The position numbers and the translations under genes were made by a program. From the NCBI GenBank assembly GCA_964344145.1, contig CAYFME010000007.1, positions 2 through 64,001 of the forward strand: DNA of 64,000 bases, in the 5' to 3' direction. Of this stretch, positions 1 to 64,000 are shown piece after piece. This DNA comes from an uncultured Gammaproteobacteria bacterium. Lineage in GTDB: Bacteria > Patescibacteriota > Patescibacteriia > UBA9934. Within the stretch, counting starts at the first letter, position 1, and each line of letters opens with the position of its first letter. The notes under the pieces are model-generated. The model was given only the letters and a program-made list of their open reading frames with translations. It did not search any database and was not told where the DNA came from.

Positions 1-637
1 CGGTCAAAAAGCCCGGACCAGCGATGACGGTTTCGTTCTCGCCAAATGATACGTCCGAGATCGTACTGTTTGTCGTCCAGATGAGCGTTGTCGGTTGTGC
101 GGCATTGTTGAGATCCTCGAGCGCTTTGTGTATCCGAGCCCCCCTTGCCCCCCATGACTGGGGGGTCCTCTGCGCCTCCCCTCCAGCTATGGAGGGGCCG
201 GGGGAGGCTGGGTCGCTCGTGACGATGTTAATCAACGTCTCTCCAGTGCTCGTCGAGCGAATAACAGCGTAGCGTAGCAAGCCGGTATGCGTTTTGCGAT
301 CAAAGAAACTCAGTCCTGCCGTCTTGGTCCACGACCGAACATCGGCAAATAGCTTTTCGATTTTTTCATCAGCAAGAAAACAGGTGTGATTATCGATCAC
401 GCGCCACCATTTTCCTTTCTCGCGCATGCCAACGAGTCCTTCAAAGTTGATCACAAAGTCCATCCGATTGCGATAGTGCTCGGTGATAGGTGAGGGAATG
501 ATGGTTTCGCATTGCAGGTCGAGTTCCTTCAGTCCAAACGAACCATTAATATCCGACAGCTTTTGCTGCAGCTGTTTGTCGTAGGGAATATGTGACCAGC
601 GACACGAACCGCAGAGTTCTGGATTTGGGCAAGGCAT
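1..637 (-). CDS. RumA/RlmD-like RNA (uracil-5)-methyltransferase, N-terminal part (gene continues past window start)
   Basis: Minus-strand translation from ATG at 635-637 gives MPCPNPELCGSCRWSHIPYDKQL (CxxC Fe-S motif) ...YRNRMDFVINF...IWTTNSTISDVSFGENETVIAGPGFLT, matching the RumA family pattern. The partial ORF is absent from the track. It contains an in-frame palindromic insert (138-212). Confidence 0.5.
   Translation of the reverse strand, partial: MPCPNPELCGSCRWSHIPYDKQLQQKLSDINGSFGLKELDLQCETIIPSPITEHYRNRMDFVINFEGLVGMREKGKWWRVIDNHTCFLADEKIEKLFADVRSWTKTAGLSFFDRKTHTGLLRYAVIRSTSTGETLINIVTSDPASPGPSIAGGEAQRTPQSWGARGARIHKALEDLNNAAQPTTLIWTTNSTISDVSFGENETVIAGPGFLT
138..212. repeat. Family-1 two-hairpin palindromic element, solo copy, in-frame inside the rumA-like CDS
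   Basis: Sequence gagccccccttgccccccatgactggggggtcctctgcgcctcccctccagctatggaggggccgggggaggctgg contains two hairpins (ccccccatgactgggggg and cccctccagctatggagggg). It is homologous to 5324-5399, 1768-1807 and 2183-2220. It adds ~24 codons (PASPGPSIAGGEAQRTPQSWGARGA) without breaking the frame. Confidence 0.7.
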
Positions 638-699
638 AGGTATGTGTAAGCACGAGCGCCGATCTCTTCGTGGAGACCGGCGTCACGGACGTTGCGTTG

Positions 700-1053
700 T
701 CAGGAGATGGCGGCGTTGTGCTGCTCGAGCATCGACACGAGCTCGCCCCAGGTGCGCGGGAACTTCGGCAGTCCGATGATCTCGCCATCGCGCCCGATCT
801 GCAGACCGCAGCGGACGTCACCGTCGCCCTTGGGCCAGATCGAGACCTCTTGGCGGTCCTCCGTGTGCCCCACGAGCGTCCGGAAGTTGCGCGTGGGCCA
901 GGACGGGTGAGGTCCGTCGCACTGGCTGTCGAGTCGCTTGTCCGCCCCCAGCAGAACGGTGACGTTGCCAACGCGAACGAAGTTGATCAGGTCAGGATGC
1001 GGCACTGCCAGCCTCCTTCGGCTTGGGCAACAGGCTGCGGGCGTCCTCTGCAC
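700..1053 (-). CDS. hypothetical protein in GC-rich insertion (possibly a frameshifted part of one gene with 992..1402)
   Basis: The 117 aa ORF has protein-like composition (HPDLINFVRVGNVTVLLGADKRL...). It lies in a ~63% GC segment with five mutually overlapping ORFs, so the call is uncertain. Confidence 0.25.
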   Translation of the reverse strand: MQRTPAACCPSRRRLAVPHPDLINFVRVGNVTVLLGADKRLDSQCDGPHPSWPTRNFRTLVGHTEDRQEVSIWPKGDGDVRCGLQIGRDGEIIGLPKFPRTWGELVSMLEQHNAAIS

Positions 1054-1402
1054 GGTTGAGCCCGATGACGCTGACCAGCTCGAGCTCGACGAGGAGGTAG
1101 GCCATCAGCAGGCCGAAGGTGTCGGCCCAGATGGGCACGGGGATGCTGATCCCGAGCTCCTCGATCACCAGGTAGAAGACCTTGCCATTGCCGGGCTTGG
1201 CCATCACGCGGTACGCGACGCTGTCGGTCTGGCCGGGGTTCACGTGGTAGATGCCGATGCACTTGCGGTTGCCCACGGGCAGCGGCTCGTCCCAGGCGAC
1301 GTCGTAGGACAGCTCGCCCTTCGGATGCGTGGCCGGCCGGAACCAGTCGCCATGTTTGGTGATCTGGATGCCCTCGATCGTTTCTGGCACACGGTGAGCC
1401 AT
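992..1402 (-). CDS. hypothetical protein in GC-rich insertion
   Basis: The 136 aa ORF (HVNPGQTDSVAYRVMAKPGNGKVFYLVIEELGI...) overlaps 700..1053 in another frame. The C-terminal 40 aa look like frameshift read-through. Confidence 0.3.
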   Translation of the reverse strand: MAHRVPETIEGIQITKHGDWFRPATHPKGELSYDVAWDEPLPVGNRKCIGIYHVNPGQTDSVAYRVMAKPGNGKVFYLVIEELGISIPVPIWADTFGLLMAYLLVELELVSVIGLNRAEDARSLLPKPKEAGSAAS

Positions 1403-1446
1403 CTGGCCTCCATCTATGGCATGTTCCGCAATGAGAGTAGCAAATA

Positions 1447-1474
1447 TTGGAAAAAAAGCAATAATAGGTATACT
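1447..1474 (+). promoter_or_regulatory. sigma70-like promoter for trmH (TTGGAA -16/17- TATACT)
   Basis: ttggaa at 1447-1452 and tatact at 1469-1474. The ATG at 1485 follows 10 nt after. Confidence 0.4.
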
Positions 1475-1484
1475 AGCGTCGACT

Positions 1485-2393
1485 ATGATCGTGATTGCTC
1501 ACAATATTCGCAGTCTGCACAACGTAGGGGCGATTTTTCGTAATGCGGCAGCATTTGGTGTTGAAACATTGTATTTGACCGGTATCACCGCCACGCCTCC
1601 TCGCAAAGAGATCGCCAAAGTTGCGCTCGGAGCACAGGACTTGGTCGACTGGGAGCAGGGGGATGTGGCACATGTGATTGATACGTTGCGTCAAGATGGG
1701 TATCGAGTGTTTGGCTTAGAAGCGGGCGAAGACGCGATTCCGATCGAGGACTTCGCTCGAGAATGCGCCCCCTCCGGCTCCCCCATAACTGGGGGAGGGA
1801 CTCCACGGTCCTCGATCTACCACGGTTCTCGTAAAGAAAAAAGGCGACTTCGCGGTAGTCTGGACTTAAAGTCCATCGCCCAGGAGATGCGGCGCGACCC
1901 AACTCCCGCTGAGCGTGAACTCTGGCAATATCTTCGACGCAAGCAAGTGCTTGGTTATAAATTCCGACGCCAGCACGGTATCGGTCCTTTTATTGTTGAT
2001 TTTTATTGTGATCGCGCGCGCTTGATTATAGAAGTCGACGGAGATATCCACGATGAATCGGAGAACGTGAAGCGCGATGCATTTCGCCAGCAGATGCTTG
2101 AGGACATCGGATATACTGTTATTCGGTTTCGGAATAAGGAGGTTCTTACTGATCCGGACGCGGTTATTGCACGGATCACCATGTGTCTCCCCTCCAGTTA
2201 TGGAGGGGCAGGGGGAGGCGAGTTTCATGGACGGAACATCGCCCTCGTCCTCGGAAACGAAGTAGACGGTATTGATGCGGATGTTCTTGAGTTGCTTGAT
2301 GGTTTGGTGGAGATTCCAATGGACAAAAAACGTTCGCTCAATGTTTCCGTTGCGTCCGGTGTTGCTATGTACGCGTTTGGGGTCAGGTCTTGA
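1485..2393 (+). CDS. trmH: SpoU/TrmH-family (TrmL-like) RNA 2'-O-methyltransferase interrupted in-frame by a 151-codon mobile insertion
   Basis: N-terminal IVIAHNIRSLHNVGAIFRNAAAFGVETLYL and C-terminal HGRNIALVLGNEVDGI...EIPMDKKRSLNVSVASGVAMYAF match the SpoU motifs. The track ORF 1416..2393 gives a 325 aa product versus ~160 aa for TrmL. The start is probably at 1485, downstream of the promoter. Confidence 0.65.
   Translation: MIVIAHNIRSLHNVGAIFRNAAAFGVETLYLTGITATPPRKEIAKVALGAQDLVDWEQGDVAHVIDTLRQDGYRVFGLEAGEDAIPIEDFARECAPSGSPITGGGTPRSSIYHGSRKEKRRLRGSLDLKSIAQEMRRDPTPAERELWQYLRRKQVLGYKFRRQHGIGPFIVDFYCDRARLIIEVDGDIHDESENVKRDAFRQQMLEDIGYTVIRFRNKEVLTDPDAVIARITMCLPSSYGGAGGGEFHGRNIALVLGNEVDGIDADVLELLDGLVEIPMDKKRSLNVSVASGVAMYAFGVRS
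1768..2220 (+). mobile_element. Family-1 palindromic element carrying a DUF559 (Vsr-like PD-(D/E)xK) endonuclease module, inserted in-frame in trmH
   Basis: The A hairpin half (1768-1807) and B hairpin half (2183-2220) are abutted in the cargo-less copy at 5324-5399. Here they bracket 375 bp encoding PTPAERELWQYLRRKQVLGYKFRRQHGIGPFIVDFYCDRARLIIEVDGDIHDESENVKRDAFRQQMLEDIGYTVIRFRNKEV, a DUF559 signature with D and ExD residues intact. Total length is 453 bp, or 151 codons. Confidence 0.7.
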
Positions 2394-2457
2394 ATCTTGA
2401 ATTATGGCGTTTCAAACGGAAAAAATCACATCAATTCAAGATTCAAGACCTGACCCC
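2379..2457. repeat. 25-bp perfect inverted repeat (ggggtcaggtcttgaatcttgaatt / aattcaagattcaagacctgacccc) with a 29-nt loop, spanning the trmH stop and GT2 start
   Basis: Arms at 2379-2403 and 2433-2457 are exact reverse complements. The loop begins with the ATG at 2404. Confidence 0.6.
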
Positions 2458-3168
2458 ATCTTGTCGATCGTTATTCCGACGTTGAATGAGGAAGAGCTCC
2501 TTCCGGATTTGTTGACGTCCATTGCCATGCAGACGATCCAGCCAGAAGTGATTGTCGCGGATGCGGATTCGTCTGATCGTACGCGCGAGATCGCACACGG
2601 CTTTGGCGCACGTGTGGTCGACGGTGGGCTGCCGGCTGTTGGACGAAATGCAGGAGCGGCTGTAGCAAAAGGAGAGATCATTCTCTTTCTGGATGCTGAC
2701 GTCTTTTTGCCAGACGATCATTTTCTCTCACGTCTTCTTTACGAGTTTACAACACGCCCGCTCGACATCGCTACGGCTGACATCATCCCGGAAAGTGAAA
2801 AGAAGTATGACCGCTTCTCGTTTTGGGTGTATAATAGATATGTTCGTTTATGGGGTGCGCGCCATGCGCACGCGCCCGGATTCTTCATTGTCATCAGGCG
2901 CGCGCTGCACGAGAAGACCGACGGGTTTGATGAAACGATTGTCTTTTGTGAAGATCACGAATACGCCGGCCGCGCGGCCAAGCACGGTCGCTTTGGACTA
3001 CTCAACTCAGTTCAGATTCCAACGTCTGTGCGTCGCTTCGACAAAGATGGCCGTTGGACAATTGCGCGTAAGTTTCTAAAGGCTGAGTGGCATCTTCTGT
3101 TCAAAGGACCAATCCGCGACGACCGATTTCATTACACCTTTGGCTATGGCCCTTCGCGAAAAAAATAG
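2404..3168 (+). CDS. family 2 glycosyltransferase
   Basis: The product carries the N-terminal GT-A signatures SIVIPTLNEEELLPDLLTSIAMQT and ILFLDADV. The true start may be the TTG near 2461, after the hairpin. Confidence 0.7.
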   Translation: MAFQTEKITSIQDSRPDPILSIVIPTLNEEELLPDLLTSIAMQTIQPEVIVADADSSDRTREIAHGFGARVVDGGLPAVGRNAGAAVAKGEIILFLDADVFLPDDHFLSRLLYEFTTRPLDIATADIIPESEKKYDRFSFWVYNRYVRLWGARHAHAPGFFIVIRRALHEKTDGFDETIVFCEDHEYAGRAAKHGRFGLLNSVQIPTSVRRFDKDGRWTIARKFLKAEWHLLFKGPIRDDRFHYTFGYGPSRKK

Positions 3169-3832
3169 ACTGTTCGACAAACAACAGGTGAAACACAAAG
3201 AAGTGATCGAGAAACTGGTCACGGAAAGTTCGCCTCGCAAGACGTTTTTGGTGTTGATTTTTATTTCGAGCATTATCGCGGCGCTCGGGTTGTTGAATGA
3301 TAGCGCAGCGATTGTGATCGGCGCGATGTTGGTGGCGCCGTTGTTGTGGCCGGTGTTGGGACTGAGTATGGGTGCGCTTCTGATCGACGGTCGTATGTTA
3401 CGCCTCTCAGCATTTAGCATCGCCGCATCCGTGGTTATCGCGGTTGGCACGGCGATGGTGATTACGTTTTTTTATGTGCCACTTGGGGCATCGCACGAGA
3501 TTTTGCAGCAAACCAACTTTGGATTCATGATCCCGATTGCGATCGCCGCTGGAGCGGCTGCCGCGTTTGCCATTTGTTACGAGAATGTTAAAGAGGTCGT
3601 TACGGGTATTGCCATCTCCGTTGCGTTGTTGCCGCCGCTTGTGACGATCGGCATCGGCATTGGTGGAACGGACTGGGATCTAATGCGTGATGCTGCACAG
3701 CTGTTTGGTATCAACCTCGTAGGCATCATCTTAACCACGTTCGTTATTTTCTTGCTGCTGGGATTCCAGAGCTACCGACGTACGCTCGAGTCCGCAGTGA
3801 AACGTGAGGAAAAAATTCTCAAAGAGAAATAG
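3140..3832 (+). CDS. integral membrane protein (DUF389/TIGR00341-like)
   Basis: The protein is multi-TM and carries the motif AMLVAPLLWPVLG. Confidence 0.5.
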   Translation: MAMALREKNRLFDKQQVKHKEVIEKLVTESSPRKTFLVLIFISSIIAALGLLNDSAAIVIGAMLVAPLLWPVLGLSMGALLIDGRMLRLSAFSIAASVVIAVGTAMVITFFYVPLGASHEILQQTNFGFMIPIAIAAGAAAAFAICYENVKEVVTGIAISVALLPPLVTIGIGIGGTDWDLMRDAAQLFGINLVGIILTTFVIFLLLGFQSYRRTLESAVKREEKILKEK

Positions 3833-3840
3833 GGAGGAAC

Positions 3841-4749
3841 ATGGCTTCTACAATCAAAGGCAAATCATTCACATGGCATCATATCCCGGCGCTTGCTGAG
3901 GGGGATTTTGCGTATCTGGAAAAGCACTTCAAGTTTCATCCGTTGGATTTTGATGATCTTCGAGACGACACGGCATTGCCAAAGCTTGATGTGTACAAGT
4001 ACTACTTGTTTTCCGTCCTGGCCATTCCTCAATACGATGCGGAAAAGCAACTGGTGAGCAAACAGGACTTGGCGATTTTCATTGGTCCAGATTATGTTGT
4101 GACGGTTGGTCGTACTCAGATCGATGCGGTTGATCGATTTTTCGCGCGAGCGAATCGCAGCACGGGACTCAGGCGCGATGCGCTTGGGAAGTCGACCGGC
4201 TACTTTTTGTACAAGTTGCTCGACTATGTCTTCCGCGACGCAAAGATCATCTTGCACGAGCTTACGCGTGAAACACGCCAGATCGAGACGAACGTCTACG
4301 AACACCAGTCGCGTGGAACAACGGAGCGATTGGGAATCATGAAGCGCAACTTGTTGTTCTTGCAACACGTGATTGATCCACAACGATTGCTGATTCACCA
4401 GTTCCTTAACTCGCGCAAGAAGTTTATTCCAAAGGATTTGGATGTCTATTTTGATGATGTGAAAGATACGCTTGATAGCATTTGGATCATCACAGAAAAC
4501 TTGAAGAACATCATTGACAGTTTGTTTGATGTGAATGAGGCGATCTTGTCGCACCGAACAAACCAAATCATTCGCTGGCTTACGATTATCTCGGTCATTT
4601 TGATGCCGCCAACGTTGATCGCAAGTTACTACGGCATGAACGTCAGTGGTCTGCCGTTTGCTGAAAGTATCGATATTGTGAGTGGAGTGATTCTCGTTTC
4701 GGTGTTTGCATTCGTCCTGTTCGTTTTGTGGATTGATAAGAGAAAGTAG
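3841..4749 (+). CDS. corA: CorA-family Mg2+/Co2+ transporter
   Basis: The YGMN (GMN) motif sits before two C-terminal TM helices. Length is 302 aa. Confidence 0.8.
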   Translation: MASTIKGKSFTWHHIPALAEGDFAYLEKHFKFHPLDFDDLRDDTALPKLDVYKYYLFSVLAIPQYDAEKQLVSKQDLAIFIGPDYVVTVGRTQIDAVDRFFARANRSTGLRRDALGKSTGYFLYKLLDYVFRDAKIILHELTRETRQIETNVYEHQSRGTTERLGIMKRNLLFLQHVIDPQRLLIHQFLNSRKKFIPKDLDVYFDDVKDTLDSIWIITENLKNIIDSLFDVNEAILSHRTNQIIRWLTIISVILMPPTLIASYYGMNVSGLPFAESIDIVSGVILVSVFAFVLFVLWIDKRK

Positions 4750-4750
4750 T

Positions 4751-5323
4751 ATGTCTCGCCCGATTCCTGTCGACATCGTGCCGTCCCATGTGTATCTCAG
4801 CCAAGACGATCAGCTGACCTTGTTTGGGCCGGGATATGCGATGACGATCGAGGGTGAGCTCACGCAAAGTGGTCAACATTACTATGAGGAGACCGTGGAT
4901 GTATTTGGACGACTGAAGCGTTCGCTCTCGCTGCGCGTGCTTGGCCCGGCGTGGGAGCATAGTTTTGCCGAACTCACGCCAACGGAAGCAGCGTTTTTAG
5001 GAATGAGTGCGAAGGAAGGGCGCTCAGGAGATCTGGCCGGCGCGGCTGCTTGTCGATTTGTTGGTCCAGCGGGAGAGGTGTCGTTGAAGCAAGGGGTGAT
5101 CATCAGTCAGCCGCATCTGCGTTGCTCTCCTCAAGACGCTCGATCGTTTCATATTAGCAATGGTGACGAGGTTACGATTGAGATCATCGGCAATCATCCT
5201 CGGCGTGTGAGTGGAGTGATTGTGCGCGTGCATCCAACGTTCAAGCTGCAGGTAGATCTTCATGCGGATCATGCTCGCGATCTGTGGATTACTCGACCAA
5301 TACATGCGCGCCTTGTTTCGTAG
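4751..5323 (+). CDS. pduL: PduL/EutD-type phosphate acyltransferase
   Basis: Two tandem repeats with the H.LS..D...FG pattern (PSHVYLSQDDQLTLFG and SQPHLRCSPQDARSFH) are present. The ATG at 4751 overlaps the corA stop. Confidence 0.6.
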   Translation: MSRPIPVDIVPSHVYLSQDDQLTLFGPGYAMTIEGELTQSGQHYYEETVDVFGRLKRSLSLRVLGPAWEHSFAELTPTEAAFLGMSAKEGRSGDLAGAAACRFVGPAGEVSLKQGVIISQPHLRCSPQDARSFHISNGDEVTIEIIGNHPRRVSGVIVRVHPTFKLQVDLHADHARDLWITRPIHARLVS

Positions 5324-5399
5324 CCCCCTCCGGCTCCCCCATAGCTGGGGGAGAGACTCCACGTGTCACCCCTCCAGTCATGGAGGGGCAGGGGGAGGC
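5324..5399. repeat. Family-1 palindromic element, intergenic cargo-less copy (A+B hairpins adjacent)
   Basis: Sequence ccccctccggctcccccatagctgggggagagactccacgtgtcacccctccagtcatggaggggcagggggaggcc starts at the pduL stop codon. Confidence 0.7.
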
Positions 5400-5416
5400 C
5401 GTGATATACTTTTCTT

Positions 5417-6697
5417 ATGAAACGATTTTTCATCATTGCAGCACTGCTGTTTGCCGCACCGACGGTTACTTTCGCGGCAACGGATCTTGAGCTTCGGTCG
5501 TCTCATACGCGTTTTTCAACCGATACGTTTTTGGTTGGTGAGGAAGTGCGCATTTATGCGACCGTGCGCAACGTCGGCGATGTTGATACGACGGGTTACG
5601 TGGCGTTTTATTATAGTGATTCGTTGCTTGGGAGAAGTCAGGTTGTGACGGTGGTTGCCGATGGAAACGACGAGGAGGTGTGGACGGACTTCACGGTCCC
5701 GTCTGATCCGTTCAATATTTATATTCAGATCGACAGCACGTCGCCGCAGGACGAAGATCTTTCAAACAACGCGTATCTCACACCGCTCTATACGCCGATC
5801 TATGATCAAGATGGCGATGGAGTAGAGGATGAGTCGGATAACTGCCCATCAAACGCCAATGCCAGTCAGACGGACACCGACGGCGATGGATTGGGAGATG
5901 CCTGTGACGATGATGATGACAACGATGGTATTGACGACGATGTTGAGGAAGAGATTGGCACCGATCCGCAGGATGCCGACACGGATGACGATGGCGTTGA
6001 GGATGCGCAAGACGCTTTTCCAACGGATAGCAGTCGAACAGAGGAGGAGGTCGTCATTGAGGAGGTCGAAGAGGTTGTAGAAGAGGTGATAGTGGACGAA
6101 CAGGAGTCCACCGATGAGGCTGAGGCCTCAGAGGGCGTTTCAGATGCAGATGATCATTCAGATGATGCGGAGCCTGCCGAGGAATCTGTCTCCGTTGACA
6201 CACCGCTGATTGAACGCGCGTCTGGATCTATTTTAAACGTCTCACCTGATTCGTCGTTTGTCTATGTGCGGCGCGACTGGAAGACGTATGAGTTCGAGGC
6301 ACTCACACCCGAAGGATCGTATGCATCGCTGCAGTGGGATTTTGGGGATGGGACGAGCTCGGTGCAGCGTACGATTTCGCATTCGTTCCTCAAACCAGGA
6401 AGTTACGAGGTGACCCTTACGGTCACGGACGCGGATGGGAACGAAACAGCTGACACGCAAGAAATTGATATTTCACTGTTCCATCTTGCGAATCCGATGA
6501 TTCAGATGGTTTTGGGCATTCTGTTGATCTTGTTGATCCTCTCAACCATGGCGTTGCGACGAGCACATCGTGCGGTTGAGGAAGCAGACGAGAAGATGAA
6601 AGCGGCGGCGAGAAAGCCGAGAGCGAAGAAGCAAGCAGTAAAGAAGAAGGCTCCGGCACGAAAGAAGTCACAAAAAAGTGAATCAAAAAAGAAGTAA
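5417..6697 (+). CDS. cell-surface protein with thrombospondin type-3-like Ca-binding repeats, a PKD-like domain, a C-terminal TM anchor and a Lys-rich tail
   Basis: A signal peptide [20 protein letters not shown] is followed by DxDxDG repeats ([39 protein letters not shown]). A PKD-like segment [16 protein letters not shown] is also present. The tail is a TM helix plus K-rich sequence. Confidence 0.6.
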
Positions 6698-6828
6698 CCT
6701 AAGAACTTCCCTATTTGAGGCTAGTTTCGGTGCGCGGCGAGCACCGAAGTAAGACGACCTTCACCGGTCGTTGTCGAGGAGCACAGCCGCAAGCCGAAAA
6801 TAGACCAAATAGGGAAGTTCTGACTAAC
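6698..6828. repeat. structured intergenic element closed by a 16-bp perfect inverted repeat (agaacttccctatttg / caaatagggaagttct) with internal GC-rich hairpins
   Basis: Arms lie at 6702-6717 and 6806-6821. The interior holds ttcggtgc-gcggcga-gcaccgaa and cgacc-...-ggtcg hairpins. The element sits between the surface-protein stop and the murJ ATG (6829). Confidence 0.4.
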
Positions 6829-8436
6829 ATGTTCTCCTGGCTTTCAGGTAAATCCAACACGATTACAAGCGCGGCGGCCATCGTCGCCTTGTTTTCGATT
6901 TTATCGCGGTTCGTCGGCTTTATTCGAGACCGTATTCTTGCAGGCGCGTTTGGAGCATCCGACACGCTTGATATTTACTTTGCTGCATTTCGCATTCCAG
7001 ACCTGATGTTTCAGCTTGTGGTTGTGGGTGCGCTTTCGGCTAGCTTCATTCCGATTTTCACAAAGTATTACCACCGTAAGCGTGTAAAAAAGGCTTGGAA
7101 GTTCACAAATACGATGCTGACACTGCTAGCCATTGGATTTGGGGTAATCACTGTTGTGATGATGTTTGTTGCCGATCCTCTTGCCGCTCTTGTTGCGCCG
7201 GGATTCGATCCCGAGAAGAGTGCAGCTGTTGCGGATATGTCGCGCGTGATGTTCCTGGCGCAGCTGCTGCTCGCGCTTTCGATGATCTATGGTTCCGTGC
7301 TCCAGGGAGCGAAACGATTTTTTCTCTATTCACTCGCACCAATTTTTTACAACATCGGTATCATCGTTGGAGTTGTGTGGATTGCAACGGAGGATTGGCC
7401 GATCGGATTGGCCTGGGGTGTTGTGCTTGGAGCGGCTCTGCATTTCCTCACGCAGTGGCTTGGTGCTCGTGACCTTGGTCATCGGTTCAAACCGCGTTTT
7501 GTTCTCAAAGACAAAGATGTCGTGTACACGCTCAAGCATATGATGCCACGCACGCTAGGGCTTGCTGTGGGGCAGGTGAATATCTTTTTGATGACAGCAA
7601 TAGCCTCTACGTTGGCGGTAGGGTCCGTGACAGTGCTGCAGTTCGCGTACAACCTGAACTTTTTCGCCGTTGGGATCATTGGCGTGTCGTATGCCATTGC
7701 GGCGTATCCGACGCTGTGTGAGCTGGCGAGTGATAGAAAGAAAACAGCGTTGGTGAAAACGATCTCAACGACCGCACGGCAGATGCTGTTCTTCCTTGTG
7801 CCTGCGACAGTGTTGTTTATTTTGTTGCGCGCGCAAGTTGTGCGTCTTGTTGTTGGTGCTGGCCAGTTTGATTGGGAGGCGACGATCCTCACGGCCAACA
7901 CGTTGGGATTCTTTGCTCTCTCGCTCACGTTACAAGCGCTCGTATTTCTACTCGTTCGTGTTTACTTCGCGCGCGGACAAACCGTAGCGCCGTTTATCAT
8001 TGGTGTGATAGCGGCGATTGTTCACGGAGCCTCAGCAATCATTCTTACGCAATCGATGGAAGTGGTTGGACTAGGGGCGGCATATTCAATTGCCATTGCG
8101 GTGCAGTTTTTGTTGCTTTGGGGTTGGTTGCGCACGCAAATGGGCAGCCTCGATGAGCTTCGAATAATGAAATCACTGTGGATTTTTATTGCTGCTGCCG
8201 TGGCGTGCGGTGTGACGACGCAGGTGGCAAAAACGCTCGTGGTTGAGCTTATTACGCTAGACACATTCTTTGGGGTTTTGGCCCAATTGTTGATTGCTGG
8301 TGGGGTAGGGCTTATTATTTACGTTTTGGTGGCGTATCTATTTAAAAGCCAGGAGCTTTTGGATGTGTTGGGAGGACTAAAACGCAAGCTTATGCGTAGG
8401 CATCATCCAGAAGAGGCAATTTTGGACCAAAGTTAG
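6829..8436 (+). CDS. murJ: lipid II flippase MurJ/MviN
   Basis: The sequence MFSWLSGKSNTITSAAAIVALFSILSRFVGFIRDRILAGAFGAS...DIYFAAFRIPD is the MurJ signature. The track ORF start (6715) reads through the structured element, so the ATG at 6829 is used. Confidence 0.8.
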   Translation: MFSWLSGKSNTITSAAAIVALFSILSRFVGFIRDRILAGAFGASDTLDIYFAAFRIPDLMFQLVVVGALSASFIPIFTKYYHRKRVKKAWKFTNTMLTLLAIGFGVITVVMMFVADPLAALVAPGFDPEKSAAVADMSRVMFLAQLLLALSMIYGSVLQGAKRFFLYSLAPIFYNIGIIVGVVWIATEDWPIGLAWGVVLGAALHFLTQWLGARDLGHRFKPRFVLKDKDVVYTLKHMMPRTLGLAVGQVNIFLMTAIASTLAVGSVTVLQFAYNLNFFAVGIIGVSYAIAAYPTLCELASDRKKTALVKTISTTARQMLFFLVPATVLFILLRAQVVRLVVGAGQFDWEATILTANTLGFFALSLTLQALVFLLVRVYFARGQTVAPFIIGVIAAIVHGASAIILTQSMEVVGLGAAYSIAIAVQFLLLWGWLRTQMGSLDELRIMKSLWIFIAAAVACGVTTQVAKTLVVELITLDTFFGVLAQLLIAGGVGLIIYVLVAYLFKSQELLDVLGGLKRKLMRRHHPEEAILDQS

Positions 8437-8468
8437 CTAGAACAAGCCATTTTATTGTTCAATCGTAC

Positions 8469-8497
8469 TTGACAAAAGTGCGATTTTGTGCTATTAT
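8469..8497 (+). promoter_or_regulatory. near-consensus sigma70 promoter TTGACA-17-(TGc)TATTAT
   Basis: ttgaca lies at 8469-8474 and tattat at 8492-8497, with an extended -10 TG. Confidence 0.55.
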
Positions 8498-8503
8498 TTC
8501 GCT

Positions 8504-8597
8504 GTAAGTAGACCTTAAAAACTCTGCTAAAGAACCAGCGAACAGATTACTGGCATCGACCCAAATGGGGTCTTTGTCGGTTTTTTTGTTAGCACTC
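8504..8597 (+). ncRNA. candidate small RNA or leader transcript (~94 nt) between the consensus promoter and an intrinsic terminator; identity unknown
   Basis: The promoter at 8469-8497 and a terminator hairpin plus U-tract at 8566-8597 bracket the region. No ORF lies inside. No match to tRNA, SRP or preQ1 motifs was recognised by eye. Confidence 0.3.
8566..8597 (+). terminator. rho-independent terminator (cgaccc-aaat-ggggtcg stem + TTTGTCGGTTTTTTT)
   Basis: A GC stem is followed by a 7-T run. Confidence 0.45.
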
Positions 8598-8660
8598 TCA
8601 AAGTGATTCACTTGCTGGATCTCTTCGAGAGCGCGGACCAGATGAAGCGCTCCAGAAAAG
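8593..8660. repeat. Island-A ~70-bp hairpin repeat, copy 1 (GCaCTCTCAAAGTGATTCAC...CTTCGAGAGCGCGGACCAGATGAAGCGCTCCAG)
   Basis: A 12-bp imperfect stem (GCGCTCTCAAAG/CTTCGAGAGCGC) has a ~19-nt variable loop and a conserved 3' tail. It ends ~10 nt before the GTG of ORF 8668. Confidence 0.6.
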
Positions 8661-8667
8661 GCAGACA

Positions 8668-8955
8668 GTGCGAGTCAGGCAGTTGGACTACCTCACGGAT
8701 GAGGTCATCGCCACGTTCCGTCAGGACGTCATGGACTCCGTCAGGGAGTTCGACGCCCTGCTAGAGACGCTCGGCGTGACCCCGGGAGACTTCTGGGGGG
8801 ACCGCCGCACCCGGCAGACCTTCATCACCCGGGTTCGTCTCGATGACGGGATCACGAGGCACTGCACCGTGAAGGTGTCGTACATCGGCTATCCCCACAT
8901 TCGCCTCGTGGCCCTTCTGAAGAAGGAGCCGCTCGGCGATCTCCTGGACCTGTAG
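8668..8955 (+). CDS. hypothetical protein (GC-rich island A)
   Basis: The 95 aa product starts at a GTG. It is preceded by repeat copy 1 and has no recognisable domain. Confidence 0.4.
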   Translation: MRVRQLDYLTDEVIATFRQDVMDSVREFDALLETLGVTPGDFWGDRRTRQTFITRVRLDDGITRHCTVKVSYIGYPHIRLVALLKKEPLGDLLDL

Positions 8956-8984
8956 TCGTAACGTGAACTTAGGCACCGCGCGAC

Positions 8985-9055
8985 GGTGCCGCTCTCAAAG
9001 TGATTCACACGTTGGATCCCTTCGAGAGCGCGGACCAACTGAAGCGCTCCAGAAT
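8985..9055. repeat. Island-A hairpin repeat, copy 2
   Basis: Sequence CGCTCTCAAAGTGATTCACACGTTGGATCCCTTCGAGAGCGCGGACCAACTGAAGCGCTCCAG lies ~10 nt upstream of the ATG at 9065. Confidence 0.6.
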
Positions 9056-9064
9056 GGGATAGAC

Positions 9065-9412
9065 ATGGCCACCAAGCCTTTGATCCGTAAGGAGTTTCGG
9101 GGGATTGCGAGGCAGAGGACGCCTTTGCGCCACTGGCGGATGCTGCTGTGGAGTATTCAGCGCATGATCAGTGGCAATCTGTCGTGGTGTTGGACGGATA
9201 GCGCTCACGATGTGCTGGGCGACTATCCGGGCGTCACCTCCTCCATCGAGAGCGGCGACGCCTACGGGTTTAAGGGCACGACGTGTTACGTCCTGCACCT
9301 CAAGCTCGAGGGTACGCCCGTGCGGATCGTCCAGCGTCACTCGCTCGAAGAGGCATGGGTGGAGTTCTACGGCCCCTTGCCTGCGTACCTGCGTGGCACG
9401 CTCGACGACTAG
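9065..9412 (+). CDS. hypothetical protein (GC-rich island A)
   Basis: The 116 aa product starts MATKPLIRKEF. The same repeated leader precedes ORF 8668. Confidence 0.4.
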   Translation: MATKPLIRKEFRGIARQRTPLRHWRMLLWSIQRMISGNLSWCWTDSAHDVLGDYPGVTSSIESGDAYGFKGTTCYVLHLKLEGTPVRIVQRHSLEEAWVEFYGPLPAYLRGTLDD

Positions 9413-9590
9413 CTCCTCCAACTTGTAACTTCGGAACCGTTCCCGGTCAGCTGGACGCTGCCGGGGTTCCCCATAGCTAATCACGCGATCCTGCGTGGTG
9501 GGCTACGGTGGAGCCGACGCTCCCCACATGCGTACAAACGTCCTGTTCTCCATATTGCGGCAACGCAGGTAACGGAGGCAGGCGAGTAAT

Positions 9591-9776
9591 GTGATGGAAC
9601 TGCTTGAGTTCCTCGTTGCACTCCTGGTGAAGTACACTGGGATGACCGACGCCCAGGCGTTCGACCTGGTGGGTGGGATGATTCTCTGGAGTGCTCCCTT
9701 GACGGTCGCTGCTGTCTTCGTGCTGATCTGGCTCATGGATTGGGCCGAGAGGAGGCGTGATGGAGAGGCCCGGTAG
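9591..9776 (+). CDS. small hydrophobic protein (holin-like, 1-2 TM)
   Basis: The 61 aa product has a hydrophobic core LIWLMDW and a basic tail. It overlaps the next ORF by 20 nt. Confidence 0.35.
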   Translation: MMELLEFLVALLVKYTGMTDAQAFDLVGGMILWSAPLTVAAVFVLIWLMDWAERRRDGEAR

Positions 9777-9966
9777 TGCACCGCTGGTGTCACTGATCAG
9801 CGTCCTGGCATCCGCATGCATCGTGTTCCTGATCGTGATGGGCGTGATGCACTGGGGCTACGGCCAGAACGTCAACGACGACTTCGGTGCCCTGATCGTG
9901 GTCGCCGCCATCGCTACTCCCGTGCTCCTTGGTGCAAGAACCATGGCACGAGACGGCATCCTCTAG
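9757..9966 (+). CDS. small 2-TM membrane protein
   Basis: The 69 aa product has two hydrophobic segments. Confidence 0.35.
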   Translation: MMERPGSAPLVSLISVLASACIVFLIVMGVMHWGYGQNVNDDFGALIVVAAIATPVLLGARTMARDGIL

Positions 9967-9994
9967 CGAGTCTCCCGGCGTCGCACTCGCGCGG

Positions 9995-10052
9995 CGCCGG
10001 CGCTCTCAAAGCGACTCATTCGTGGGTCCCTTCGAGAGCGCGGACCAACATT
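9995..10052. repeat. Island-A hairpin repeat, copy 3 (lacks the 3' tail)
   Basis: Sequence CGCTCTCAAAGCGACTCATTCGTGGGTCCCTTCGAGAGCGCGGACCAACAT. Confidence 0.55.
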
Positions 10053-10057
10053 AAGAA

Positions 10058-10095
10058 GACCCCTGCCAAGGATGGCGGGGGTCGGCTGTTTTTTT
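10058..10095 (+). terminator. rho-independent terminator (gacccctgcc-aaggatg-ggcgggggtc + GCTGTTTTTTT)
   Basis: A 10-bp stem with one G-U pair is followed by a 7-T run. It sits between convergent genes. Confidence 0.45.
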
Positions 10096-10145
10096 AAGCA
10101 CGAACCCCTCCGCGGCCCAGACGGGCGGGAGGGGTTTGACGGTGT

Positions 10146-11360
10146 TCAACGAACGCGCTCGAGCGTTTGTCGAATCTTCCAGCGGTCAGGTCGACGTAGA
10201 AAGGAGAGGACCTCACGCTTGTACTCGATCTGCTCAGGCGGTGGACTGACGATGCGGCGAGTGACGTTGCGTCCACGCTCCGCACCTGGCATGGCGATGT
10301 AGCCGCGTTTCTTGAGATCGGCGAGGATATCCGGTCTGTGCGGGCAGACGAGCAGCTGCACGGCCTTCACCTCGCGGGCGGTCAGTGGACGATCTCCGAC
10401 GATCTCTTGTGCGGCCCAGAGCGCTTCCAGGATGTACGTGTGTCGCCGACTGGGCAGGAGTCCGTTGTTCGACGGCGGGGTAGGAGTCGGTGCGGGTCCA
10501 GGGATCTCTGGCCCCTTTTCTTCCTTGCTCTCCGGCTGATGGAAGTCTGGGAACGTTGCGCGGTGCAGTTCCGTGAGCGCACGCGTCGACCGGGCCACCA
10601 CGTTGTCGATGAACGGTAGGCCCATGACATTGAGTCTCGGCAGGGCGTAGACCCGTACGTTACTTCCTGGCAGCAAGCCTCTTTCCTTCCGCATCATCTT
10701 ACGGGCGGTGATGATGTCGAAGTTGCGACACAGCCGCTCTGCGCATGACAGCGCTTCCTGAAGCGGGATCCCGTCACGCCTGAAGAGCATGGCGATTTCC
10801 AGACCGTTCAGGATACGACGCTTCAAGCCGGTCATGAGGTTGTGGATCTCGACAAGGAGCAGGACATCCCACGGGTCCATGCCGTTCCGGCGGGCGCCGG
10901 CATGCGGCATGCTGCCGTAGTCTCGGATCGTTGACCGCTCCGGTGTCGGCTCGGGATCAGGATCTGGCGACTTGGGGCCCGGCTCAGGATTTGATACGAC
11001 CTCCACCGGTCGATGCCTAACCTGCCGCCGTAGAGCACCACGTTCTCCTTGCACCAGGAGCGCGACGAGATCGTCGGGAAGGCGCTTCCTCCTGGGGGTC
11101 TCTATCTCCCGGAAGTGTTCTCTCTTGGGAACACGCAGAACCCAGAAGTTTCCACCAGCGCGTGAACGAATGGACATCACCCGGCGGTCGTAGATCGTCG
11201 CGGCCATCGGGTTGAACTCACCCGCGCAATCGTGCCAGTCACGGAGGATGTTGACCTGCCAGAGCAGGAGTCCGTCTTCCACCTCACTGTTGCTGTTGAT
11301 GATCCGTGCGGCGTCCCTCAGGAACGCCAGCACGCGGCTCGAAAATTCGAACATCGCCAT
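10146..11360 (-). CDS. hypothetical protein, 404 aa, ~63% GC with Pro/Glu-rich linkers (foreign, actinobacterial-like composition)
   Basis: It is the longest ORF in island A. The segment PEPGPKSPDPDPEPTPE is typical of high-GC Gram-positive proteins. No domain was recognised. Confidence 0.5.
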   Translation of the reverse strand: MAMFEFSSRVLAFLRDAARIINSNSEVEDGLLLWQVNILRDWHDCAGEFNPMAATIYDRRVMSIRSRAGGNFWVLRVPKREHFREIETPRRKRLPDDLVALLVQGERGALRRQVRHRPVEVVSNPEPGPKSPDPDPEPTPERSTIRDYGSMPHAGARRNGMDPWDVLLLVEIHNLMTGLKRRILNGLEIAMLFRRDGIPLQEALSCAERLCRNFDIITARKMMRKERGLLPGSNVRVYALPRLNVMGLPFIDNVVARSTRALTELHRATFPDFHQPESKEEKGPEIPGPAPTPTPPSNNGLLPSRRHTYILEALWAAQEIVGDRPLTAREVKAVQLLVCPHRPDILADLKKRGYIAMPGAERGRNVTRRIVSPPPEQIEYKREVLSFLRRPDRWKIRQTLERVR

Positions 11361-11436
11361 GACATTCCCTCCTTACTGTATTGTTATCGCAAAAGACGCC
11401 CTTGATCAAGCAGACTTGCTGATATAGGATAATCCC

Positions 11437-13191
11437 ATGAACGCAAACGAACTGCGCCGCAAGTACATCGATTTCTTTGTTACAAAAGGCCACGCCGAAA
11501 TCCCTTCGGCTTCTTTAGTTCCGGAAAACGATCCATCGGTGCTGTTTACGACCGCCGGCATGCATCCGTTGGTGCCTTACTTGATGGGCGAGAAGCACCC
11601 AGCTGGCAATCGGTTGGTCGACTATCAAAAATGTGTTCGTACTGGCGATATCGATGAGGTCGGCGACAACACGCACCTCACATTCTTTGAAATGCTCGGT
11701 AACTGGTCGTTGGGCGACTACTTCAAAGATGAGTCCATTGAATGGAGCTACGAGTTTCTAACATCGAAAGACTGGCTCGGCATCGACGTCGATCGTTTGG
11801 CTGTCAGTGTATTTGCCGGCGACGACGACGCACCCTTTGATCAAGAAGCGTTCGATAAGTGGATTGCACTGGGCATTCCAGAAGCGCGCATTGCAAAACT
11901 CGGAAAAGACGACAACTGGTGGCCAGCAGGTGGTAAGCATCCAGGTCCACAAGGTCCTGACACAGAAATCTTCTATTGGACCGGTGACGACGACGCTCCC
12001 GAAGCGTTCGATCCAGAAAATGATCTTTGGGTGGAGATTTGGAACAACGTTTTCATGCAGTTTTCCAAAGGAGATGATGGAGTGCTTTCACCACTTGAAA
12101 AGACCAACGTTGATACCGGCATGGGCCTTGAGCGTACGCTTGCGGTCTTTAACGGAAAGGCGAGCGTGTTTGAGACAGATTTGTTTGTACCGATTATCAA
12201 ACAAATTGAGTCTATTTCGAAACGATCGTATAACGAGCACGAACGTTCAATGCGTATCATTGCGGACCACATTCGTACGGCAGTGATGATGATTGCGGAC
12301 GGTGTGATGCCATCCAACAAAGATCAAGGGTATATTTTGCGCCGACTTATTCGTCGCAGCGTGCGAGAGATGATGAAGATTAACGAAAAGCACTCGGTGA
12401 ATGGAGTTGTTGATGTAGCGGCAGACACGCTCGCGGACGCGTATCCAGTCTTGAACGAAAAGCGCGATGCGATTAAGGATGCGATCGCCGCTGAGGTGGC
12501 GAAGTTTGGCAAGACGCTCAAGAAAGGTCTGCGCGAATTTGAGAAGCTGAGCAACGTTGACGGCAAAGCGGCGTTTGATTTGTATCAAACATACGGCTTC
12601 CCATTGGAGCTTACTGAGGAGATGGCGCGTGAAAAGGGCACTGAGGTTGACCACGACGTGTTTGAAGCTGAGTTTAAAAAGCATCAAGATCTGTCGCGCA
12701 CAGCATCAGCAGGAAAGTTCAAAGGAGGACTAGCGGATTCGAGTGAAAAAACGACGCAGTTGCACACCGCGACGCACTTGATGCTTGCGGCGCTGCGTAA
12801 GTATCTCGGTCCGGAGGTGCATCAGGCCGGATCGAACATCACGGCTGAGCGCACACGCTTTGACTTTACGTGGCCGGAGAAAGTCGAACGTGATGTCCTT
12901 GATCAGGTTGAAGCGTACGTTAACGATGCGATCGAAAACGAGGCGACCGTAAAGATCGAAGTGTTGCCAAAGCAGCAGGCGCAGGATGAGGGGGTTGAGG
13001 GAAGTTTCTGGGAAAAGTATCCGGATCAAGTCAACGTCTACAACGTGATCGGTAAGGACGGCACGGTCTATTCCCGGGAGCTTTGCGGTGGACCTCATGT
13101 GAAAACCACAAAGGGAATGGGGACGTTTAAGATTGTCAAAGAACAGTCATCTTCCGCCGGAATTCGTCGAATTAAGGCCATTCTTGGCTAA
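11437..13191 (+). CDS. alaS: alanyl-tRNA synthetase (short form, lacks the C-terminal C-Ala domain)
   Basis: The N-terminal class II core MNANELRRKYIDFFVTKGHAEIPSASLVP...FTTAGM is present. The editing-domain HTATHLM motif is present. The product is 584 aa. Confidence 0.85.
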   Translation: MNANELRRKYIDFFVTKGHAEIPSASLVPENDPSVLFTTAGMHPLVPYLMGEKHPAGNRLVDYQKCVRTGDIDEVGDNTHLTFFEMLGNWSLGDYFKDESIEWSYEFLTSKDWLGIDVDRLAVSVFAGDDDAPFDQEAFDKWIALGIPEARIAKLGKDDNWWPAGGKHPGPQGPDTEIFYWTGDDDAPEAFDPENDLWVEIWNNVFMQFSKGDDGVLSPLEKTNVDTGMGLERTLAVFNGKASVFETDLFVPIIKQIESISKRSYNEHERSMRIIADHIRTAVMMIADGVMPSNKDQGYILRRLIRRSVREMMKINEKHSVNGVVDVAADTLADAYPVLNEKRDAIKDAIAAEVAKFGKTLKKGLREFEKLSNVDGKAAFDLYQTYGFPLELTEEMAREKGTEVDHDVFEAEFKKHQDLSRTASAGKFKGGLADSSEKTTQLHTATHLMLAALRKYLGPEVHQAGSNITAERTRFDFTWPEKVERDVLDQVEAYVNDAIENEATVKIEVLPKQQAQDEGVEGSFWEKYPDQVNVYNVIGKDGTVYSRELCGGPHVKTTKGMGTFKIVKEQSSSAGIRRIKAILG

Positions 13192-13225
13192 TATTACTTG
13201 ATCCACAAGGTATTCTTGACATCAT

Positions 13226-13254
13226 GACTGACATGAACTACACTCCTCGCGCAA
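13226..13254 (+). promoter_or_regulatory. sigma70-like promoter upstream of the infA operon (TTGACA-17-TACACT)
   Basis: Sequence ttgacatcatgactgacatgaactacact. Confidence 0.4.
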
Positions 13255-13303
13255 CGTTCTCTTGCGCTTTTGCCCTAACTTTGGTAGTATTTCGCCCGTA
13301 GTT

Positions 13304-13519
13304 ATGGCAGAAAAACAATTCATCGAAATGCGTGGAACGATCGAAGAGGCTTTGCCTGGATTGACCTTCCGCGTCAAACTAGAGAACGAACAAGAAGTTA
13401 TCGCCAAGTTGGCCGGCCGGTTGCGCAAGTTCCGCATCCGCGTCATGCCAGGTGACGACGTCAAAGTCGAGATCAGTCCCTATGATCTGACAAAAGGACG
13501 CATCACGTATCGATTCTGA
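13304..13519 (+). CDS. infA: translation initiation factor IF-1
   Basis: [71 protein letters not shown] is the S1-like IF-1 sequence. The ATG at 13304 lies inside track ORF 13262..13519. Confidence 0.85.
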
Positions 13520-13592
13520 TACGACATGTCGACCTTAACAATGTCATCCAAGATTTTCAGGATGACTTTGTGGTAGCAATAATATTCAACCC

Positions 13593-13706
13593 ATGAAAGT
13601 TCGAGCATCAGTAAAGAAAATGTGTCGAGACTGCCGTGTGATTCGTCGCAAAGGCCGCGTTTGGGTTGTTTGCAAGAATCCTAAGCATAAGCAACGACAA
13701 GGATAA
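13593..13706 (+). CDS. rpmJ: 50S ribosomal protein L36
   Basis: [37 protein letters not shown] is 37 aa, below the track threshold. Confidence 0.85.
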
Positions 13707-13708
13707 GT

Positions 13709-14092
13709 ATGGCACGAATCGCTGGAGTCAATATTCCATCCGATAAGCGCGTCGTCATCGCTCTGACGTACATTTTCGGTATCGGCTCAACGTCTTCCAA
13801 GAAGATTCTGGCTGCTGCACAGATCGATGAAAGCATCCGCGTGAAGGATCTTTCCGAGGATCAGGTGAACAAGATCCGAACCATTATTGATGGTGACCAC
13901 ACGGTTGAAGGTGAGCTGCGCCGCGAGGTGTTGCAGAACATCAAGCGTTTGAAGGATATCGGATGCTACCGTGGTGTTCGTCACACCAAGCGTTTGCCGG
14001 TTCGCGGTCAGCGCACGAAGACAAATGCTCGAACACTTAAGGGTGTGAAGAAGACGGCTGGATCTGGTCGCCGAACGCTCACGAAGACATAG
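13709..14092 (+). CDS. rpsM: 30S ribosomal protein S13
   Basis: [26 protein letters not shown]. Confidence 0.9.
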
Positions 14093-14093
14093 T

Positions 14094-14588
14094 ATGAGTG
14101 ATGAAGAGAAAAAGATTGAGGAGCAGAAGGACCTTCCTAAGGACGTAGATAGCGCGTCTGAGGTTTTGGACAAGGCTCCAACGCCAAAGAAGCAATCAAA
14201 GTACTTCCGTACCGCGAAAGGAAAGCGCCGCGCGGTAAAGCAGGTTCCAAAGGGACTTGCGTACGTTCAGGCGTCGCTCAACAACACGATCGTGACGATT
14301 ACCGATCTCAACGGAAACGTTCTGTGTTGGTCTAGCTCTGGAAACTGCGGATTCCGCGGACCAAAGAAGGCAACGCCATTTGCCGCCGGTAAAGTTGTTG
14401 AAAAGCTCGCCGAGAAGGCGCAGCAGTACGGTGTGAAGGAGTTGAGCGTGTACACGAAGGGCATTGGGAACGGACGTGACGCCGCTGTGCGTTCGCTCAA
14501 CAGCCAAGGATTTACGATTACATCAATTCGGGAGACGACACCGGTTCCACATAACGGATGCCGAGCTCGCCGCCCACGACGCGTTTAG
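14094..14588 (+). CDS. rpsK: 30S ribosomal protein S11 (with N-terminal extension)
   Basis: GLAYVQASLNNTIVTITDLNGNVLCWSSSG...TKGIGNGRDAAVRSL. Confidence 0.9.
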   Translation: MSDEEKKIEEQKDLPKDVDSASEVLDKAPTPKKQSKYFRTAKGKRRAVKQVPKGLAYVQASLNNTIVTITDLNGNVLCWSSSGNCGFRGPKKATPFAAGKVVEKLAEKAQQYGVKELSVYTKGIGNGRDAAVRSLNSQGFTITSIRETTPVPHNGCRARRPRRV

Positions 14589-14591
14589 TAT

Positions 14592-15227
14592 ATGGCAAAG
14601 ACTTCCAAGAAAATGGGAAAGATGAGTCGTCGTGAGGGCGTAGCGCTTACCGCGGGGACCAAAGTGATGAAGGTGATGCAACGTCGACCTTATGCTCCTG
14701 GTGTGCATGGCGCACCAAGCGGAGCAGGTGGTCGTCGCCGCCGCCGTCAGTCTGTTTATGGTCAGCAGTTGCGTGAGAAGCAGAAGGCAAAGCGTCTTTA
14801 CGGTGTGATGGAGCGACAGTTCCGCAACTACTTCTCCAAAGCAACGCGCATGCAGGGAAACACGGCTGAGAATCTCGCACGTTTGCTTGAAACACGATTG
14901 GATAACGTTGTGTACCGCCTTGGGTTTGCCAAGACGCGTCCACAGGCTCGCCAAATGGTTAGCCACGCGTTGTTTACGGTCAACGGCAAGAAGGTCAATA
15001 TTGCGTCCTACCAGGTGCGTGTGGATGATGTGATCACGGTACGAGACAACAAGCGCGAGAAGAAGGTCTTTGAAGACCTCGATGAACGCCTTGGAAGCTA
15101 CACCGTACCGGGTTGGCTCCACACGGATGGACCAGCACGAAGCGGTAAGGTGGTCAGTCTGCCTGAAGGGGAGGATCTCAAGGAGGTTTACGACCCAACA
15201 CTGATCGTCGAGTTCTACTCACGCTAA
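14592..15227 (+). CDS. rpsD: 30S ribosomal protein S4
   Basis: The S4 domain plus VVYRLGFAKTRPQARQMVSHALFTVNGKKVNIASYQV. Confidence 0.9.
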   Translation: MAKTSKKMGKMSRREGVALTAGTKVMKVMQRRPYAPGVHGAPSGAGGRRRRRQSVYGQQLREKQKAKRLYGVMERQFRNYFSKATRMQGNTAENLARLLETRLDNVVYRLGFAKTRPQARQMVSHALFTVNGKKVNIASYQVRVDDVITVRDNKREKKVFEDLDERLGSYTVPGWLHTDGPARSGKVVSLPEGEDLKEVYDPTLIVEFYSR

Positions 15228-15250
15228 AATCATTTTTTATCAACGTTTGT

Positions 15251-16063
15251 ATGGAGAACATCCTCCTGCCATCTAAAATGACGTTCCAGGACGGCGATCA
15301 GGATCACGAACAGATCCTCACGATTGAACCGCTTCACCATGGGTATGGAACAACGATCGGAAATGCGCTGCGCCGCGTGATGCTTTCTTCTCTGGAAGGA
15401 GCTGCGGTCACAGACGTAAAGATTAAAGGTGTTCAGCATGAGTTCTCACCTGTCGAGGGTGTGAAGGAAGATGCGCTGGAGATCGTCATGAATCTGAAGC
15501 GCTTGCGCTTGAAGGTTCACTCAGATGAGCCTGTTACGTTGTCATTGAACGTCACCGGACGAGATGGCGCGGTGAAAGCATCTGACTTTGAAGCGAACGC
15601 AGACGTTGACATGATCGACAGCGATGCTGTTGTTTGTACGCTTACGGACAAGAAAGCAACGCTTGATATGAGTGTAGTTGTGTCGCGTGGACGTGGATTC
15701 TTGCCAACGGAGAAGCGTGAGGATACGGGAAAAGAAATTGGCATGATGGCTATTGACGCGATCTTTAGCCCCGTGCTAAATGTCGGCCTGTCTGTTGAGA
15801 ACACGCGTGTTGGTGAGATCACCAACTACGACAAGTTGATCATGAAGATTTTGACAGACGGATCCATCACTCCACAGGAAGCGGTTGAGCAAGCAACAAA
15901 GGTTGTCATGAACCACTTCAATTGGATTGAGAATCAGTTCGCACACTCTTCGCTGATGGAGGCAGCTATGAACAATGACGCTGCATCTGATGAACCTGCC
16001 GAGGAAGAGGAATCTGCGCCTGAGGTTGAGGATACAAATGAATCAACGGAGGACGACGAATAA
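15251..16063 (+). CDS. rpoA: DNA-directed RNA polymerase alpha subunit, N-terminal domain only, with an acidic C-terminal tail
   Basis: The alpha-NTD is conserved. The product is 270 aa and ends in DEPAEEEESAPEVEDTNESTEDDE instead of an alpha-CTD. Confidence 0.85.
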   Translation: MENILLPSKMTFQDGDQDHEQILTIEPLHHGYGTTIGNALRRVMLSSLEGAAVTDVKIKGVQHEFSPVEGVKEDALEIVMNLKRLRLKVHSDEPVTLSLNVTGRDGAVKASDFEANADVDMIDSDAVVCTLTDKKATLDMSVVVSRGRGFLPTEKREDTGKEIGMMAIDAIFSPVLNVGLSVENTRVGEITNYDKLIMKILTDGSITPQEAVEQATKVVMNHFNWIENQFAHSSLMEAAMNNDAASDEPAEEEESAPEVEDTNESTEDDE

Positions 16064-16066
16064 GCT

Positions 16067-16417
16067 ATGCGCCACCGCAAGACGACAAAAACCCTTGGAC
16101 GAACACCAACAGCCCGCAAGGCTATGTTGCGTGATTTGGCTACGAGCGTGATTGTGTACGAAAAGGTAAAGACCACGCTGACCAAGGCAAAGGCTGTGCG
16201 TCCGGTTGTTGAGAAGTTGATCACCAAGTCTAAGAAAGGTGATTTGGCGGCACGTCGTCAGCTACTGGCATTTTTTCCAACAGAGCAGCCTGTGAATAAG
16301 CTCATGGATGTTCTTGGACCACGCTACGTGAATCGTCCAGGTGGATACACGCGTATTACGAAGATCGGCACGCGCCAGGGAGACGGCGCGCCCGTCGCAC
16401 AGATTGAACTTGTTTAA
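16067..16417 (+). CDS. rplQ: 50S ribosomal protein L17
   Basis: MRHRKTTKTLGRTPTARKAML... Confidence 0.9.
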   Translation: MRHRKTTKTLGRTPTARKAMLRDLATSVIVYEKVKTTLTKAKAVRPVVEKLITKSKKGDLAARRQLLAFFPTEQPVNKLMDVLGPRYVNRPGGYTRITKIGTRQGDGAPVAQIELV

Positions 16418-16418
16418 T

Positions 16419-16766
16419 ATGCAACGAAACGTCTACAAAGTTGATGCTACGGATCAGGTGCTCGGCCGATTGGCTACCGAGATTGCGACGCGCTTGATCG
16501 GAAAGTATCGTCCAGATTATCAGGCACACATCGATGCCGGTGATGTGGTTGAGGTTTCCAATGTGGCAAAGATCAAGCTGACGGGAAAGAAGATCGAGCA
16601 GAAAGAGTACTACCATCACTCACAGTATCCAGGTGGATTGAAGGCGCGCAAGATGGAGGTATTGATGGCTGAGAATCCTGCCGAGGTATTGAAGCTGGCT
16701 GTGTCTCGCATGTTGCCAAAGAATAAGCACCGCACTCCACGCTTGAAGCGTTTGAAGATTAGTTAA
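16419..16766 (+). CDS. rplM: 50S ribosomal protein L13
   Basis: VYKVDATDQVLGRLATEIATRLIGK. The ATG at 16419 is used, since the track ORF start lies inside rplQ. Confidence 0.85.
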   Translation: MQRNVYKVDATDQVLGRLATEIATRLIGKYRPDYQAHIDAGDVVEVSNVAKIKLTGKKIEQKEYYHHSQYPGGLKARKMEVLMAENPAEVLKLAVSRMLPKNKHRTPRLKRLKIS

Positions 16767-16770
16767 GTAT

Positions 16771-17166
16771 ATGGCTGAAAAGTATTATCAAAGTATTGGT
16801 CGCCGTAAGACCGCTATCGCACAGGTACGCGTTATTCCTGGCGGAAAGGGATCGATTACGGTCAACGGAAAGGATTACAAGGAATATTTCCCTGTGCCAA
16901 TGTTGCAGGATGCTGTTGAGCGACCATTGCGCGAGACAGGGAAGCTTGAGAGCGTTGATATCACGGTACGTGCTGTTGGTGGTGGACAGACCGGACAAGC
17001 AGATGCGGTGATGATGGGAATCGCCCGCGCACTCGTGAAGTACGACGAAAGTCTCAAGACGGTTATGCGCACACATGGCTTCCTCACACGTGACGCACGC
17101 AAGAAGGAGCGCAAGAAGTTCGGATTGCATGGAGCTCGCCGAGCCAAGCAGTGGCGCAAGCGATAA
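16771..17166 (+). CDS. rpsI: 30S ribosomal protein S9
   Basis: The C-terminus reads ...KKFGLHGARRAKQWRKR. Confidence 0.9.
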   Translation: MAEKYYQSIGRRKTAIAQVRVIPGGKGSITVNGKDYKEYFPVPMLQDAVERPLRETGKLESVDITVRAVGGGQTGQADAVMMGIARALVKYDESLKTVMRTHGFLTRDARKKERKKFGLHGARRAKQWRKR

Positions 17167-17208
17167 TAGATCACAGCTGATCGTGAGCAGATTACAGCAG
17201 ATAAAGAA

Positions 17209-17238
17209 GAGCCGCCGAAAGGTGGTTCTTTTGGTTTT
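17209..17238 (+). terminator. rho-independent terminator (gagccgcc-GAAA-ggtggttc + TTTTGGTTTT)
   Basis: The stem carries G-U pairs and a GNRA loop, followed by a U-tract after rpsI. Confidence 0.5.
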
Positions 17239-17252
17239 GCTATAATGAATCC

Positions 17253-18143
17253 ATGGAGTTTATCTACGCATTGCCGACGATCTTGCTGTTCGTTGTGCAG
17301 TCGATGACACCAACGTATGAGCTACAACCTGGTCAGACAGTGATCGCTTCCTACTTGGTAAACGAAGAGGCGGAACTTTACGATCCGCTTGTTGTGGAAG
17401 GATTGCCAGACTACTTTGAAGAACTTGCGGAGGACCGTGCTACCCACGAATGGATGTGGGATTTTGTCATCGAATCAATTGATGAAGTATTTGTCGTGGA
17501 ACACGTTGTCGGCTTCGATATCTTTATCGACACCCCAGACGACGATCTGCTCGCTTACGTGATTCAGTCCTGGGATGATCCAGAGAAATGGATCGTCTCG
17601 TTTGACATTGAGGACATGCAAAATGAGGGGATGTTTTACCAAACAGCTATTCATGAGCTGGCTCATCTTATCACGCTCGGCGCGCATCAAGTGGAGATGT
17701 CGCATGTGGCGTTTTATGCTGATCTGTCCGATCCAATCTACCAGGAACGGTACGATCAGGTTGTCGCGACCTGCGAAACGTATTTTACGGGCGAGGGGTG
17801 TGCGCATTCGGATTCCTACATCTATCAATTCACGCAAACCTTTTGGAGAGACCTGTTCTCGACGTATGGACCGGTCGACACCAATCAAGGCGACATAGAT
17901 TTCTACGTTGGCAGAGGGGATCAGTTTGTCACAAGCTATGCGTCGACCAATCCTGGGGAGGACATCGCGGAATCATTTATGTTCTTTGTCATTCGTTCAA
18001 AGGCTGAGGATGATTCTGTAGCATCAGCAAAGCAAAACTTTTTCTATCAATATCCTGAGTTCGTAGAGCTGCGCGATAATATTAGAGGGTATCTTGGTGA
18101 CGCACGTTTGAGAATGAGTTTTAAGTCGAACAAAGAGCGATGA
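17253..18143 (+). CDS. HExxH-motif putative zinc metallopeptidase, paralog 1
   Basis: HELAHLITLG and a TNPGEDIAESF block are present. It is ~35% identical to the following gene. Confidence 0.5.
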   Translation: MEFIYALPTILLFVVQSMTPTYELQPGQTVIASYLVNEEAELYDPLVVEGLPDYFEELAEDRATHEWMWDFVIESIDEVFVVEHVVGFDIFIDTPDDDLLAYVIQSWDDPEKWIVSFDIEDMQNEGMFYQTAIHELAHLITLGAHQVEMSHVAFYADLSDPIYQERYDQVVATCETYFTGEGCAHSDSYIYQFTQTFWRDLFSTYGPVDTNQGDIDFYVGRGDQFVTSYASTNPGEDIAESFMFFVIRSKAEDDSVASAKQNFFYQYPEFVELRDNIRGYLGDARLRMSFKSNKER

Positions 18144-18144
18144 T

Positions 18145-19434
18145 ATGAATAACAAGGCAAACATGTTTGGACTTTTTCTGTTTCTGGCCCTCCTGCCGTT
18201 GCAGGTCCACGCCTACGAAACGACTCTTGCATCGTATCTCGTGGACGAGGACGGCGAGCTTTATGATTTGATTACGAGCACGAACCTCACAGGCCAGCAA
18301 AACTTGCTCGCGCAGGACACGGAAACGCATGAGTGGATGTGGGACCAGTTTGTCGGCATCGGAGGAGAGGAGTTCATTACGGAGAACGTCTCGCAGTTTG
18401 ACATCTTTGTTGACACTCCAGAGGAGGACTTTCTTGCGTATGTGGTGCAGGATTCTTGGGACATGAGTAAATGGATCGTCTCACTCGATATCGAGGACAT
18501 GCTCGAGGATCTCGATTACTTTAATGAAACGTTGATTCACGAATTCACACATCTTCTCACACTTGGCGTGGATCAAGTCGATGTGGCGGCTGTGTGGAGT
18601 GAATGGGATTTGCCTGATCATGAGTGGTACGAGCTTTACGATGAGGAAGTCGCTGCGTGTGAGACGTACTTCACCGGCGAGGGGTGTGCACATGAAGACG
18701 CGTACATCTACGATTTCGTTCTTGCGTTCTGGCAGGAGATTTTTGATGAGCATGGAGCGATCGATACGAACGGTGATGGAATCGATTTCTATACAGACAA
18801 CGAGCTCGACTACGTGACGTGGTATGCGGCAACCAATCCGGGTGAAGACATTGCTGAGTCGTTCGCGTATTTTGTACTTGAAGATGAGGCTGATGAAACC
18901 TATGTCCGTGGTCAAAAGCAGAACTTTTTTTACGAATATGCTGAACTCGTTGAGCTTCGTGAGAACATCCGCGCGTTCTTGAACATTACGTCAGATGTTG
19001 CTGATCAGATCGTGGAAGAAACGCCAGAGGTGACGGCACTGATTGATCGTCTTGCTGGTCAGATTATGTTGATGGTCGATAGGGATGGGGAAGCGTGGTA
19101 CATCGATCCGGTTACACGATTGCGTTATTATCTTGCCGACGGTCCAACCGCGTACGAGTTTTTGCGAACATTCGGACTTGGTATTACGAACGCTGATCTC
19201 GCACAGATCCCATCGTCAGACGATCCTGTTGGCGGCGGGTCTCTTGCCGAGGCATTGTCTGGGCGGATTTTGTTGCAAGTCGAAGAGCGCGGCGAGGCGT
19301 GGTACGTCAATCCAACTGATCTAAAACGATACTACTTGGCCGACGGTGATGCCGCCTACACAATCATGCGCGAGCTTTCTGAGGGAACGCTTGCTGAGTG
19401 GATAGAGGACATCGCTTCGGGATCAGTGCAATAA
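18145..19434 (+). CDS. secreted HExxH-motif putative zinc metallopeptidase, paralog 2, with a C-terminal tandem ~60-aa repeat
   Basis: A signal peptide MNNKANMFGLFLFLALLPLQVHA precedes HEFTHLLTLG. A repeat GEAWY(I/V)(D/N)P..L.RYYLADG occurs twice. Confidence 0.55.
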   Translation: MNNKANMFGLFLFLALLPLQVHAYETTLASYLVDEDGELYDLITSTNLTGQQNLLAQDTETHEWMWDQFVGIGGEEFITENVSQFDIFVDTPEEDFLAYVVQDSWDMSKWIVSLDIEDMLEDLDYFNETLIHEFTHLLTLGVDQVDVAAVWSEWDLPDHEWYELYDEEVAACETYFTGEGCAHEDAYIYDFVLAFWQEIFDEHGAIDTNGDGIDFYTDNELDYVTWYAATNPGEDIAESFAYFVLEDEADETYVRGQKQNFFYEYAELVELRENIRAFLNITSDVADQIVEETPEVTALIDRLAGQIMLMVDRDGEAWYIDPVTRLRYYLADGPTAYEFLRTFGLGITNADLAQIPSSDDPVGGGSLAEALSGRILLQVEERGEAWYVNPTDLKRYYLADGDAAYTIMRELSEGTLAEWIEDIASGSVQ

Positions 19435-19466
19435 ACAAAAACCGGCCGTGAGGCCGGTTTTTGTTT
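19435..19466. terminator. bidirectional intrinsic terminator (ccggcc-gtga-ggccgg flanked by A- and T-tracts)
   Basis: It sits between convergent genes 18145..19434 and 19465..20478. Confidence 0.6.
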
Positions 19467-20478
19467 ACTTCTTTTTCCTTGAAGACTTCTTCTTAGTTTT
19501 CTTCGTTGCCTTCTTGCGCATATCCGTTGCTTGGTCTGATTCATCAACAATTTCTTGCTTGAGGATTTCCTCAATGACATCTTCGAGACTGACCACTCCT
19601 TCAAGGCCGTCGAATTCATTCTTTACGAACGCAAGGTGCACTTTCGATTGGATGAACATGTTCAAGAGTGTGTCCAACTTTTCTCCTCGAGAGATGACGA
19701 GCGACTTTTCCTTTCGAATGAGTCCTTTAACCTTTGCGTTTAGTTTGATGTTAATCAGGTCCTTTGCATACAAAAGTCCAACAACGTTATCAATATCCTT
19801 TTTGTAAACAGGAACGCGCGTAAAGCCCTCTTTTTTGATCTTGTTGAGGAGCTTCCTATCCAAGTTTGCATCTGCATCAACCGCAAAAACAACCGTGCGG
19901 GGTGTCATAATTTGCTCTGCCGTTTTGTCGGAGAATGACAAAGCTCCTTCGATGATGCGCTCTTCGTCTGTATCAACGGCACTTTCTTTTGATCCCTGGT
20001 GCTCCTTGATGATTTCAATCAACTCCTTTTTGGAATAGATACTTGGCATTTCGTCACCAAGTGTTTTGTCAAGAATCCAGGCGATTGGCCAGCAAACAGG
20101 AAAGAGAATGAAGATGAAGATTTTGACGATCCACGCAGTCTTCGCGCCGACTTGCAGGGCGTAGCGAGCAAAGGTCGCCTGCGGGATGATCTCTCCGAAC
20201 ACAACGATTAACCCTGTGGCGACGAGACCGGCAACGACCCCGCTGGCAATGTTTCCAAGAAAGATGGCCAACGTTGAGTTGACGGCGACGTTTCCAAGGA
20301 GAAGGGTACACAGTAGGAGGTTCCCTCGACGACGAACAGAGTAGACCTTTTTCGCGTCTTTATTTCCAATGGAGATCTTCCGCTCCAGCTCGCTTTTGTC
20401 GAGACTCAAGAGTCCGAGGGTGAGGCCTGAGAAGAGGCCAGATAAAAGAACAAGAACAACAACAATGATGTAATCCAT
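19465..20478 (-). CDS. CorC/HlyC (CNNM) family transporter: DUF21 + CBS pair + CorC_HlyC domains
   Basis: An N-terminal 4-TM DUF21 is followed by CBS-like and C-terminal transporter-associated domains. The tail is Lys-rich. Confidence 0.75.
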   Translation of the reverse strand: MDYIIVVVLVLLSGLFSGLTLGLLSLDKSELERKISIGNKDAKKVYSVRRRGNLLLCTLLLGNVAVNSTLAIFLGNIASGVVAGLVATGLIVVFGEIIPQATFARYALQVGAKTAWIVKIFIFILFPVCWPIAWILDKTLGDEMPSIYSKKELIEIIKEHQGSKESAVDTDEERIIEGALSFSDKTAEQIMTPRTVVFAVDADANLDRKLLNKIKKEGFTRVPVYKKDIDNVVGLLYAKDLINIKLNAKVKGLIRKEKSLVISRGEKLDTLLNMFIQSKVHLAFVKNEFDGLEGVVSLEDVIEEILKQEIVDESDQATDMRKKATKKTKKKSSRKKK

Positions 20479-20575
20479 ACTTCTGCATTGTAGCCTAAAT
20501 AGCCTTGATCATCACGATCTGTACACAAGTAATCTTTGACGGGAGGTATCAGGTATGTTGAAATAGATACAGAAT

Positions 20576-20618
20576 CTCCCTTCAATAGTAGAAACTATTG
20601 CCGGGAGTTTTTGTTTTG
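20576..20618 (+). terminator. terminator-like hairpin (ctcccttcaatagta-GAAA-ctattgccgggag + TTTTTGTTTTG) with no upstream + gene
   Basis: A weak promoter-like TTGACG...TGAAAT lies at 20535-20563. This may mark a very short transcript or a regulatory element. Confidence 0.35.
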
Positions 20619-20636
20619 TCGAGCATGGGCGACCTT

Positions 20637-20704
20637 GGGCCCGGTCAGGTACAACGCGCGTCTTGTCAGTCGATGCGTTTCGGGTTCGAATCCCGACGGG
20701 TCCA
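20637..20704 (+). other. tRNA-like element: canonical T-arm (TCGGG-TTCGAAT-CCCGA) and a 7-bp acceptor-like pairing (GGGCCCG/CGGGTCC), but no D or anticodon arms; possible tRNA 3' remnant
   Basis: GGTTCGAATCC was seen in the sequence. Only 68 nt separate the putative acceptor strands. The interior could not be folded into a cloverleaf. Confidence 0.3.
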
Positions 20705-20847
20705 AGGCCGTGCATGCTTGACGTCAACGAGTTCTGCTGATATGTTTCTGATGACTGACAAGTCGTGCAACCAGACCGGATTTGAAAAGAGCCTCAGCGG
20801 CTCTTTTCTTGTTTTTCTTACCCAAATACGATACTATTCCCCCTGTT

Positions 20848-22275
20848 ATGACGCAACGGTTGGCGAAGAATACGCTGCATTTGACGCTCGCAATGATTGG
20901 GCAAAAAGCCGTTGCGTTTTTGTATTTCGCGCTGATTGCACGGCTGATGGGTGCCGAGGACACCGGTGCGTACTTCATCGCCTTGGCCATCATCACCGTC
21001 ATCATGGTTCTGGACGATCTGGGCATGACGTCCGTGCTCATTCGTGAGACCGCGAAGGACGAAAAGGACGCAACGCAATGGTGCCGTACGGTCATGGGTG
21101 TGAAGGTTATTACGATGCCCATTACAGTCGTCATCGCGTTTTTTGTTCCCGTGATCATGGGTTACAGCGAAGAGGTTACGCAGCTCGTACGCCTGGCAAT
21201 CATCATCATGCTTGCCGATACGCTTTCACTTACGTTCTACGGCGTGCTGCGTGGTTTGCGACGCCTCAAGTATGAATCCATCGGTGTGTTTGTGGGGCAG
21301 ATTCTCATCGCTGGCGTAGGTACATTTTTCTTGTTGACTGGACAGGCAACGTTGCCATTGTTGATCGGTGCGCTTATCGTGGGCAGTCTCTGGAATGTTC
21401 TCTATGGTGCGTCGCGCGTGGTCAAAAAGCTGGGCTGGAAGGCATTGATGCCGACGTACACGCTTGGTTGGAAGCCGTTGAAGATGGCGTTTGCATTTTT
21501 CCTGGCAGCCGTCTTTGTGAAGATCTACTCGTACACAGACAGCATTATTCTTGAGCGTGTGATGGGCGAGGAAGCCGTTGGATTTTATTCGGTTGCCTAT
21601 AAGCTCACTTACGCATTCCAGTTCCTACCGCTGGCGTTCATTGCGGCGTTGTATCCAGCTATGAGCGCGCAAGCAAAGGACCCGGTTGCGTTGAAAGAGA
21701 CGCTGCTCAAATCGTTTTGGTACCTCATGTTGCTCGGTGCGCCAATCGTCTTTGGTATTTGGTCGCTAGGGCCGGAAATCGTCACATTCTTTTACTCGGA
21801 ACAGTACTTGTCGTCGATTTTACCGCTACAAGTGCTTATCTTTGTACTCATCTTTATCTTCTTGGACTTTCCGATCGGTTCACTACTTAATGCGACAGAT
21901 CGTCAGTCAATCAAAACCGCCATCATGGGCGCAACCATGGTCGTGAACATTGTTGGTAACTTGATTCTTATCCCGCGTTACGAGATCGTTGGAGCAAGTA
22001 TCGCGGCCCTTATCAGTTTCATCTTCATGTTCGTGGCTGGATGGATTGCAACGAGAAAGATCGTGGAGATAACGCTCGCGGATCTTTGGAGGAATACGTG
22101 GCATGTTCTGCTGGCGGGAGTCGTGATGGCCATCGTGGTTGTTTTGGTAAAGCTGCTGATGCCGTTTTACGTCGCGATAGTGGTTGGTGCCGCTGTGTAC
22201 GTTGTTCTGGGCTTTGCGTTTGGAGGTATTACGCGTGAACACGTTGCTCAAGTGAAAGGGCTATTGCGACGTTAG
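20848..22275 (+). CDS. Wzx-type oligosaccharide flippase (polysaccharide biosynthesis protein, MOP superfamily)
   Basis: MTQRLAKNTLHLTLAMIGQKAVAFLYFALIARLMGAEDTGAYFIALAI opens a ~12-TM protein. The start at 20848 is preferred over the track start 20782. Confidence 0.7.
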   Translation: MTQRLAKNTLHLTLAMIGQKAVAFLYFALIARLMGAEDTGAYFIALAIITVIMVLDDLGMTSVLIRETAKDEKDATQWCRTVMGVKVITMPITVVIAFFVPVIMGYSEEVTQLVRLAIIIMLADTLSLTFYGVLRGLRRLKYESIGVFVGQILIAGVGTFFLLTGQATLPLLIGALIVGSLWNVLYGASRVVKKLGWKALMPTYTLGWKPLKMAFAFFLAAVFVKIYSYTDSIILERVMGEEAVGFYSVAYKLTYAFQFLPLAFIAALYPAMSAQAKDPVALKETLLKSFWYLMLLGAPIVFGIWSLGPEIVTFFYSEQYLSSILPLQVLIFVLIFIFLDFPIGSLLNATDRQSIKTAIMGATMVVNIVGNLILIPRYEIVGASIAALISFIFMFVAGWIATRKIVEITLADLWRNTWHVLLAGVVMAIVVVLVKLLMPFYVAIVVGAAVYVVLGFAFGGITREHVAQVKGLLRR

Positions 22276-22276
22276 T

Positions 22277-23272
22277 ATGGCAAAGATCCTTCTACCAACA
22301 CTAGACTATCCTCCCCGCACCGGTGGCGTTGCGCGTTACTTGGAGGCAATCAAACAGACCTTGGGGGATGACATGGACGTCCTCTTTTTTGACGATGCCC
22401 CTGGACGACTGTCGATGCTGTGGACGCTTTGGAAGCGTTCGCGATCGTATGAACAGGCTTGGACAAGTCACATTCTTCCAATTGGAACGATGTTGTGGTT
22501 GTTACGGCGGCGTTATAGTGTCTTTTTGCATGGCATGGACTTTGATCTTGCGCGGCGTAGTGCGTGGAAGCGATGGCTTACACGACGTATTCTGAGGCGC
22601 GCTCAGCACGTGTTTGCGAATTCACACGCGCTCGCTTCGGAGATTGGGTCGTTTTGCAACCGAAGGGTGGAAGTTGTGTATCCATGTGTGAGCGATGCGT
22701 TTGTAGAGGCATCGAATGTTGTGCGTCGCGAATCTCACGAAGGCGTAACGCTTCTGACGGTTGGACGATTAGTTGAGCGCAAAGGACATATGGATATGCT
22801 AGAGATCGTTCGTCGCAACAACGATCTGAAATACGTCATTGTCGGCGACGGACCAATGCGTAAGACGATTGAGGACTTTGTCGATGAACATGAGCTTGCC
22901 GATCGCGTTGAGTTATTACAGTCCGTTCCTGATCGCAAGCTGCCGTCGATCTATGCGCGTGCGGATATCTTTGTTATGCCTACACATAAATCTGAAGGTG
23001 ATCGTGAGGGCTTCGGTATCGTGTATCTTGAGGCGCAGCTGTTCGGCACGCCGGTTATCGCTGTTTCTCATCCCGGAGTTAATGAGGCGGTTGTTGAAGG
23101 GGTGGGTGGATTATTGATAAACAGCCATGAGGACCTAGATACGGCTGTAAAAAAGCTGGTTAATGGCCGAGAACTTCGGGAGCAGTTGGGTCGACGAGGG
23201 CAAGAGTTCGTTAAGGCAAAATTCACGAGAGAACACCAGTTTTCTGCTTTGAGGAGCTACATTCCCTCGTGA
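22277..23272 (+). CDS. GT4 (GT-B) glycosyltransferase
   Basis: The ExFGxxxxE motif EGFGIVYLEAQLFGTPVIA is present. Confidence 0.75.
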   Translation: MAKILLPTLDYPPRTGGVARYLEAIKQTLGDDMDVLFFDDAPGRLSMLWTLWKRSRSYEQAWTSHILPIGTMLWLLRRRYSVFLHGMDFDLARRSAWKRWLTRRILRRAQHVFANSHALASEIGSFCNRRVEVVYPCVSDAFVEASNVVRRESHEGVTLLTVGRLVERKGHMDMLEIVRRNNDLKYVIVGDGPMRKTIEDFVDEHELADRVELLQSVPDRKLPSIYARADIFVMPTHKSEGDREGFGIVYLEAQLFGTPVIAVSHPGVNEAVVEGVGGLLINSHEDLDTAVKKLVNGRELREQLGRRGQEFVKAKFTREHQFSALRSYIPS

Positions 23273-23276
23273 ACAT

Positions 23277-24011
23277 TTGGTACGATCGCCACAAATGTTA
23301 ACCGATATGGATCTTGTTTCGATCATCATCCCAACCTATCAGCATGCCGATAGTCTGCCGGTTTGCCTTGATTCGGTATTGGCTCAGACGTACGAGCCTA
23401 TTGAGGTGATCGTCGTGGACGACGGGTCGACGGACAATACGCAAGAGGTGCTTGCGTCGTATGCGCAGCGCGTGATGATGATCAGGCAAGAAAACCAAGG
23501 ACCTCAGTTGGCACGCATGCGCGGGTTTGAAGAGTCGAAAGGCGCATACGTGATTTTTTGTGATGCAGACGTCGAAATGCGACCAGACATGTTGGAGAGG
23601 TTGTACGGCGTGCTGCAGGCACATCCTGAAGCAAGTTATGCGTACTGCGGTTTCAGGTTTGGCTGGAAGCGATTTCATCCAGTGCCATTCGATGCACAGC
23701 GCCTCAAGCGCCATAACTATATTCACACGACTAGCCTCGTACGTCGTACGGACTTTCCAGGCTTTGACCCCGAGGTGAAGCGTCTACAAGATTGGGATGT
23801 TTGGCTGACGATGCTTGCACAAGGGAAGAAGGGTGTTGTCGTGGCTGAGGAGTTGTTTACCGCGCATATCGACGGTTCGTCACGCATCGGAACCGCCTGG
23901 ATGCCGTCGTGGATCTACAAACTGCCATGGAATATGATCGGATGGCGGCCGAAGCGTCTGCGAAAGTACGAAGAGGCGAAGCGGGCGCTCGTGAAGAAAC
24001 ACGGTTTATGA
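23277..24011 (+). CDS. family 2 glycosyltransferase
   Basis: VSIIIPTYQHADSLPVCLDSVLAQTY and IEVIVVDDGSTD are GT2 signatures. Confidence 0.7.
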   Translation: MVRSPQMLTDMDLVSIIIPTYQHADSLPVCLDSVLAQTYEPIEVIVVDDGSTDNTQEVLASYAQRVMMIRQENQGPQLARMRGFEESKGAYVIFCDADVEMRPDMLERLYGVLQAHPEASYAYCGFRFGWKRFHPVPFDAQRLKRHNYIHTTSLVRRTDFPGFDPEVKRLQDWDVWLTMLAQGKKGVVVAEELFTAHIDGSSRIGTAWMPSWIYKLPWNMIGWRPKRLRKYEEAKRALVKKHGL

Positions 24012-24862
24012 AAGTAGACGTGTCGATTGTTGTTGTGACATATAAAGAGCGTCTCGATGTGCTCAAGGCGTGCTTTGATTCAGTTGCCGCAGCAAAGAAC
24101 GTCACCTATGAGTTGATTGTCGTTGACAACGGAGCGAGTGATACAACACGAGGGCTGTTGGAGTCTTACGAAGATGTCACGTATCTGCGCAACGAAACAA
24201 ACCGTGGATTTGCCGCTGCCGTGAATCGCGGCATGGCCGTCTCGCAAGGTCGCTACGTCCTTCTGTTGAATCCGGACGTTCGTTTTCAACACGATGTGCT
24301 CGCAAGTATGCTTACGCACTTGGACGACGACACCGACGTGGGCATCGGTAGTTGTATTATTCGATATCCAAACGGTGATCTACAAGAAAGCATTCGTCGG
24401 TTCCCAGAGCTTTTGGATCAACTACTGATTATGCTGAAGTTGCCTCATGTGTTTAAACGTCTTGGGCCAGTGGAGACGTACATGATGCGTGACGCTGATC
24501 CGTACAAAACGCAGGATGTTGACTCGATCATGGGCGCGTTTATGTGGGTGCGGCGTGAGCTGATTGAGCAAATCGGTTTTTTGGATGAACGGTACTTTAT
24601 TTGGTTTGAAGAAGTAGACTACTGTAAAATGGCCGTGGATAAAGGGTGGCGCGTGCGTCATTATGCTGACGTAACGATCGAGCACCATAAGGGCCACATG
24701 TTTGATCAGATTGGTACCGTGCGCAAGCAGCGGTGGATCCGCGAGAGTTTGCGCAAGTACATGGCAAAACACCACGGACCGTGGGTGGCTGGTGTGTTCT
24801 GGACTCTGACGCCCGTATTCATTGCGGCTGGATATGCCGCGCGAGCGATAAAAGGAAAGTGA
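24008..24862 (+). CDS. family 2 glycosyltransferase (rhamnosyltransferase-like)
   Basis: MKVDVSIVVVTYKERLDVLKACFDS..ELIVVDNGASD is a GT2 signature. The ATGA start/stop overlap couples it to the upstream gene. The track start 23909 is internal to the previous gene. Confidence 0.75.
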   Translation: MKVDVSIVVVTYKERLDVLKACFDSVAAAKNVTYELIVVDNGASDTTRGLLESYEDVTYLRNETNRGFAAAVNRGMAVSQGRYVLLLNPDVRFQHDVLASMLTHLDDDTDVGIGSCIIRYPNGDLQESIRRFPELLDQLLIMLKLPHVFKRLGPVETYMMRDADPYKTQDVDSIMGAFMWVRRELIEQIGFLDERYFIWFEEVDYCKMAVDKGWRVRHYADVTIEHHKGHMFDQIGTVRKQRWIRESLRKYMAKHHGPWVAGVFWTLTPVFIAAGYAARAIKGK

Positions 24863-26430
24863 TGTTTAAGAAGCAATTCCTAGGACCGTTGACATGGAAG
24901 ATCGTCGGGGCGATTGCCGCGGCGCATGTTTTGGCGTTTTTTGTTCGCGAGACGCCGATCGAAGGGTTAGTTCTGCTTGCCGTCTTTGCTGGAGTCGTAT
25001 TGCTATCAAATCGATCGTTGCTTTACGGTTTGATCGTTGCATTCGCTGAGATTTTTGTTGGTGGCCATGGACATCTACTAAGCTCAGAACTACTCGGCTT
25101 TTCCATCTCGCTCCGCATGGTCATTTTCGCGGCCGTGATGTTCGCGTGGCTGTGGAAATGGTGGAGCAGCGACATTACATTGCGACGCGACGCGTGGCGG
25201 GAACTGCCGTTCGTTATTTTGATTATCGCGATTGTTGCTGGGTTCATTCAAGGGATTTTTGCAAATGGAGCAGGTGGGGCATTCGATGACATGAATGGAT
25301 ATCTCACGCTTGGTTATTTGTTGCCGCTGATGAGTATCGAATGGAAGGCAAAAGCAAAGCGCGTGCTCTTGCAGACGTTGGCCGGATCGGCAATTTGGGT
25401 GGTTGCGTTTTCGCTGACGCTTTTGTATGTATTCACGCACGTCGATGGCGACACGCTTAACATTTTGTATACCTTTATTCGCGACGCACGATTGGCTGAA
25501 GTAACATTGCAAGTGACGGAGCACACGTATTTCTATCGCGTCTTCATGCAATCGCAATCAACCGCCATGATGGCACTGTTGGTGAGCTGGGGGATAATGT
25601 TATTTGCGTATCGAGGTGAACGATTGCCGGACTTGGTTGGCTGGACGGCCGTTGGTACGTTGGCGGTACTCTTCATGAGTATGTCGCGCAGTTTTCTGCT
25701 TGGAGCTCTTATTGCGATGGCGTTGATGTGGATCATGGCGATCGTACGCGAGTCAAAACGATGGATGACGATCAAGCGATCTCTTTGGATGGTTACGTGC
25801 GCCATCGTTGCTGCGGTCATAGCCTACGCACTTGTCATGATCCCAATTCCGACACGACCCGATCTCACCAATGCGGCATTCTATGAAACGTCATCAGAGA
25901 CGGGGCGCAGTGAGGCGGTTGTCAGCCGATGGGCTCTTTTGGATCCATTGATGGAGTCGATCGCACAGAGTCCACTGACTGGACAAGGGTTTGGAGCGAC
26001 GATTACGTATGAATCCTCAGATCCGCGCATTATTGAGGAGACAGGTGGATCGTACACAACGTATCGATTTGAATGGGGCTGGCACGATATTTGGCTTAAG
26101 ATGGGACTGTTGGGCTTGCTCGCGTTTGCTGTGTATTTGATCGTTATCTTGCTTTCCGGACACTATCACATTGGAAAACATCGCCAATCTTGGCTGATTA
26201 TTGGACTCGCCGCAAGTATCGTTGCGTTGTTTATCACGCATGCATTCTCTCCATATCTTAATCACCCGATTGGAATTAGTTGGATGTTGTTCGTTTTGCC
26301 GTTTTTAGACACGCGGGGTTGGGGAAACGTCATTGAAGAAAAGATTCGTCAACAACGAAAATTTGACAGGCCTCAACAGGCCGTGATATCTTCTCGTCTC
26401 GCCAACCGCGAGGAAAAGAAATCTTATTGA
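24862..26430 (+). CDS. O-antigen ligase/polymerase-like polytopic membrane protein
   Basis: It has ~12 TM helices with a large periplasmic loop. The TGATG start/stop overlap couples it to the GT2 gene. Confidence 0.55.
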   Translation: MFKKQFLGPLTWKIVGAIAAAHVLAFFVRETPIEGLVLLAVFAGVVLLSNRSLLYGLIVAFAEIFVGGHGHLLSSELLGFSISLRMVIFAAVMFAWLWKWWSSDITLRRDAWRELPFVILIIAIVAGFIQGIFANGAGGAFDDMNGYLTLGYLLPLMSIEWKAKAKRVLLQTLAGSAIWVVAFSLTLLYVFTHVDGDTLNILYTFIRDARLAEVTLQVTEHTYFYRVFMQSQSTAMMALLVSWGIMLFAYRGERLPDLVGWTAVGTLAVLFMSMSRSFLLGALIAMALMWIMAIVRESKRWMTIKRSLWMVTCAIVAAVIAYALVMIPIPTRPDLTNAAFYETSSETGRSEAVVSRWALLDPLMESIAQSPLTGQGFGATITYESSDPRIIEETGGSYTTYRFEWGWHDIWLKMGLLGLLAFAVYLIVILLSGHYHIGKHRQSWLIIGLAASIVALFITHAFSPYLNHPIGISWMLFVLPFLDTRGWGNVIEEKIRQQRKFDRPQQAVISSRLANREEKKSY

Positions 26431-26588
26431 TATGAAAAACATTCTATTCATGACGCAGCCAAATTTCGGCGGTATGACCGCACGCTTGCTTTGTATTTCT
26501 CCCGTTTTTGGCGGAAATGCAACAGCACAGCGCGGCTTGTTTAAGCGTAGGATGATGAGTTTTTAAATGATCACAACATTTGAAGGCT

Positions 26589-26620
26589 GAGATCCCTCGC
26601 TTGAACAAGCGGGGGATCTC
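26589..26620 (+). terminator. 15-bp hairpin (gagatccctcgcttg-aa-caagcgggggatctc) followed by TTATT
   Basis: Seen in the sequence. It sits at the left edge of the GC-rich ABC island. Confidence 0.4.
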
Positions 26621-26666
26621 TTATTCATCTCGATTCACTTAGTGAGTCGAAGTAGCAGGAGTGTGT

Positions 26667-28514
26667 ATGGCATACGATCCTCAAGCACAGCGCAAGATCG
26701 CGGGCAACTGGCGCGAGTACCTCAACACGATCGCGCAGAGCATGCGCGTCTACCGATGGGTATGGGACGAGCTGATCGACAGGGACGCGCGACGCTGGGT
26801 GAAGCGGATGGTCGCGGCGCTGTTCGTCACGCTGGCCTTCTTCATGGCCATGCCATGGTTCATCAGTCTCGTGTTCGATGGCCTCGTCGCGCGCGATGTT
26901 CGTCAGCTCGGCATCGGTCTGATCGGATTTCTGGCCTGTCTGTTGGTGATGCGTGTGATGGATTACCTCACGGGCATCTGTCGTGAGTGGGTGCTGGGAC
27001 TCAACATGGGTACACGACATGACCGCATTAGCGAACTGTTCTTCGAGAAATCGCTGGGACAGCACGCGAAGCACCACGATCTTCTCTCGTCATCCAACGT
27101 GGAGAAGGGTCTTGGGAAGGTGTCTGAGTCGCAGGAGATGATGCTCTTTGAGGGCACGGAAGTCCTGCTGACCTTGCCGATCTCATGGGTCTTCCTGTGG
27201 ATTGTGAGTCCGGTGGCTGGCACGATCATGACCGTTGCGCTTCTGGCGCACGTTGTCTGGTCGATGTACCTCAACCGTCGGGTGGTAGAAGTCTGTACGC
27301 CGCTGGATGAGCAGTTCCGTAAGCACAACCGCTACCAGCGCGAGCGCTGGAAGCAGATTGTGCGCGTGAAGGTCAATGCGAAGGAGCGTGAGGAGCTCGA
27401 CAAGATGGATCGATGGTTCCATCGTATCCTCGATTCGGACCGCGACTTCTGGATGCGCTTCATCCTGCACGCGGTCGGTCGTGGAACGTTGACGAACCTC
27501 TTCGTCTTCGGTGTGCTCGTGTACGGCGCGTGGATGGTGTGGGGCGGCTTCTGGCAGGTTGGTCTGCTGTACCCGGTTTTCACCTGGTCCTCGATGATGC
27601 GTGATAACCTGTGGCGTCTGAGCCATGTGGAGCATCGCCTTAACTGGAATTATCCAGCGATCGCATCGTTGCGCGAAGCGCTGACCATTGAGCCCGATAT
27701 CGTCGATACCGCAGACGCCGTGGCACTCAGCCCGGACGAACCGGTGCACGTTGAAATCGACTGTGTCACGCATGCCTACGAAGATGGTGTGCAGGTGCTC
27801 AAGAACGTCTCGCTTTCGATCGAGCCCGGTCAGAAGGTTGCTCTTCTTGGGCTCTCGGGAGCCGGAAAGTCCACGCTTACACAGTTGGTTCTGCGTCAGA
27901 TGGATCCGACGGGTGGCTCGATTCGTGTGAACGGCCACGACCTGCGTGAACTGGAGCTCGCCTCATGGTTGAGCACTGTTGGGCACATCCCGCAGGACTC
28001 CGCAATCCTCGACGGAACGCTTCGCTACAATCTGCTCTACGGTCTGACTGCCCAGGAGATTGAGCAGATGGACGACGATCGAATCCGCGAGCTGATGGCA
28101 AGTGTGGAAATCGACTTCGACCGAGACGGTCTGGAAACGCTGGTTGGTGAGGGCGGCATTAAGCTCTCGGGTGGACAGCAGCAGCGCGTGATGATTGGTG
28201 CGGCAGCGATGAAGAAGCCGCGCTTCATGGTCATTGACGAGGCGACCTCCAGCCTCGATGCGGTTACGGAACGCAAGGTTCATGATGGGTTGCACAAGGT
28301 GCTGACTGCCGACATGAGTGCGCTCATCATCACGCATCGACTCTCAACGGTCCGTGACCTGTGTGATACGTTCGTTGTGATGCGTCCGGCAAAGGGCCTG
28401 ATCAACGGCACGCCGCAGATCGAGGCGGTCGCTGGTTCGTTCGAGGAGCTCTATAGGGTCTCCGAGACGTTCCGCGTGCTCGCCGACGAGCAGGGCCTTG
28501 ACGTGTCGCGCTGA
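26667..28514 (+). CDS. ABC transporter fused permease/ATP-binding protein (MsbA-like exporter), ~62% GC
   Basis: A 6-TM N-domain is followed by Walker A GLSGAGKST, the signature LSGGQQQRV and Walker B FMVIDEAT. Confidence 0.75.
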   Translation: MAYDPQAQRKIAGNWREYLNTIAQSMRVYRWVWDELIDRDARRWVKRMVAALFVTLAFFMAMPWFISLVFDGLVARDVRQLGIGLIGFLACLLVMRVMDYLTGICREWVLGLNMGTRHDRISELFFEKSLGQHAKHHDLLSSSNVEKGLGKVSESQEMMLFEGTEVLLTLPISWVFLWIVSPVAGTIMTVALLAHVVWSMYLNRRVVEVCTPLDEQFRKHNRYQRERWKQIVRVKVNAKEREELDKMDRWFHRILDSDRDFWMRFILHAVGRGTLTNLFVFGVLVYGAWMVWGGFWQVGLLYPVFTWSSMMRDNLWRLSHVEHRLNWNYPAIASLREALTIEPDIVDTADAVALSPDEPVHVEIDCVTHAYEDGVQVLKNVSLSIEPGQKVALLGLSGAGKSTLTQLVLRQMDPTGGSIRVNGHDLRELELASWLSTVGHIPQDSAILDGTLRYNLLYGLTAQEIEQMDDDRIRELMASVEIDFDRDGLETLVGEGGIKLSGGQQQRVMIGAAAMKKPRFMVIDEATSSLDAVTERKVHDGLHKVLTADMSALIITHRLSTVRDLCDTFVVMRPAKGLINGTPQIEAVAGSFEELYRVSETFRVLADEQGLDVSR

Positions 28515-28589
28515 GCGCGACGTGTCCGCGTAAGCTCAAGCCCCCGTACCTGTACGTCAGGTGCGGGGGCGCTGTGCCACTTGTTGTGG

Positions 28590-28934
28590 CTAGAGGTGAA
28601 CCTTGATGAACGTGCCGCCGTGGTGGAGATCGAGCGTGAGCGTGGCCTGGTTGAGCGCACTGATGGGCATGCGCACGGTGACGTCGCGCGTCTCGTCTCC
28701 GGCCTTGACGCGGATCACCAGCTCGAGCTTCTCGGAGCCCGGGGAGCCGAAGGTGCCCACACGAACGAGCTTGCCAGTGCGCTGGATCCTTGACGCTGAC
28801 CGGACGCCCCAGGCGCTGCGCGAGCTCGAACACGGCCAGGCGCGAGGTGAGGACATCGCCGATCCGACGCAGGAGGCTCTGCGTGTCGGAGGAGGCGAAC
28901 TTGGGAAGAAGCGGCTTGAGAAGCGTGCCGAGGG
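28590..28934 (-). pseudogene. frameshifted GC-rich ORF (frame A MTHSPLGTLLKPLL...RPVSVKD joins frame B IQRTGKLVRVGTFG...TFIKVHL near 28790)
   Basis: Two minus-strand ORFs (28402..29001 and 28590..28856) are each protein-like over only half their length. The protein-like halves abut at GGATCC 28783-28788. Confidence 0.3.
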
Positions 28935-28997
28935 GGCTGTGAGTCATCGTTGTCTCCAGGAAGGTACCCGCTAGCCTAGCATGAATGCCGGCCTGCG

Positions 28998-29897
28998 TCA
29001 AGGTTGTAGACCTTTGAGAAAGTCCGATGTTTTCATGCGTTGCTTGCCTTCGAGTTGGAGCTCAAGGATTTCCAGCGGCGTCGAGGAAGTGCCGAAAAAG
29101 AGGTGATCGTCGATGATGGCGTGTTCGCCGGGATGTAGGGGTTTGGCGCGCCAAACCCCTACAGGTTTTGTATCAAAAAATTTCAGGGTTTTTTGCTCCC
29201 ACATCGTCCATATTCCAGGCCACGGCATGTAGGCACGCCGTTTTGCATCGATTTGCTCTGCCGTTTCGCTCCAGTCGATTTTGCCATCTTCCCGGCTAAG
29301 GAGTTTGCAAAAGGTTGTTGTATCGTGATCTTGAGCCTGCGGCTCGATAGATCCGGCAACGTAGTTTTTGATCGTTTGGACAAGCAGCGGGGCACCGATA
29401 TCGTGAATGGTTGCTTGAAGATCAGGATACGTCTCGGTTCCGTTGAGCTGGATGGTCTCCTGCACCAAAATCGGTCCATGATCCATTTCGGCGTCTAGTA
29501 GCATGATGCTTACACCTGTCTTGTCGTCCTGATTCGCAATCGCTGCCTGCATCGGGGAAGGGCCACGGTACTTTGGTAAAAGAGACGGATGAACGTTGAC
29601 GGTCCCGTGCTTTGGAATATCTAAAACGTTTTTCGGGATCATCTTGCCGTACGCAACAACGACAAAGAGATCGGCATCAACGTCGATCGGTTCCTTTTTT
29701 AAACTCGCAGGTTGCAACACATCGATGCCGTGTTCCACCGCATAGTGCTTTGTCGCCGGGGCCGTAAGCATTTTCTTGCGACCAATAGGTTTGTCAGGCT
29801 GGCAAACAACCGTAGAAACAATCAGATCCTCGTCTTGATCGAGGGCCTGCAAAAAGGGAACAGCAAATTCAGGAGTACCGAAAAAGGCAATCTTCAT
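28998..29897 (-). CDS. fmt: methionyl-tRNA formyltransferase
   Basis: MKIAFFGTPEFAVPFLQAL and the HPSLLPKYRG motif. Confidence 0.85.
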   Translation of the reverse strand: MKIAFFGTPEFAVPFLQALDQDEDLIVSTVVCQPDKPIGRKKMLTAPATKHYAVEHGIDVLQPASLKKEPIDVDADLFVVVAYGKMIPKNVLDIPKHGTVNVHPSLLPKYRGPSPMQAAIANQDDKTGVSIMLLDAEMDHGPILVQETIQLNGTETYPDLQATIHDIGAPLLVQTIKNYVAGSIEPQAQDHDTTTFCKLLSREDGKIDWSETAEQIDAKRRAYMPWPGIWTMWEQKTLKFFDTKPVGVWRAKPLHPGEHAIIDDHLFFGTSSTPLEILELQLEGKQRMKTSDFLKGLQP

Positions 29898-30379
29898 ACA
29901 AGAACGTCTCCTTCGGCTTGATAAATCTTTTTCGCGCGATCGATGAAAAGAATCCCGTCAAGATGATCGATTTCATGTTGGAAAACGATTGACTGGAAAC
30001 CATCAAGGTCAACATGCACATCGTTTCCTTCGCGATCCAGGGCGTCGAGCGTTACAGTCTTATGACGCTGTACAATACCAACAACACCCGGAATGGATAG
30101 ACATGCCTCTTCACTCTTTACTTTTCGAAACGACGCGTTAGAGATGACGGGATTGATGAACGCCTCAACCTTGTTTCGTGAGGTTTGCACAACGATCACA
30201 CGACGATGCTCGCCGATTTGCGGCGCTGCCAATCCAACACCCCCTTCAATCTTCATCGTCTCCTTCATGTCATCAATCAGCTGTTGAAATTCTGCGGACG
30301 CCAACTCCTCACGCGTGACGTCGCGTGATTTTTGTCGCAAAGACTCTTCAGGAACTTGTACGAGGGGAAGATTAGCCAT
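29894..30379 (-). CDS. def: peptide deformylase
   Basis: GVGLAAPQIG, EACLSIPG and HEIDHLDG are the three PDF motifs. Confidence 0.85.
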   Translation of the reverse strand: MANLPLVQVPEESLRQKSRDVTREELASAEFQQLIDDMKETMKIEGGVGLAAPQIGEHRRVIVVQTSRNKVEAFINPVISNASFRKVKSEEACLSIPGVVGIVQRHKTVTLDALDREGNDVHVDLDGFQSIVFQHEIDHLDGILFIDRAKKIYQAEGDVLV

Positions 30380-32126
30380 ACGTAACTTGCAGTATGCAGC
30401 TGTCAGGAAGTTGTTGCAAGTAGGGCAGTAGTTTGCCGTATTTTTGCGGTGGTGTCAAGATCTCGATCGTGTCGTTAATGCGAAAGACAAGTGCATTTAG
30501 CTGCTTTGCCTTCTGAATAACCGTATCTAGACGGGCATCCTTCGTTCCGTGAACGCGGATATTCACTCGGTAACGAAACGGCGGGAGGTGATACGTGTGT
30601 CGCGTTTTCCGTTCGGTGTTGATGAAGGATTCAATGCTCTGCATCGGACGGATGAGTGTTGGCGTGAAGGTCTGGATGAGGCATGTTGTGCGCTGCGTTT
30701 GTGCAAAGAGCGCCAGACGATGGACACGCGAGGCCATTTGTATTCCTGCGTTGGCGTCACCACCCATGTGAAGATCGGTACACGCGTCGGCAACAATACC
30801 AACATTCCATCGCTTGAATGCACGGTGCAGGGTTTGAAAGAAGTATTCGGTCACAAGAAGGATGTCGGCGCTCAATTGTCGATGCTCCTGTTTGTCGACG
30901 ACAGCAATCGAAGCGTTTGGGAACGCTTGCTTCCAAGATTCGATTAGGCGTTTGTTGCCAATGCCGCGCGGCTTAAGGTTCACGCCCTGGCATGACGGAC
31001 AGGACTCCGGGATCCACATTTCCGCATGACACACGCTACAGACAAGGTCGCCGGAGCGCATTTTCGGAACAGATCCGCAGGAACCGCAGTAGGGAATGTG
31101 TCCGCAATCTTTGCACTGCAACCTTTTTGCGTATCCTTTGCGGTTGTACAGAACGATCGCGCGTTTGTTTGCAGCGAGCGCGTTGTCGATATCTGATTTG
31201 AGGCTGTGAGAAAGAAACGGTGTGGACGTCTTTTCGTCTTGGGCCGTGAGATCTACGATACGAAATGCGACATCGGATGCATCAAGCTTTTCTTGATCGG
31301 GACGAATGCGTGGAATCGAACCGCAAGAGAGAAATTCGGCGTTGTGTTGTTTGGCGAGAAGACGTGCCGCGTGGGCCGCATCAAAGCGAGGGTTGCGATC
31401 GTATTGCACGTGGTCGGGATGCGTAGGGTCATAAACGATCACGGCCTCAATCTTTTTTGCTGACAGAAGCGAAGCTTGCTTTGTTCCAACGAGAATATCG
31501 ATCACGCCTTTGCGCCAGTCTCGGATGATTTGCGCGCGTTCGTTGTGGGGTGTGTGGCCATGCAGGTACGCAACGGTCTTGGTATCGGGTAGATATGTGG
31601 CAAGATCGCGTGCGTCTGTTTCGTGGGGCGTGATGATGAGCAGTTGATGCTCAAGCGTACCTGACAGTCGATAGGCCAGAGTGATACACGTTTCCACAGA
31701 ACCCTGCACAAATAATACGCCACCGGGTGGCGTATTGCGGACACCGGTTACCTGCTGAGCGATTTTTGGATGTACAAGGGGATTGAGCGTTGGTTTCGGT
31801 CGCACGGCTGGTCGGGGCTTGCGGTCGATGCCGATGAGCGTTTGATAAAACAGTGTCGATGGTGACTGGACAATCGTCTGCGCGATCGTTTCGATACGAG
31901 TGATATCTGACGGCAGAAAGAGTTGTGGAATGACGACGCGATCGATACTCGATAGTCGCTTATCCGTTCCAGCCTCTGCCTTGATCTGACGAACCACGCC
32001 CAGTACGCTTCGTCCCTTCAGCGGTACGCGCACAAGATCACCAACGCCGACGTCCTCATTGCACGTGTAATCAAAAACGCCGAACCTCCTGGGCAGGCGC
32101 GTGACAGGGTAGACCTCGGCGAACAT
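30372..32126 (-). CDS. priA: primosomal protein N' (PriA) homolog with degenerate helicase motifs
   Basis: The C-terminal Cys-rich zinc-binding region CKDCGHIPYCGSCG...CSVCH...CPSCQG is PriA-like. Walker A reads GSVET, not GSGKT. DEEH is replaced by TPHE. A family-2 palindrome encodes NTPPGGVLF at the Walker A position. Confidence 0.7.
   Translation of the reverse strand: MFAEVYPVTRLPRRFGVFDYTCNEDVGVGDLVRVPLKGRSVLGVVRQIKAEAGTDKRLSSIDRVVIPQLFLPSDITRIETIAQTIVQSPSTLFYQTLIGIDRKPRPAVRPKPTLNPLVHPKIAQQVTGVRNTPPGGVLFVQGSVETCITLAYRLSGTLEHQLLIITPHETDARDLATYLPDTKTVAYLHGHTPHNERAQIIRDWRKGVIDILVGTKQASLLSAKKIEAVIVYDPTHPDHVQYDRNPRFDAAHAARLLAKQHNAEFLSCGSIPRIRPDQEKLDASDVAFRIVDLTAQDEKTSTPFLSHSLKSDIDNALAANKRAIVLYNRKGYAKRLQCKDCGHIPYCGSCGSVPKMRSGDLVCSVCHAEMWIPESCPSCQGVNLKPRGIGNKRLIESWKQAFPNASIAVVDKQEHRQLSADILLVTEYFFQTLHRAFKRWNVGIVADACTDLHMGGDANAGIQMASRVHRLALFAQTQRTTCLIQTFTPTLIRPMQSIESFINTERKTRHTYHLPPFRYRVNIRVHGTKDARLDTVIQKAKQLNALVFRINDTIEILTPPQKYGKLLPYLQQLPDSCILQVTYG
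31714..31736. repeat. Family-2 palindrome (AATACGCCACCGGGTGGCGTATT) embedded in-frame in priA
   Basis: Its core is identical to the copies at 34289-34351. Confidence 0.65.
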
Positions 32127-32944
32127 TAGCTCAGCTTGAATTCGACAGTAAGATATCCAACGCCAAGAGGCGCTTCGTAGTTAAGGATATCTGGTTTATA
32201 AGAAATACGATCAAGCAGACCCATCAGAATCAGTAGCGGTTTATACGATCGTTCGTGCGCGTTTTGCACGATCTGCTTATCAAGGCTAATCAGTCCAGAG
32301 GTGTTTTTCTGCGACAGGAGTTCTTGTACCGCGGCATCGAACTGTTCGCCTTCTTTCGTAAATCCAGCTGGAGCGTTCGACGACAGGGCATGCGACATAT
32401 CACCGGCGGCGATCACAGCAATGCGCTTTTTACTATTCATGATTTCGTCTTTGATTGCCTGACCAAACTGGAAATGTTCCTTTGAACCTTTTTCGTTGTA
32501 GCAAATTGGTACAAGCTGCACATCTAGATTTTGTGCAAGACATGCAAGGGGTACGGCTGCCGCATAGTGAAGGGATTCGTCGCTGGTGAGCGTACACGAG
32601 AGACCTGAAGCGCGTAGCGACCTTTGCAGTTTATCGATTAGTTGGATGTTAGGTCGAAATTTCATTTCAAATCCTAGATTGCCGAAGTCACTCAGATCAA
32701 ATGTATACGGATCGGCAACGTTAACTGAAAAGCATTCTTTGTAAATCGTCGGATGCTCACTGATCAAAACAATTGTCTCTGGATGGCTCGCGTACAACTC
32801 ATCGGCAAGCGTATCCAAAGCCTGCGCCGTTTTTTCGATCTTTGAAGCAGCCTCCTTGTTGATGGAGGGCAAAAGAAGTGGGGAATTGGGAACAAGAGCC
32901 GAGAAAACAAGCATATTACTCGATGGCTTCAAGAACGTCGCCAA
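32126..32944 (-). CDS. class III extradiol dioxygenase-fold protein (MEMO1/AmmeMemoRadiSam protein B-like)
   Basis: Length, composition and a GDMSHAL-type motif are family-like. Confidence is modest. Confidence 0.4.
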   Translation of the reverse strand: MATFLKPSSNMLVFSALVPNSPLLLPSINKEAASKIEKTAQALDTLADELYASHPETIVLISEHPTIYKECFSVNVADPYTFDLSDFGNLGFEMKFRPNIQLIDKLQRSLRASGLSCTLTSDESLHYAAAVPLACLAQNLDVQLVPICYNEKGSKEHFQFGQAIKDEIMNSKKRIAVIAAGDMSHALSSNAPAGFTKEGEQFDAAVQELLSQKNTSGLISLDKQIVQNAHERSYKPLLILMGLLDRISYKPDILNYEAPLGVGYLTVEFKLS

Positions 32945-34265
32945 TACGATGCTGGTTTAGGAGTGCAATATTCACTGTCTGCACATCATCCCACGACCAA
33001 CCGTAGGAGGTAAAGGTTTGCTCCGAGTCGATTGGAAGCCGTTCTTTTTCTGAGATGACGTACACAGTCGGATCGTCGTCGGTCTTTACCAGATGTCCTT
33101 CGGGGATCAGGACGGGGTCAGCCTCGGTGTATTGTTCAACTTCAACCGGGAGCGCGCTGCGGACGCTCGTGCTGGAGAAACGCATATCCAATAAGACGTC
33201 ATCGAGAATGATATGGCGTTTGCCATCTTGGATGAAGAAGAGAGCTCCGTTGGTTGATAGCTCAAAGATCAGTCCCGTTGGGCTCTGAGTACTCTGCGTA
33301 ATCTCCTCGCCGATGTCAAAGTAATCCAAATCGTCGTTGTCGATAGCCGTTAACTCATCTTCAACAAAGCCAAGCGAGCTAAATGTGTCCATGTTGTCGA
33401 AGGGTCGAAGCGTGTCGTCGACCAGAAGATAAATCGTCCCGTCTTCATCTTGCAAAAGGGAATAGTTTGGAAAATCGATCGGTCGACCTTCAGGATAGTT
33501 TTCCAGCGCGTTTGGATTTACGGTGATGATCAAATCAGGGTTGAAGCGTGAGAGGAGGGCGCTCCAGCTGTGAATTGGTCGTTTGTAGCCAAACTCAATG
33601 TAGTACACACCGCTTTCACCATCCGCTTGAAGCAGACTTCCACTTGGGTACTGTGTTGAGAACCATCGATCCCAAATCGTGACGAAGTTCTCATTGCCGT
33701 GGAGGTGTGGGGTGTAGGCATAGAGTGATGCGGTGGCGGCGTTGGCTGGCGTGACGACCGTTCCGTCAATGTCGACCTCGATGCCCGGACCGTATTTTCC
33801 TTGTGTTGAGCCAGTCGCCTCAATGTCGGCCAAGTAGCCTTCTCGAAATTGTGCAGCCGCAGAGTTCACCTGTTTACCGAATCCTTTCCAACGTTGAATG
33901 GCGGGGTCATCTTTGGAACAGCTATCACACACGGCGTACCCCGTTGCCCAGTCAAGTTGGTTTTGCGTTGGATCATCATCTTCAACAAGGCTCTGTTCCT
34001 TCTGAAGGAGGACGAGAATGAACTTTGGATTCAGGCTGTATTCCTGGGCGGCGGTCCAAATGATGTCCACGGCGTAGGCGTCGTTTCCTTCCCAGTCCTC
34101 TGTTAGATAGTCCCCAAGATAGCCTCGATTGAGATAGTGCTGGATTTGATTGAAGTCCAATGCAAAAGGGTCCTCCAGCTCCCAGTCCGAAAGCAGATAG
34201 TCTGGGTCAAAGGCTAGGGTGGGGAGCGGGAGCAGGAAAATAAGGGCAAAAAGCAGGTATTTCAT
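32916..34265 (-). CDS. secreted hypothetical protein (possible cell-wall hydrolase)
   Basis: The signal peptide MKYLLFALIFLLPLPTLA starts at the ATG 34263-34265. The track N-terminal extension reads through the family-2 palindromes. Confidence 0.5.
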   Translation of the reverse strand: MKYLLFALIFLLPLPTLAFDPDYLLSDWELEDPFALDFNQIQHYLNRGYLGDYLTEDWEGNDAYAVDIIWTAAQEYSLNPKFILVLLQKEQSLVEDDDPTQNQLDWATGYAVCDSCSKDDPAIQRWKGFGKQVNSAAAQFREGYLADIEATGSTQGKYGPGIEVDIDGTVVTPANAATASLYAYTPHLHGNENFVTIWDRWFSTQYPSGSLLQADGESGVYYIEFGYKRPIHSWSALLSRFNPDLIITVNPNALENYPEGRPIDFPNYSLLQDEDGTIYLLVDDTLRPFDNMDTFSSLGFVEDELTAIDNDDLDYFDIGEEITQSTQSPTGLIFELSTNGALFFIQDGKRHIILDDVLLDMRFSSTSVRSALPVEVEQYTEADPVLIPEGHLVKTDDDPTVYVISEKERLPIDSEQTFTSYGWSWDDVQTVNIALLNQHRIGDVLEAIE

Positions 34266-34288
34266 GGCGTGATTATAGCACGTATTTA

Positions 34289-34351
34289 GAATACGCCACC
34301 CGGTGGCGTATTCCTCGTCGACTGCAGAATACGCCACCGGGTGGCGTATTC
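34289..34351. repeat. Family-2 palindromes, two inverted 25-bp copies (GAATACGCCACCCGGTGGCGTATTC and its reverse complement) 13 bp apart
   Basis: Copies lie at 34289-34313 and 34327-34351 in the divergent promoter region. Confidence 0.7.
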
Positions 34352-34445
34352 GCATGACGCGAAAACCCCATCTGTCAGAGTCTTTTGTAAAGTTGTGTAT
34401 TACAAATAAAATGGCTTATTTTAGCCAAAAAAAGAGGGTTGGGTC

Positions 34446-34474
34446 TTGACAAGATCTCAAAATTGTGCTATAGT
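34446..34474 (+). promoter_or_regulatory. consensus sigma70 promoter TTGACA-17-(TGc)TATAGT with an upstream A-tract
   Basis: ttgaca lies at 34446-34451 and tatagt at 34469-34474. Confidence 0.55.
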
Positions 34475-34689
34475 ATACGTGTTAGAAAATAGAAGAGAGA
34501 CGTAAGGCACCGACGAAACAGGTCCTGGAGCGAAAGCTCTGATAAAGGTTCGATCTCTCTTTGGAAGGATCGAATTTTCTGCATAGGTCGCGAGGCTATG
34601 AAAGCGCAAAGGCTTTCATAGCGGCGTGATCACAGAGACACGTTCCGTGAATCGGCGCCGCTGCCGATCCCCTCAGACCTGGAAGAGAC

Positions 34690-35253
34690 ATGACCCGCAC
34701 GACCCTCGCCCTCTCCGCCCTGTCCCTGTTCGCCCTCACCGGCTGCATCGACCTGGACGGCGACGGCAACCCCGACATCAACGTCGGCGCCGAGATCTGC
34801 CTCGGCAACCACTCGAAGGTGGGCAACACCGCTGGCATCGAGTTCGACCTGTGCGTCGCCATCGGCGACAGCAACATGGTCGGCTCCCCGTTCCTGGCGG
34901 ACGGTGTGCACATCGAGTGGGTGAACGCGTACGCGGAGCAGGCGTACCAGGACGACAACTACGCCGTGACGGACTTCAACGTGAGCTGCACGGTCGAGGA
35001 CAGCGAGGGTGACCTCGTCCCCGCGACCGCGCACGTCTACACCGACGGAGCCATCGTGGACATCTACATCCCGGACATCCCCTCGCACTTCGAGGCGGAG
35101 TGCACGGGCTCGGTGACCCTCGGCTACGGCGCGTCCGACGTCCTGTTCATCGACGACAACTCGAAGGGCGAGACCACCCACGTCGAGTGGGAGGACGAGA
35201 CCATCGACGACGTCCGCGAGCGCAACGGCGAGCTCCAGATCGACTTCGACTGA
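34690..35253 (+). CDS. acidic lipoprotein (lipobox LTGC), ~66% GC, foreign
   Basis: MTRTTLALSALSLFALTGC is a signal peptide plus lipobox. The RBS ggaagag is present. Overlapping ORFs 34626..35012 and 34630..35373 were judged spurious. Confidence 0.5.
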   Translation: MTRTTLALSALSLFALTGCIDLDGDGNPDINVGAEICLGNHSKVGNTAGIEFDLCVAIGDSNMVGSPFLADGVHIEWVNAYAEQAYQDDNYAVTDFNVSCTVEDSEGDLVPATAHVYTDGAIVDIYIPDIPSHFEAECTGSVTLGYGASDVLFIDDNSKGETTHVEWEDETIDDVRERNGELQIDFD

Positions 35254-35478
35254 GCTTCGACCGCGTCCGCTGAGCACCCGCACGTAGATCCTATACCGTT
35301 GACTCGGGAAGGGTTGCGTAGCGGGTGCACTTGGTTTTAGAGAAACGTCATCGACTCCGCAGCGAGAGTGCATACGGAGCCGAGAAGGGATGCCTGCTCG
35401 CGGCAGCTGAGCGACGCCGGCGTTTCAAGGGTTGGGACCACTTGTCATGTGGGTCACTGCCGCGAGAAGGCAAAACAA

Positions 35479-35502
35479 CAATACGCCCCAGCGGACGTAT
35501 TG
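35479..35502. repeat. degenerate Family-2 palindrome (CAATACGCCCCAGCGGACGTATTG) downstream of the lipoprotein island
   Basis: It shares AATACGCC....CGTATT with family 2. Confidence 0.4.
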
Positions 35503-35525
35503 TCAAGTATCATTGGACAGAGCGC

Positions 35526-35837
35526 TTAGCTCTTCTTTTTTGTTTCAGTGGTTTTTGAAAGTTTCAGAAGTACGGATGTCATGATGACCAGAACAAGGGT
35601 CACGGCGAGCGCGTAGATGAATTTAGCCATCACCGAGTCTTGCGCAAGAGGATAGTAGGCTTCGATGAAACCTTTAATAGCTTCGTTCCATGCAAGTCCC
35701 GCGACAAGTCCGAACGCTGCAGTGAGGTAGCTGATTGTTCTTTCTCGGACATCGCTTGCTACCTTTGAGGATCGTTTTTTTACGTCTTTCATATCAACGT
35801 CACCATCACCGTCTGCGTCGAACAGTTTCCAGATCAT
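35526..35837 (-). CDS. small membrane protein with an N-terminal EF-hand-like loop (DADGDGDVDMKD)
   Basis: A DxDxDG loop lies at the N-terminus, followed by two TM segments and a K-rich tail. Confidence 0.45.
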   Translation of the reverse strand: MIWKLFDADGDGDVDMKDVKKRSSKVASDVRERTISYLTAAFGLVAGLAWNEAIKGFIEAYYPLAQDSVMAKFIYALAVTLVLVIMTSVLLKLSKTTETKKKS

Positions 35838-35838
35838 A

Positions 35839-38472
35839 TTATTTCACGCTGACTTTTACTTTTTCTTTTACAACGTCGATAAGGACGTCTGCTTCTTCCG
35901 GCACCTCGTTCTTCACAATCTTCATTGCCAATGGATCCAGGATTTCCGTTTGAATGATGCGTTTTAGTGGGCGAGCGCCATACTGCGGATCAAACCCACG
36001 TTCCGCAAGGAACTTGCGCGTCTTTGCGTTTACTTTTAAGTCAATGTGACGCTGTTCTTGCAAGCGCTTTGCAACCTGATCGATCTGTAACTGAACGATT
36101 TCAGAGATGTGCTCCTGCGACAAGGCGTGGAAGAAAATAATGTCGTCGATTCGGTTGAGGAACTCTGGTCGGAACTGTTCACGAAGCTGCTCGATGACCT
36201 TGTCTTGTACACCATCATGCTCACTCTTGCCGTTTCCATCATCAAATCCAATGTCACCATGCTTTCCTGAGTTGAGGATCATGTCTGAACCAACATTCGA
36301 TGTCATGATGATGATGGTATTTTTGAAGTTGACCTTACGTCCCTTTGCATCGGTCAGATGTCCATCGTCAAGCACTTGCAGCAACATGTTAAAGACGTCC
36401 GGGTGTCCTTTTTCAATCTCGTCGAACAATACGACCGAGTAGGGTCGTCGGCGGATTTTCTCTGTGAGTTGTCCGGCCTCATCGTGACCAATGTATCCTG
36501 GAGGCGATCCGATCATCTTGCTGACTGAATGCTTTTCCATGTACTCGGACATGTCCACGCGAATGAGCGCGTCTTCATCATCAAACAAGAATTCTGCAAG
36601 CGCTTTCGCAAGCTCGGTTTTACCAACACCCGTTGGGCCCAGGAAGATGAATGATCCAATCGGACGCTTTTCTTCTGAGATGCCTGCGCGCGAACGTCGC
36701 AACGCATTGCTGACAGCCTTGATCGCTTCTTCCTGACCAATAACGCGCTTTTGTAGATTCTCTTCCATTTGCGCAAGCTTCTCCATTTCGCTCTTGAGCA
36801 TTTTGGAAACCGGGATCTGTGTCCATCGCGCAACAACACCGGCGATTTCCTCTTCGCCGATCTCTTCTGTTAACAATCCACGCTCTTCCTGGAACGATTT
36901 AAGCTCTTCTTGTTTCTTCACGAGCTCCTCACGCTTCTTTGGGATGATGGCGTAGCGAATCTCAGCAACCTTTTCCAAGTCACCTTTACGCTCTTCGATC
37001 TCGGACTCATTAGAAAGCTTGTCGATTTCATCTTTCAGATCACGAATGTTCTGAATGAGGTCTTTTTCGTTTTTCCAGCGGAGCTCGAGTTCACCAGCCT
37101 CTTCCTTATGATCGGCGATGGCTTTCTCGATTTCCTTGAGTCGAGCCTTTGATTTCTTGTCTTTCTCTTTGAGCAATGATTGACGCTCAACCTCAAGACG
37201 CATCTCCTCGCGTTTCAAGCGATCGAGATCTTCGGGCATCGAATCGATTTGCATGCGCAGTGCCGCCGCAGATTCATCAACAAGGTCAATAGCCTTATCT
37301 GGCAGATTGCGATCGGTAATGTAACGCGTGGAAAGATCAACAGCCGCGACAATGGCTGCGTCGCTGATGCGAACACCGTGGTGAATCTCGTATTTCTCTT
37401 TGATTCCACGCAGAATGGCGACCGCGTCATCGCGCGTTGGCTCATGCACCATGACCGGCTGGAAACGTCGTTCGAGCGCAGCGTCCTTTTCAATATACTT
37501 TTGATATTCCTTGAGTGTTGTGGCTCCAATGACACGCAGCTCGCCGCGGGCGAGGGCGGGCTTGAGCATGTTGGAAGCATCCATTGGCGACTCGTCACCC
37601 TTTCCAGCACCTACAAGCGTGTGAAGTTCATCAATAAACAAAATCATGCGCCCGTCGGCCTGTTCGATTTCTTTGATAACAGCCTTTAGACGTTCTTCAA
37701 ACTCACCGCGGAACTTTGTTCCAGCAACAAGAGAGCCAAGGTCAAGCGAGATGATCTCACGGTCCTTCAGCATCTCGGGCACGTCTCCGGCAACAATACG
37801 CTGTGCAAGCCCCTCTGCAATCGCTGTTTTACCAACACCCGCTTCACCAACCAGGACAGGATTGTTCTTCGTTCGACGGACGAGCACTTGCATGATGCGG
37901 CGAATCTCTTCATCGCGACCAATAATCGGATCCATTTTTCCTTCACGTGCACGATCGGTGAGATTGATCGAGTACTTTTCCAGTGCTTGGAACTTTGACT
38001 CAGGATCAGCGGAGTCGACCTTTTGATTTCCACGCACTTCTTTGAGCGTTTCCAAAACGCGTTCCTCGTTGATGCCGTGACTTTCAAGGAACTTACTTAT
38101 TTGTCGATTTGAATTGAGTCCAAGCAGTAAGTGCTCTGTTGAAATGTAGTCGTCTCCGAATTCCTTTGCTGTCTTGGCGGCATGTTGCAGCACCTTTGCA
38201 AGCATTGGACTCAGAAGAACTTGCCCCATGCCTGCCTGCCCGAATCCAAAGTTTTTTGGGAGCGACTCGATGATGTGATTGATGTTTTGTCGCAGATCAT
38301 TCATCGGTGCGCCCATTTTTTGCAAAAGCGTCACGACGATTCCGTCGTCTTGATGGGCAAGGGCGGCAAGAAGGTGAATCGGTTCAACTGCTTGCTGACC
38401 GTTTTCATTGGCAAGCATCTGTGCGATCTGAATGGCCTCTTGAGATTTTGAAGTAAAGTTGTTTGGTAACAT
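35839..38472 (-). CDS. clpB: ATP-dependent chaperone ClpB
   Basis: A Clp-N domain, two AAA+ modules ([15 protein letters not shown] and [15 protein letters not shown]) and a long coiled-coil M-domain are present. The start MLPNNF at 38472 is likely. Confidence 0.9.
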
Positions 38473-38547
38473 AAAATCGTCTCCTATTAGCACTCTCAAT
38501 GGTAGACTGCTAATTTTGCTTTGTCAAGAACTTGTCCAGATGCACAG

Positions 38548-38575
38548 TGGCCCTGCCGGAGGGGGCAGGGCCACA
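38548..38575. terminator. perfect GC-rich palindrome gtggccctgcc-ggag-ggggcagggccac downstream of the GC-rich gene
   Basis: Seen in the sequence. It has no U-tract, as in high-GC style terminators. Confidence 0.4.
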
Positions 38576-38591
38576 GGGCCACATGTTCGCA

Positions 38592-39140
38592 CTAGTGGTA
38601 GCGCGGGTGGGAGACGGAGAAGTGGTAGGAGTGGAAGACCATGTCGCCCATCGCGATGAGGAAGAAGGTGACGCAGAAGATGCCACACACGACGGCGCAG
38701 AAGCCGGCGAAGCCAGCGACCTCGGCGAGGTTGCGCACGCGGTGCGTGTACATCGAAGCAGGCATGGGCCAGTTCTTCGGGTGTCCCTTGAGCTCGTGGA
38801 CGAGCACGAGCAACGCGGCGTGCCGGTAGTGCTCGTTGTTCTGGATGCTCCTGCGGAGCCGCTCGCGCGCGTTGTACACGTGCGTGTAGAAGCTGCGGAA
38901 GCTCGGCTCCAGACCCTCCTTCGACATGAAGTTCAGGGCGTGCCAGAGCTTCCGGCTCGCGAGGTTGATGTCCAGCGTCTCCATGGCGCGGCTGATCGCG
39001 TCGCGGACGTTGCGCTCGACCAGGCGCCGCTCGGGCTCCAGCCAGATGACGTGGATCAGCCACCACGCGACGAAGCCGAGCAAGGCGATGGCGAGGAAGA
39101 GACCGGAGACTGACATGAAGGCGGCGGTGTGCATGGTCAT
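38592..39140 (-). CDS. hypothetical 2-TM membrane protein, ~65% GC (foreign)
   Basis: It is the only one of three overlapping ORFs with protein-like composition. TM helices lie at both ends. Confidence 0.45.
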   Translation of the reverse strand: MTMHTAAFMSVSGLFLAIALLGFVAWWLIHVIWLEPERRLVERNVRDAISRAMETLDINLASRKLWHALNFMSKEGLEPSFRSFYTHVYNARERLRRSIQNNEHYRHAALLVLVHELKGHPKNWPMPASMYTHRVRNLAEVAGFAGFCAVVCGIFCVTFFLIAMGDMVFHSYHFSVSHPRYH

Positions 39141-39158
39141 TCCTTGGGAAAGGGGCGA

Positions 39159-39215
39159 GTAAAATTAGCACATTGAGCCGCGATTGTCAATGTGCTCTAT
39201 GTGCCTTAAAATAGA
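39159..39215 (+). promoter_or_regulatory. promoter region for 39222: 10-bp inverted repeat agcacattga/tcaatgtgct overlapping a -35 TTGTCA, with -10 TAAAAT
   Basis: The sequence reads agcacattgagccgcgattgtcaatgtgctctatgtgccttaaaat. Confidence 0.35.
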
Positions 39216-39221
39216 CCCATT

Positions 39222-39626
39222 ATGACAATGAAAAAGGCTTGGCTTATTATCGGTATCGTTCTTCTCGCGCATGCGATTGGGTTGGTTTTCGACCTGTATG
39301 AGCTTATTGAGTGGTATGACGTTCCTATGCATGCAGGCGGTGGATTTGCCATGGGGGCGCTAGGATTGGCGATTTGGAACGAAGGCATTGAGGAGGTGCG
39401 GTTTAAAGGGGCTCTGCAACGTCATTTGAAATGGTGGCTTGTTCCTGGAATTGTCCTCGGGTTCGTGGCCTTAGTTGGCGTCCTTTGGGAAGTGCATGAA
39501 TGGCTATTGGATGAGTTTGTTGGTGGAGGTACGCTGCGCCAACCGGATGTTGCCGATACGATGGCCGACTTTATTTTTGATCTTTTGGGTGGTATAGCTG
39601 CTTTGGCTATCTGGAGACGTAAGTGA
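39222..39626 (+). CDS. hypothetical membrane protein (3-4 TM)
   Basis: The 134 aa product is hydrophobic and includes HEWLLDEF and DFIFDLLGG. Confidence 0.5.
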   Translation: MTMKKAWLIIGIVLLAHAIGLVFDLYELIEWYDVPMHAGGGFAMGALGLAIWNEGIEEVRFKGALQRHLKWWLVPGIVLGFVALVGVLWEVHEWLLDEFVGGGTLRQPDVADTMADFIFDLLGGIAALAIWRRK

Positions 39627-39653
39627 ACATTTGTGGCGATCGTCACAAATGTT
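39626..39653. repeat. Family-3 palindrome copy a (AACATTTGTGGCGATCGTCACAAATGTT), between 39222..39626 and the wecB-like gene
   Basis: A 28-bp near-perfect palindrome with one mismatch pair has a CGATCG core. TTGACC follows it. Confidence 0.65.
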
Positions 39654-39664
39654 GACCAACTAGT

Positions 39665-40480
39665 ATGCGTTCACACACGATCCTCAATGTAAAGATCGAC
39701 GATTTGTCAGACGATGAGCTGCGTCAGACGCTTTCAATGTGGCTGGAGTCGTCAAAAGGGAAGGTCATTGTGACGCCAAACGCGGAAATGTTACTTCTGT
39801 CGCGTCGCAACCATGCATTCTTGTCGCGACTCAATGCCGCAGATCTTTCGTTGCCGGATGCGGTGAGCCTACGTTACGCAGTAGCAGCTTTGACCGATGC
39901 GCAACTCGAGCACCGCCACACCGGCGTTGATACGCTCGAGATCATTGCGGCGCTTTGTCAGAAGCAAGGGAAGCGACTGTTATTGCTCGGGGGTGCGCCA
40001 AAGGCGGCTGATGCGTCTGCGAAGATGTTGTTGGATCGGTACAATGGATTAGATGTCCACGGCATTGATCCTGGCGAGGTGTTGTTCGAAAGCGGTCAAG
40101 TACGCATTCCAAGGGCTATAGAGGTCGTCATTCAGCGTCTTGAACCGGATGTTATTGCTGTTGCTCTCGGCCAACGCAAGCAAGAGGCGTTTATCGATCA
40201 ATACATGTCGTCGTTCCCAACGGTGTCATTTATGATCGGTGTTGGCGGGGCGTTTGAAATGATCTCCGGTCAGAAAAAACGCGGACCAAAATGGATGCGT
40301 GCTATCGGTCTGGAGTTCATTTGGCGCGTGTTGATTGAACCTCGTCGAGCTGGTAGGATCATCCGTGCAAGCATAGTCTTTCCGATCGTCGTCGCCGCTG
40401 AGTCGGTGAAGAAAAAACGGTTCATCAAAGCGCTCGGAGGCGTCTTTCCAGAAGTCTTTCGTCAACTGACCAATCGATAA
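39665..40480 (+). CDS. WecB/TagA/CpsF family (GT26) glycosyltransferase
   Basis: KVIVTPNAEMLL...LLLGGAP...GVGGAFE is the family pattern. Confidence 0.75.
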   Translation: MRSHTILNVKIDDLSDDELRQTLSMWLESSKGKVIVTPNAEMLLLSRRNHAFLSRLNAADLSLPDAVSLRYAVAALTDAQLEHRHTGVDTLEIIAALCQKQGKRLLLLGGAPKAADASAKMLLDRYNGLDVHGIDPGEVLFESGQVRIPRAIEVVIQRLEPDVIAVALGQRKQEAFIDQYMSSFPTVSFMIGVGGAFEMISGQKKRGPKWMRAIGLEFIWRVLIEPRRAGRIIRASIVFPIVVAAESVKKKRFIKALGGVFPEVFRQLTNR

Positions 40481-40481
40481 T

Positions 40482-41921
40482 ATGTCCAAGCTAGCACGAA
40501 CAAGAATCGCCCCAAGTCCAACGGGCTACATGCACATTGGTACTCTGCGAACATCGTTGTTCGACTATTTTTTGGCAAAACAAACCGGTGGTCAGTTTGT
40601 GATTCGCATTGAGGATACGGACCGTGAACGTTTGGTGGAGGGGGCAACGGAAGCATTGTTGGAGGCGTTTAAGCGTGTTGGCATCGATTACGACGAAGGA
40701 CCGGACGTTGGCGGTGATTACGGACCATATGTTCAGTCAGAGCGTTTGGATATTTACCGACCATACGTTGATCAGTTGATCGAGCAAGGTGATGCCTATC
40801 CGTGTTTTTGTACAAAGGAGCGATTGGGTGAGATGCGCGAGCAACAACGTGCTACAAAGCAAACGCCAAAGTATGATCGTCAGTGTCTGTCGTTGTCTAA
40901 GGGTGAGGTCACAAAGCGTTTGGCTGATGGCGAAGCGCACGTCATTCGTATGAAGGTGCCTGATGGTGAGACAACCTTCGACGATGCCGTTCGAGGAACG
41001 GTAAAGGTGGATAATAGTGACGTTGATGATCAGGTGTTGTTGAAGTCCGATGGGTTTCCGACGTATCACATGGCGGTTGTCGTCGATGATGAACTCATGG
41101 ATATCACACATATTCTCCGTGGTGAAGAATGGCTTTCGTCAACGCCGAAGCATGTCATGCTCATGAAGATGCTTGGTTTCTCCCAGCCGACATTCGCGCA
41201 CGTACCGCTTTTGTTGAATCCAGACAAAACAAAACTCTCAAAGCGTCAGGGTGACGTTGCTGTAGAAGATTATCTAGATAAAGGGTACCTCCCAGCGGCG
41301 TTGATCAATTTCGTCGGAACGCTCGGCTTTAATCCAACCGGTAATCGTGAGATTTATTCTCTTAACGAACTTGTTGAGATGTTCGACTTGTCGAAGGTTA
41401 AGAAGAGTGGGGCAGTGATGAATATTGAGAAGCTCGACTGGATGAACCAGCAGTATATGAAAGAACTGGGTCTTGATGAAATTGCCGAGGTGGCAGAGCC
41501 GTTTGTGAAGGCGGATGCAAGTGACGCATTAGTGAAACGCGCGTTGTTTGTTGAGCGTGAGCGTGTGCATCGACTAACGGAGTTTGCGGGTGCTATCAAG
41601 CCGTATCTCAAGCATAAGAAACCAAAAGCGGAAGAACTTGTTTGGAAAAAGGCTGATGCGACTGATGCCAAAAAACAGCTTGAAGGTGTGCGTGAAGAGA
41701 TCGGTAACATGCCTGACGACATCTTTGACGAGATTTCGTACATCGAAGATCGTGTTAAGGCGTATATCGCTGATGGTGGTCTGCAAAACGGAAATGTTCT
41801 CTGGCCTCTGCGTGTCGCCCTTTCTGGCGAAAAGAAATCGGCAAGTCCGTTTGAATTTTTGTGGGTGCTTGGTAGGGAAGAGAGTCTCAAGCGCATTGAT
41901 AAGGCGTTAAGCGTGTTATAA
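40482..41921 (+). CDS. gltX: glutamyl-tRNA synthetase
   Basis: The HIGH-region RIAPSPTGYMHIGTLRTSLF and KMSKS-like KLSKRQ motifs are present. Confidence 0.9.
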   Translation: MSKLARTRIAPSPTGYMHIGTLRTSLFDYFLAKQTGGQFVIRIEDTDRERLVEGATEALLEAFKRVGIDYDEGPDVGGDYGPYVQSERLDIYRPYVDQLIEQGDAYPCFCTKERLGEMREQQRATKQTPKYDRQCLSLSKGEVTKRLADGEAHVIRMKVPDGETTFDDAVRGTVKVDNSDVDDQVLLKSDGFPTYHMAVVVDDELMDITHILRGEEWLSSTPKHVMLMKMLGFSQPTFAHVPLLLNPDKTKLSKRQGDVAVEDYLDKGYLPAALINFVGTLGFNPTGNREIYSLNELVEMFDLSKVKKSGAVMNIEKLDWMNQQYMKELGLDEIAEVAEPFVKADASDALVKRALFVERERVHRLTEFAGAIKPYLKHKKPKAEELVWKKADATDAKKQLEGVREEIGNMPDDIFDEISYIEDRVKAYIADGGLQNGNVLWPLRVALSGEKKSASPFEFLWVLGREESLKRIDKALSVL

Positions 41922-41928
41922 TAGGTTC

Positions 41929-43107
41929 ATGAGGAGGTTTACTTCTCTGATATTGCTTCTTTCTTTGGGAATGTGGCCATTCTCAGATTTTGTGGTTGCA
42001 CAGGAGGCAAGTGTGGACGACGTGAATGAGTTGCAGGACGAGATCGACGCCCGTGAAGCGCAAATTGACGCCATCAACCGCAAGATCGACGAATATCGTG
42101 AACAAATCAACTATTATTCCAACCAGTCCGCCTCACTTGCAGCGGACATTGCGCTGATTGAGAACCAAACAGCGCTCCTGGAGCTCGATATCCAGTCAAC
42201 AGAAGCGCAAGTGGAAACAAAGGAGCTGGAGCTGGCGATTTTGGAGGAAGCGATAAAGGAACAAGAGGCCAAGATTTCGTATCAGCGCGGCATTCTCGAA
42301 GAGATGATCTTTGAGTTGAATAAGAACGATGGGGTTGGGTTTATTGAGGTCCTGTTTGGTGCAGAGGACTTTAATGAACTGTTTTCCGCGGTTGAGCACT
42401 TGGAAAGTGTGAACGAGGAGATGAATACGGCTCTTGAGGAGACGCACGAGACGCGTCAACGGCTTTCGGAGAACAAGTTGAAGCAAGAGGAGAATCTTGA
42501 TGAACTTTTGGCGCTGCAGGACGAAATGGAGTTGCAGTTGATCCAGTTGGATCAGTCTGCTGAAGCAAAGGAAGTGCTGATTGCAAACACGGAGGCGTCT
42601 GAGTCGCAGTATCGCGTGTTGATGAGTGAGCTTCGCCAGGAGCAGGCGTATATCAATCAGCAGCTTGTTCAGTTGCAGCAAGATTTAGAAGGGAAGATCT
42701 CTAGCTTGGACGAACTTGGTGACGCGACGATCTTCACCTGGCCTGCAACGGGCATCATCACTGCCATCTTTCACGATCCATCGTATCCATTCCGCCATCT
42801 GTTCGAACATGGTGGGTTGGATGTTGCTATGCCAACGGGGACGCCGATTGAGGCGTCAGCGCCAGGTTACGTTGCTTGGGCACGTACAGGACGGTCGTAT
42901 GGAAACTACGTGATGATTATCCACGCGGATGGCTATGCGACGCTCTACGCTCACTTGTCGAGCATCAATGTAAGTGCTGACCAGTTTGTTTCAAGAGGGC
43001 AGGTGATTGGCTATTCGGGAAATACGGGACTGTCAACCGGCCCACACCTTCACTTTGAAATCCGCAAGGATGGTATCCCAGTTGATCCCCAGTTGTACTT
43101 ACAGTAG
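41929..43107 (+). CDS. M23 family metallopeptidase with an N-terminal coiled coil (EnvC-like)
   Basis: HGGLDVAMPTGTPI...GNTGLSTGPHLHFEI is the M23 signature. Confidence 0.75.
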   Translation: MRRFTSLILLLSLGMWPFSDFVVAQEASVDDVNELQDEIDAREAQIDAINRKIDEYREQINYYSNQSASLAADIALIENQTALLELDIQSTEAQVETKELELAILEEAIKEQEAKISYQRGILEEMIFELNKNDGVGFIEVLFGAEDFNELFSAVEHLESVNEEMNTALEETHETRQRLSENKLKQEENLDELLALQDEMELQLIQLDQSAEAKEVLIANTEASESQYRVLMSELRQEQAYINQQLVQLQQDLEGKISSLDELGDATIFTWPATGIITAIFHDPSYPFRHLFEHGGLDVAMPTGTPIEASAPGYVAWARTGRSYGNYVMIIHADGYATLYAHLSSINVSADQFVSRGQVIGYSGNTGLSTGPHLHFEIRKDGIPVDPQLYLQ

Positions 43108-43433
43108 GAAAGGTGACTGCGTCATTTTCGTTTTACGACGCATGTGCGGAGAAGGGTGATGCTGGGCGAGGGAGGTGAAAGGTAGAGAGCTAAGACAAAA
43201 AGATGCTTTAGATTTGTCAGTTATTGTACTGACAAATGACATGACCTTATAAATTTTCTTACTAGGTATAAGAAGGACTTATACACAGGTTATTTCACTA
43301 ATGTTAGTAACGTTTCGTCCGATTTTCACAACTTCCATGACCCACCCTACGTGGGCGATCAAGCTGTGGTGTCGTATAAGATATATTGTGCGACACATAG
43401 TATTTCAGAGAAACAACAGCGCATGCTGCCCTT

Positions 43434-44318
43434 TTACTTTACGTACACACGATTGCCAAAGCGTACGTCAATGTACTCCACCGCCCCCAGATCGCCCTCA
43501 TACTCATCGAGGATGACTTCTAAGTTAGCCAGCTGATCATACCCGTCACCGTTGAGATCAAAGTAGATGTCTGGACCGGCCAGAAGGTTGACTATTGCCC
43601 AATCAGAGCCAGCTTGTTCGATCTCGATACTCTCTACTGTCACCATGTAGCGCTCAATCTCCTTGTTTACGATCGTCAGAACCTCAACACCATTTGCAAG
43701 TAAGACTTGGCTGTTTTGCGACACTTCTTCCCCACCCTGCTCAAAGACCACGAAAATTTCTTCGGACTGAATAACATGCTGCCGCTCCCCTTCTCCGTAC
43801 AGTAGTGCTCGGACGTCGTTGACTTCCTCCTCGTTGAGCCCCTTTACAACAAATCCGTCTTGATCAACAAAGTACAACTGTTCGCCGTGCGCCCAAATGA
43901 GCGATGTCACGCGTTCTTGAACAGTAATAGTGAGTGACCGACCGTCACGAACAACATCAGCATCGAGAAGAGCAAATTCGCTCAGAATATTATCCTTAAG
44001 GGCGCCTTCGTTCACGAGCCAGATGTGATTCTGTGGCACGACATCCCAGTGCTTCTTATTCAGATGATCCCAAGCGTACGCTTCGATCTGGTCAGGTTCG
44101 AGGGTGATAGATCCTTCAACAGTCACGGCGTTGATGTAAAACAGCGGCAAAACCACCATCAGCCAAGGAATGCCGATGAGAACGACAAGAACGATCAATA
44201 GTCGGACAAGGCGCTTTGTCCATGGAACGATTTTTTTGCCTGAAAAATACGGATTCTTGAATCGGTCCGATGTGTACCGTCGGGCATGATGCCGTTTCAT
44301 GAAGTTGCGTCGTCGCAT
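43434..44318 (-). CDS. ftsQ: cell division protein FtsQ/DivIB-like
   Basis: A single TM helix is followed by POTRA-like domains. It lies upstream of alr. Confidence 0.55.
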   Translation of the reverse strand: MRRRNFMKRHHARRYTSDRFKNPYFSGKKIVPWTKRLVRLLIVLVVLIGIPWLMVVLPLFYINAVTVEGSITLEPDQIEAYAWDHLNKKHWDVVPQNHIWLVNEGALKDNILSEFALLDADVVRDGRSLTITVQERVTSLIWAHGEQLYFVDQDGFVVKGLNEEEVNDVRALLYGEGERQHVIQSEEIFVVFEQGGEEVSQNSQVLLANGVEVLTIVNKEIERYMVTVESIEIEQAGSDWAIVNLLAGPDIYFDLNGDGYDQLANLEVILDEYEGDLGAVEYIDVRFGNRVYVK

Positions 44319-44319
44319 G

Positions 44320-45450
44320 CTAGATAACGATTCGTGGCAAATGCGCCTTGATCATGGTCGGAACCTCATAGTTGATGGTACCAATCCACTCGGCGAGATC
44401 GTCTGCGGTGACCTGGTTAAGGCCGTCACGGCCTAAAAGTGTTGCTACGTCGTCCTGCTTTACGTCAGCCACAGCCGATACATCAATCATACACATATTC
44501 ATACAGATATTCCCAATAACACGGCATTTCTGACCTTTAACGATCATATGCGCACTTCCTTTGAGTAATCGCGTGTAACCATCATGGTAGCCAACAGGAA
44601 CGACGGCTATGCGCAGCGGTCGATCGCTGACAAAGGACTGGCTATAGCCAACGGGTGTGCCAGAAGGAATGTCCTTGACTTGGGCAATGCGAGCTTTCCA
44701 AGACAAGACTGGTGTCAGTTCTACTTTTGAGAGCAACTCTCGTCTGAGGTTTTGCGAGGGCCAAAGACCGTATTGGGCAAGTCCGACGCGCACCATGTTG
44801 TGATGAACGCTTGGATATAAGAGTGTTGAAGCTGAGCATGAGATATGTAAGTAGGTAGGATCGAAGCCGAAACGCTTGATCTCAGCCACGGCCTGATTAA
44901 ATCGCTCGTTTTGGTCGTCGCAAACAGACTTTTTGCTCAGATCCTCTGAGCTGGAAAAATGCGAGGACACCCCAACGAGATTTAGCGCAGATGATTCGCG
45001 TTCTATGTCGGCGAGGAGCGATTTCAGATCACGCTCCCCCACTCCCTGACGCTGAGTTCCGGTTTCAATTTTGATGTTCACGAGTGCCGTTGTTTGCCGT
45101 GATCGTGCTGCATCAGCCAGGCCACGGATCATGTCGCTCGTGTACACCGCTTGGATGAGTCGATACGTGATGATGTCACCGAAACGCTCTGGTACTGTAT
45201 AGCCGAGCACGAAGATCGTCGCGTCTGCGGCGTGTTTGCGTACCTCGATGGCCTCATCAATAGAATCAACACCAAAGTGATGCACGCCAGCCGCCTGCGC
45301 CAACCGAACCATCGTAGTTGCGTCGTGACCGTACGCATTCGCTTTGACAACGGCACAAAGAGTCACACCGTCTTTCAGGCGTGACTCAATGGCGCGTAGG
45401 TTCTGCTCGTACGCGCGTGCGTCTATTTCAATCCACGATTTTGCATTCAT
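44320..45450 (-). CDS. alr: alanine racemase
   Basis: The PLP site AVVKANAYGHD is present. The start MNAKSWIEIDA at 45450 is preferred. Confidence 0.8.
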   Translation of the reverse strand: MNAKSWIEIDARAYEQNLRAIESRLKDGVTLCAVVKANAYGHDATTMVRLAQAAGVHHFGVDSIDEAIEVRKHAADATIFVLGYTVPERFGDIITYRLIQAVYTSDMIRGLADAARSRQTTALVNIKIETGTQRQGVGERDLKSLLADIERESSALNLVGVSSHFSSSEDLSKKSVCDDQNERFNQAVAEIKRFGFDPTYLHISCSASTLLYPSVHHNMVRVGLAQYGLWPSQNLRRELLSKVELTPVLSWKARIAQVKDIPSGTPVGYSQSFVSDRPLRIAVVPVGYHDGYTRLLKGSAHMIVKGQKCRVIGNICMNMCMIDVSAVADVKQDDVATLLGRDGLNQVTADDLAEWIGTINYEVPTMIKAHLPRIVI

Positions 45451-45510
45451 AGTCGTTGCGAGGAGGCGAAGCCGACGAAGCAATCTATTAGGCGAATAGT
45501 TTGCTTCGGC

Positions 45511-46773
45511 CTACGGCCTCGCAATGACGGATTTATTCATCCAAGGTCGCAGGACCTCGGGGACAACAATAGAGCCATCTTTTTGCTGGTAGTTCTCGAC
45601 GATTGCCACGATCGTTCGTCCAATGGCAAACGCGGTACCGTTGAGCGTGTGCACGAATTGCATCTTTCCATCTTTGTCCTTGAAGCGCGTGTTCAGACGT
45701 CGCGCCTGGAAGTCGGTACAGGTACTTGTTGAATGCGTTTCTCGGAAGGCGTCTTGCGACGGAATCCAGGTTTCAATGTCGTATTTGCGTGCCGCAGGCA
45801 GTCCAAGGTCGCCGGTAACCATCTTGATCACTTGATAGTGCAGACCGAGACCCCGCATGAGTTCTTCTTCGATCTCAAGAATCATCTCGTGTTCTTGTTC
45901 CGACGTTTCAGGGTTGCAGAAGCTGAACATTTCTACTTTGTCGAACTGATGAACGCGTATAATGCCTTTCGTGTCTTTTCCGTAGGATCCGGCCTCTCGT
46001 CGGTAGCACGGTGAGACGCCCACGTATCGAATCGGTTCTGTCACATCCAGTACTTCGTCCATGTGCATTGGTCCAATGGATTGCTCCGATGTTCCGGTCA
46101 AGTACTGGTTGTCTTTTGCAAGATAGTAGATTTCATCGTGTCCACCGTGCTCCAAATATCCCATCGCCCGCATAGCTCGAGCGCTAACGAGCGTTGGCGG
46201 AACAACTGGAGTAAATCCTCGCTTCACGATCGTTTGCAGCGCGTACTGGATGAGCGCGAAGTGCAGAAGGGCGCCATCACCTTTGAGATACGCAAAGCGC
46301 GCACCTGATGCCTTTGCCGCGCGCTCCATGTCGATTAGTCCCAGTGCCTCGCCAAGCTCAACATGATCCTTCACTGGGAAATCAAAGTCAGGCTTCTCCC
46401 CCACCGTCTTGATAACTTCGTTGTCATCTTCGGTTGGAGAGATCTTAACGTCCTCGCAAGCAGGATTTGGAATCTTATAAAGCAGCTCATCTAGCTCTTC
46501 AGCCTGCGGTGTGAGCTCTGCTTTTAGCTCGTCGGCCTTGCGATCAATGCGACGCATGTCCTCTATGAGTTCTTTGCGCTCATCATCACTTGCTTGAGGA
46601 ATTTTTTTTGACGCCTCGTTCTTCTGTGCAGCGATTTGCTCGTACGACTGCTTCAGAGATCGCACGGCTTGGTCAAGCTCCAAGATACGGTCGACGTCTA
46701 TCTCAACGTTTTTTGCTTTTGCTGCGTCGGCAATACGTTTGGGATGCTCCCGCAGCTCTTTGATGTCAATCAT
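45511..46773 (-). CDS. serS: seryl-tRNA synthetase
   Basis: An N-terminal coiled coil is followed by class II motifs. Confidence 0.9.
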   Translation of the reverse strand: MIDIKELREHPKRIADAAKAKNVEIDVDRILELDQAVRSLKQSYEQIAAQKNEASKKIPQASDDERKELIEDMRRIDRKADELKAELTPQAEELDELLYKIPNPACEDVKISPTEDDNEVIKTVGEKPDFDFPVKDHVELGEALGLIDMERAAKASGARFAYLKGDGALLHFALIQYALQTIVKRGFTPVVPPTLVSARAMRAMGYLEHGGHDEIYYLAKDNQYLTGTSEQSIGPMHMDEVLDVTEPIRYVGVSPCYRREAGSYGKDTKGIIRVHQFDKVEMFSFCNPETSEQEHEMILEIEEELMRGLGLHYQVIKMVTGDLGLPAARKYDIETWIPSQDAFRETHSTSTCTDFQARRLNTRFKDKDGKMQFVHTLNGTAFAIGRTIVAIVENYQQKDGSIVVPEVLRPWMNKSVIARP

Positions 46774-47180
46774 AGGTTTTCTCTGAGTTTACTGGTTTTG
46801 TACGTCTCAGGTTGAAACGCCTCCATACGGATAATCGGAATCTCCACATCATATTGCCTCATCCAGCCAATAAGATCGTTTTCCAGATCGTCCTGATCGT
46901 ATCCAATGGCAATGATATCGGGACGGCTGATGGAGATTCCGCGGTAGTTGCCAAGCGTATGGTCGCCTTTTAGGACGTGGTCGACTGCAGGAAGTGCGAG
47001 GAGCGCTTCCCTGCGCTGATCAAACGGCTGCTCCGGCTTGCGACCCTTGAGGGTCTTGATGATCGCATCTCGTGCCAAATAGACCGTGAGTTCATCGCCC
47101 AGCTCCTTTGCTTGCGCCAGGAAAGCCTTGTGGCCCGAGTGCAACAGATCGAATGCTCCAAAAACAGCAACACGTTTCAT
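46770..47180 (-). CDS. cytidylyl/adenylyltransferase-like nucleotidyltransferase (HxGH)
   Basis: FGAFDLLHSGH. Confidence 0.55.
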   Translation of the reverse strand: MKRVAVFGAFDLLHSGHKAFLAQAKELGDELTVYLARDAIIKTLKGRKPEQPFDQRREALLALPAVDHVLKGDHTLGNYRGISISRPDIIAIGYDQDDLENDLIGWMRQYDVEIPIIRMEAFQPETYKTSKLRENL

Positions 47181-47188
47181 ACGCTTGG

Positions 47189-48676
47189 CTACTCAGACTC
47201 TGCCTCGCCTCCTGCGTCGCTTGTTTTTAGCTTCAATGTTGGGAACAGAATAACTTCCTTAATGCTTGGTGATCCTGTTAAAAGCGCTGCGAGACGATCA
47301 ATACCAATGCCATACCCAGCTGTTGGAGGCATGCCGTGCTTGAGGGCGGTGATGTAGTCGTCATCAATGCGCATTCCTTCCTCGCTTCCCCGCTCTCGCA
47401 AAATCTCCTGCTCGTGGAAGCGCTGTTCCTGCTCAATCGGATCATTAAGCTCGTTAAAGGCATTAAACATTTCCATGCCGAGAATCACCATCTGCGCACT
47501 CGCGCTGTAGTGTGGATTGTTGTCGCGACGTTTTGCCAATGGTTTCATGGCTGCGGGATAGTCGGTCACAAAGACAGGGCCAACGATATTTGGCCGAGCG
47601 CCGTGCTTGTATAGATAATCAACCAACTCACCATAGCCGACGACGCCCTTGGTGTAGAGACCTTTGTCATCCATGATTTTTCGCAACGCATCCTCTTCCG
47701 TGACTTCATCAAGATCAATGCCGCTGTGCTCAAGAATGATGTCGTGGAAGGTTTTGCGTGGGATGTCAACGAATGAAATCGTATGCTCCTGCATTTTTAC
47801 CTCTTCGTTTCCAGTCACCGCCTTACATGCAGCGCGAAGAAGTCGCTCAAGGTGGTCCATGAGCATCTCGATCGTCGCATACGCCCAGTACGCTTCGATT
47901 TGCGTGAACTCAGGGTTGTGTTGCGGGCTGATGCCTTCGTTGCGGAAACAACGCGCAAATTCGTAAACTTTTTCAAACCCACCAACAACAAGACGCTTCA
48001 AGTACAGCTCAGGCGCAATGCGCAGGTACAAGTCTGCGTGCAAGGCATTGTGATGTGTTACGAATGGCTTTGCATTCGCTCCACCAGGGATTGGTTGCAA
48101 GATCGGTGTTTCAACTTCCAGGAAGCTCTCTTTTTCAAGAAGGGTACGCATCGCTGCGACCATTCGTGCGCGAGACTTTGCTGCTTCAATTACTTCAGGG
48201 TTAGAAAGGAGGTCGAGATAGCGTTGTCGGTAGCGCGTTTCTACATCTGACAATCCATGCCATTTCTCGGGAAGTGGGAGAAGACTTTTCGTCAGAATGC
48301 GAACCGACTTTGCTCCTACGGACTGTTCTCCTTTCTTTGTGACCATCACTGGTCCGTGGAATTCGTAAAAGTCCCCCATGTCTGCCTGTGCGTGGAAGGT
48401 TTCGTACGTCTCCTCGCCCATTGTGTCTTTGTGCAGAACAACCTGAATTTGACCTGAAGCATCTTGTAGCAACACAAAGCTAATACCACCGTGCTTGCGC
48501 AGCGCACGAACGCGGCCGGCTACGGTCACGGCCTCTTGCGAAGCTTCCAAGTCTTCAAATGAAGCAAGCACCTGTTCGGCAAGGTGCGATCGGTGGGCCT
48601 GGGCTGGAAAAGGGTTCTGTTTTGCGTCCCGGATAGCTTTCAATCGGCCTCTGCGGACGCGTTCTTCATCAATCAT
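47189..48676 (-). CDS. lysS: lysyl-tRNA synthetase (class II)
   Basis: An OB-fold N-domain is followed by class II motifs. Confidence 0.9.
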   Translation of the reverse strand: MIDEERVRRGRLKAIRDAKQNPFPAQAHRSHLAEQVLASFEDLEASQEAVTVAGRVRALRKHGGISFVLLQDASGQIQVVLHKDTMGEETYETFHAQADMGDFYEFHGPVMVTKKGEQSVGAKSVRILTKSLLPLPEKWHGLSDVETRYRQRYLDLLSNPEVIEAAKSRARMVAAMRTLLEKESFLEVETPILQPIPGGANAKPFVTHHNALHADLYLRIAPELYLKRLVVGGFEKVYEFARCFRNEGISPQHNPEFTQIEAYWAYATIEMLMDHLERLLRAACKAVTGNEEVKMQEHTISFVDIPRKTFHDIILEHSGIDLDEVTEEDALRKIMDDKGLYTKGVVGYGELVDYLYKHGARPNIVGPVFVTDYPAAMKPLAKRRDNNPHYSASAQMVILGMEMFNAFNELNDPIEQEQRFHEQEILRERGSEEGMRIDDDYITALKHGMPPTAGYGIGIDRLAALLTGSPSIKEVILFPTLKLKTSDAGGEAESE

Positions 48677-48765
48677 AGACGAGCTCAGTCTACATCACTT
48701 CGCCTTGACATTCAAGGCTTTTATTGGTACCTTCAGGGCCATTCTCGTGAACTGGAGGGCGACGA

Positions 48766-49455
48766 ATGGCAGCTCCTCATCCGCATATCTTGCAAGTCGT
48801 TTTGTGGCTGATGCGCCACGGGGACGTCGATCGCACTGACGTAGTGCCTGGTGCACCCTTCGACCCGCCGCTGTCAGACGACGGTCGCTGGCAGGTCAAC
48901 GCCGCGTTCGAACGTCACATCCTGCCGGAGCTCACACAGCACGACGCAAGCTGGGACGGTCAGCTCTGGAACAGCGGTCTCGTCCGCGCGCGCCAGAGCG
49001 CCGAGAGCATCGGTTCGTTCCTGCTCCAGCTGGGCGACCGCTGTCCCTGGACGCCGGTCACCATGTCCGCGCCCGAGCTGAACCACCAGGCTGTGATGTC
49101 GGCGATCCCGGAGCATCGTGCGCGCTTCCTGGAGCTATGCGACGAGCTCGAGGAGGGGGAGGATACGACGATGCACGACTGGCAGACGCGCTGGTCACAC
49201 TCGTCATGGCTCGCGAGACGGCTCGCCGCGTGGGCTCACGAGCGGATTCTCGTGGATCTGCACGGTGCGAGCACGGACCTCGTGCATCACATCGTGGGCA
49301 TCACGCACCACCCGCTCGCCGGGCTGCTGCACATGTACCCGGGGCACGCTCCGGCTACCTGGCCCAACGCCTCGATCTTCCGCTACACCGTCCACTTCAA
49401 CGGCATCTCGCCGCCGCAGTGCATGGACAGCAAGTTCATCGGCTATAAGGCCTGA
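48766..49455 (+). CDS. histidine phosphatase (phosphoglycerate mutase-like) family protein, ~65% GC (foreign)
   Basis: The RHG motif LMRHGDVD is present. Confidence 0.55.
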   Translation: MAAPHPHILQVVLWLMRHGDVDRTDVVPGAPFDPPLSDDGRWQVNAAFERHILPELTQHDASWDGQLWNSGLVRARQSAESIGSFLLQLGDRCPWTPVTMSAPELNHQAVMSAIPEHRARFLELCDELEEGEDTTMHDWQTRWSHSSWLARRLAAWAHERILVDLHGASTDLVHHIVGITHHPLAGLLHMYPGHAPATWPNASIFRYTVHFNGISPPQCMDSKFIGYKA

Positions 49456-49503
49456 GCTCGACGTCTACGACAACCTGCCTACGCCGAGGCTTCGGCAAGG
49501 CAA

Positions 49504-49536
49504 GCACCCCCGACCGGTCTCGCCGGTGCGGGGGTG
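49504..49536 (+). terminator. GC-rich hairpin (gcacccccg-accggtctcgccggt-cgggggtg) after the foreign phosphatase gene
   Basis: Seen in the sequence. Confidence 0.4.
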
Positions 49537-49560
49537 TCGCGCGTTCAAATCTGTAACACT

Positions 49561-50025
49561 TTATTCAATGCTTTTCACCGTGTACGTCATCGTGCCACCC
49601 GGCGTTTCCATCTCAACCTTGTCACCAACGCACGCACCGAGGAACTTGTTTCCAAGCGGAGACTCGTTGCTGATCTTTCCTGAGAGTGGATCAGCCTCAG
49701 ATGCACCAACAATGAAGAACATTTTTTCCTCTCCGCCAACTTCAACCGTGAATCCCGTTCCGATCGCAACGCACGTTGCACCCGTCTTCTTTTCGATCAC
49801 AACAATGTTGCGCAGCATGTTTTCGATCACAATAATTCGCGACTCGTTTTCAGCCTGGACCTGCTTGGCATCGTGATACTCAAAGTTCTCCGAAAGATCT
49901 CCAAGCTCTTTTGCTTGTCCGATCTTCTCGGCGATCTCTCGTCGCGTCTTCGTTTTTCGCTCCTGCAGTTCCGCCTTAAGCTCTTCCAAGCCCTCGGGCG
50001 AAATATACTGCGTATTATCGTTCAT
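49561..50025 (-). CDS. greA: transcription elongation factor GreA
   Basis: GLEELKAELQERKTKTRREIAEKIGQAKELGDLSENFEYHDAKQ. Confidence 0.85.
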   Translation of the reverse strand: MNDNTQYISPEGLEELKAELQERKTKTRREIAEKIGQAKELGDLSENFEYHDAKQVQAENESRIIVIENMLRNIVVIEKKTGATCVAIGTGFTVEVGGEEKMFFIVGASEADPLSGKISNESPLGNKFLGACVGDKVEMETPGGTMTYTVKSIE

Positions 50026-50125
50026 ATATTCGTTATTCCTCTATTCTTAGAGAAAAAAGGATGCACACCTCTACGGTGGCAATAGACGTAATCTACACGA
50101 AAACACCTATTCTGTCAACTTGGCG

Positions 50126-52039
50126 CTATTCCTGTGGAAAACGGTCTGAGAAGGCCCATTTCAGGATATCGAGCGTAATGGGAACCGCCAAATAGTCGTC
50201 CCCACCCTCCTCAATCAAAACCGTGATAGCCATCTCGGGCTCGTCAAACGGTGCGAATCCTGTGAACCATGAATGCGGAGGCTTAACCGTCGACCACTGA
50301 GCGGTTCCGGTTTTTCCAGCGACGGTCACGGGTGAAGACTGCAGCATCTGAGCTGATCCCCCAGTGACCGTGTACCGCATGGCGTCACGAATGATCGTCG
50401 CAATACTCTCGTCCACAGCACGTTCTGTCTCAATGTCACGCTCGGCCCACAGTCGTGGTCGAACGAGCTCTCCACCATTGGCAAACATGGCTGTGGCGCG
50501 GTTGATCTGCAGTGGCGTGGCAAGAAAGTCACCTTGCCCGATCGCGACGTGGTACGTGTCACCAATGTACCACTGTTCACCTTTCGCTTCCCACTTCCAT
50601 TCTCGTGAAGGGAGGAATCCGCCTGCCTCAGACGGGAGATCGATGCCCGTCGGCGATCCAAATCCCATCTGCGCGTCGTATTCCATCATCTTTTCAATGC
50701 CGAGTCCTTTGAAGGTTTCGTTTCCACCACCGATCATGTAAAAGAACGTGTTTACTGAGTCTGCAATGGCCCAATAGACGTCTGTCACGCCGTGACCGCC
50801 GGCGCGCCAGTCAGGGAAACACCAAATACTGACACAGATACCACCTGTGGATAAAAATGATGTCGTGCGATCAATCACGCCTTCCATGAGCGCCGCGGCG
50901 GCGTGTGTGGGCTTAATGGTTGATCCAGACGGAAAGTCACCGGAGCTTGCTCGTGCGAAAAGGGGTTGATCGTCGTCAGCGAGCAGCGACTCGTATAGCT
51001 GTTCTTCGATTCCGCCCGTGAACGCGTTTGCATCGTACGCAGGCCATGAGACGAGTGCGAGGATATCGCCGTTGTCTGGATCCATGGCGACGACGGACGC
51101 ACGCGTTGCAACTGTACCGTCAAGCCGCGCTTCAAGAACTTGCTCGATCTGCGCCTGCAGAGCCGCATCAACGGTTAGATGGAGCGATTGACCATCGACG
51201 GGATCGACCTTTGAGATGATACGTTCCGTTGCGCCTAGAGCATCGACCTCGAGGTATGTCTCGCCAAATGTTCCGCGCAGCATCGACTCATACTCCGATT
51301 CCAAGCCAAGTTTTCCAACATGGTCAAACTGCCGATAGCCTTCATCGGAAAGGAGTTCGTACTCATCTTCGTTCACCACACCGGTGTAGCCGAGCACATG
51401 CGAAAGTGACGGAATGCCATCGGTGATGTACTCGCGCTTTGAAGCGATCTCCAGCTGCATCCAAGGATAGTTGTCCCGGTGCGTTGCCAGGTACATGGCC
51501 ATTTCGTAACCAACATCCTGCGCCAACAAAATGGGTTCGTCAGCGTCCTCAACGTCTGACAGAATGACGAGCCATTCGCGTAGATCTTCATCAATGAGCG
51601 TTGCGAGCGTGCCCAGTGCCTGCTCGCGGTCGTAGGCGTCAGAAGGAAGTGCGGAGAGCGCTGTCACAATTTGAAATGTTGGGATATTCTCCGCCAAAAT
51701 GACGCCATTGCGGTCATAGATGACACCACGCTTGGCTGGAAGGATTTGGCGATAAATACGGTTTTCTTCCGCAAGCAGACGATACTCTTCTCCGTGCACG
51801 ATTTGCATCATGCCGGTTCTGCCGACGAATCCTAGTGCGATGAGTATGAGCACGCCCACGGCCATACGAAAGCGTCGAGAGTCAATAACCGAACCAACAA
51901 ACGAACGCGCAGACTGCGTGGACGCATCTGGATACTGGGCCATCGCTTCCTCGAAAAACACATCATCACGCCGATCAATGGAAAGCGGCGTGCGGTCGAC
52001 GTCAAACTCTGGAAATGGATTATTGTCGACGGGTAACAT
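50126..52039 (-). CDS. mrdA: penicillin-binding protein 2 (elongasome transpeptidase)
   Basis: STIKP, SVN and KTGT motifs are present. It sits in the operon with mreBCD. Confidence 0.8.
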   Translation of the reverse strand: MLPVDNNPFPEFDVDRTPLSIDRRDDVFFEEAMAQYPDASTQSARSFVGSVIDSRRFRMAVGVLILIALGFVGRTGMMQIVHGEEYRLLAEENRIYRQILPAKRGVIYDRNGVILAENIPTFQIVTALSALPSDAYDREQALGTLATLIDEDLREWLVILSDVEDADEPILLAQDVGYEMAMYLATHRDNYPWMQLEIASKREYITDGIPSLSHVLGYTGVVNEDEYELLSDEGYRQFDHVGKLGLESEYESMLRGTFGETYLEVDALGATERIISKVDPVDGQSLHLTVDAALQAQIEQVLEARLDGTVATRASVVAMDPDNGDILALVSWPAYDANAFTGGIEEQLYESLLADDDQPLFARASSGDFPSGSTIKPTHAAAALMEGVIDRTTSFLSTGGICVSIWCFPDWRAGGHGVTDVYWAIADSVNTFFYMIGGGNETFKGLGIEKMMEYDAQMGFGSPTGIDLPSEAGGFLPSREWKWEAKGEQWYIGDTYHVAIGQGDFLATPLQINRATAMFANGGELVRPRLWAERDIETERAVDESIATIIRDAMRYTVTGGSAQMLQSSPVTVAGKTGTAQWSTVKPPHSWFTGFAPFDEPEMAITVLIEEGGDDYLAVPITLDILKWAFSDRFPQE

Positions 52040-52499
52040 ACAAAAAGCGTTTGGAAAATCGCTGCAATCGTTTTTCGGCGTACGAAATGACGATCAGTGT
52101 GATGGTGAGCATCAGTAGTCCCCAGCCAATCTCAATCGTTGGTTGTGTGAGTACAGAAAGACTGCTGATCATGAAGATGAGATACAGAGATAAGCTCAGA
52201 CCCATCAGAGCGAGCAATGAACGCTTGGCAAAGATGCGCGTCACGAGGATCGGTCCGAGGACGGCGATCAGAATGTATCCCCACCAGGCTCCAGGGAGAA
52301 AACCTGTCCAGATGGCGACGACGGGTGTGATCAGAAACCAAATGGCGCCGAGCTCCAGGCGACCGCGATGTAGAAGAAGGAAACCGATGGCAAGATGCAG
52401 CGGTGTTGCGGCAAGTGGAAGACTGACGGCCTGAACAACTGTTGTTTGCAGAAACAAGCTGACAAAAAAGAGAACAGCAATGGCAACGGTGTTGATCAT
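52020..52499 (-). CDS. mreD: rod shape-determining protein MreD (by position; polytopic membrane)
   Basis: The 159 aa hydrophobic protein lies between mreC and pbp2. Confidence 0.5.
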   Translation of the reverse strand: MINTVAIAVLFFVSLFLQTTVVQAVSLPLAATPLHLAIGFLLLHRGRLELGAIWFLITPVVAIWTGFLPGAWWGYILIAVLGPILVTRIFAKRSLLALMGLSLSLYLIFMISSLSVLTQPTIEIGWGLLMLTITLIVISYAEKRLQRFSKRFLYVTRRQ

Positions 52500-53308
52500 A
52501 GCGGGATTTGTAGAACCGTTACGTAAGAGAAGTCATCCTCTTGGATGATTTGCTCAACACGCGCTTCTTGAAATGCTGCTGCGTCGTCGACCATCAGCTC
52601 ATTCACCACTCCAATCACCAGTCCACTGGGAATCTGTTCATCCAGCCCCGATGTGACGACAACGTCGTTGACGGCGATGCGCTCGTTTTGCGGGATGAAC
52701 TGCATGGAGAGTAGGTATCCTTCCCTTCCTTCAACGAGTCCAATGGTTTTGTCTGATCCAAGAATGGCTGCGGCAACCGAACTTTCGTTGTCATGCAGGA
52801 GTCGAACGACGGCGGTGCTGTTGTTGAGGTCCGTGACAATGCCAACAAGATGTCCATCACCAACCACAACCGCCTGTCCGACGATCATGCCGTCATGAAT
52901 GCCTTTGTCGATAAGGAGTTCACGATCCTCGGTGAGTGATCGAGAGAGAACGCGCGCGAGCGTTGTTTGATAATCAACCGTTTGCTCGTACGCCAGCAGT
53001 GCCTCAAGTTCAGTAATTTGACGTTCAAGCTCTTCAATGGACGATGAATCCAGGGCAAGAGCGGCGGCGAGAGATTGGTAATGGGCATGCTCGGTCTTGA
53101 GCGTCTCTCGGGCAAAGAACGTATCGTCTGCCCAGTTTCCAATGGTTTGACTGAGGTTGTAGAACCCAGCTTGTACGCGCTGTGTCCCTTCAGCAGCAGG
53201 TGTAAAAAAGATCAGCAAGAGGATGCCGAGTGTAATGAGCAGGAATAAGCCGACCGTCTCGAGCCCAGCTCTTGATGACTTGGAAAGGTTTTTGAGAGAA
53301 AGTGGCAT
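52496..53308 (-). CDS. mreC: rod shape-determining protein MreC
   Basis: An N-terminal TM helix and coiled coil are followed by a beta domain. Confidence 0.65.
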   Translation of the reverse strand: MPLSLKNLSKSSRAGLETVGLFLLITLGILLLIFFTPAAEGTQRVQAGFYNLSQTIGNWADDTFFARETLKTEHAHYQSLAAALALDSSSIEELERQITELEALLAYEQTVDYQTTLARVLSRSLTEDRELLIDKGIHDGMIVGQAVVVGDGHLVGIVTDLNNSTAVVRLLHDNESSVAAAILGSDKTIGLVEGREGYLLSMQFIPQNERIAVNDVVVTSGLDEQIPSGLVIGVVNELMVDDAAAFQEARVEQIIQEDDFSYVTVLQIPL

Positions 53309-54360
53309 TAGCTGTAACCTTCGTCAGATGTTGATGGCAGCGTGATTTCTTTAAGCAGCTCCTGGTCTTCAAGAAGGACACCGGTCCCTCGTACAACGGT
53401 TGTGAGCGGGTCGTCGGCAAGACGAACGGGAACCTCTGTTTGCTTTTCGATAATACGGTCGATGCCTTTCAGGAGCGCACCACCACCACACAGAACAATG
53501 CCTCGTTCGTAGATATCTGCGACCAGTTCTGGCGGCGTGACCTCGAGTGTAAGTTTGATGTTGTCTGTGATGTTGCGAATGGATTTCTGTAGAGCCTCGC
53601 GCACTTGTCCATCGTTGATCAAAACCTGTTTGGGCAAACCAGTCAGAAGATCGCGTCCGCGCATTTCAAAGTCCATGTACTCATCCATCTCGACAGCCGT
53701 TCCAATGCGACACTTCACCGCTTCCGCCACTTTGTCACCAATCAGCAAGTTGAACACGTCACGCGTGTACTGAATGATGTTCTTCGTCATCTCCTCGCCT
53801 GCAACGGTCAGTGATTTCCATGTAACCACACCGTTGAGCGAGATCACTGCGATCTCCGTTGTTCCACCACCGATGTCGACGATCATCGAACCGACAGACT
53901 CAGAGACTGGCAACCGGGCACCAATCGCTGCGGCCATTGGTTCTTCTACAAGGAACACCTCTCGTGCACCGGAGCTAATAGCGGCGTCTTCGACGGCCTT
54001 GCGTTCCACCTCTGTGACGTCCAGTGGTACACCGATGACGACGCGTGGACGTGGGACGACGGTGAATGCGTCTTCGTGAATTTTATCAAAAAAGTACTTC
54101 AGCATCTTTTCCGTCACCTCGAAGTCAGAAATGACGCCTTTGGTGAGCGGTTTGGTGGTGACAATGTGCGGCGGTGTCTTCCCGAGCATGTCCTTGGCGC
54201 TGTGACCGACCGCGACGATTTGATTTGAGCGTGTGTTAACAGCCACGATTGACGGCTCGTTCACCACAACGCCCTTCCCTTTAACAAAAAGCAGTGTATT
54301 GGCCGTTCCAAGATCAATACCGATGTCCTCCGAAAATCGACCAAAAAATTTGTTCAACAT
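53308..54360 (-). CDS. mreB: rod shape-determining protein MreB (actin homolog)
   Basis: IGIDLGTANTLLFVKGKG... Confidence 0.9.
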   Translation of the reverse strand: MLNKFFGRFSEDIGIDLGTANTLLFVKGKGVVVNEPSIVAVNTRSNQIVAVGHSAKDMLGKTPPHIVTTKPLTKGVISDFEVTEKMLKYFFDKIHEDAFTVVPRPRVVIGVPLDVTEVERKAVEDAAISSGAREVFLVEEPMAAAIGARLPVSESVGSMIVDIGGGTTEIAVISLNGVVTWKSLTVAGEEMTKNIIQYTRDVFNLLIGDKVAEAVKCRIGTAVEMDEYMDFEMRGRDLLTGLPKQVLINDGQVREALQKSIRNITDNIKLTLEVTPPELVADIYERGIVLCGGGALLKGIDRIIEKQTEVPVRLADDPLTTVVRGTGVLLEDQELLKEITLPSTSDEGYS

Positions 54361-54403
54361 AGCCCCACTTGAGACCTTATTTTAGCCGAACGAGGTCTGT
54401 GGA

Positions 54404-54787
54404 TCAAGCGGGCTTGTGCGCTAAGCTCAGGAAGATGCTCTCGAGCAATCCAACCAATAAAATCAATAGAATAGCCGACCACCACGTGAGCCAGCTGTTG
54501 TGCATCAAAAAGAGCGTGAGCTCGAGTAATACGGCAATGAAGATGCCTTGTCTTAGCGAAATCTTTACGAGTCCTTCGAGAGTATAAGGTGTTTTGCGTC
54601 GAACACGAACGATCGTGCTAATAGCGCTGACCGTTCCTGTAAGGCTTGCGAAAAGCGTCAGATGAAAGGCCAAGAGTCCAATTCCGCTGGCCGTGACAGG
54701 GTCAATGCTAAAGAGCGTAATTAACCACGCACACCACGAGATGGCGGTTCCGTAGAGGAGAAAGAGGATGTATTGTCGGACTGACAT
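54404..54787 (-). CDS. small 4-TM membrane protein co-oriented 13 nt downstream of the CDPS gene
   Basis: The 127 aa product has four hydrophobic helices and no known domain. Confidence 0.45.
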   Translation of the reverse strand: MSVRQYILFLLYGTAISWCAWLITLFSIDPVTASGIGLLAFHLTLFASLTGTVSAISTIVRVRRKTPYTLEGLVKISLRQGIFIAVLLELTLFLMHNSWLTWWSAILLILLVGLLESIFLSLAHKPA

Positions 54788-54799
54788 GAGCTGATTGTA

Positions 54800-55504
54800 T
54801 CACGTTGTGTAAGCTTCAAGGATACCAATCTTGTGAGTTGGATCCAATTGTTGGGCAAGTGGCAGAAATTTTGTCCGTCTATTCAGTCCCACAAATATTT
54901 CATCAATGATCGTTAGTCCGGGATAAAGACAGACGTTAAAGAGGGCATCATCGTATGCTAAACCATCCACGCATAGAGATATCTCTTTTAATACATACAT
55001 GGCTAGAGCATCCAACTTTTCTTTTGGAAGGCTTGTAATTTTTGACGCCCTGTCTGGTCTACCATCTAGAATGGCTTGTCGGATGGTTTTACTAAATTCT
55101 TTGTTCTCTTTATAGAAGCGAGTACATGCATTGAGTCTATTTTTGTAACTCAACGAACCTGTAACATCTCTCCACATAACGAGATCCACCATTCTGCCTT
55201 GTGATTTCGGCAATTGATCAATAAGCCGATTAATAAGAAAATGTTTTTCCTCGCCAAGTCTCGTTGCCTTTCGAAGAGCCGCTTGTGGTGACTTGCTATC
55301 CAGGATTTCGATGTTAATTGCATGAATCTCATCTGGAATCAAGATTAGAACTCGATCTTTGGTGTGTTCTAGGCACCATCTTAGGTATTTAAGGACATTC
55401 GTTTCAGTAAAAAACTTGTTTCCTAGGCTTACGCCAAACCACAGATTGTGCTTTCTCGCCTCCACGCTCTCGCGCGTGACATCTAAATACGTTTTTATTT
55501 GCAT
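54800..55504 (-). CDS. tRNA-dependent cyclodipeptide synthase (CDPS, AlbC-like) homolog
   Basis: LWFGVSLGNKFFTETNVLKYLRWC matches the CDPS pocket motif G.S.GN.YF...N...L.W, including the catalytic Ser. YVLKE matches the Y...E pair. Length is 234 aa. Confidence 0.6.
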   Translation of the reverse strand: MQIKTYLDVTRESVEARKHNLWFGVSLGNKFFTETNVLKYLRWCLEHTKDRVLILIPDEIHAINIEILDSKSPQAALRKATRLGEEKHFLINRLIDQLPKSQGRMVDLVMWRDVTGSLSYKNRLNACTRFYKENKEFSKTIRQAILDGRPDRASKITSLPKEKLDALAMYVLKEISLCVDGLAYDDALFNVCLYPGLTIIDEIFVGLNRRTKFLPLAQQLDPTHKIGILEAYTT

Positions 55505-55506
55505 AA

Positions 55507-55866
55507 CTAACCAATCTCACTTCGACTATCGAGAAGATGCGGGTCGATGCGGCAGAGGATGCGATCGATCGTAATGGATGGAAACTGTTGTTCAAGTTCG
55601 TCGCAGATTTGCACGCGCACGCTTTCGATCATGTGACGTGCGGGAGCGTGACGACATGCGACATGCAAAACCGTTTGTTGAAACGACACGACTCGTGCGT
55701 CGACAAGATAGCGCTCGTCAAGAACGCGATCAAGCAGCTCGTTCGCCCGCTTTACAATCATCGCCGCCTCAACCTGTGCACCAATACCATGCCGCTTCAG
55801 TGCGCCGCCAATGAGCGAGTTCATCTGATCCGGACGCTTTTTGAATTGTCGTTGTAGTCGATTCAT
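55507..55866 (-). CDS. DciA-like (DUF721) replicative helicase loader candidate
   Basis: MNRLQRQFKKRPDQMNSLIGGALKRHGIG...VVSFQQTVLHVACRHAPARHMI is the family pattern. The start at 55866 is preferred. Confidence 0.5.
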   Translation of the reverse strand: MNRLQRQFKKRPDQMNSLIGGALKRHGIGAQVEAAMIVKRANELLDRVLDERYLVDARVVSFQQTVLHVACRHAPARHMIESVRVQICDELEQQFPSITIDRILCRIDPHLLDSRSEIG

Positions 55867-56501
55867 GTTCGCTCGTAGGGTTTGTACTGCTCTTTCATAC
55901 GACGGACGACGGATTCGCCGAGTTCGCGGATCGCCGGATCCACATCTGCATACTTCATGCAATACGTAATACTAAACTCAAAGTGTTCTGGATACATGTG
56001 CGCGTTTTGGTACTGAAACGCTTGAAGTGTTCCCTCGATCTTGTCGAGCGCCTTGATGACTTGCGACTCAAAGGTCTCAAGCTGTTCAGATTCAAGCCAC
56101 AAATCATAGATCTCCTGCGCTTGATCATCTGGAAGTGATGAAAAGAGCTCTCTGGCAGCAATCTTTTCACGGTCATGCTTTTGCGCTGCGAGATCATCGT
56201 TGTAAGCATGCGTATTCTTTCCTGTACAATCGTCGCCCATCGGACTGTCGTCACCCGCGATGATCTCTGGGAGATCATGAATCAGTGCCATCTTAAGCGT
56301 CTTTTCAAGATCAATCGGTTTGGACAGCTTTGGCGCGATCGTCATGACCATCATCGCCAGTCGCCACGAATGACTTGCGACGGACTCGTACCAAACAGGC
56401 TTAGGATAGTCTTTCCAACCGTACTGACCACGAAATCGTTCAAGTCGCTTAAGCGCCTCAATCGATGATACAAAATCGTACAGTTGATCGACGTCATTCA
56501 T
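55863..56501 (-). CDS. HD-domain phosphohydrolase (YfbR-like 5'-deoxynucleotidase family)
   Basis: HSWRLAMM...ALIHDLPEIIAGD. Confidence 0.7.
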   Translation of the reverse strand: MNDVDQLYDFVSSIEALKRLERFRGQYGWKDYPKPVWYESVASHSWRLAMMVMTIAPKLSKPIDLEKTLKMALIHDLPEIIAGDDSPMGDDCTGKNTHAYNDDLAAQKHDREKIAARELFSSLPDDQAQEIYDLWLESEQLETFESQVIKALDKIEGTLQAFQYQNAHMYPEHFEFSITYCMKYADVDPAIRELGESVVRRMKEQYKPYERT

Positions 56502-56514
56502 ACCTCACATCTTA

Positions 56515-59451
56515 TCAGCCCTGGCGAAACTCACAAATATCACGGAAGTCGCAGAACTTGCAGTTCCATCCGGGCGTTGCCTTGAAGTCCGATGCCTTCA
56601 TACGCGCAACCGTATCGAGAATTTCTTCTTGCAGCTTATCAACATCCTTCTGCGTTGGCTCGAAGCTCACAAGTGAGTTATCTTCGAGATAATGATACGT
56701 CAGTTTTGTGACCTTCAGCGGCGGGTCAAAGCAGCGCTCCGCAGCCAGCGCGTAGAGCACGAGTTGTCGTTTTTCCTGCCAACCAATCTTCTCCAACGTC
56801 TTTGGCGATCCTGTTTTGTAGTCGATGATTTCGTAACCGTCTTCGATCTTGTCGATGCGGTCAATGCGACCTTTGACAGTCACATCGCCAATCTTGAGCG
56901 TAAATCCTTTCTCGATCAGAGCAACTTCCGGCTGCTCTTTCATGAGATCGGCGTGAAAGGCTTTTAAAGAATCGAGTCCTTTGGATCGATATTCTTCGCG
57001 CACTTGATCATTTGGATACCATTCGTCGATCCAACTCGCTTCGTAGATTTCTTTAAGCACATCCAGCGATGGAACAGATGTGTCGGTTGGTTCGGCTGTT
57101 TCGAACAAGCTGCTCTGAGACGCCTGCCCTGCTGCAACAAGGCGTTCCATAAAGCGCTGCAGCGAGTTGTGCATGGTTTTTCCAAAGCTCATTTGGTAGC
57201 GCCCAAAGACCGGGACCTTAAGGATGTGTGCGAACTTGTATTGCAACGGACAACTTGTAAAGGCGGCAAGCTGTGTGAATGAAAGCGTTCCCGGCGTGAA
57301 CGTGGGTGCTACCGATGACTGATCAACGACGACTTCCGGCCCTTCGCCGAGCTTCACTTTTGCTCCTGATCGCGTTGTTGCGTCCAACTGCGCATCTTGA
57401 ATGAATCGTGAAGGTTTTCGCTTACGAACCCCGCCATAATCTTCGGCACTGAACATGTACAATCCTTCTTTTGCACGTGTCATGGCCACATAAAACAGCC
57501 GCCGCTCTTCCTCGATATGCGGATTCCCCCCCTCGTTGACGATTTCTTTGACAAGCTCATCATGAATCGGAATCGGATCGGCACGGCGCTGTGATGGAAA
57601 GCGTTGTTCAACAAGGTTAACGAGGAACACAAAGCGGAACTCAAGGCCTTTTGATGCATGCACGGTCATGACGTTTACAACATCTGGTCCAGCTTCCATG
57701 TCTGCCGAGAGTTTTCCGGCCTCGCCTGCCTGTGATTCATGATCAAAGACTTCAAGAAAATGATGAACGTGAGGATCGACGGCCGTTTGCTCGAACGCTT
57801 TCATGCGATTAAAGAACTGCTGTAGATACTCAAACTGTTCTTGCTGCGCCATATCAGGAAGTTCACGCACGCCAGCAAGAAGCCCGGTCTGTTTCATGAC
57901 ACTTACAAACAGCTCGCTTGACGGTCGACGTCGAGCTTCACGCTCCAGTGATCCGATGAGTTGCAGAAGCTCACCAATCCGACGCTTCCCTTCATGCGAG
58001 AGACCAGGCGCTGACACCATCGCCTGATACAACGAACAGCCCTTGCGACGCGTATGCATGGTTAGCTGAGCAAGGTCATCCTCACCAACGCCAAGTGTCG
58101 GATGACTCAGTACGCGATACATCGATGGACCGTCGTGATGCTGATCAATGACACGTAGATAGGCCAAGCCATCGATGATGATCGGCTTTGTGTAGAGGCC
58201 CGACATCGCCATGAAACGATACGGAATCCCCGCGTGCTCAAGCGCAGTGAGAAACGGGGTCGCGTTGTCGTTGGCGCGTACAAGAATAGCAAAGTCAGAC
58301 CATCGAGCCTCTTTTAATTGCCTGAGCTCAATAATCTTTTCAACAACGCCCTGCACTTCGTCATGATGTGTTTCGCATTGAATGTACTCGACAGAGCCGT
58401 CAACATCCTGATGGGCGACCAGTTCCTTGTTCAACCCTTCCCGATCCTCAAGGCGATTCGGGTTGTTCTGTTGGATGAGCGTGTACGCGGCATTGAGAAT
58501 GTTCGCGCCGCTTCGGTAATTCTTGGTGAGGACGACGCGCTTTGCATCAGGAAAGTCCTCACGAAAGAGCATGATGTTTGAAAGCGACGCTCCGCGGAAT
58601 TTGTAAATCGACTGATCATCGTCGCCTACGACCGTGATGTTGTTTGGCTTCGTGGTCAAAAGCTTGACGAGCTCGTACTGCGCCATGTTCGTATCCTGAA
58701 ACTCATCAACCAAAATGTACTTAAACTGCTTCTGATATTGCTTCAAGATGTCCGGACGTTTTTGAAAGAGTTCAATCGTGTACGAAATAAGATCAGCAAA
58801 GTCGAGCGCATTCTGCTCGAGCAAGATCTGTTGATACACACGATACGCACTCGCGAGTTCGTTGAGCTTCGCGATCTCCGCAAGAACATCACCACTTTCG
58901 GAGCTCGCAACACCTTCGACCGTATCCGCATCCATTTGTTTCTTCTCAACGAGCGCTGCGTAGTCGTCTGGAAGGACAAGTTCGTCCTTCAGTCGTGAGA
59001 TGTGCTTGAGCATGGAGCGTAAAAAGCGCGTCGGGTTGCCGCGCGGCTTGTAGTAATCAAGTTCAAACCGATCGATTTCGCGACGGACCATCAAGTACGC
59101 AGAGATCTCATCAAGCAAGAGAAACTGATCTGGCAAACCGATCTCAAGAGCGTGTTGTCGGAGAATCCGTTCGCAAAACGAGTGGAACGTGGAGATCCAA
59201 AGGTCGACGTAGCCAATGGGCAAAAGCTGGTCAACGCGCTCCTCCATTTCTGTTGCCGCCTTCTCTGTAAACGTGAGCGCGAGAACCTCCTCGGGCTTCG
59301 CCTTCCCCTGCTCTATTAGCCACGAAATACGCTGCGTAATGACGGTTGTTTTTCCTGTTCCGGCACCGGCAATGATCATCAACGGACCACCATCAAAGGT
59401 GACCGCCTCGAGCTGCTCGTCGTTCAGGCCATGGAGGAGTTGATCTGGCAT
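56515..59451 (-). CDS. UvrD/PcrA-type SF1 helicase fused to a C-terminal RecB/Cas4-like PD-(D/E)xK nuclease with a Cys cluster (AddA-like)
   Basis: Walker A is AGAGTGKTT. The nuclease motif is GRIDRIDKIEDGYEIIDYKTG...QLVLY. The terminal Cys cluster is CKFCDFRDICEF. Confidence 0.75.
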   Translation of the reverse strand: MPDQLLHGLNDEQLEAVTFDGGPLMIIAGAGTGKTTVITQRISWLIEQGKAKPEEVLALTFTEKAATEMEERVDQLLPIGYVDLWISTFHSFCERILRQHALEIGLPDQFLLLDEISAYLMVRREIDRFELDYYKPRGNPTRFLRSMLKHISRLKDELVLPDDYAALVEKKQMDADTVEGVASSESGDVLAEIAKLNELASAYRVYQQILLEQNALDFADLISYTIELFQKRPDILKQYQKQFKYILVDEFQDTNMAQYELVKLLTTKPNNITVVGDDDQSIYKFRGASLSNIMLFREDFPDAKRVVLTKNYRSGANILNAAYTLIQQNNPNRLEDREGLNKELVAHQDVDGSVEYIQCETHHDEVQGVVEKIIELRQLKEARWSDFAILVRANDNATPFLTALEHAGIPYRFMAMSGLYTKPIIIDGLAYLRVIDQHHDGPSMYRVLSHPTLGVGEDDLAQLTMHTRRKGCSLYQAMVSAPGLSHEGKRRIGELLQLIGSLEREARRRPSSELFVSVMKQTGLLAGVRELPDMAQQEQFEYLQQFFNRMKAFEQTAVDPHVHHFLEVFDHESQAGEAGKLSADMEAGPDVVNVMTVHASKGLEFRFVFLVNLVEQRFPSQRRADPIPIHDELVKEIVNEGGNPHIEEERRLFYVAMTRAKEGLYMFSAEDYGGVRKRKPSRFIQDAQLDATTRSGAKVKLGEGPEVVVDQSSVAPTFTPGTLSFTQLAAFTSCPLQYKFAHILKVPVFGRYQMSFGKTMHNSLQRFMERLVAAGQASQSSLFETAEPTDTSVPSLDVLKEIYEASWIDEWYPNDQVREEYRSKGLDSLKAFHADLMKEQPEVALIEKGFTLKIGDVTVKGRIDRIDKIEDGYEIIDYKTGSPKTLEKIGWQEKRQLVLYALAAERCFDPPLKVTKLTYHYLEDNSLVSFEPTQKDVDKLQEEILDTVARMKASDFKATPGWNCKFCDFRDICEFRQG

Positions 59452-59483
59452 GGCGGTAGTTTAGCACACTTACGAGAGGTCAA

Positions 59484-59508
59484 TATTTATGGCGATCGCC
59501 ACAAATTG
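59484..59508. repeat. Family-3 palindrome copy b (ATTTATGGCGATCGCCACAAATT), 35-57 bp upstream of the helicase-nuclease start
   Basis: A perfect GGCGATCGCC core sits in symmetric flanks. TGACC is adjacent on the minus strand. Confidence 0.6.
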
Positions 59509-59512
59509 TAAC

Positions 59513-60010
59513 CTAACGATATTCGTCGAGGATCCGATAAATGTAGACGTATTCTTCAACCCCAACCTCTTTTATAAGCTTACGAAAATTCTCAATAACA
59601 TTCGTTGTTCCGTGCCAGACACTTCGTTGAAGAAGTGTGAAGCCAGCCTCCTTAAGAAGCCTTCTAAGCATCGCCCTCACATTTCTCATTGGCTCGGGAA
59701 TGTCGAATACGAGCAAGTTGGCCTGCCCCTCTGGTAGACGCACCTTTTCGTCAATGATTTGTCGCTTTAACGCGTGTACACGACCCTTGCTTGTAAGTCG
59801 GTACTCAATTTTTTCACCCTTTTTTCGAAGTTCGATAAACCTCCTCTTAGCTAAGTATCTGACTTCGCGCATTCGTCTCGCCTCCATCTTCCATGCGACA
59901 CCATCGAGAGAGTACGTTCTATGTGGCAACGCCTCTCCGAGCTCGGAAGCAACATTAAATAGACTGACTAACGTGTCACTACATTTGGACATAGATTGGT
60001 GGGTGAACAT
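59513..60010 (-). CDS. winged-helix + Cas2-like (type I-E Cas2/VapD fold) domain protein; PaaX-like regulator candidate
   Basis: The C-terminal LLVFDIPEPMRNVRAMLRRLLKEAGFTLLQRSVW...VYIYRI parallels the Cas2 beta1-alpha1-beta2 pattern [33 protein letters not shown]. The N-terminus is wHTH-like. Start codon is the ATG at 60008-60010 (MFTHQS...) or the one at 59990-59992 (MSKCSD...). Confidence 0.5.
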   Translation of the reverse strand: MFTHQSMSKCSDTLVSLFNVASELGEALPHRTYSLDGVAWKMEARRMREVRYLAKRRFIELRKKGEKIEYRLTSKGRVHALKRQIIDEKVRLPEGQANLLVFDIPEPMRNVRAMLRRLLKEAGFTLLQRSVWHGTTNVIENFRKLIKEVGVEEYVYIYRILDEYR

Positions 60011-60033
60011 TTGTGGCGATCGTACCAAAAGTT
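60005..60033. repeat. Family-3 palindrome copy c (AACATTTGTGGCGATCGTACCAAAAGTT), overlapping the start region of the wHTH-Cas2-like gene
   Basis: It shares 21 identical bases with copy a (gtgaacatttgtggcgatcgt). Confidence 0.6.
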
Positions 60034-60044
60034 TACCACACCCT

Positions 60045-60080
60045 AAATCAGAAAAGACCCTTGTTCGGGTCTTTTCTTTT
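60045..60080 (-). terminator. intrinsic terminator for the beta-CA gene (aagaccc-ttgttc-gggtctt with U-tract on the minus strand)
   Basis: Seen in the sequence. Confidence 0.5.
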
Positions 60081-60089
60081 GCATGTTTT

Positions 60090-60503
60090 TTAAGCAACTT
60101 CTTTGATCTCAACGGATCCGTCGTCCTGGATGTCGGCAATCACTTTCTTGATTGCAACGTCCGGATAGGTTCCTTTGAGGTACGTTTCAGCGGTTTTAAG
60201 CGCTTCAACGTGGTTTTCCCACTCAGCCTCACGGCTGTCGAAGGCATCGCGTCCACCGTATCCACCACAATCGGTGTGGTTCATCAACGTGATGCAGTTG
60301 ATGTCGTGAAGCTTCTTTGAAAGGCTGAGCTGACTCTCAACAGCTCCGCCCATACTTCCATCGTTGAGGTCCTTTGCGGCACCAGCAATGGAAATAACGT
60401 CGGTGTCGTTCGTGAGATCATTGTCTGACATGTAGCTTTCGATGGCTGATTCCAGACGGAAATCCATACATCGAACAAGGGCAGCACTACAGGTATGTGA
60501 CAT
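60090..60503 (-). CDS. beta-class carbonic anhydrase (Cab-type, short)
   Basis: The zinc ligand motifs CMDFR (CxDxR) and HTDCGG (HxxCG) are present. Confidence 0.6.
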   Translation of the reverse strand: MSHTCSAALVRCMDFRLESAIESYMSDNDLTNDTDVISIAGAAKDLNDGSMGGAVESQLSLSKKLHDINCITLMNHTDCGGYGGRDAFDSREAEWENHVEALKTAETYLKGTYPDVAIKKVIADIQDDGSVEIKEVA

Positions 60504-60639
60504 AAGAATGTCGAATGTTAGAAGTTAGAACGACGGGATAATACACGAAAAAAGGGAAAAAGTCAATACTCATCTTTTTTGAATGCACGACGACCGCCTC
60601 CCGAGAAGTGGGTGGCGGTCGTACGGGCATCGGAAGACG

Positions 60640-61323
60640 CTACTTGGCGGCCTCCGGTGCGTCGCGGCGCGGGAAGATGCCCCAGCGGAGCATGCGCTCT
60701 GCGTCACGGGTCCGACGCTGGTTGCGCTCCAGCTCACGGCGGGCCAGGAAGTCCGGAACGTTCTCCACGTGCGTGACGCCGCGGAAGGCGTCGTGACGGC
60801 CGTTGAGGCTCGCGACCATGCGCTCGACACGCGTATGCGCGAAGCGCCGCTGGAGCGCGCTGGCGATGGTCATGCTGGAGGCGTTGATGTGCTCCTCCTC
60901 CTGACGCTCACCGGGCTCGTGGCCCAGGAGTATCTTGCGGCCAGCACAGCAGGTGTGCTCCAGCACGATGATGTGCTCGGTGTGGTGCTCGCCGATCAGC
61001 GGCGCGATCTCCTCCTCGATGATGCGGTCGCGGTAGCTCTCGTCGTCGGCCATGCGCGGCACGATCCCGGCCAGGCAGGGCCCGCCGTCGTTGAGCCAGC
61101 GCAGGTTCGGACGGAAGCCCGCCGCGCGCTCGAGCTGGTTGCCCACGCCGGCGCGCACCAGGTGGCGGTCCCAGGCCGTCTGCAGCCCCGGCTCCACGCA
61201 GCCCAGGATCAGGACCTGCGCACCCTCCGCCAGCGTGAACTGATCCATCCCGCCGTCGGGAATCCACCGGTACATACCGGTCACTCGTAGGGCCATGCCC
61301 ACTCCACTCATCAGCAAGTTCAT
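60640..61323 (-). CDS. hypothetical protein, ~66% GC (foreign)
   Basis: It is the most protein-like of three overlapping ORFs. A GC-rich hairpin (60575-60607) lies downstream. Confidence 0.4.
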   Translation of the reverse strand: MNLLMSGVGMALRVTGMYRWIPDGGMDQFTLAEGAQVLILGCVEPGLQTAWDRHLVRAGVGNQLERAAGFRPNLRWLNDGGPCLAGIVPRMADDESYRDRIIEEEIAPLIGEHHTEHIIVLEHTCCAGRKILLGHEPGERQEEEHINASSMTIASALQRRFAHTRVERMVASLNGRHDAFRGVTHVENVPDFLARRELERNQRRTRDAERMLRWGIFPRRDAPEAAK

Positions 61324-61418
61324 CTCGACCTCCTGCTACTACTAGCCACCGCGGCGTTCGTAACGGCGCAATACTAAACCAAAACAGCCCATCTGTCAAG
61401 ATGCGCTGTTCTCTGTTT

Positions 61419-61865
61419 CTATTTGATTGGAGAAGGCTTTCCAACGTCCCGATACTTCCCTTTTCGCGCCACTTTGTATCGTGCGAGTTCCCGCTCGAGG
61501 TGCACAAGTGCATCTGCGTAGGCGACGTCACCCTTCTCTCGTGCCTCTTGTAGCCGCTTTTCAGCCAACTCTTTCGCCTTTTCAATCTCTTCAAGCGCGA
61601 GCTCGTCAGATCGCTCTGCTGTGTCTGCAAGGATGATGACGGTATTGTCGGGCAGAACTTCGATCAAACCCGTTGAAACGGCCAACAGAGAGCTCGTAGA
61701 GCCGTCTTTGAGCCGCATCTCACCCGCTTTTAGCAGAGAAACGAGAGGGACGTGGTTTGGCAAAACCGTAATCTCGCCGTTCTCTGTCATCGCTGAAATA
61801 GAATCAACCGAATCTTCAAATACGATTCGCTCTGGCGTCACTATTTTCAGCGAGATTTTGCTCAT
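61419..61865 (-). CDS. atpC: F0F1 ATP synthase epsilon subunit
   Basis: ISLKIVTPERIVFEDSVDSI... Confidence 0.85.
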   Translation of the reverse strand: MSKISLKIVTPERIVFEDSVDSISAMTENGEITVLPNHVPLVSLLKAGEMRLKDGSTSSLLAVSTGLIEVLPDNTVIILADTAERSDELALEEIEKAKELAEKRLQEAREKGDVAYADALVHLERELARYKVARKGKYRDVGKPSPIK

Positions 61866-61867
61866 AG

Positions 61868-63244
<1,377 letters not shown>

Positions 63245-63252
63245 TTATTGAT

Positions 63253-64000
63253 TTACTCAAGGGCCGCCTTCCCGCTAGAAATCTCTGCGATTTCTTGGGT
63301 GATGCTTGCCTGACGCAATCGGTTGTAAGCGAATTTGAGATCTGAGAGCATGTCCTTTGCTGAGTCTGTTGCGTTGCGCATCGCCATCATGCGGGCTGAG
63401 TGCTCAGAGGCGGTCGACTCGAGGAGTGCCTGATAGACCATCGTTTCAACGAGTCTCGGAAGCGTTCTATCAAGGACATCCTGTGCATCTGGTTCAAAGA
63501 GGTAATCTCTCGGCTCTTCTACCTCTTGATCTTCTTCAGCGAGCACATCTGGTGCTGTGAGGTCCGGCCGTTGCAGTGGAAGCAGATCGAGCAGTCGAGG
63601 ATGTTGTTCAAGTCCTGAGACGTAGTCGGTGTACGCGAGGACAACGCGCTTGTACTCTCCACTAACAAATCCATCGATGATCAGCTGAGCAATCGGCAGA
63701 ATGTCGTTGAATGTTGGCTTGTTGGTCAGTCCTTCAAACGATGCCTTCACAAATACCTCTTTTTTTGCCAACGCCATATTTCCTCGGCGTCCTACAGAGA
63801 TCATGTCGATCGGTGTCTCTGGAACGTTGCGCAGCATCTGGATAGCCTTTTTGATGACGTTCACGTTGTAACCACCAGCAAGTCCGCGATCGGAGGTGAA
63901 GAGAACCAAGAGAACCTTTTCCGCCCCTTCGTTTGCATGAAGGAGTGGATGCTGAACGTCCGGCACATGCTTGAGAACGGAGCGGATGGTGTTCCAAGAG
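63253..64000 (-). CDS. atpG: F0F1 ATP synthase gamma subunit (N-terminus lies beyond the window end)
   Basis: LVLFTSDRGLAGGYN and the C-terminal helix are present. The reading frame stays open to nt 64000. Confidence 0.85.
   Translation of the reverse strand, partial: SWNTIRSVLKHVPDVQHPLLHANEGAEKVLLVLFTSDRGLAGGYNVNVIKKAIQMLRNVPETPIDMISVGRRGNMALAKKEVFVKASFEGLTNKPTFNDILPIAQLIIDGFVSGEYKRVVLAYTDYVSGLEQHPRLLDLLPLQRPDLTAPDVLAEEDQEVEEPRDYLFEPDAQDVLDRTLPRLVETMVYQALLESTASEHSARMMAMRNATDSAKDMLSDLKFAYNRLRQASITQEIAEISSGKAALE

Follow-up and report, generated by a model that had tools for sequence, protein, structure and literature searches.

In a 64-kb stretch of uncultured bacterial DNA, hereafter the window, two housekeeping genes, murJ and alaS, flank a short GC-rich island that holds five ORFs and three copies of a hairpin repeat. 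This raises the question of where the island came from and what, if anything, the hairpins do for its genes.

Composition and borders of the island

The island extends from position 8592 to about 11361 (2.8 kb) and has a GC content of 61%, against about 50% for the genome. Both steps in composition are sharp: GC rises from 0.40–0.45 to 0.59–0.64 at about 8590, with the reverse drop at about 11370. GC3 is 0.72–0.88 in the island versus 0.55 in the flanking host genes, and all five island ORFs carry the GC3-rich coding signature. This junction was recovered in the assemblies of four sister samples, with one or two SNPs among them. The sharp GC steps, the GC3 contrast and the recurrence of the junction bear out an earlier description of this locus as a GC-rich foreign fragment, and support the conclusion that the island is horizontally acquired DNA. 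The preliminary description had further likened the arrangement to a phage or plasmid fragment, for which the phage, plasmid and IMG/VR collections gave zero DNA or protein matches. The following features lie at the borders.

8469–8497, plus strand: near-consensus sigma-70-type promoter (TTGACA-17-TATTAT with TG; 11 of 12 matches)
8549–8588, plus strand: host-side terminator-like hairpin followed by U7 (folding z −2.95)
11361–11436, unstranded: AT-rich intergenic region of host composition at the right border, with the palindrome CTTGATCAAG

The promoter is set in host-composition DNA and is directed into the island. As the island starts 4–5 nt past the T run of the terminator-like hairpin, this hairpin marks the left border, and the first copy of the repeat coincides exactly with the island edge. 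The right border has no hairpin, and no att-like direct repeats flank the island. Control regions for ORF404 and alaS, pointing in opposite directions, presumably lie in the intergenic region at 11361–11436; they were read off the sequence and fall under the threshold of our scan.

Five orphan ORFs

The coding content of the island comprises four small ORFs on the plus strand and a long, convergent ORF on the minus strand.

8668–8955, plus strand: o95, a soluble orphan of 95 aa (GC1/2/3 0.65/0.38/0.88; start GTG)
9065–9412, plus strand: o115, an orphan of 115 aa with a basic N-terminus and five Trp (GC3 0.81)
9413–9590, plus strand: structured spacer of 178 nt with several hairpins (z −3.2), unrelated to the repeat
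9591–9776, plus strand: o61, membrane-type, with a single hydrophobic segment and charges at its C-terminus
9757–9966, plus strand: o69, with two hydrophobic segments, overlapping the end of o61
10054–10096, unstranded: strong intrinsic terminator (8 of the 11 bp in its stem are GC, and T7 follows; stem and T run at 10058–10096)
10146–11360, minus strand: ORF404, an orphan of 404 aa in three segments with Pro-rich linkers

The small membrane-type ORFs probably start at ATG 9594 (o61, whose tail reads ERRRDGEAR) and ATG 9760 (o69). Ahead of the long ORF, 6 nt before its ATG, lies the ribosome-binding sequence AAGGAGGG. Searches for homologues and HMM hits, as the preliminary description had proposed, found neither a homologue nor a domain for any of the five ORFs in any library searched, and zero relatives outside this one population; that description had itself counted a lack of conservation anywhere against its reading. 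It had also seen no recognisable domain in ORF404, which agrees with our result, and no homologue of this protein was found either. Structure prediction for ORF404 was confident only at residues of about 300–355 and 390–404, both helical, and no fold match was found. A guess at a helix-turn-helix at its C-terminus drew no support from the fold comparison. The suggestion that o61 and o69 are holin-like has hydrophobicity alone in its favour: they show no homology of any kind, with no holin family match and no phage tblastn match, and the island holds no lysin gene. A holin would be a small protein that spans the membrane one to three times, ends in a charged C-terminus and either lies beside an endolysin gene or shows homology to a holin family.

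Sequence and structure of the hairpin repeat

The repeat is an imperfect hairpin of roughly 47 nt, present in three copies on the same strand, each followed by an invariant GGACCA tail. Together with their surroundings, the copies are arranged as follows.

8592–8640, plus strand: hairpin copy 1 (stem 8592–8634, GGACCA 8635–8640)
8641–8667, plus strand: shared leader of copy 1, GATGAAGCGCTCCAGAAAAGGCAGACA, ending at GTG 8668
8972–8990, plus strand: short GC hairpin past the o95 stop codon and ahead of copy 2 (GGCACCG-CGCGA-CGGTGCC)
8990–9037, plus strand: hairpin copy 2 (hairpin 8990–9031, then GGACCA)
9038–9064, plus strand: shared leader of copy 2, ACTGAAGCGCTCCAGAATGGGATAGAC, ending at ATG 9065
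9975–10000, plus strand: short GC hairpin past the o69 stop codon and ahead of copy 3
9997–10047, plus strand: hairpin copy 3 (hairpin 9997–10043), without a leader

Three approaches recover these copies, as first described. The 18-mer CTTCGAGAGCGCGGACCA occurs exactly three times in the window, always on the plus strand (8623, 9020 and 10030), against an expectation of 0.03, and a count of three was reached by 0 of 100 shuffles. A repeat search finds the same three, with copies 1 and 2 being 90% identical over 63 nt, and a covariance model built from the copies returns only those in the window, at 80–83 bits, the next, unrelated match scoring 16.8 bits. The preliminary positions (8593, 8985 and 9995) are corrected here to hairpins at 8592–8634, 8990–9031 and 9997–10043. 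The tail of the preliminary sequence, (A/C)TGAAGCGCTCCAGAA, belongs to copies 1 and 2 and is missing from copy 3, whose helix stops exactly ahead of ACCA. No variation is seen among the copies in the 3' arm and tail, CYCTTCGAGAGCGCGGACCA, whereas the 5' arm and loop vary, and the 5' arm of copy 1 is slightly degenerate (GCACTCTC). As the three copies are read through in differing frames, the repeat is not coding. All three are known from a single population (the four samples mentioned above). No real copy of the exact 18-mer core was found among 185,579 species representatives, where 91 of 91 matches lacked the 5' arm, and nothing real turned up in viral and metagenome collections. Rfam gave zero matches in the window at the gathering threshold, and chance-level matches only (E above 1) in 8400–11500.

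The 12-bp minus-strand stem that had been reported, pairing through a G-U, is real but is part of a longer helix of about 19 steps (17 pairs and two conserved mismatches). When folded in both orientations, as had been suggested, this helix is equally stable on either strand: −19.3, −27.0 and −27.3 kcal/mol on the plus strand for copies 1–3, and −21.2, −22.8 and −29.0 on the minus strand, with z-scores of −3.0 to −4.7 across both. As the minus-strand and DNA-type palindromes are equally stable, strand is assigned from gene context alone. In a longer mRNA context, the predicted base-pair probability of the hairpin is near 1 for all three copies. The loop varies freely (CUUGC, CACGU, UUCG), and the stem contains one compensatory change, from U-A to C-G. 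An A.C and a pyrimidine.pyrimidine mismatch are retained in all three copies, and the latter persists even though its bases change (U.U, U.C, C.C).

The similarity between copies 1 and 2 runs on beyond the tail. Their 27-nt leaders align without gaps up to GTG 8668 and ATG 9065, and the distance from hairpin end to start codon is 34 nt in both. The anatomy bears out the repeated shared leaders of the preliminary description, in the form of a 90%-identical, 63-nt module in register with two ORF starts. As o95 and o115 are not paralogues, the module was not simply copied by gene duplication. Copy 2 is the sole complete module, with an upstream GC hairpin, main hairpin and leader. Copy 3 precedes a terminator, as had been noted; this canonical terminator lies 10–15 nt past the hairpin, separate from it, and divides the convergent small-ORF operon and ORF404, with U-rich sequence on both sides. 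The repeat itself was rejected as an intrinsic terminator, since GGACCA(GA/AC) follows it and not a U tract.

Possible roles of the hairpins

Our leading reading, which we hold tentatively and at somewhat under even chances, is that the repeats are a cis-acting RNA element in a putative plus-strand transcript of a small, horizontally acquired operon, o95-o115-o61-o69. The four small ORFs and all three copies are in the same orientation, and the copies are confined to the island. Their stems are kept while their loops vary, with one compensatory pair and the mismatches retained, and the folding z-scores quoted for this reading are −3.3 to −4.7. Judging from these sequence features, the stem-loop most likely acts in messenger RNA. 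The repeat, its structure, its strand, its register with the start codons, the coding signature and the foreign composition are observed; we infer the action as RNA, as we do any enzyme or protein acting on the hairpin and any function of the five proteins.

The proposed element would consist of three parts: a short GC hairpin directly after the upstream stop codon (A), the helix of about 19 steps with its two conserved mismatches, free loop and invariant, single-stranded GGACCA tail (B), and the 27-nt leader with the ribosome-binding region of the next ORF (C). The internal copy is A+B+C, the first copy, with no gene upstream, B+C, and the last copy, with no gene downstream, A+B followed by the operon terminator. 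An intercistronic 'punctuation' element would be expected to show such a pattern. The likeliest action would be that of the stable helix as an endonucleolytic processing site. RNase III is a candidate, as the duplex makes about two turns and is interrupted by mismatches, and RNase P is another, as RCCA follows the hairpin. Alternatively or additionally, the helix may block exonucleases, which would protect the end of each cistron and give all of them a uniform region for translation initiation. The least likely of these actions is that the invariant 3' arm and tail serve as an operator for an island-encoded regulator.

Several observations go against the RNA element. The covariation is statistically empty, with 156 of 500 shuffles equalling it, as there are only three copies from one population. 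The exact position of copy 1 at the island border is unexplained by an RNA-only function, and the island proteins contain no recognisable RNA-binding, DNA-binding or RNase domain. The promoter scan found no promoter for the small-ORF operon inside the island, and the sole good promoter (8469–8497) stands upstream of the terminator-like hairpin, so that the operon transcript is putative.

The likeliest rival, although we consider it unlikely, is that the hairpins were carried in passively with the transferred DNA. They would be a dispersed repeat of the donor genome (REP/BIME-like or Correia/ERIC-like), or else 'I-shaped' terminators, lacking the U tract, from a donor of high GC, with no dedicated role in the host. 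The foreign composition of the island, the presence of at least four other GC3-rich islets in the window and the placement of hairpins 33–35 nt past the o95 and o69 stop codons, like 3'-UTR palindromes, are consistent with this. REP/BIME- and Correia/ERIC-type elements are typically co-transcribed imperfect palindromes, and can stabilise upstream mRNA or undergo RNase III cutting. Like them (40–130 nt), the repeat is an imperfect palindrome in intergenic regions that are transcribed in those families. However, they number tens to hundreds genome-wide, REP/BIME elements being dispersed in many copies per genome and often accompanied by a RAYT transposase, whereas only three copies in one island are found here, and no donor genome carrying copies turned up. 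Membership in REP/BIME was rejected: the covariance model has no match outside the island in the 64 kb, and there is no real copy in the species representatives. The lack of a real core copy in those 185,579 representatives and of anything real in the metagenome and viral scans also argues against a passive repeat in general. Such a repeat would moreover leave the leader in register with two start codons unexplained, and the proper terminator right after copy 3 makes the hairpin superfluous for termination.

We also regard as rather unlikely that the hairpin is a protein-binding operator, as an RNA or DNA palindrome, for ORF404 or the basic N-terminus of o115, co-ordinating the translation or transcription of o95 and o115 in the manner of ESAS/SAS or of a coat protein and its operator. 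The invariance of CYCTTCGAGAGCGCGGACCA while the 5' arm and loop vary suggests sequence-specific recognition beyond mere pairing. The conserved mismatches fit an operator as well, as do the convergent orientation of ORF404, its sharing of the terminator, and the eight basic residues in the first 26 of o115. However, none of the island proteins showed a domain for binding DNA or RNA, and the helix-turn-helix guessed for ORF404 found no fold support; copy 3 has no gene to regulate; and the compensatory change points to base pairing over half-site recognition by a dimer.

An improbable explanation is that the hairpins are DNA-level recombination or mobility sites, attC-like or IS200/IS605-like, whose folded single strands would delimit cassettes at 8592–8990 and 8990–10047, with ORF404 as an unrecognised recombinase. 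In its favour, the island border coincides exactly with copy 1, same-orientation copies enclose unrelated ORFs, the bottom strand folds equally well, and the break-points in similarity fit a crossover just past GGACCA(AC). As in integron attC arrays and CALINs, imperfect hairpins in the same orientation alternate with small, unrelated, mostly orphan ORFs, and the conserved mismatches and variable loop recall the unpaired positions and variable terminal structure of attC. Unlike attC, the repeat does not stop at the cassette boundary but runs on into the leader of the next gene. The preliminary description had likened the arrangement to a cassette array, which our data do not sustain. The second 'cassette' would carry three ORFs and the 178-nt structured spacer, the island is invariant across the four samples, its right border lacks a hairpin, and no direct repeats flank it. 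No tyrosine, serine, HUH, DDE or IS110-type recombinase domain was found in the island or the scanned window ORFs, including Phage_integrase as a sign of IntI; IntI is absent in CALINs.

The same description was right that the repeat does not match attC cores. There is no complementary RYYYAAC/GTTRRRY (R''/R') pair, which in attC makes up the R box at the hairpin base: the stem base is GCGCTCTC/GAGAGCGC, and the sole near match, GACCAAC (6/7), falls beyond the helix, lacks a partner and does not occur in copy 1. Helix and loop span 43–47 nt, versus 57–141 for attC, with two 1x1 mismatches and no L-box bulges. IS200/IS605-type ends, which would be subterminal hairpins on both sides of an element with a Y1 HUH transposase (TnpA) and sometimes TnpB, were rejected too, given no Y1_Tnp or OrfB match and no hairpin at the right border. 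A previously unseen cassette-capture system, integron-like but without homology to integrons, is very improbable; in it, the hairpins would serve as recombination sites of folded DNA, the 47-nt hairpin with its conserved mismatches would bound modules of unrelated orphan ORFs, copy 1 would be the chromosome junction, and ORF404 would be a new-fold recombinase.

Equally doubtful is a processive antitermination signal (nut/put-like), an RNA element that would modify RNA polymerase once transcribed ahead of the genes and the terminator, with a small basic protein such as o115 in the part of lambda N. In favour of it, 7 of 8 positions of lambda boxA, CGCUCUUA, are matched by the 5' arm CGCUCUCA, one copy lies 10–15 nt ahead of a strong terminator, and another belongs to the leader of a small basic protein, comparable to nutL and N. 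Against it, the match is short and post hoc, its bases are buried inside a stable stem, the loop, which is the part read by N-type proteins, varies in sequence, and read-through past the terminator would yield only antisense RNA to ORF404; no homology to N, Q, Nun or LoaP was found. A lambda-type nut site, in which a single-stranded boxA precedes a boxB hairpin of conserved loop and an N-type protein takes part, was rejected on the stem-bound octamer, the variable loop and the lack of an N/Nun family match.

Resemblance to phage leader elements

The RNA element proposed here has its closest counterpart in the ESAS/SAS elements of Cluster K mycobacteriophages, a resemblance of architecture only. 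These are 17-bp imperfect inverted repeats with a variable spacer of 4–13 nt and a conserved motif, placed 3–8 nt ahead of the start codons of unrelated non-structural genes; their function is presumed to lie in translation or protein binding (Pope et al. 2011, PMC3203893). We checked this description on the TM4 genome. In both cases, a pair of imperfect inverted repeats of 17–19 nt precedes a conserved asymmetric stretch and the ribosome-binding region on the coding strand, which stop a few nt short of the starts of unrelated small genes; here the arms are 19 nt, the spacer 4–5 nt, and the shared leader runs to the starts of the non-paralogous o95 and o115. The sequences are unrelated (TM4 arms TGTTGACACCTCAACAG, SAS motif GGGATAGGAGCCC). 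The 13-nt SAS motif is not common to copies 1 and 2: copy 2 reads GGGATAGACATG, matching in its first 7 nt only, and copy 1 reads AAGGCAGACAGTG. The GGGATAG match of copy 2, missing in copy 1, is probably due to chance. Further differences are the distance from hairpin to start (about 34 nt here, about 22–25 nt in ESAS/SAS), the number of copies (three in 2.8 kb versus 11–19 per phage genome), the presence of one copy in a 3' UTR that no gene follows, and the lack of any sign of a phage origin for the island.

The repeat also resembles the intercistronic RNase III sites of phages (T7 R0.3–R18.5; lambda N leader), which separate the cistrons of a polycistronic early transcript and fold into stem-loops of about 20 bp that contain internal mismatches. 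RNase III processing in phages leaves a protective 3' hairpin and can free a downstream ribosome-binding site. To our knowledge, no sequence motif defines RNase III sites in a testable way; an invariant tail such as GGACCA is not among their features, and cleavage of the repeat is a prediction.

If the proposed action is true, the island would provide a second, independent example of an ESAS/SAS-type hairpin-plus-leader module before unrelated small genes, a type whose mechanism is still unknown even in well-studied mycobacteriophages. As a compact version with three copies and four small genes, it would be a convenient test bed, although the finding is of limited practical value since the element is known from one population only. 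Apart from the hairpins, the island illustrates how a genome of roughly 50% GC repeatedly takes up very GC3-rich orphan genes, which bears on the origin of orphan genes in streamlined, uncultured bacteria. With at least four further GC3-rich islets, the window contains at least five in total, which indicates that uptake of GC-rich DNA has recurred in this genome.

A GC-rich island between murJ and alaS

The window is a housekeeping stretch from an uncultured bacterium whose GC content is about 50%, and the genes of the stretch include murJ, alaS, ribosomal-protein genes, rpoA, several aminoacyl-tRNA synthetases, mreBC, PBP2, clpB, priA and ATP synthase genes. The interval from murJ (ending at 8436) to alaS (starting at 11437) contains a segment with 61% GC, referred to here as the island, whose borders are sharp: in 300-nt windows the GC content steps from 0.40–0.45 to 0.59–0.64 at about 8590 and drops back at about 11370. 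The right edge is the start codon of ORF404, the single long minus-strand ORF of the island, and the 75 nt that separate this ORF from alaS are AT-rich again. No att-like direct repeats of 9 nt or more were found at the island edges. The features of the region are as follows.

8469–8497, near-consensus promoter (11/12 matches), 5' of the terminator-like hairpin
8549–8588, terminator-like hairpin with U7, of host composition; the left edge of the island lies 4–5 nt past its T run
8592–8640, copy 1 of the hairpin repeat
8668–8955, + strand, small ORF o95
8990–9037, copy 2 of the hairpin repeat
9065–9412, + strand, small ORF o115
9591–9776, + strand, small ORF o61
9757–9966, + strand, small ORF o69
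9997–10047, copy 3 of the hairpin repeat
10146–11360, − strand, ORF404 (404 aa)

The island sequence with both junctions was found in independently assembled contigs of sister samples from ENA project PRJEB17505 (ERR2281801, 132.9 kb; ERR2281800, 112 kb; ERR2281802, 578 bp across the left junction; ERR2281803, 1.2 kb). An assembly chimera is very unlikely, because the same junctions recur in contigs of ERR2281800, ERR2281801 and ERR2281802. The sister contigs differ by two single-base changes in total and give no diversity usable for comparison; all evidence comes from one clonal population. We found no paper on the project or its run accessions.

The five island ORFs are the same as those in the ENA gene calls. 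Their GC content is 0.72–0.88 at the third codon position (GC3) and 0.38–0.47 at the second (GC2), and GC3 is about 0.55 in the flanking host genes; alternative ORFs that overlap them show shadow GC patterns. This codon-position pattern argues that the five are genuine genes from a GC-rich source. The preliminary description had looked to conservation elsewhere as support for these ORFs; none was found, and the codon statistics still argue that they are real genes. None of the five matched Pfam, PHROGs, NCBIfam or PADLOC, and a sequence search of the PDB gave E-values of 0.9 or worse. A word-indexed search of 5.8 billion proteins with ORF404, o115 and o95 returned only the same sequences from the sister samples, and in an exhaustive phmmer search of 1.84 billion cluster representatives ORF404 recovered nothing but itself. 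No paralogues of the five were found elsewhere in the window, and neither o95 and o115 nor o61 and o69 are paralogues of each other.

A phage or plasmid origin had also been proposed for the island. This is unsupported, as searches of the phage, plasmid and IMG/VR collections gave nothing at either the DNA or the protein level: tblastn of o61, o69 and ORF404 against phage genomes gave nothing significant, IMG/VR locus scans with ORF404 and o69 gave no match, and the whole island had no blastn match among phages and plasmids. The description of o61 and o69 as membrane peptides agrees with their hydrophobic segments (one followed by a charged tail in o61, two in o69), but their designation as holin-like is no more than a guess. 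Pro-rich linkers divide ORF404 into three segments. Single-sequence AlphaFold2 gave a pLDDT of 42 for the full protein and 64 for the C-terminal 115 residues alone, with confident prediction only in short helical segments close to the C-terminus, and Foldseek searches of the models against the PDB found nothing below E = 4. A winged helix that we had considered for ORF404 was dropped because of the low pLDDT and the empty Foldseek search.

Sequence, fold and layout of the repeat

Each copy of the repeat is an imperfect hairpin of about 47 nt with a GGACCA tail. The preliminary description of the island and its repeat was accurate. The + strand of the window contains three occurrences of an 18-mer from the repeat, CTTCGAGAGCGCGGACCA, against 0.03 expected. 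Alignment of the three copies gives the unit GC(G/A)CTCTC-A-AAG-(T/C)-GA(T/C)TCA-[loop of 4-5 nt]-TGG(A/G)TC-(T/C)-CTT-C-GAGAGCGC-GGACCA, which forms an interrupted helix of 17 base pairs with 96% of cells paired. Both bases of one pair are changed (T-A to C-G), no two copies share a loop, and two 1x1 mismatches (A.C and pyrimidine.pyrimidine) are kept in all copies despite base changes. This variation is as expected of a selected stem-loop, though the pairing pattern was matched by 156 of 500 shuffles and, with three sequences, has no statistical weight. As had been noted, a G-U makes the pairing of the outer 12 bp perfect on the minus strand, but the plus strand gives the better inner stem (U.G vs C.A). 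Total fold energies are equivalent on both strands, and therefore thermodynamics does not pick the strand of the repeat.

The three copies are built from the same modules. Copy 2 is complete: a short GC hairpin 17 nt past the o95 stop codon is followed by the main hairpin with its tail, and then by a 27-nt leader, ACTGAAGCGCTCCAGAATGGGATAGAC, that runs up to the ATG at 9065. In copy 1, the main hairpin is followed by the same leader, with 90% identity over 63 nt and no gaps up to the GTG at 8668; this copy lacks the upstream GC hairpin because host DNA starts there. In copy 3, the GC hairpin follows the o69 stop codon and precedes the main hairpin and tail, whose helix abuts ACCA exactly; a strong terminator (10058–10096) takes the place of the leader. 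Thus, the part that follows a gene is missing from copy 1 and the part that precedes a gene is missing from copy 3, whereas copy 2 has both. The earlier reading of the repeats as shared leaders is reasonable, as the 27-nt leaders of copies 1 and 2 align without gaps up to the start codons of unrelated genes.

The only good promoter is the one at 8469–8497, upstream of the terminator-like hairpin; no promoter of the sigma-70, ECF or sigma-54 type was found in the repeat by scanning or by eye. The host-composition DNA at 8469–8592, between murJ and the island, thus contains a promoter followed about 50 nt further on by a terminator-like hairpin with U7. It could be an approximately 85-nt small RNA gene or a leftover of the alaS leader from before the insertion, and had no match in Rfam. 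The 178 nt that separate o115 from o61 (9413–9590) are unusually structured (z −3.2), with several stable hairpins that are unrelated to the repeat, and matched no Rfam family.

Possible identities of the repeat

Most likely, the repeat is an RNA-level intercistronic element of a putative o95–o69 operon, given its layout, its orientation on the coding strand and its register with the start codons of two unrelated genes. Phage RNase III sites have the general shape of a helix of about two turns with internal mismatches, and bacterial RNase P reads an RCCA-type tail beside a helix. As the repeat has a mismatched helix of about two turns with this shape and an invariant GGACCA, which may represent such an RCCA-type tail, we favour a function in RNA processing and stability, together with a standardised translation-initiation region. 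Equally, a putative regulator encoded in the island could use the invariant 3' arm and tail as its operator.

A role as a DNA-cassette element is improbable. This idea stays alive only because copy 1 lies exactly on the island border and ORF404 is an unknown, and the cassette array that had been suggested is unsupported. Its stronger version, in which the repeat is part of a genuinely new recombination system, is more improbable still. The repeat is not an attC site, as the preliminary description had correctly stated: it lacks R''/R' cores, is too short and has mismatches instead of bulged bases, and neither the island nor the other window ORFs scanned encode an integrase. An IS200/IS605 end pair was rejected for want of an HUH transposase, a hairpin at the right border and flanking repeats, and a group II intron inserted past a terminator for want of a reverse transcriptase and an Rfam match. 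The ACCA tail and the adjacent alaS raised the idea of a tRNA-like minihelix for AlaRS, but there is no G3.U70 and the helix directly abuts ACCA in copy 3 only. Nor is the repeat an intrinsic terminator (it has no U tract, and the real terminator lies 3' of copy 3), a coding sequence or upstream ORF (its reading frame differs between the three copies, and where the leader of copy 1 has ATG that of copy 2 has CTG) or a product of tandem gene duplication (o95 and o115 are unrelated).

A dispersed host repeat was also rejected, as a covariance model found only the three island copies in the 64 kb. The repeat had no match in Rfam. The exact 18-mer had 91 matches in 185,579 species-representative genomes, none with the 5' arm; the arms pattern had 25 matches in metagenome contigs, none with the inner stem or tail; and an arms-only pattern had 10 matches in IMG/VR, all due to chance. 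Pattern matches in these genome, metagenome and viral sets thus came without the rest of the element, and none was a true copy.

The nearest described system is ESAS/SAS of Cluster K mycobacteriophages, where 17-bp imperfect inverted repeats with a 4–13-nt spacer precede a conserved 13-nt motif, which in turn precedes the start codons of unrelated non-structural genes, and the function of the system is still unknown (PMC3203893). When we compared the TM4 ESAS/SAS sites with the repeat directly, the architecture was alike, whereas the sequences were unrelated. Repeats of this general kind, stem-loop leaders that recur between genes of acquired DNA, are known; as a sequence family, this one is new.

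Other islets and repeats in the window

The window contains at least five more GC-rich islets, each a single ORF with extreme GC3 (about 0.55 in the housekeeping genes):

26661–28514, + strand, islet ORF, GC3 0.74
34690–35253, + strand, islet ORF, GC3 0.97
38592–39140, − strand, islet ORF, GC3 0.96
48766–49455, + strand, islet ORF, GC3 0.83
60640–61323, − strand, islet ORF, GC3 0.90

Three are Pfam-less orphans, including one lipoprotein-like ORF, with a signal peptide that ends in LTGC, and another that encodes a membrane protein; the others are a His_Phos_1 phosphatase and an ABC transporter. The hairpin repeat is absent from all five. The islets suggest repeated uptake of GC-rich genes.

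Several further repeats were observed. A 36-nt palindrome of host composition, GTGAACATTTGTGGCGATCGTCACAAATGTTGACCA, has four copies (23269–23304, 39623–39658, 59479–59514 and 60003–60038) and looks like the operator of a dimeric regulator or a promoter-associated motif. Two G/C-rich hairpin families, CTCCCCTCCAGTTATGGAGGGGCAGGGGGAGGC (168–208, 2179–2219, 5359–5399) and GCCCCCTCCGGCTCCCCCATAACTGGGGGAGGGACTCC (1767–1807, 5323–5363), adjoin at 5323–5399 and are probably REP-like or terminator repeats of the host. The perfect palindrome GAATACGCCACC(C/G)GGTGGCGTATTC has three copies (31712–31737, 34288–34313 and 34326–34351), two of which form a tandem pair 13 nt apart, and a 26-nt perfect inverted repeat (TGGGGTCAGGTCTTGAATCTTGAATT) with 29 nt between its arms lies at 2378–2458. 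Two adjacent Pfam-less ORFs (17253–18143 and 18145–19434) share paralogous segments (17586–17831 and 18469–18717) with 74–85% DNA identity; the pair is a tandemly duplicated unknown gene. Finally, a cyclodipeptide synthase (CDPS) domain (E = 9e-11) was identified in the minus-strand ORF at 54800–55504, which lies where the GC content of the window is lowest (0.40–0.43) and may likewise have been acquired.

Follow-up and report, generated by a model that had tools for sequence, protein, structure and literature searches.

Gene organization around a predicted cyclodipeptide synthase gene

In the window (the whole 64,000-nt stretch of DNA analysed here), an open reading frame for a predicted tRNA-dependent cyclodipeptide synthase (CDPS) and a shorter one for a small protein with four predicted transmembrane helices (4-TM protein) lie in tandem between a dciA-like gene and mreB (Table 1). 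Both reading frames were proposed, with these two flanking genes, in the original prediction made from the sequence alone, and both are present on the minus strand. As to the flanks, DciA is a weak pass on PF05258 (25.9 bits, cut-off 24), and MreB matches its profile with 447 bits. Downstream of mreB come mreC, a putative mreD and a PBP2 gene, while an HD-domain (YfbR-like) gene and one for a UvrD/AddB-type helicase are found farther upstream of dciA. Because only 2 nt separate dciA from the CDPS start codon, co-transcription of the two is likely, and the spacing suggests that the CDPS gene is probably transcribed together with the helicase–HD–dciA string. On its other side, 12 nt separate it from the 4-TM gene on the same strand. 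Inspection of Pfam domains up to about 6 kb away in both directions from the CDPS gene revealed no gene for an oxidase, a P450 or a methyltransferase, in agreement with the initial remark that none is adjacent, and no tailoring, export or immunity partner was found nearby. Rfam and tRNA scans of the window gave no matches, and promoter and terminator scans gave no signal above shuffled expectation.

Table 1. Features at the CDPS locus, with positions in the window.
Feature	Position	Strand	Description	Evidence
dciA-like gene	55507..55866	minus	Directly upstream of the CDPS gene; 119 aa on the source contig; syntenic with dciA of relatives	
CDPS gene	54800..55504	minus	234 aa, ATG...TGA; predicted XYP subfamily	Profiles, AF2, alignments
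Putative inserted segment	54803..55509	minus	About 707 nt that CDPS-less relatives do not have: the TAG at which dciA now ends, then TT and the CDPS coding sequence	
−10-like element TGATACAAT and 6-nt spacer	54788..54802	minus	Directly before the ATG of the 4-TM gene; overlaps the CDPS stop codon	
4-TM gene	54404..54787	minus	127 aa, four predicted transmembrane helices; directly upstream of mreB	

The 234-residue protein is a predicted CDPS of the XYP subfamily

The longer reading frame, first called a CDPS from its motifs, passes the cut-offs of both family profiles, with 81.2 bits on TIGR04539 (cut-off 45, E = 7.6e-23) and 42.4 bits on PF16715 (cut-off 27, E = 8.7e-11), and its best sequence matches in the PDB are the ParcuCDPS 7QA*/7QB8 entries (E about 6e-21). 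Given these E values, its resemblance to CDPSs is far above chance. An AF2 model computed with 62 homologues (pLDDT 97.2, pTM 0.92) fits solved CDPS structures, whose fold is Rossmann-type and class-I aaRS-like: in a Foldseek search against the PDB, CDPS structures made up all of the top 50 matches (TM 0.65–0.83), with ParcuCDPS first (TM about 0.8).

The three motifs quoted in support of the call all occur in the protein, namely LWFGVSLGNKFFTETNVLKYLRWC (residues 21–44, with S26), IPDEIH (residues 56–61, with D58) and YVLKE (residues 170–174, with Y170 and E174). For comparison we used an AlbC sequence identical to PDB 3oqv_A over residues 2–239, against which the AlbC string quoted alongside these motifs was also correct. 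In an alignment of the family, AlbC and ParcuCDPS included, AlbC S37, Y178, E182 and Y202 correspond to S26, Y170, E174 and Y194 of the window CDPS, which bears out the catalytic Ser, Tyr and Glu initially proposed; AlbC N40 and H203 correspond to N29 and P195, and S26 and D58 of ParcuCDPS align with S26 and D58. Conservation at these positions is high: neither of two alignments, of 51 and 62 sequences, shows any substitution of S26, E174 or Y194; Y170 reaches at least 90% in alignment A2 and is invariant in A3, while P195 shows the reverse, being invariant in A2 and reaching at least 90% in A3; and D58 is invariant in one of the 51- and 62-sequence alignments, with conservation of 90% or more in its counterpart. 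Mutagenesis of ParcuCDPS has shown the roles of the catalytic residues, among them D58, an essential residue that forms a hydrogen bond with the catalytic Ser (PMC7613923). The Y194–P195 pair is that of the XYP subfamily (Y202–P203 in AlbC numbering, not Y202–H203), and N29 occupies the position equivalent to residue 40 of AlbC, which is variable in this subfamily. By all these sequence and structure criteria, the protein is judged to be a genuine XYP-subfamily tRNA-dependent CDPS, encoded by a gene that appears intact, full length and functional-looking.

If the enzyme follows the mechanism established for the family, a first aminoacyl-tRNA would place its aminoacyl group in pocket P1 and acylate S26, positioned by D58; a second aminoacyl-tRNA would dock at P2 to yield a dipeptidyl-enzyme; and Y170, E174 and Y194 would assist cyclisation to a 2,5-diketopiperazine.

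Comparison with known CDPSs and substrate pockets

ParcuCDPS (CDPS 90, from Parcubacteria bacterium RAAC4_OD1_1; PDB 7QB8 and mutants 7QA*), which was characterised in 2018, with a crystal structure following in 2022 (PMC5816076, PMC7613923), and produces cyclo(His-Pro) and cyclo(His-Glu), is by sequence comparison the nearest solved and characterised relative of the window CDPS. The two share subfamily, a CPR origin, size (230 versus 234 aa), fold and the S26/D58/Y/E/Y-P catalytic set, but are only about 25% identical, fall in different subclades of a neighbour-joining (NJ) tree and have dissimilar P2 pockets (FEWKYTR versus ADGDGTI). AlbC of Streptomyces noursei, the founding CDPS and a member of the NYH subfamily (PDB 3OQV), is more distant, at about 19% identity. 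It has in common with the window CDPS the catalytic Ser, Tyr, Glu and Tyr, N40 and the class-I aaRS-related Rossmann-type fold, but carries H203 where the latter has P195 and is clustered with the AlbA/B oxidase and the membrane protein AlbD, whereas the window CDPS is an orphan.

To read the pockets, we used the definition of Gondry 2018 (P1, AlbC residues 33, 35, 65, 67, 119, 185, 186 and 200; P2, residues 152, 155, 156, 159, 204, 206 and 207), with the register taken from Data Set 4 of that study, where the published ParcuCDPS motif is GAYAWELY/FEWKYTR. In this register, P1 of the window CDPS consists of W22, G24, L55, P57, W111, L177, C178 and C192 (WGLPWLCC), all apolar, and P2 of A144, D147, G148, D151, G196, T198 and I199 (ADGDGTI). 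In P1 of ParcuCDPS, Y55, E174 and Y189 recognise the imidazole, and engineered Y55V/E174L/Y189L variants lose His and accept Leu or Phe (PMC7613923). The equivalent residues of the window CDPS are L55, L177 and C192, so that the combination associated with His specificity is absent. Since P1 is apolar and the His triad is replaced, as in the engineered ParcuCDPS variants, the first substrate would most likely be a non-polar residue of the Leu/Phe/Met type by analogy with these variants; W22 and W111 may, on the other hand, narrow P1 and favour a small residue instead. A His-containing product appears unlikely, because the His-binding triad of P1 is replaced and P2 also differs from that of ParcuCDPS.

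Among the entries listed in Table 3 and Data Set 4 of Gondry 2018, WGLPWLCC/ADGDGTI matches no specificity group with a measured product, and it resembles only entries of the sheet ‘XYP CDPSs - not classified’. In the part of Data Set 4 that lists them, these comprise Kaiserbacteria OGG79347.1 (WGVSWLFI/INGDGTE), Buchananbacteria OGY49632.1 (WGVAWHFL/INGDGSG) and ‘Alphaproteobacteria’ OFW98505.1 from a RIFCSPHIGHO2_12_FULL_66_14 contig. All three belong to the subclade of the window CDPS and share with it W-G-x-x-W in P1 and x-x-G-D-G-T/S-x in P2, and none of them has a measured product in that listing. The last was also recovered independently here as locus L023, whose CDPS is 43–44% identical to that of the window. 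Set against these listed entries, the window CDPS has its own L-P at positions 3–4 of P1, a unique L-C-C tail in P1 and an additional Asp (D147) in P2, and its identity to any member of the unclassified group is at most 46%. From its sequence, it is then a divergent addition to a catalogued, uncharacterised XYP group. As the entries it resembles come without a measured product, its second residue and product are not predictable. We give a slim chance to the further idea that the window CDPS typifies a CPR/DPANN-associated XYP specificity group that is uncharacterised (P1 W-G-x-x-W, P2 ..G-D-G..) and whose product could be a cyclodipeptide not so far known from CDPSs. Its acidic P2 (D147, D151) might in that case take up, for instance, a basic residue. 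Products of neither CDPS subfamily have been seen to contain Lys, nor those of XYP enzymes Arg (PMC5816076).

The pockets also bear on whether the enzyme is active at all. It would be unlikely, in our estimate, for the gene to be an unexpressed remnant of a transfer, or to encode a diverged aa-tRNA-dependent enzyme whose product is not a cyclodipeptide. Such an outcome would have precedents of a kind, for in the tables of Gondry 2018, as far as their listed entries go, a sizeable share of recombinant CDPSs, including several of the XYP type, are inactive in E. coli, and the Cys-Cys pair in P1, the Pro at the equivalent of AlbC residue 67 and the lack of tailoring or export genes close by would fit it too. 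It is harder to square with an intact, full-length reading frame that retains all the catalytic residues, with a very confident fold prediction, and with a compact co-directional gene string in which read-through transcription is likely. The preferred reading remains a functional CDPS.

The 4-TM gene is found in relatives without CDPS

Kyte–Doolittle hydropathy and an AF2 model agree on four long helices in the 127-residue protein, as originally predicted; the model is moderately confident (pLDDT 69) and places them at residues 3–28, 30–63, 70–96 and 102–123. Pfam and NCBIfam profiles assigned the protein to no family, hhalign against MreD detected no similarity, and a fold search of the PDB with the model gave no match. 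Whereas the CDPS has no close homologues, those of the 4-TM protein are 75–91% identical, with one at 50%. They occur in six lineages without a CDPS gene (Candidatus Uhrbacteria MAG GCA_018664485.1, loci L001–3; L004–6; L011–12; L013–15; L016; and L038–39), always between dciA and mreB, and the gene order in all six is helicase–(HD)–dciA–4TM–mreB–mreC–mreD–pbp2–greA. Locus L038 is close to the window (MreB 98%, helicase 87% and 4-TM protein 88% identical), and L004, with the 50%-identity homologue, serves as an outgroup. Conversely, phmmer with the 4-TM protein against all reading frames of 21 CDPS loci found no homologue even at E ≤ 10.

These data bear directly on the suggestion, made in the original prediction, that the 4-TM protein is a partner of the CDPS. 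The two genes would then form a unit in which the membrane protein serves in export, immunity or tailoring, much as the membrane protein AlbD accompanies a CDPS in the albonoursin operon (PMC2922099), and their 12-nt spacing on the same strand is what such a unit would look like. Synteny largely refutes it, with the 4-TM gene at the same position in all six CDPS-less lineages and no homologue in the 21 CDPS loci, and the check proposed at the outset, co-occurrence of the 4-TM gene with CDPSs elsewhere, thus yielded no CDPS-plus-partner cluster. Moreover, the 4-TM protein is 88–91% identical to its orthologues in CDPS-less relatives, which gives no sign of co-adaptation, and a −10-like box precedes its gene with or without a CDPS gene upstream. 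We regard a two-gene unit as scarcely credible. Because six lineages carry the 4-TM gene without a CDPS and 21 CDPS loci are without a 4-TM homologue, we take the 4-TM gene not for a CDPS partner but for a member of the mreBCD–pbp2 neighbourhood that was there before the CDPS. At most, its constant place just before mreB hints at a connection with the cell-shape operon.

The −10-like box itself, a TGATA(C/A)AAT element before the ATG of the 4-TM gene, reads TGATACAAT in L001, TGATAAAAT in L038, TATAAT in L013 and TATACT in L011 at the same position. It was not among the calls of the consensus promoter scan, for which a −35 hexamer is obligatory. The element is a possible promoter of the 4-TM/mreBCD/pbp2 unit.

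The CDPS gene as a probable single-gene insertion

The window is syntenic with the Candidatus Uhrbacteria MAG and its relatives at about 72–77% nucleotide identity, and comparison with these empty loci defines the bounds of the CDPS segment closely. In blastn of L001, L011, L013 and L038 against the window, homology stops at 55513, at the end of dciA, and resumes at 54803/54804. The junction in L038 is ...GAGATTTTG TGA TAAAAT ACGTAC ATG, where this ATG begins the 4-TM gene; in the window, dciA ends in ...GAGATTGGT TAG TT ATG, where the CDPS gene starts, and TGA TACAAT CAGCTC ATG stands after the CDPS. The CDPS stop codon (TGA, 54802–54800) aligns with the dciA stop codon of L038, and it appears that the former dciA stop codon now terminates the CDPS gene. 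The dciA-to-4-TM spacer of the six CDPS-less lineages measures 12–218 nt. We saw no flanking repeats or mobile-element genes at the insertion.

The composition of the CDPS gene sets it apart from its surroundings: its GC (0.407) and GC3 (0.379) are both the lowest of the 50 reading frames of at least 150 aa in the window, for which mean GC3 is 0.572 and the next lowest value 0.463, and the GC3 of its neighbours is 0.53–0.59. Low GC3 is, however, a weaker sign of recent transfer than it might appear, because CDPS genes of relatives are AT-shifted as well, with GC3 below that of the flanks in 12 of 14 loci. The AT bias may be a trait of a mobile CDPS family rather than a clock for the event in the window.

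We infer from these comparisons that one Uhrbacteria-like lineage acquired the CDPS gene horizontally, as a single-gene insertion of ~707 bp that came to lie between dciA and the 4-TM gene. The opposite course, with an ancestral CDPS gene at this locus and independent losses among the relatives, strikes us as very unlikely. Gene loss is frequent in CPR genomes, the tight packing of the gene (spacers of 2 and 12 nt) could mean long residence, and the neighbouring HD gene, too, is present in some relatives and missing from others; but loss would take a minimum of four or five precise deletions, each independent and one of them in the 50%-identity outgroup L004, would leave a GC3 of 0.379 that has not ameliorated to the level of the neighbours, and would have left no Uhrbacteria-like CDPS orthologue above 46% identity among 5.8 billion clusters. 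Gain is favoured over repeated loss by the parsimony of presence and absence, by the outgroup L004 and by the fact that no orthologue exceeds 46% identity. Taken as a whole, a predicted XYP CDPS of a CPR-dominated clade, brought in by horizontal insertion of a single gene and with no partner nearby, is the reading that we consider highly probable.

Distribution and gene neighbourhoods of related CDPSs

A word-indexed search of 5.8 billion clusters returned only the identical protein and matches of 26–30% identity; HMMER, run exhaustively over 1.84 billion representatives, yielded 315 relatives at E ≤ 1e-3, the nearest at 40–41% identity; and the best relative in a profile search, P0171, was 46% identical. 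All recovered copies of the window CDPS are identical, and SNPs among near-identical copies are confined to the 4-TM gene. Two loci, L009 and L010, turned out by blastn to be collinear fragments of the same locus, which ruled out that a different gene lies upstream of the CDPS gene in these.

By source names and GTDB titles, the relatives are patchily distributed over Saccharibacteria, Campbellbacteria and other Patescibacteria/Parcubacteria, Woesearchaeota and Nanoarchaeota (DPANN archaea) and Bdellovibrionales. In the NJ tree, which is rough and without support values, the window CDPS sits on a long branch in a subclade dominated by Patescibacteria, the sister group of the ParcuCDPS clade. 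Its nearest relatives likewise lie amid housekeeping genes, without classical tailoring enzymes. A stand-alone CDPS in such surroundings is the norm for this CPR-associated XYP clade, and to call the housekeeping neighbourhood unusual, as was done at first, was an overstatement.

A recurrent neighbour does emerge among the relatives. In six of 18 distinct loci (L017, L018/19, L020/21, L033, L035 and L036), a small GNAT acetyltransferase of about 140–185 aa directly adjoins the CDPS; an HMM built from these neighbours found no match in the window. A GNAT-fold enzyme beside a CDPS was noted in Rickettsiella grylli by Aravind et al. (PMC2922099).

Discussion

That CPR bacteria encode CDPSs is already documented (PMC5816076, PMC7613923), with about a dozen sequences in the part of the 2018 catalogue that lists them (PMC5816076). 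The present finding is therefore a modest one: to this ultra-small CPR set it adds a divergent orphan of the predicted XYP type, at most 46% identical to known proteins, and the understanding of how CDPSs work is unchanged by it. The interest that is left lies in the identity of the product, in the clean single-gene acquisition and in the pairing of CDPS and GNAT genes in relatives.

With regard to the product, the apolar P1 (Leu/Pro/Cys-Cys), which is like that of engineered ParcuCDPS variants, makes the window CDPS a natural test of current specificity rules. As to the acquisition, it would be a clean one in a streamlined genome, with bounds known to a few bases and the empty site kept in close relatives. 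Should the slim chance of an uncharacterised specificity group with a cyclodipeptide new for CDPSs come true, episymbionts might deploy such a compound as a signal or a weapon against their hosts, and the small GNAT enzyme adjacent to the CDPS in relatives might further modify or neutralise it. CPR bacteria are host-dependent, and their secondary metabolites are few. For such a cell, a diketopiperazine made from charged tRNAs is among the cheapest of bioactive molecules, and the product of this CDPS could inform the chemistry between symbiont and host.

Local architecture and composition of the CDPS locus

A TGnTA(C/A)AAT-like box lies 6–7 nt upstream of the start codon of the 4-TM gene (the gene between the CDPS gene and mreB) and is kept in all relatives compared. 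This conserved box, so close to the ATG, suggests a putative promoter from which a leaderless or near-leaderless transcript of the 4-TM/mreBCD/pbp2 unit would start. When the window was compared with L007 and L010, near-identical assemblies of the locus from the same sequencing project, all differences but one (position 52999, in L007) were clustered in 70 bp of the 4-TM gene (54695–54764), and the adjacent CDPS was invariant across the three. This cluster may reflect strain microdiversity or an assembly effect.

On the other side of dciA, at its junction with the helicase gene, the window carries an HD-domain, YfbR-like 5′-deoxynucleotidase gene with host-like GC3 (0.526). Among relatives without CDPS, this gene is present at the junction in L013–L015 and absent from it in L001–L006, L011–L012 and L038–L039; with it, the CDPS/dciA locus shows a second single-gene indel.

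Several ORFs are strong high-GC outliers (GC 0.59–0.70, GC3 up to 0.96) compared to the window GC of 52%. By Pfam, two of them are real genes, one for a His_Phos_1 phosphatase and one for an ABC exporter; the remainder, which have no family, may be spurious or foreign. The composition of the window looks mosaic, in both GC directions. Across positions 1–64000, the tRNA scan and the Rfam scan (at gathering threshold) returned no tRNA gene, no tmRNA gene and no RNA of an Rfam family.

Coordinates of features in the window and at related loci
Feature	Locus	Position	Strand	Remark
HD-domain gene	window	55863-56501	-	between helicase and dciA
TGnTA(C/A)AAT-like box	window	54788-54802	-	equivalent positions in L001, L011, L013, L038
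High-GC ORF	window	48766-49455	+
High-GC ORF	window	26667-28514	+
High-GC ORF	window	38592-39140	-
High-GC ORF	window	60583-61290	+
High-GC ORF	window	10146-11360	-
High-GC ORF	window	34630-35373	-
High-GC ORF	window	28402-28947	-
GNAT	L017	6717-7160	+	beside CDPS
GNAT	L018	6726-7172	-	beside CDPS
GNAT	L020	1584-2000	+	beside CDPS
GNAT	L033	6681-7235	-	beside CDPS
GNAT	L035	5489-5917	-	beside CDPS
GNAT	L036	3852-4289	-	beside CDPS

Related CDPS genes in other genomes

CDPS GC3 was below that of the flanking genes (z down to −4) in 12 of 14 related loci (L017–L036), and lowered values were seen in hosts ranging from 29% to 48% GC, which suggests either recurrent transfer of this CDPS clade or an intrinsic AT bias in it. 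Of 18 distinct related loci compared, six, one of them from a Nanoarchaeota MAG, have a small GNAT acetyltransferase gene directly adjoining CDPS. These GNATs are PF00583-type and related to one another by HMM, their orientation relative to CDPS differs between loci, and none of this type occurs within the 64-kb window. CDPS-GNAT may be a conserved pair in CPR/DPANN, the sole precedent we found being the GNAT-fold ligase alongside the Rickettsiella grylli CDPS (PMC2922099).

Besides CPR, hosts of the clade comprise DPANN archaea (L031, L033 and L037, from Woesearchaeota and Nanoarchaeota MAGs) and predatory bacteria (Bdellovibrionales, L032 and L034); the MAG contigs among these could be misbinned. 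The DPANN and Bdellovibrionales occurrences extend a pattern already published for XYP CDPSs, which are found in organisms with a symbiotic, parasitic or predatory way of life, for instance Legionella, Rickettsiella, Protochlamydia and Micavibrio.

Follow-up and report, generated by a model that had tools for sequence, protein, structure and literature searches.

A mini-PaaX protein of Patescibacteria, probably a repressor, is encoded between two copies of a palindromic site

The smallest gene of a three-gene minus-strand cluster in the analysed stretch of DNA (the window, 64,000 nucleotides) most likely encodes a two-domain member of the PaaX family, having a winged helix and a Cas2-like dimerisation domain but not the C-terminal effector domain. 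This protein, referred to as mini-PaaX, belongs to a large, undescribed family in Patescibacteria. From the sequence features described below, it is probably a small PaaX-type DNA-binding repressor, whose gene lies between two copies of its own palindromic site and which has a small regulon. The three consecutive ORFs given in a preliminary description of this DNA are recovered (Table 1), the third being readable also from an ATG at 60010 (59513-60010, 165 aa). By Pfam, the first ORF is indeed an HD hydrolase (HD_3/YfbR-like) and the second is a helicase-nuclease fusion (UvrD-helicase, UvrD_C and PDDEXK_1), whose nuclease domain carries the IDRID and IIDYKTG motifs and the Cys cluster noted before, C...CxxCx5C (SCPLQY ... 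NCKFCDFRDIC).

The third ORF matches PaaX_M of Pfam (PF20803, 'PaaX central Cas2-like domain', E=2.8e-12), and the profile of its family matches PaaX (PDB entry 8A39) and several Cas2 chains when compared with the PDB. The AF2 model (pLDDT 88.8, pTM 0.82) consists of a winged helix followed by a beta-alpha-beta-beta-alpha-beta domain. When this model is compared with known structures by Foldseek, E. coli PaaX (8A39) is the top match (E=4e-5), followed by Cas2 chains, mostly with an rmsd of 2.5-3.7 over 65-78 columns; the PaaX-like entries 3KFW and 3L09 are also found. The Cas2-like domain is present, as is the winged helix, in agreement with the preliminary description, and the peptides that it had assigned to the Cas2 pattern (LLVFD, PMRNVRAMLRRLLKEAG, FTLLQRSVW and VYIYRI) all occur in the translation.

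Mini-PaaX shares with Cas2 and VapD the ferredoxin-like fold, a first β-strand ending in an Asp (kept as FDIPE), an Arg-rich first helix and the Q-x-SV[WF] motif, and it scores 27.5 bits against the NCBIfam cas2 model TIGR01573, above the cut-off of 24.5. Public annotation often names the family members 'CRISPR-associated endonuclease Cas2'. However, mini-PaaX differs from Cas2 and VapD by its fusion to a winged helix and by its genomic signature, which matches a regulator with operators, and Cas1 and CRISPR arrays are absent from the window and from the annotated loci of the relatives. With PaaX, the phenylacetyl-CoA-responsive repressor of E. coli and Pseudomonas, mini-PaaX shares the order of a winged helix and a PF20803 domain, whereas it is much shorter (159-165 aa versus about 300 aa), scores 28 bits, the PaaX equivalog cut-off being 265 bits, and has no paa genes nearby. 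The PaaX_C domain is missing from the protein, so that the known effector site is missing too, and an effector-sensing domain is not evident in its sequence. Across the family, the Cas2-like domain, with the conserved motif D103/R112/R116/Q128/S130, is the most conserved part of the protein, the winged helix being less so.

The palindrome of the window is present in four copies and not in exactly three, as reported before; the site at 23272 had been overlooked. The 28-mer given for it has a single exact match (39626-39653), whereas 2-3 mismatches are found at 23272-23299 and in the copy upstream of the mini-PaaX gene (U), and four mismatches, by our own count, in the copy downstream of this gene (D). 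A 20-nt core with up to three mismatches likewise gives four sites in the window, when 0.02 are expected by chance, and a half-site search of the window gives no others. The full unit is a 36-bp palindrome, GGTnAACATTTGTGGCGATCGCCACAAATGTTnACC, built as GGTnAACATTTGTGG-CGATCG-CCACAAATGTTnACC. Each of the two solo sites lies between genes of the same direction, the gaps measuring 34 and 38 nt. The surroundings of the fourth copy are a polysaccharide cluster.

Table 1. Coordinates of the genes, palindromes and predicted signals in the window.
Feature	Position	Strand	Remarks
Fourth palindrome copy	23268..23303	.	34-nt gap between GT4 gene (stop 23272) and GT2 gene (ATG 23307)
Solo palindrome, putative operator	39622..39657	.	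overlaps TGA of 134-aa membrane-protein gene; ends 7 nt before WecG/TagA ATG
WecG/TagA/CpsF-family glycosyltransferase gene, putative regulon member	39665..40480	+	PF03808, E=1.7e-38
HD_3/YfbR-like phosphohydrolase gene	55863..56501	-	212 aa; ORF and Pfam
UvrD/PcrA-type SF1 helicase gene with C-terminal PD-(D/E)xK Cas4-like nuclease	56515..59451	-	978 aa
Putative extended -10 of helicase gene, TGCTAAACT	59458..59466	-	6 nt before ATG; kept in L004, L005, L025 and L026
Downstream palindrome D	59478..59513	.	28-mer 59482-59509; begins on last base of stop codon
Mini-PaaX gene	59513..59992	-	159 aa from ATG 59992; start from homologue alignment
Upstream palindrome U, putative autoregulatory operator	60002..60037	.	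28-mer 60006-60033; left arm abuts mini-PaaX -10
Putative extended -10-like element of mini-PaaX gene, TGgTAAACT	60030..60038	-	sequence; kept in L005 and L026
Hairpin and T-run, AGAAAAGACCC..GGGTCTTTTCT, probable intrinsic terminator of Pro_CA_2 gene	60050..60077	-	sequence

The preliminary description placed one copy of the palindrome over the start of the Cas2-like gene. The copy exists, but the start of this gene is likely to be the ATG at 59992, because both homologues align there, and consequently U lies in the promoter and the 5' leader and does not cover the start codon. The predicted transcription start of mini-PaaX is near the centre of U. The extended -10 of the helicase gene is so close to its ATG that the mRNA would be leaderless, and the centre of D is about 44 nt upstream of the predicted transcription start. 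The distance between D and the helicase -10 is about -44 in the window and -43, -54 and about -150 in the loci L026, L005 and L004 of relatives, respectively. The extended -10 motif class occurs five times in the window, each time (5/5) directly before an ORF of 296-978 aa.

In the proposed mechanism, a dimer of mini-PaaX would bind the 36-bp palindrome. Binding to U, over the -10 and the transcription start, would result in autorepression, as PaaX represses its own promoter. Copy D, extending from the stop codon, would overlap the -35 region of the leaderless helicase promoter, and the helicase is possibly a target of the regulator. The two further copies, directly before the WecG/TagA and GT2 glycosyltransferase genes, would complete a small regulon. 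DNA binding, repression rather than activation, and the promoter positions are presumed in this scheme. The operator of E. coli PaaX is described in a review as TGATTC-N27-GAATCA, a 39-bp element with widely spaced half-sites. This length is similar to that of the 36-bp element, and by analogy the binding geometry of mini-PaaX may also be widely spaced. Unlike the PaaX operator, the palindrome described here shows conservation along its entire length and an invariant centre, CGATCG, and its putative operator copies bracket the gene of the regulator.

The bracketing is a property of the family. The two sides of the gene have a stretch of at least 14 nt in common (0-1 mismatch) in about 15 of 17 loci, and this stretch is the palindrome. 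When strict bracketing criteria are used, 10/16 family genes are bracketed, versus 1/267 control genes. The palindromes vary by lineage and agree within one locus, as is seen for the window (GTGGCGATCGCCAC) and for L004 (GTCGCGATCGCGAC), L005 (GGTCCGATCGGACC), L023 (TGTCCCGATCGGGACA) and L019 (ATGCGGCCGCAT). The centre, usually CGATCG, is the part of the site that is most conserved across the family and is invariant in most lineages. A palindrome at the U position is likewise present in L004, L005 and other loci, and the equivalents of D are found from -22 to +37 nt from the stop codon. In the loci of the relatives, which are up to 20 kb long, there are just two copies each. The genes that adjoin the family members differ between loci and are unrelated.

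Co-variation of the palindrome is seen also at a second gene. The gene that follows the 39626 site had been called wecB-like, and it belongs to the WecG/TagA family instead. In locus L027, its orthologue (66% identity) is followed by GluRS, as in the window, and TTTGTCGCGATCGCGACAAA, which is the core of the palindrome that flanks the regulator gene in L004, occurs about 10 nt before its ATG. The L004-type palindrome thus occupies in L027 the position at which the window has its own-type palindrome. L004 and L027 come from different samples and are assigned to a common lineage from the identical palindrome alone. Co-variation at the regulator gene and at WecG points to a repressor that acts in trans on a small regulon. 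Together with the fold and the family-wide bracketing, it supports what the preliminary description had offered as an alternative, a PaaX-like regulator with autoregulation and a small regulon.

Some observations are less easily accommodated by a regulator. That conservation is highest at the centre of the site and in the Cas2-like domain, rather than in the winged helix, is not what is usually seen with a classical operator. The spacing between D and the helicase -10, given above, is not constant either. The same palindrome is shared by two paralogues of a single genome that are 55% identical and have different winged-helix sequences. The palindromes of L006 and L009 are perfect over 48-50 bp, which is long even for a PaaX-type footprint. 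A recognisable promoter is not found at the two solo sites. In several loci, a convergent gene lies 3' of the downstream palindrome (ThrRS in L016, UppS in L021, and also in L019), and there this palindrome is not an operator for a neighbouring promoter.

The reading favoured in the preliminary description, a cluster of Cas-like parts forming a degenerate or novel defence module without CRISPR, is already contradicted by the synteny data, and we consider it hardly tenable. In its favour are the resemblance of the domains to Cas3'' (HD), Cas4 and Cas2, the adjacency of three genes on one strand and the result of PADLOC, which gives only generic matches to UvrD (GajB-type) and Cas2, with no partner proteins for them, GajA included. 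As had been noted, a CRISPR array is not found in the window by TRF, and cas genes, Cas1 among them, are not seen within about 10 kb in the Pfam list. The 978-aa protein resembles AddA/AdnAB/RecB-type enzymes and Cas4 in combining a UvrD-type SF1 helicase and a PD-(D/E)xK nuclease with a four-Cys cluster, but its best family scores are for PcrA/UvrD, with all equivalog scores below the cut-offs. The fusion occurs throughout the phylum, with more than 120 full-length homologues in Patescibacteria (52-87% identity; named PcrA or helicase II in the sources). It is a single orthologue in a conserved housekeeping block (ATP synthase, Pro_CA_2, helicase, DciA-like, MreBCD, PBP2, GreA) and not a component of CRISPR or defence. 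In relatives whose helicases are 63-87% identical, this block is without the genes for the regulator, HD and CDPS. The three genes are not conserved together, an outcome that the preliminary description had named as refuting its reading, and the HD gene is not part of a conserved unit. Both the helicase-nuclease and the HD hydrolase belong to the ordinary genes of the housekeeping block and are not defence partners. It is very unlikely, too, that another factor, a different regulator or restriction-modification/methylation at CGATCG, explains the sites, with only an indirect association with mini-PaaX. The window has 61 copies of the hexamer where 16.7 are expected (3.6-fold over-representation), and the invariance of the centre would suit such a factor, but the bracket accompanies the gene in many unrelated contexts, the arms change with the gene lineage, control genes are hardly ever bracketed, and no other candidate gene is common to the loci. 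Nor is there much probability that the palindromes act as transcript hairpins (terminators, attenuators or stability elements), to which the Cas2-like (RRM-like) domain might bind. Ribonucleases are known among Cas2 and VapD relatives, almost every locus has copy D beginning at the stop codon, each solo site separates the stop codon of one gene from the start codon of the next, and the arms would give very stable hairpins. However, arm mismatches that are G.U-compatible have no strand bias (9 on the sense and 8 on the antisense strand), no T-run is found 3' of the palindromes, and Rfam gives no match for them, which indicates that the signal is probably at the DNA level. If transcription starts near the centre of U, the RNA carries one arm only. 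The Pro_CA_2 gene has its own probable terminator hairpin, not reported by the terminator consensus scan, so that U is not needed for this purpose. A hairpin alone would also leave unexplained why, within a lineage, the same sequence is present in both locus copies and at the WecG site.

More probable than these, although still unlikely, is a mobile or selfish cassette, in which the palindrome-gene-palindrome unit moves, or is exchanged by recombination, at CGATCG, the invariant centre. A DNA-processing activity would then come from the Cas2-like domain (FDIPE), with the solo palindromes as target sites or footprints, comparable to REP-RAYT and attC-integron cassettes. These known systems also have a gene with palindromic elements on both sides and extra copies in short intergenic gaps just past stop codons. 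Presence/absence polymorphism is seen here as well: at one syntenic site in close relatives, the cassette is present in the window, in L004 and in L005, L025 has nothing, and in L026 there is a solo palindrome with the U flank of the window on its left and the D flank on its right. The latter equally fits a plain deletion between two direct repeats of 28-36 bp. Mini-PaaX is only 53-60% identical between lineages whose adjoining helicases are 85-94% identical, the bracket is retained where no promoter comes after it, the conserved parts are the palindrome centre and the Cas2-like motif residues, and the upstream-type arms TTTGGTAC reappear at the solo site 23272. Against this, a recombinase, transposase, integrase or HUH domain is absent from the cassette and from its neighbourhood, no relatives were found in viral contigs, and half-sites close to the gene do not match systematically better than those farther from it (compared by hand, for L004 only). 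The palindromes are also few (four in 64 kb here and a single pair in each relative), and they are perfect and loopless, unlike those of REP-RAYT and attC. The WecG site keeps its position from lineage to lineage, and its sequence changes along with that of the cassette palindrome, which is predicted by a trans-acting binding protein and not by random insertion.

The three consecutive minus-strand ORFs of the preliminary description are present at the positions at which it placed them (see table), and the product of the third, referred to here as mini-PaaX, is best described, from its profile matches and structural model, as a PaaX-family protein that ends after the Cas2-like domain and lacks PaaX_C. 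In Pfam, residues 98-158 of the 165-aa product match PF20803 (PaaX_M, "PaaX protein central Cas2-like domain") with 47 bits, the cut-off being 24 (E=2.8e-12), and no match is found to PF08223 (PaaX_C, taken as the effector-binding part). The protein ends, at residue 165, directly past the last strand of the Cas2-like domain, as seen from the Pfam match and the AF2 model. The NCBIfam Cas2 model TIGR01573 scores just above its cut-off (27.5 versus 24.5 bits) and the PaaX equivalog TIGR02277 far below (28.2 versus 264.55 bits). The AF2 model, for which 67 family sequences were the input, is confident (pLDDT 88.8, pTM 0.82) and is built up of a winged helix (helices 4-23, 37-40 and 44-55, beta wing 59-72), a linker helix and a beta-alpha-beta-beta-alpha-beta domain. 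When this model is compared with the PDB by Foldseek, E. coli PaaX (8A39) is found first (E=4e-5), followed by about 20 Cas2 chains (probability 0.87-1.0, TM (target) about 0.42-0.61) and the PaaX-like structures 3KFW and 3L09, so that the early guess of a winged helix joined to a Cas2-like fold is right. The family profile, when searched against the PDB, matches E. coli PaaX (8A39, residues 54-113) via the winged helix and several Cas2 chains via the C-terminal domain; the single-sequence search returned only spurious matches to ribosomal protein uS3, and the family profile was needed instead. The mini-PaaX gene probably starts at 59992, because two homologues (60% and 53% identical to the window protein) both begin at the position of the second ATG.

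In an exhaustive HMMER search, 1,824 representatives of the 50%-identity clusters score E<=1e-3 and 257 of them E<=1e-10, and among the matches listed nearly all family members are 160-210 aa long, with both halves covered. They come from Patescibacteria, among them Uhrbacteria, Parcubacteria, Doudnabacteria and Saccharibacteria, and where a source gives a name it is "CRISPR-associated endonuclease Cas2" or "PaaX". The residues that vary little or not at all (F102, D103, P105, R112, R116, Q128, S130 and V131) are those of the Cas2 beta1-alpha1-beta2 signature. The aspartate at the end of beta1 is catalytic in Cas2, and Asp103 is aligned to it. The region presumed to hold the recognition helix is highly variable, whereas the Cas2-like domain is conserved. 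In the literature searched, no paper was found that ties PaaX to Cas2, or PaaX to Patescibacteria.

Coordinates of the features discussed, in window numbering
Feature	Position	Strand
Extended -10 motif	5402	+
Extended -10 motif	17238	+
Palindrome unit between GT4 and GT2 genes	23268-23303	
Perfect 30-bp palindrome	29134-29163	
Extended -10 motif, 449-aa ORF	34280	-
Tandem palindrome pair, first copy	34289-34313	
Tandem palindrome pair, second copy	34327-34351	
clpB	35839-38499	-
CIRCE-like element	38487-38513	
Region of higher GC	38524-39171	
Palindrome unit before WecG/TagA gene	39622-39657	
ATG of WecG/TagA gene	39665	
Extended -10 motif	41914	+
Cyclodipeptide synthase gene	54800-55504	-
HD ORF	55863-56501	-
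Helicase-nuclease ORF	56515-59451	-
Extended -10 motif, helicase promoter	59466	-
Palindrome unit D, at the stop of mini-PaaX	59478-59513	
mini-PaaX ORF	59513-60010	-
Palindrome unit U, upstream of mini-PaaX	60002-60037	
Region of higher GC	60570-61630	
227-aa ORF	60640-61323	-

The palindrome near this gene had been counted as occurring exactly three times in the window, which is wrong, as there are four sites. The 28-mer used for that count matches exactly only at 39626 and with 2-3 mismatches at 23272 and 60006, and the 20-nt core is found at 23276, 39630, 59486 and 60010 (chance expectation 0.02). Alignment of the four sites gives a unit of 36 bp, GGTnAACATTTGTGGCGATCGCCACAAATGTTnACC, outside of which there is no similarity, and a half-site search of the 64-kb window finds nothing beyond these four. 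The overlooked site lies in the gap between the GT4 and GT2 genes of the polysaccharide cluster, and the gene after the 39626 site, previously called wecB-like, belongs to the WecG/TagA family and not to WecB. The hexamer CGATCG is present 61 times in the whole window, for which base composition predicts 16.7 copies; each of the nine other hexamer palindromes rich in G+C that were checked has 9-33 copies. The window also has a perfect 30-bp palindrome of another sequence, TGTAGGGGTTTGGCGCGCCAAACCCCTACA.

The two copies U and D bracket the mini-PaaX gene, and this arrangement is also seen for its relatives. The two nearest homologues, on short contigs (L004 and L005), have the same order as the window, palindrome, gene, palindrome and UvrD helicase, with palindromes of differing sequences (TTTGTCGCGATCGCGACAAA in L004 and TTTGGTCCGATCGGACCAAA in L005). 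Besides these two, 13 loci were taken from species-representative genomes, scanned with an 8-sequence family alignment as query, and 3 more were obtained via exact-protein look-ups. When the 240 nt around the start are compared with the 290 nt around the stop, a shared sequence of at least 14 nt with 0-1 mismatch, being the palindrome, is found in 15 of 17 loci; the upstream copy begins 12-66 nt before the start codon and the downstream copy -22 to +37 nt from the end of the stop codon. The centre is CGATCG in most palindromes and CGGCCG in two; one palindrome has a short loop, and some, those of L006 and L009, are perfect over 48-50 bp. By a strict test, for which each flank must contain a palindrome with arms of at least 8 and the two cores must match, 10 of 16 family genes are bracketed versus 1 of 267 control genes of the same loci. 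The sole control match, which had looked like a further bracketed gene in L013, has no relationship to the family. No further palindrome copies are found within the relatives' loci of up to 20 kb. Two paralogues of one genome, which are 55% identical, almost wholly in the Cas2-like half, have the same palindrome. The contrast of a variable recognition-helix region with a constant Cas2-like domain parallels that of variable arms with a constant centre of the sites, as a correlation only. The bracketed layout is apparently a distinctive and so far undescribed property of this large Patescibacteria family, whose members, the comparative evidence says, are predicted PaaX-type DNA-binding proteins. 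In L019 (10001-20525), which is on a 949-kb contig, a family member with palindromes centred on GCGGCCGC adjoins type IV secretion-like genes (PrgI, TraC-like, a weak TrbL/VirB6 match and a partial AAA_10/TraG-type ATPase).

A site away from the regulator gene can be compared between lineages. In contig L027, a WecG orthologue (66% identical) is followed by GluRS, in the same order as in the window, and TTTGTCGCGATCGCGACAAA is present at 831-850, with the WecG ATG at 861. In L004, the regulator gene has exactly this palindrome core on its flanks; the samples behind L004 and L027 differ, and we infer that the two contigs represent one lineage from the shared 20-mer alone. In the window, the palindrome type of the window itself (39626-39653) is found at the same position before WecG. 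As judged from these sequences, the position of the site is kept between lineages and its sequence varies together with the sites at the regulator gene, which is predicted by a DNA-binding protein with its operators and not by random dispersal of a repeat. The alternative offered in the preliminary description, in which a PaaX-like regulator acts through operators of its own on its own gene and on a small regulon, is supported by this comparative evidence. An RNA hairpin or terminator, the other reading of such palindromes, is downgraded: the arm mismatches that are G.U-compatible number 9 in the sense and 8 in the antisense orientation, next to 14 other mismatches, none of the palindromes is followed by a T-run, the three regions scanned have no consensus terminator, and Rfam has no matching family. 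Nothing in these sequences favours an RNA-level function.

By a consensus scan, none of the three regions has a sigma-70 promoter or terminator. The window has, however, 5 copies of the motif TGnTA[AT]A[ACT]T with an ATG 5-9 nt further on, versus 1.65 in shuffles. Each copy is directly at the start of an ORF of 296-978 aa, so that the organism seems to make common use of extended -10 promoters and leaderless mRNAs. The helicase promoter, TGCTAAACT-N6-ATG, is of this type and the element is kept in L004, L005, L025 and L026; D would be centred about 44 nt upstream of the helicase start, over the -35 region. At the regulator gene, TGgTAAACT is immediately 5' of the core of U, such that the transcript would start near the dyad of U, a classical position for autorepression. 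That mini-PaaX would bind a long palindromic operator at its own promoter and repress its own gene is supported, only indirectly, by the palindrome abutting this putative -10 element, bracketing the gene across the family and co-varying at the regulon site. The distance of D to the helicase promoter varies (about -43 in L026, -54 in L005 and about -150 in L004) and in several loci a convergent gene follows D, so that D appears to belong to the regulator gene and not to the neighbour; it is possible that D takes part in cooperative U-D binding (looping) or acts as a roadblock at the end of the gene. A tandem pair of other palindromes, GAATACGCCACC(C/G)GGTGGCGTATTC, which looks like a separate operator family, adjoins the leaderless-type promoter TGCTATAAT-N6-ATG of a 449-aa ORF. 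At the 5' end of clpB there is a CIRCE-like HrcA operator, TTAGCACTCTCAATGGTAGACTGCTAA, with 1 mismatch to TTAGCACTC-N9-GAGTGCTAA, which is also present upstream of the WecG orthologues in contigs L028 and L029.

In L026, the helicase locus of the closest relative, one palindrome is found between the Pro_CA_2 terminator and the helicase promoter, with a left flank that matches the U junction of the window and a right flank that matches the D junction; L025, from another relative, has no palindrome at the corresponding position. Between the window, L005 and L004, the identity of the regulators is only 53-60%, and that of the adjacent helicases 85-94%. These sequences are most simply explained by recombination between the repeats on either side of the regulator gene, with loss of the gene, and by rapid co-evolution of the regulator with its site. 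The main rival is a mobile cassette. In one version of it, palindrome, gene and palindrome would form a minimal self-contained element, with the Cas2-like domain binding or cutting at the invariant CGATCG dyad, such that the cassette is excised, exchanged or inserted at cognate palindromes. This version is considered quite improbable; if it were true, the family would be an extant link between nucleic-acid enzymes of the Cas2/VapD type and transcription factors of the PaaX type, and the element would account for the many genes annotated as "Cas2" in CRISPR-poor Patescibacteria. Viral contigs were scanned for signs of a phage or mobile origin: at the protein level there are no relatives of mini-PaaX, and at the DNA level there is one chance match, in a coding region of a high-GC phage contig. 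A model of terminal inverted repeats with target duplication has no systematic support, because in L004, the one locus for which the half-sites were compared (by hand), the gene-distal half-sites match better (13/14) than the gene-proximal ones (11/16).

For the preferred reading, a regulator with its own operators, the neighbouring genes offer a lead, only a lead, towards a LexA-like DNA-damage regulator for the phylum. UvrD is the neighbour in the window clade and, independently, a different UvrD directly follows the regulator in L008; the L010 regulator is directly before a 3'-5' exonuclease and a class II ribonucleotide reductase, and the L013 regulator is between RecA and an RNase_T-type exonuclease fusion. 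However, at the remaining loci and the solo sites of the window the neighbours are glycan, tRNA and other genes, and a recurrent link with DNA-metabolism genes, which these loci may indicate, is a post hoc idea from small numbers. A LexA network in Patescibacteria has reportedly been described.

Mini-PaaX resembles PaaX in the winged helix, in the Cas2-like domain for dimerisation and, putatively, in autorepression through an operator that is a long palindrome of wide spacing; the operator of E. coli PaaX is TGATTC-N27-GAATCA (review). Mini-PaaX differs from PaaX proper by the missing PaaX_C, the score below the equivalog cut-off and the absence of paa catabolic genes, none of which is found within about 10 kb of its gene. 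With Cas2 it shares fold and motifs and not the genomic setting (cas1, array). REP/RAYT elements and integron cassettes are alike in geometry alone; in contrast to REP/RAYT, mini-PaaX has no HUH (Y1) transposase domain in Pfam and there are four palindrome copies in 64 kb, and two per relative locus. With at least 1,800 clusters (50% identity), most of them from Patescibacteria, the family is routinely named "CRISPR-associated endonuclease Cas2", a label that can make CRISPR components seem too numerous in a phylum known for not having them. To our knowledge, almost nothing is known about transcription control in Patescibacteria. Each family member brings its own readable, predicted operator, with two copies at the gene itself, so that regulons would be predictable genome by genome from sequence alone. 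For studies of the divergence of specificity between regulators and operators, a natural system is offered by the bracket, the invariant CGATCG dyad and the rapid co-evolution of the protein with its site at one fixed locus; these features may also bear on the recruitment of the Cas2 fold into regulators.

The preliminary description had grouped the HD, helicase-nuclease and Cas2-like genes into a triad, with a Cas-like defence module as one reading; its observation is real but mis-framed. The 978-aa helicase protein is an SF1 UvrD helicase with a PD-(D/E)xK nuclease and an iron-sulfur-type Cys cluster: Pfam gives UvrD-helicase PF00580, UvrD_C PF13361 and PDDEXK_1 PF12705, and the translation has RecB/Cas4 motifs including DYK and a C...CxxCx5C cysteine set. 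All equivalogs are below cut-off (cas4 53.5/65, addA 223/708, pcrA 520/911), more than 120 full-length homologues of 52-87% identity are listed, with many more at E<=1e-50, and their source names are PcrA or helicase II. The HD protein matches HD_3 PF13023 (117 bits) and YfbR-like PF12917 (52 bits) above cut-offs, and its score to the equivalog NF003009 of YfbR-like 5'-deoxynucleotidases is 39.6, below the cut-off of 122. PADLOC gives only generic UvrD (GajB model) and Cas2 matches, none for the HD, Pro_CA_2, DciA and CDPS proteins, and no full system complement (for example GajA with GajB). The stated absence of Cas1 and of a CRISPR array holds, since no tandem array is found in the 64-kb window and neither cas1 nor any Cas domain is listed by Pfam for the source contig and the relatives' loci.

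The defence reading is also contradicted by synteny. Three relatives, represented by the loci L025, L026 and P0254 and with helicases that are, in descending order, 87%, 81% and 63% identical, share one gene block, which runs from ATP synthase, a 199-295-aa protein without Pfam match, Pro_CA_2, the helicase and a DciA-like gene to a small membrane protein, MreB, MreC, a 157-165-aa protein without Pfam match (probably MreD), PBP2 and GreA. The Cas2-like, HD and cyclodipeptide synthase genes are absent from this block in all three, so the triad is not co-conserved, and, by this comparison of gene order, all of them have been inserted into, or deleted from, a housekeeping block; the neighbours of mini-PaaX family members vary across loci. 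The tRNA-dependent cyclodipeptide synthase gene (TIGR04539 81 bits, Pfam CDPS) inside this block is an accessory natural-product gene, seemingly unexpected in a reduced Patescibacteria genome. Two regions of the window have higher GC and long overlapping ORFs on both strands, and the 227-aa ORF has no Pfam match on record; the relatives have unannotated proteins of 199-295 aa at its place.
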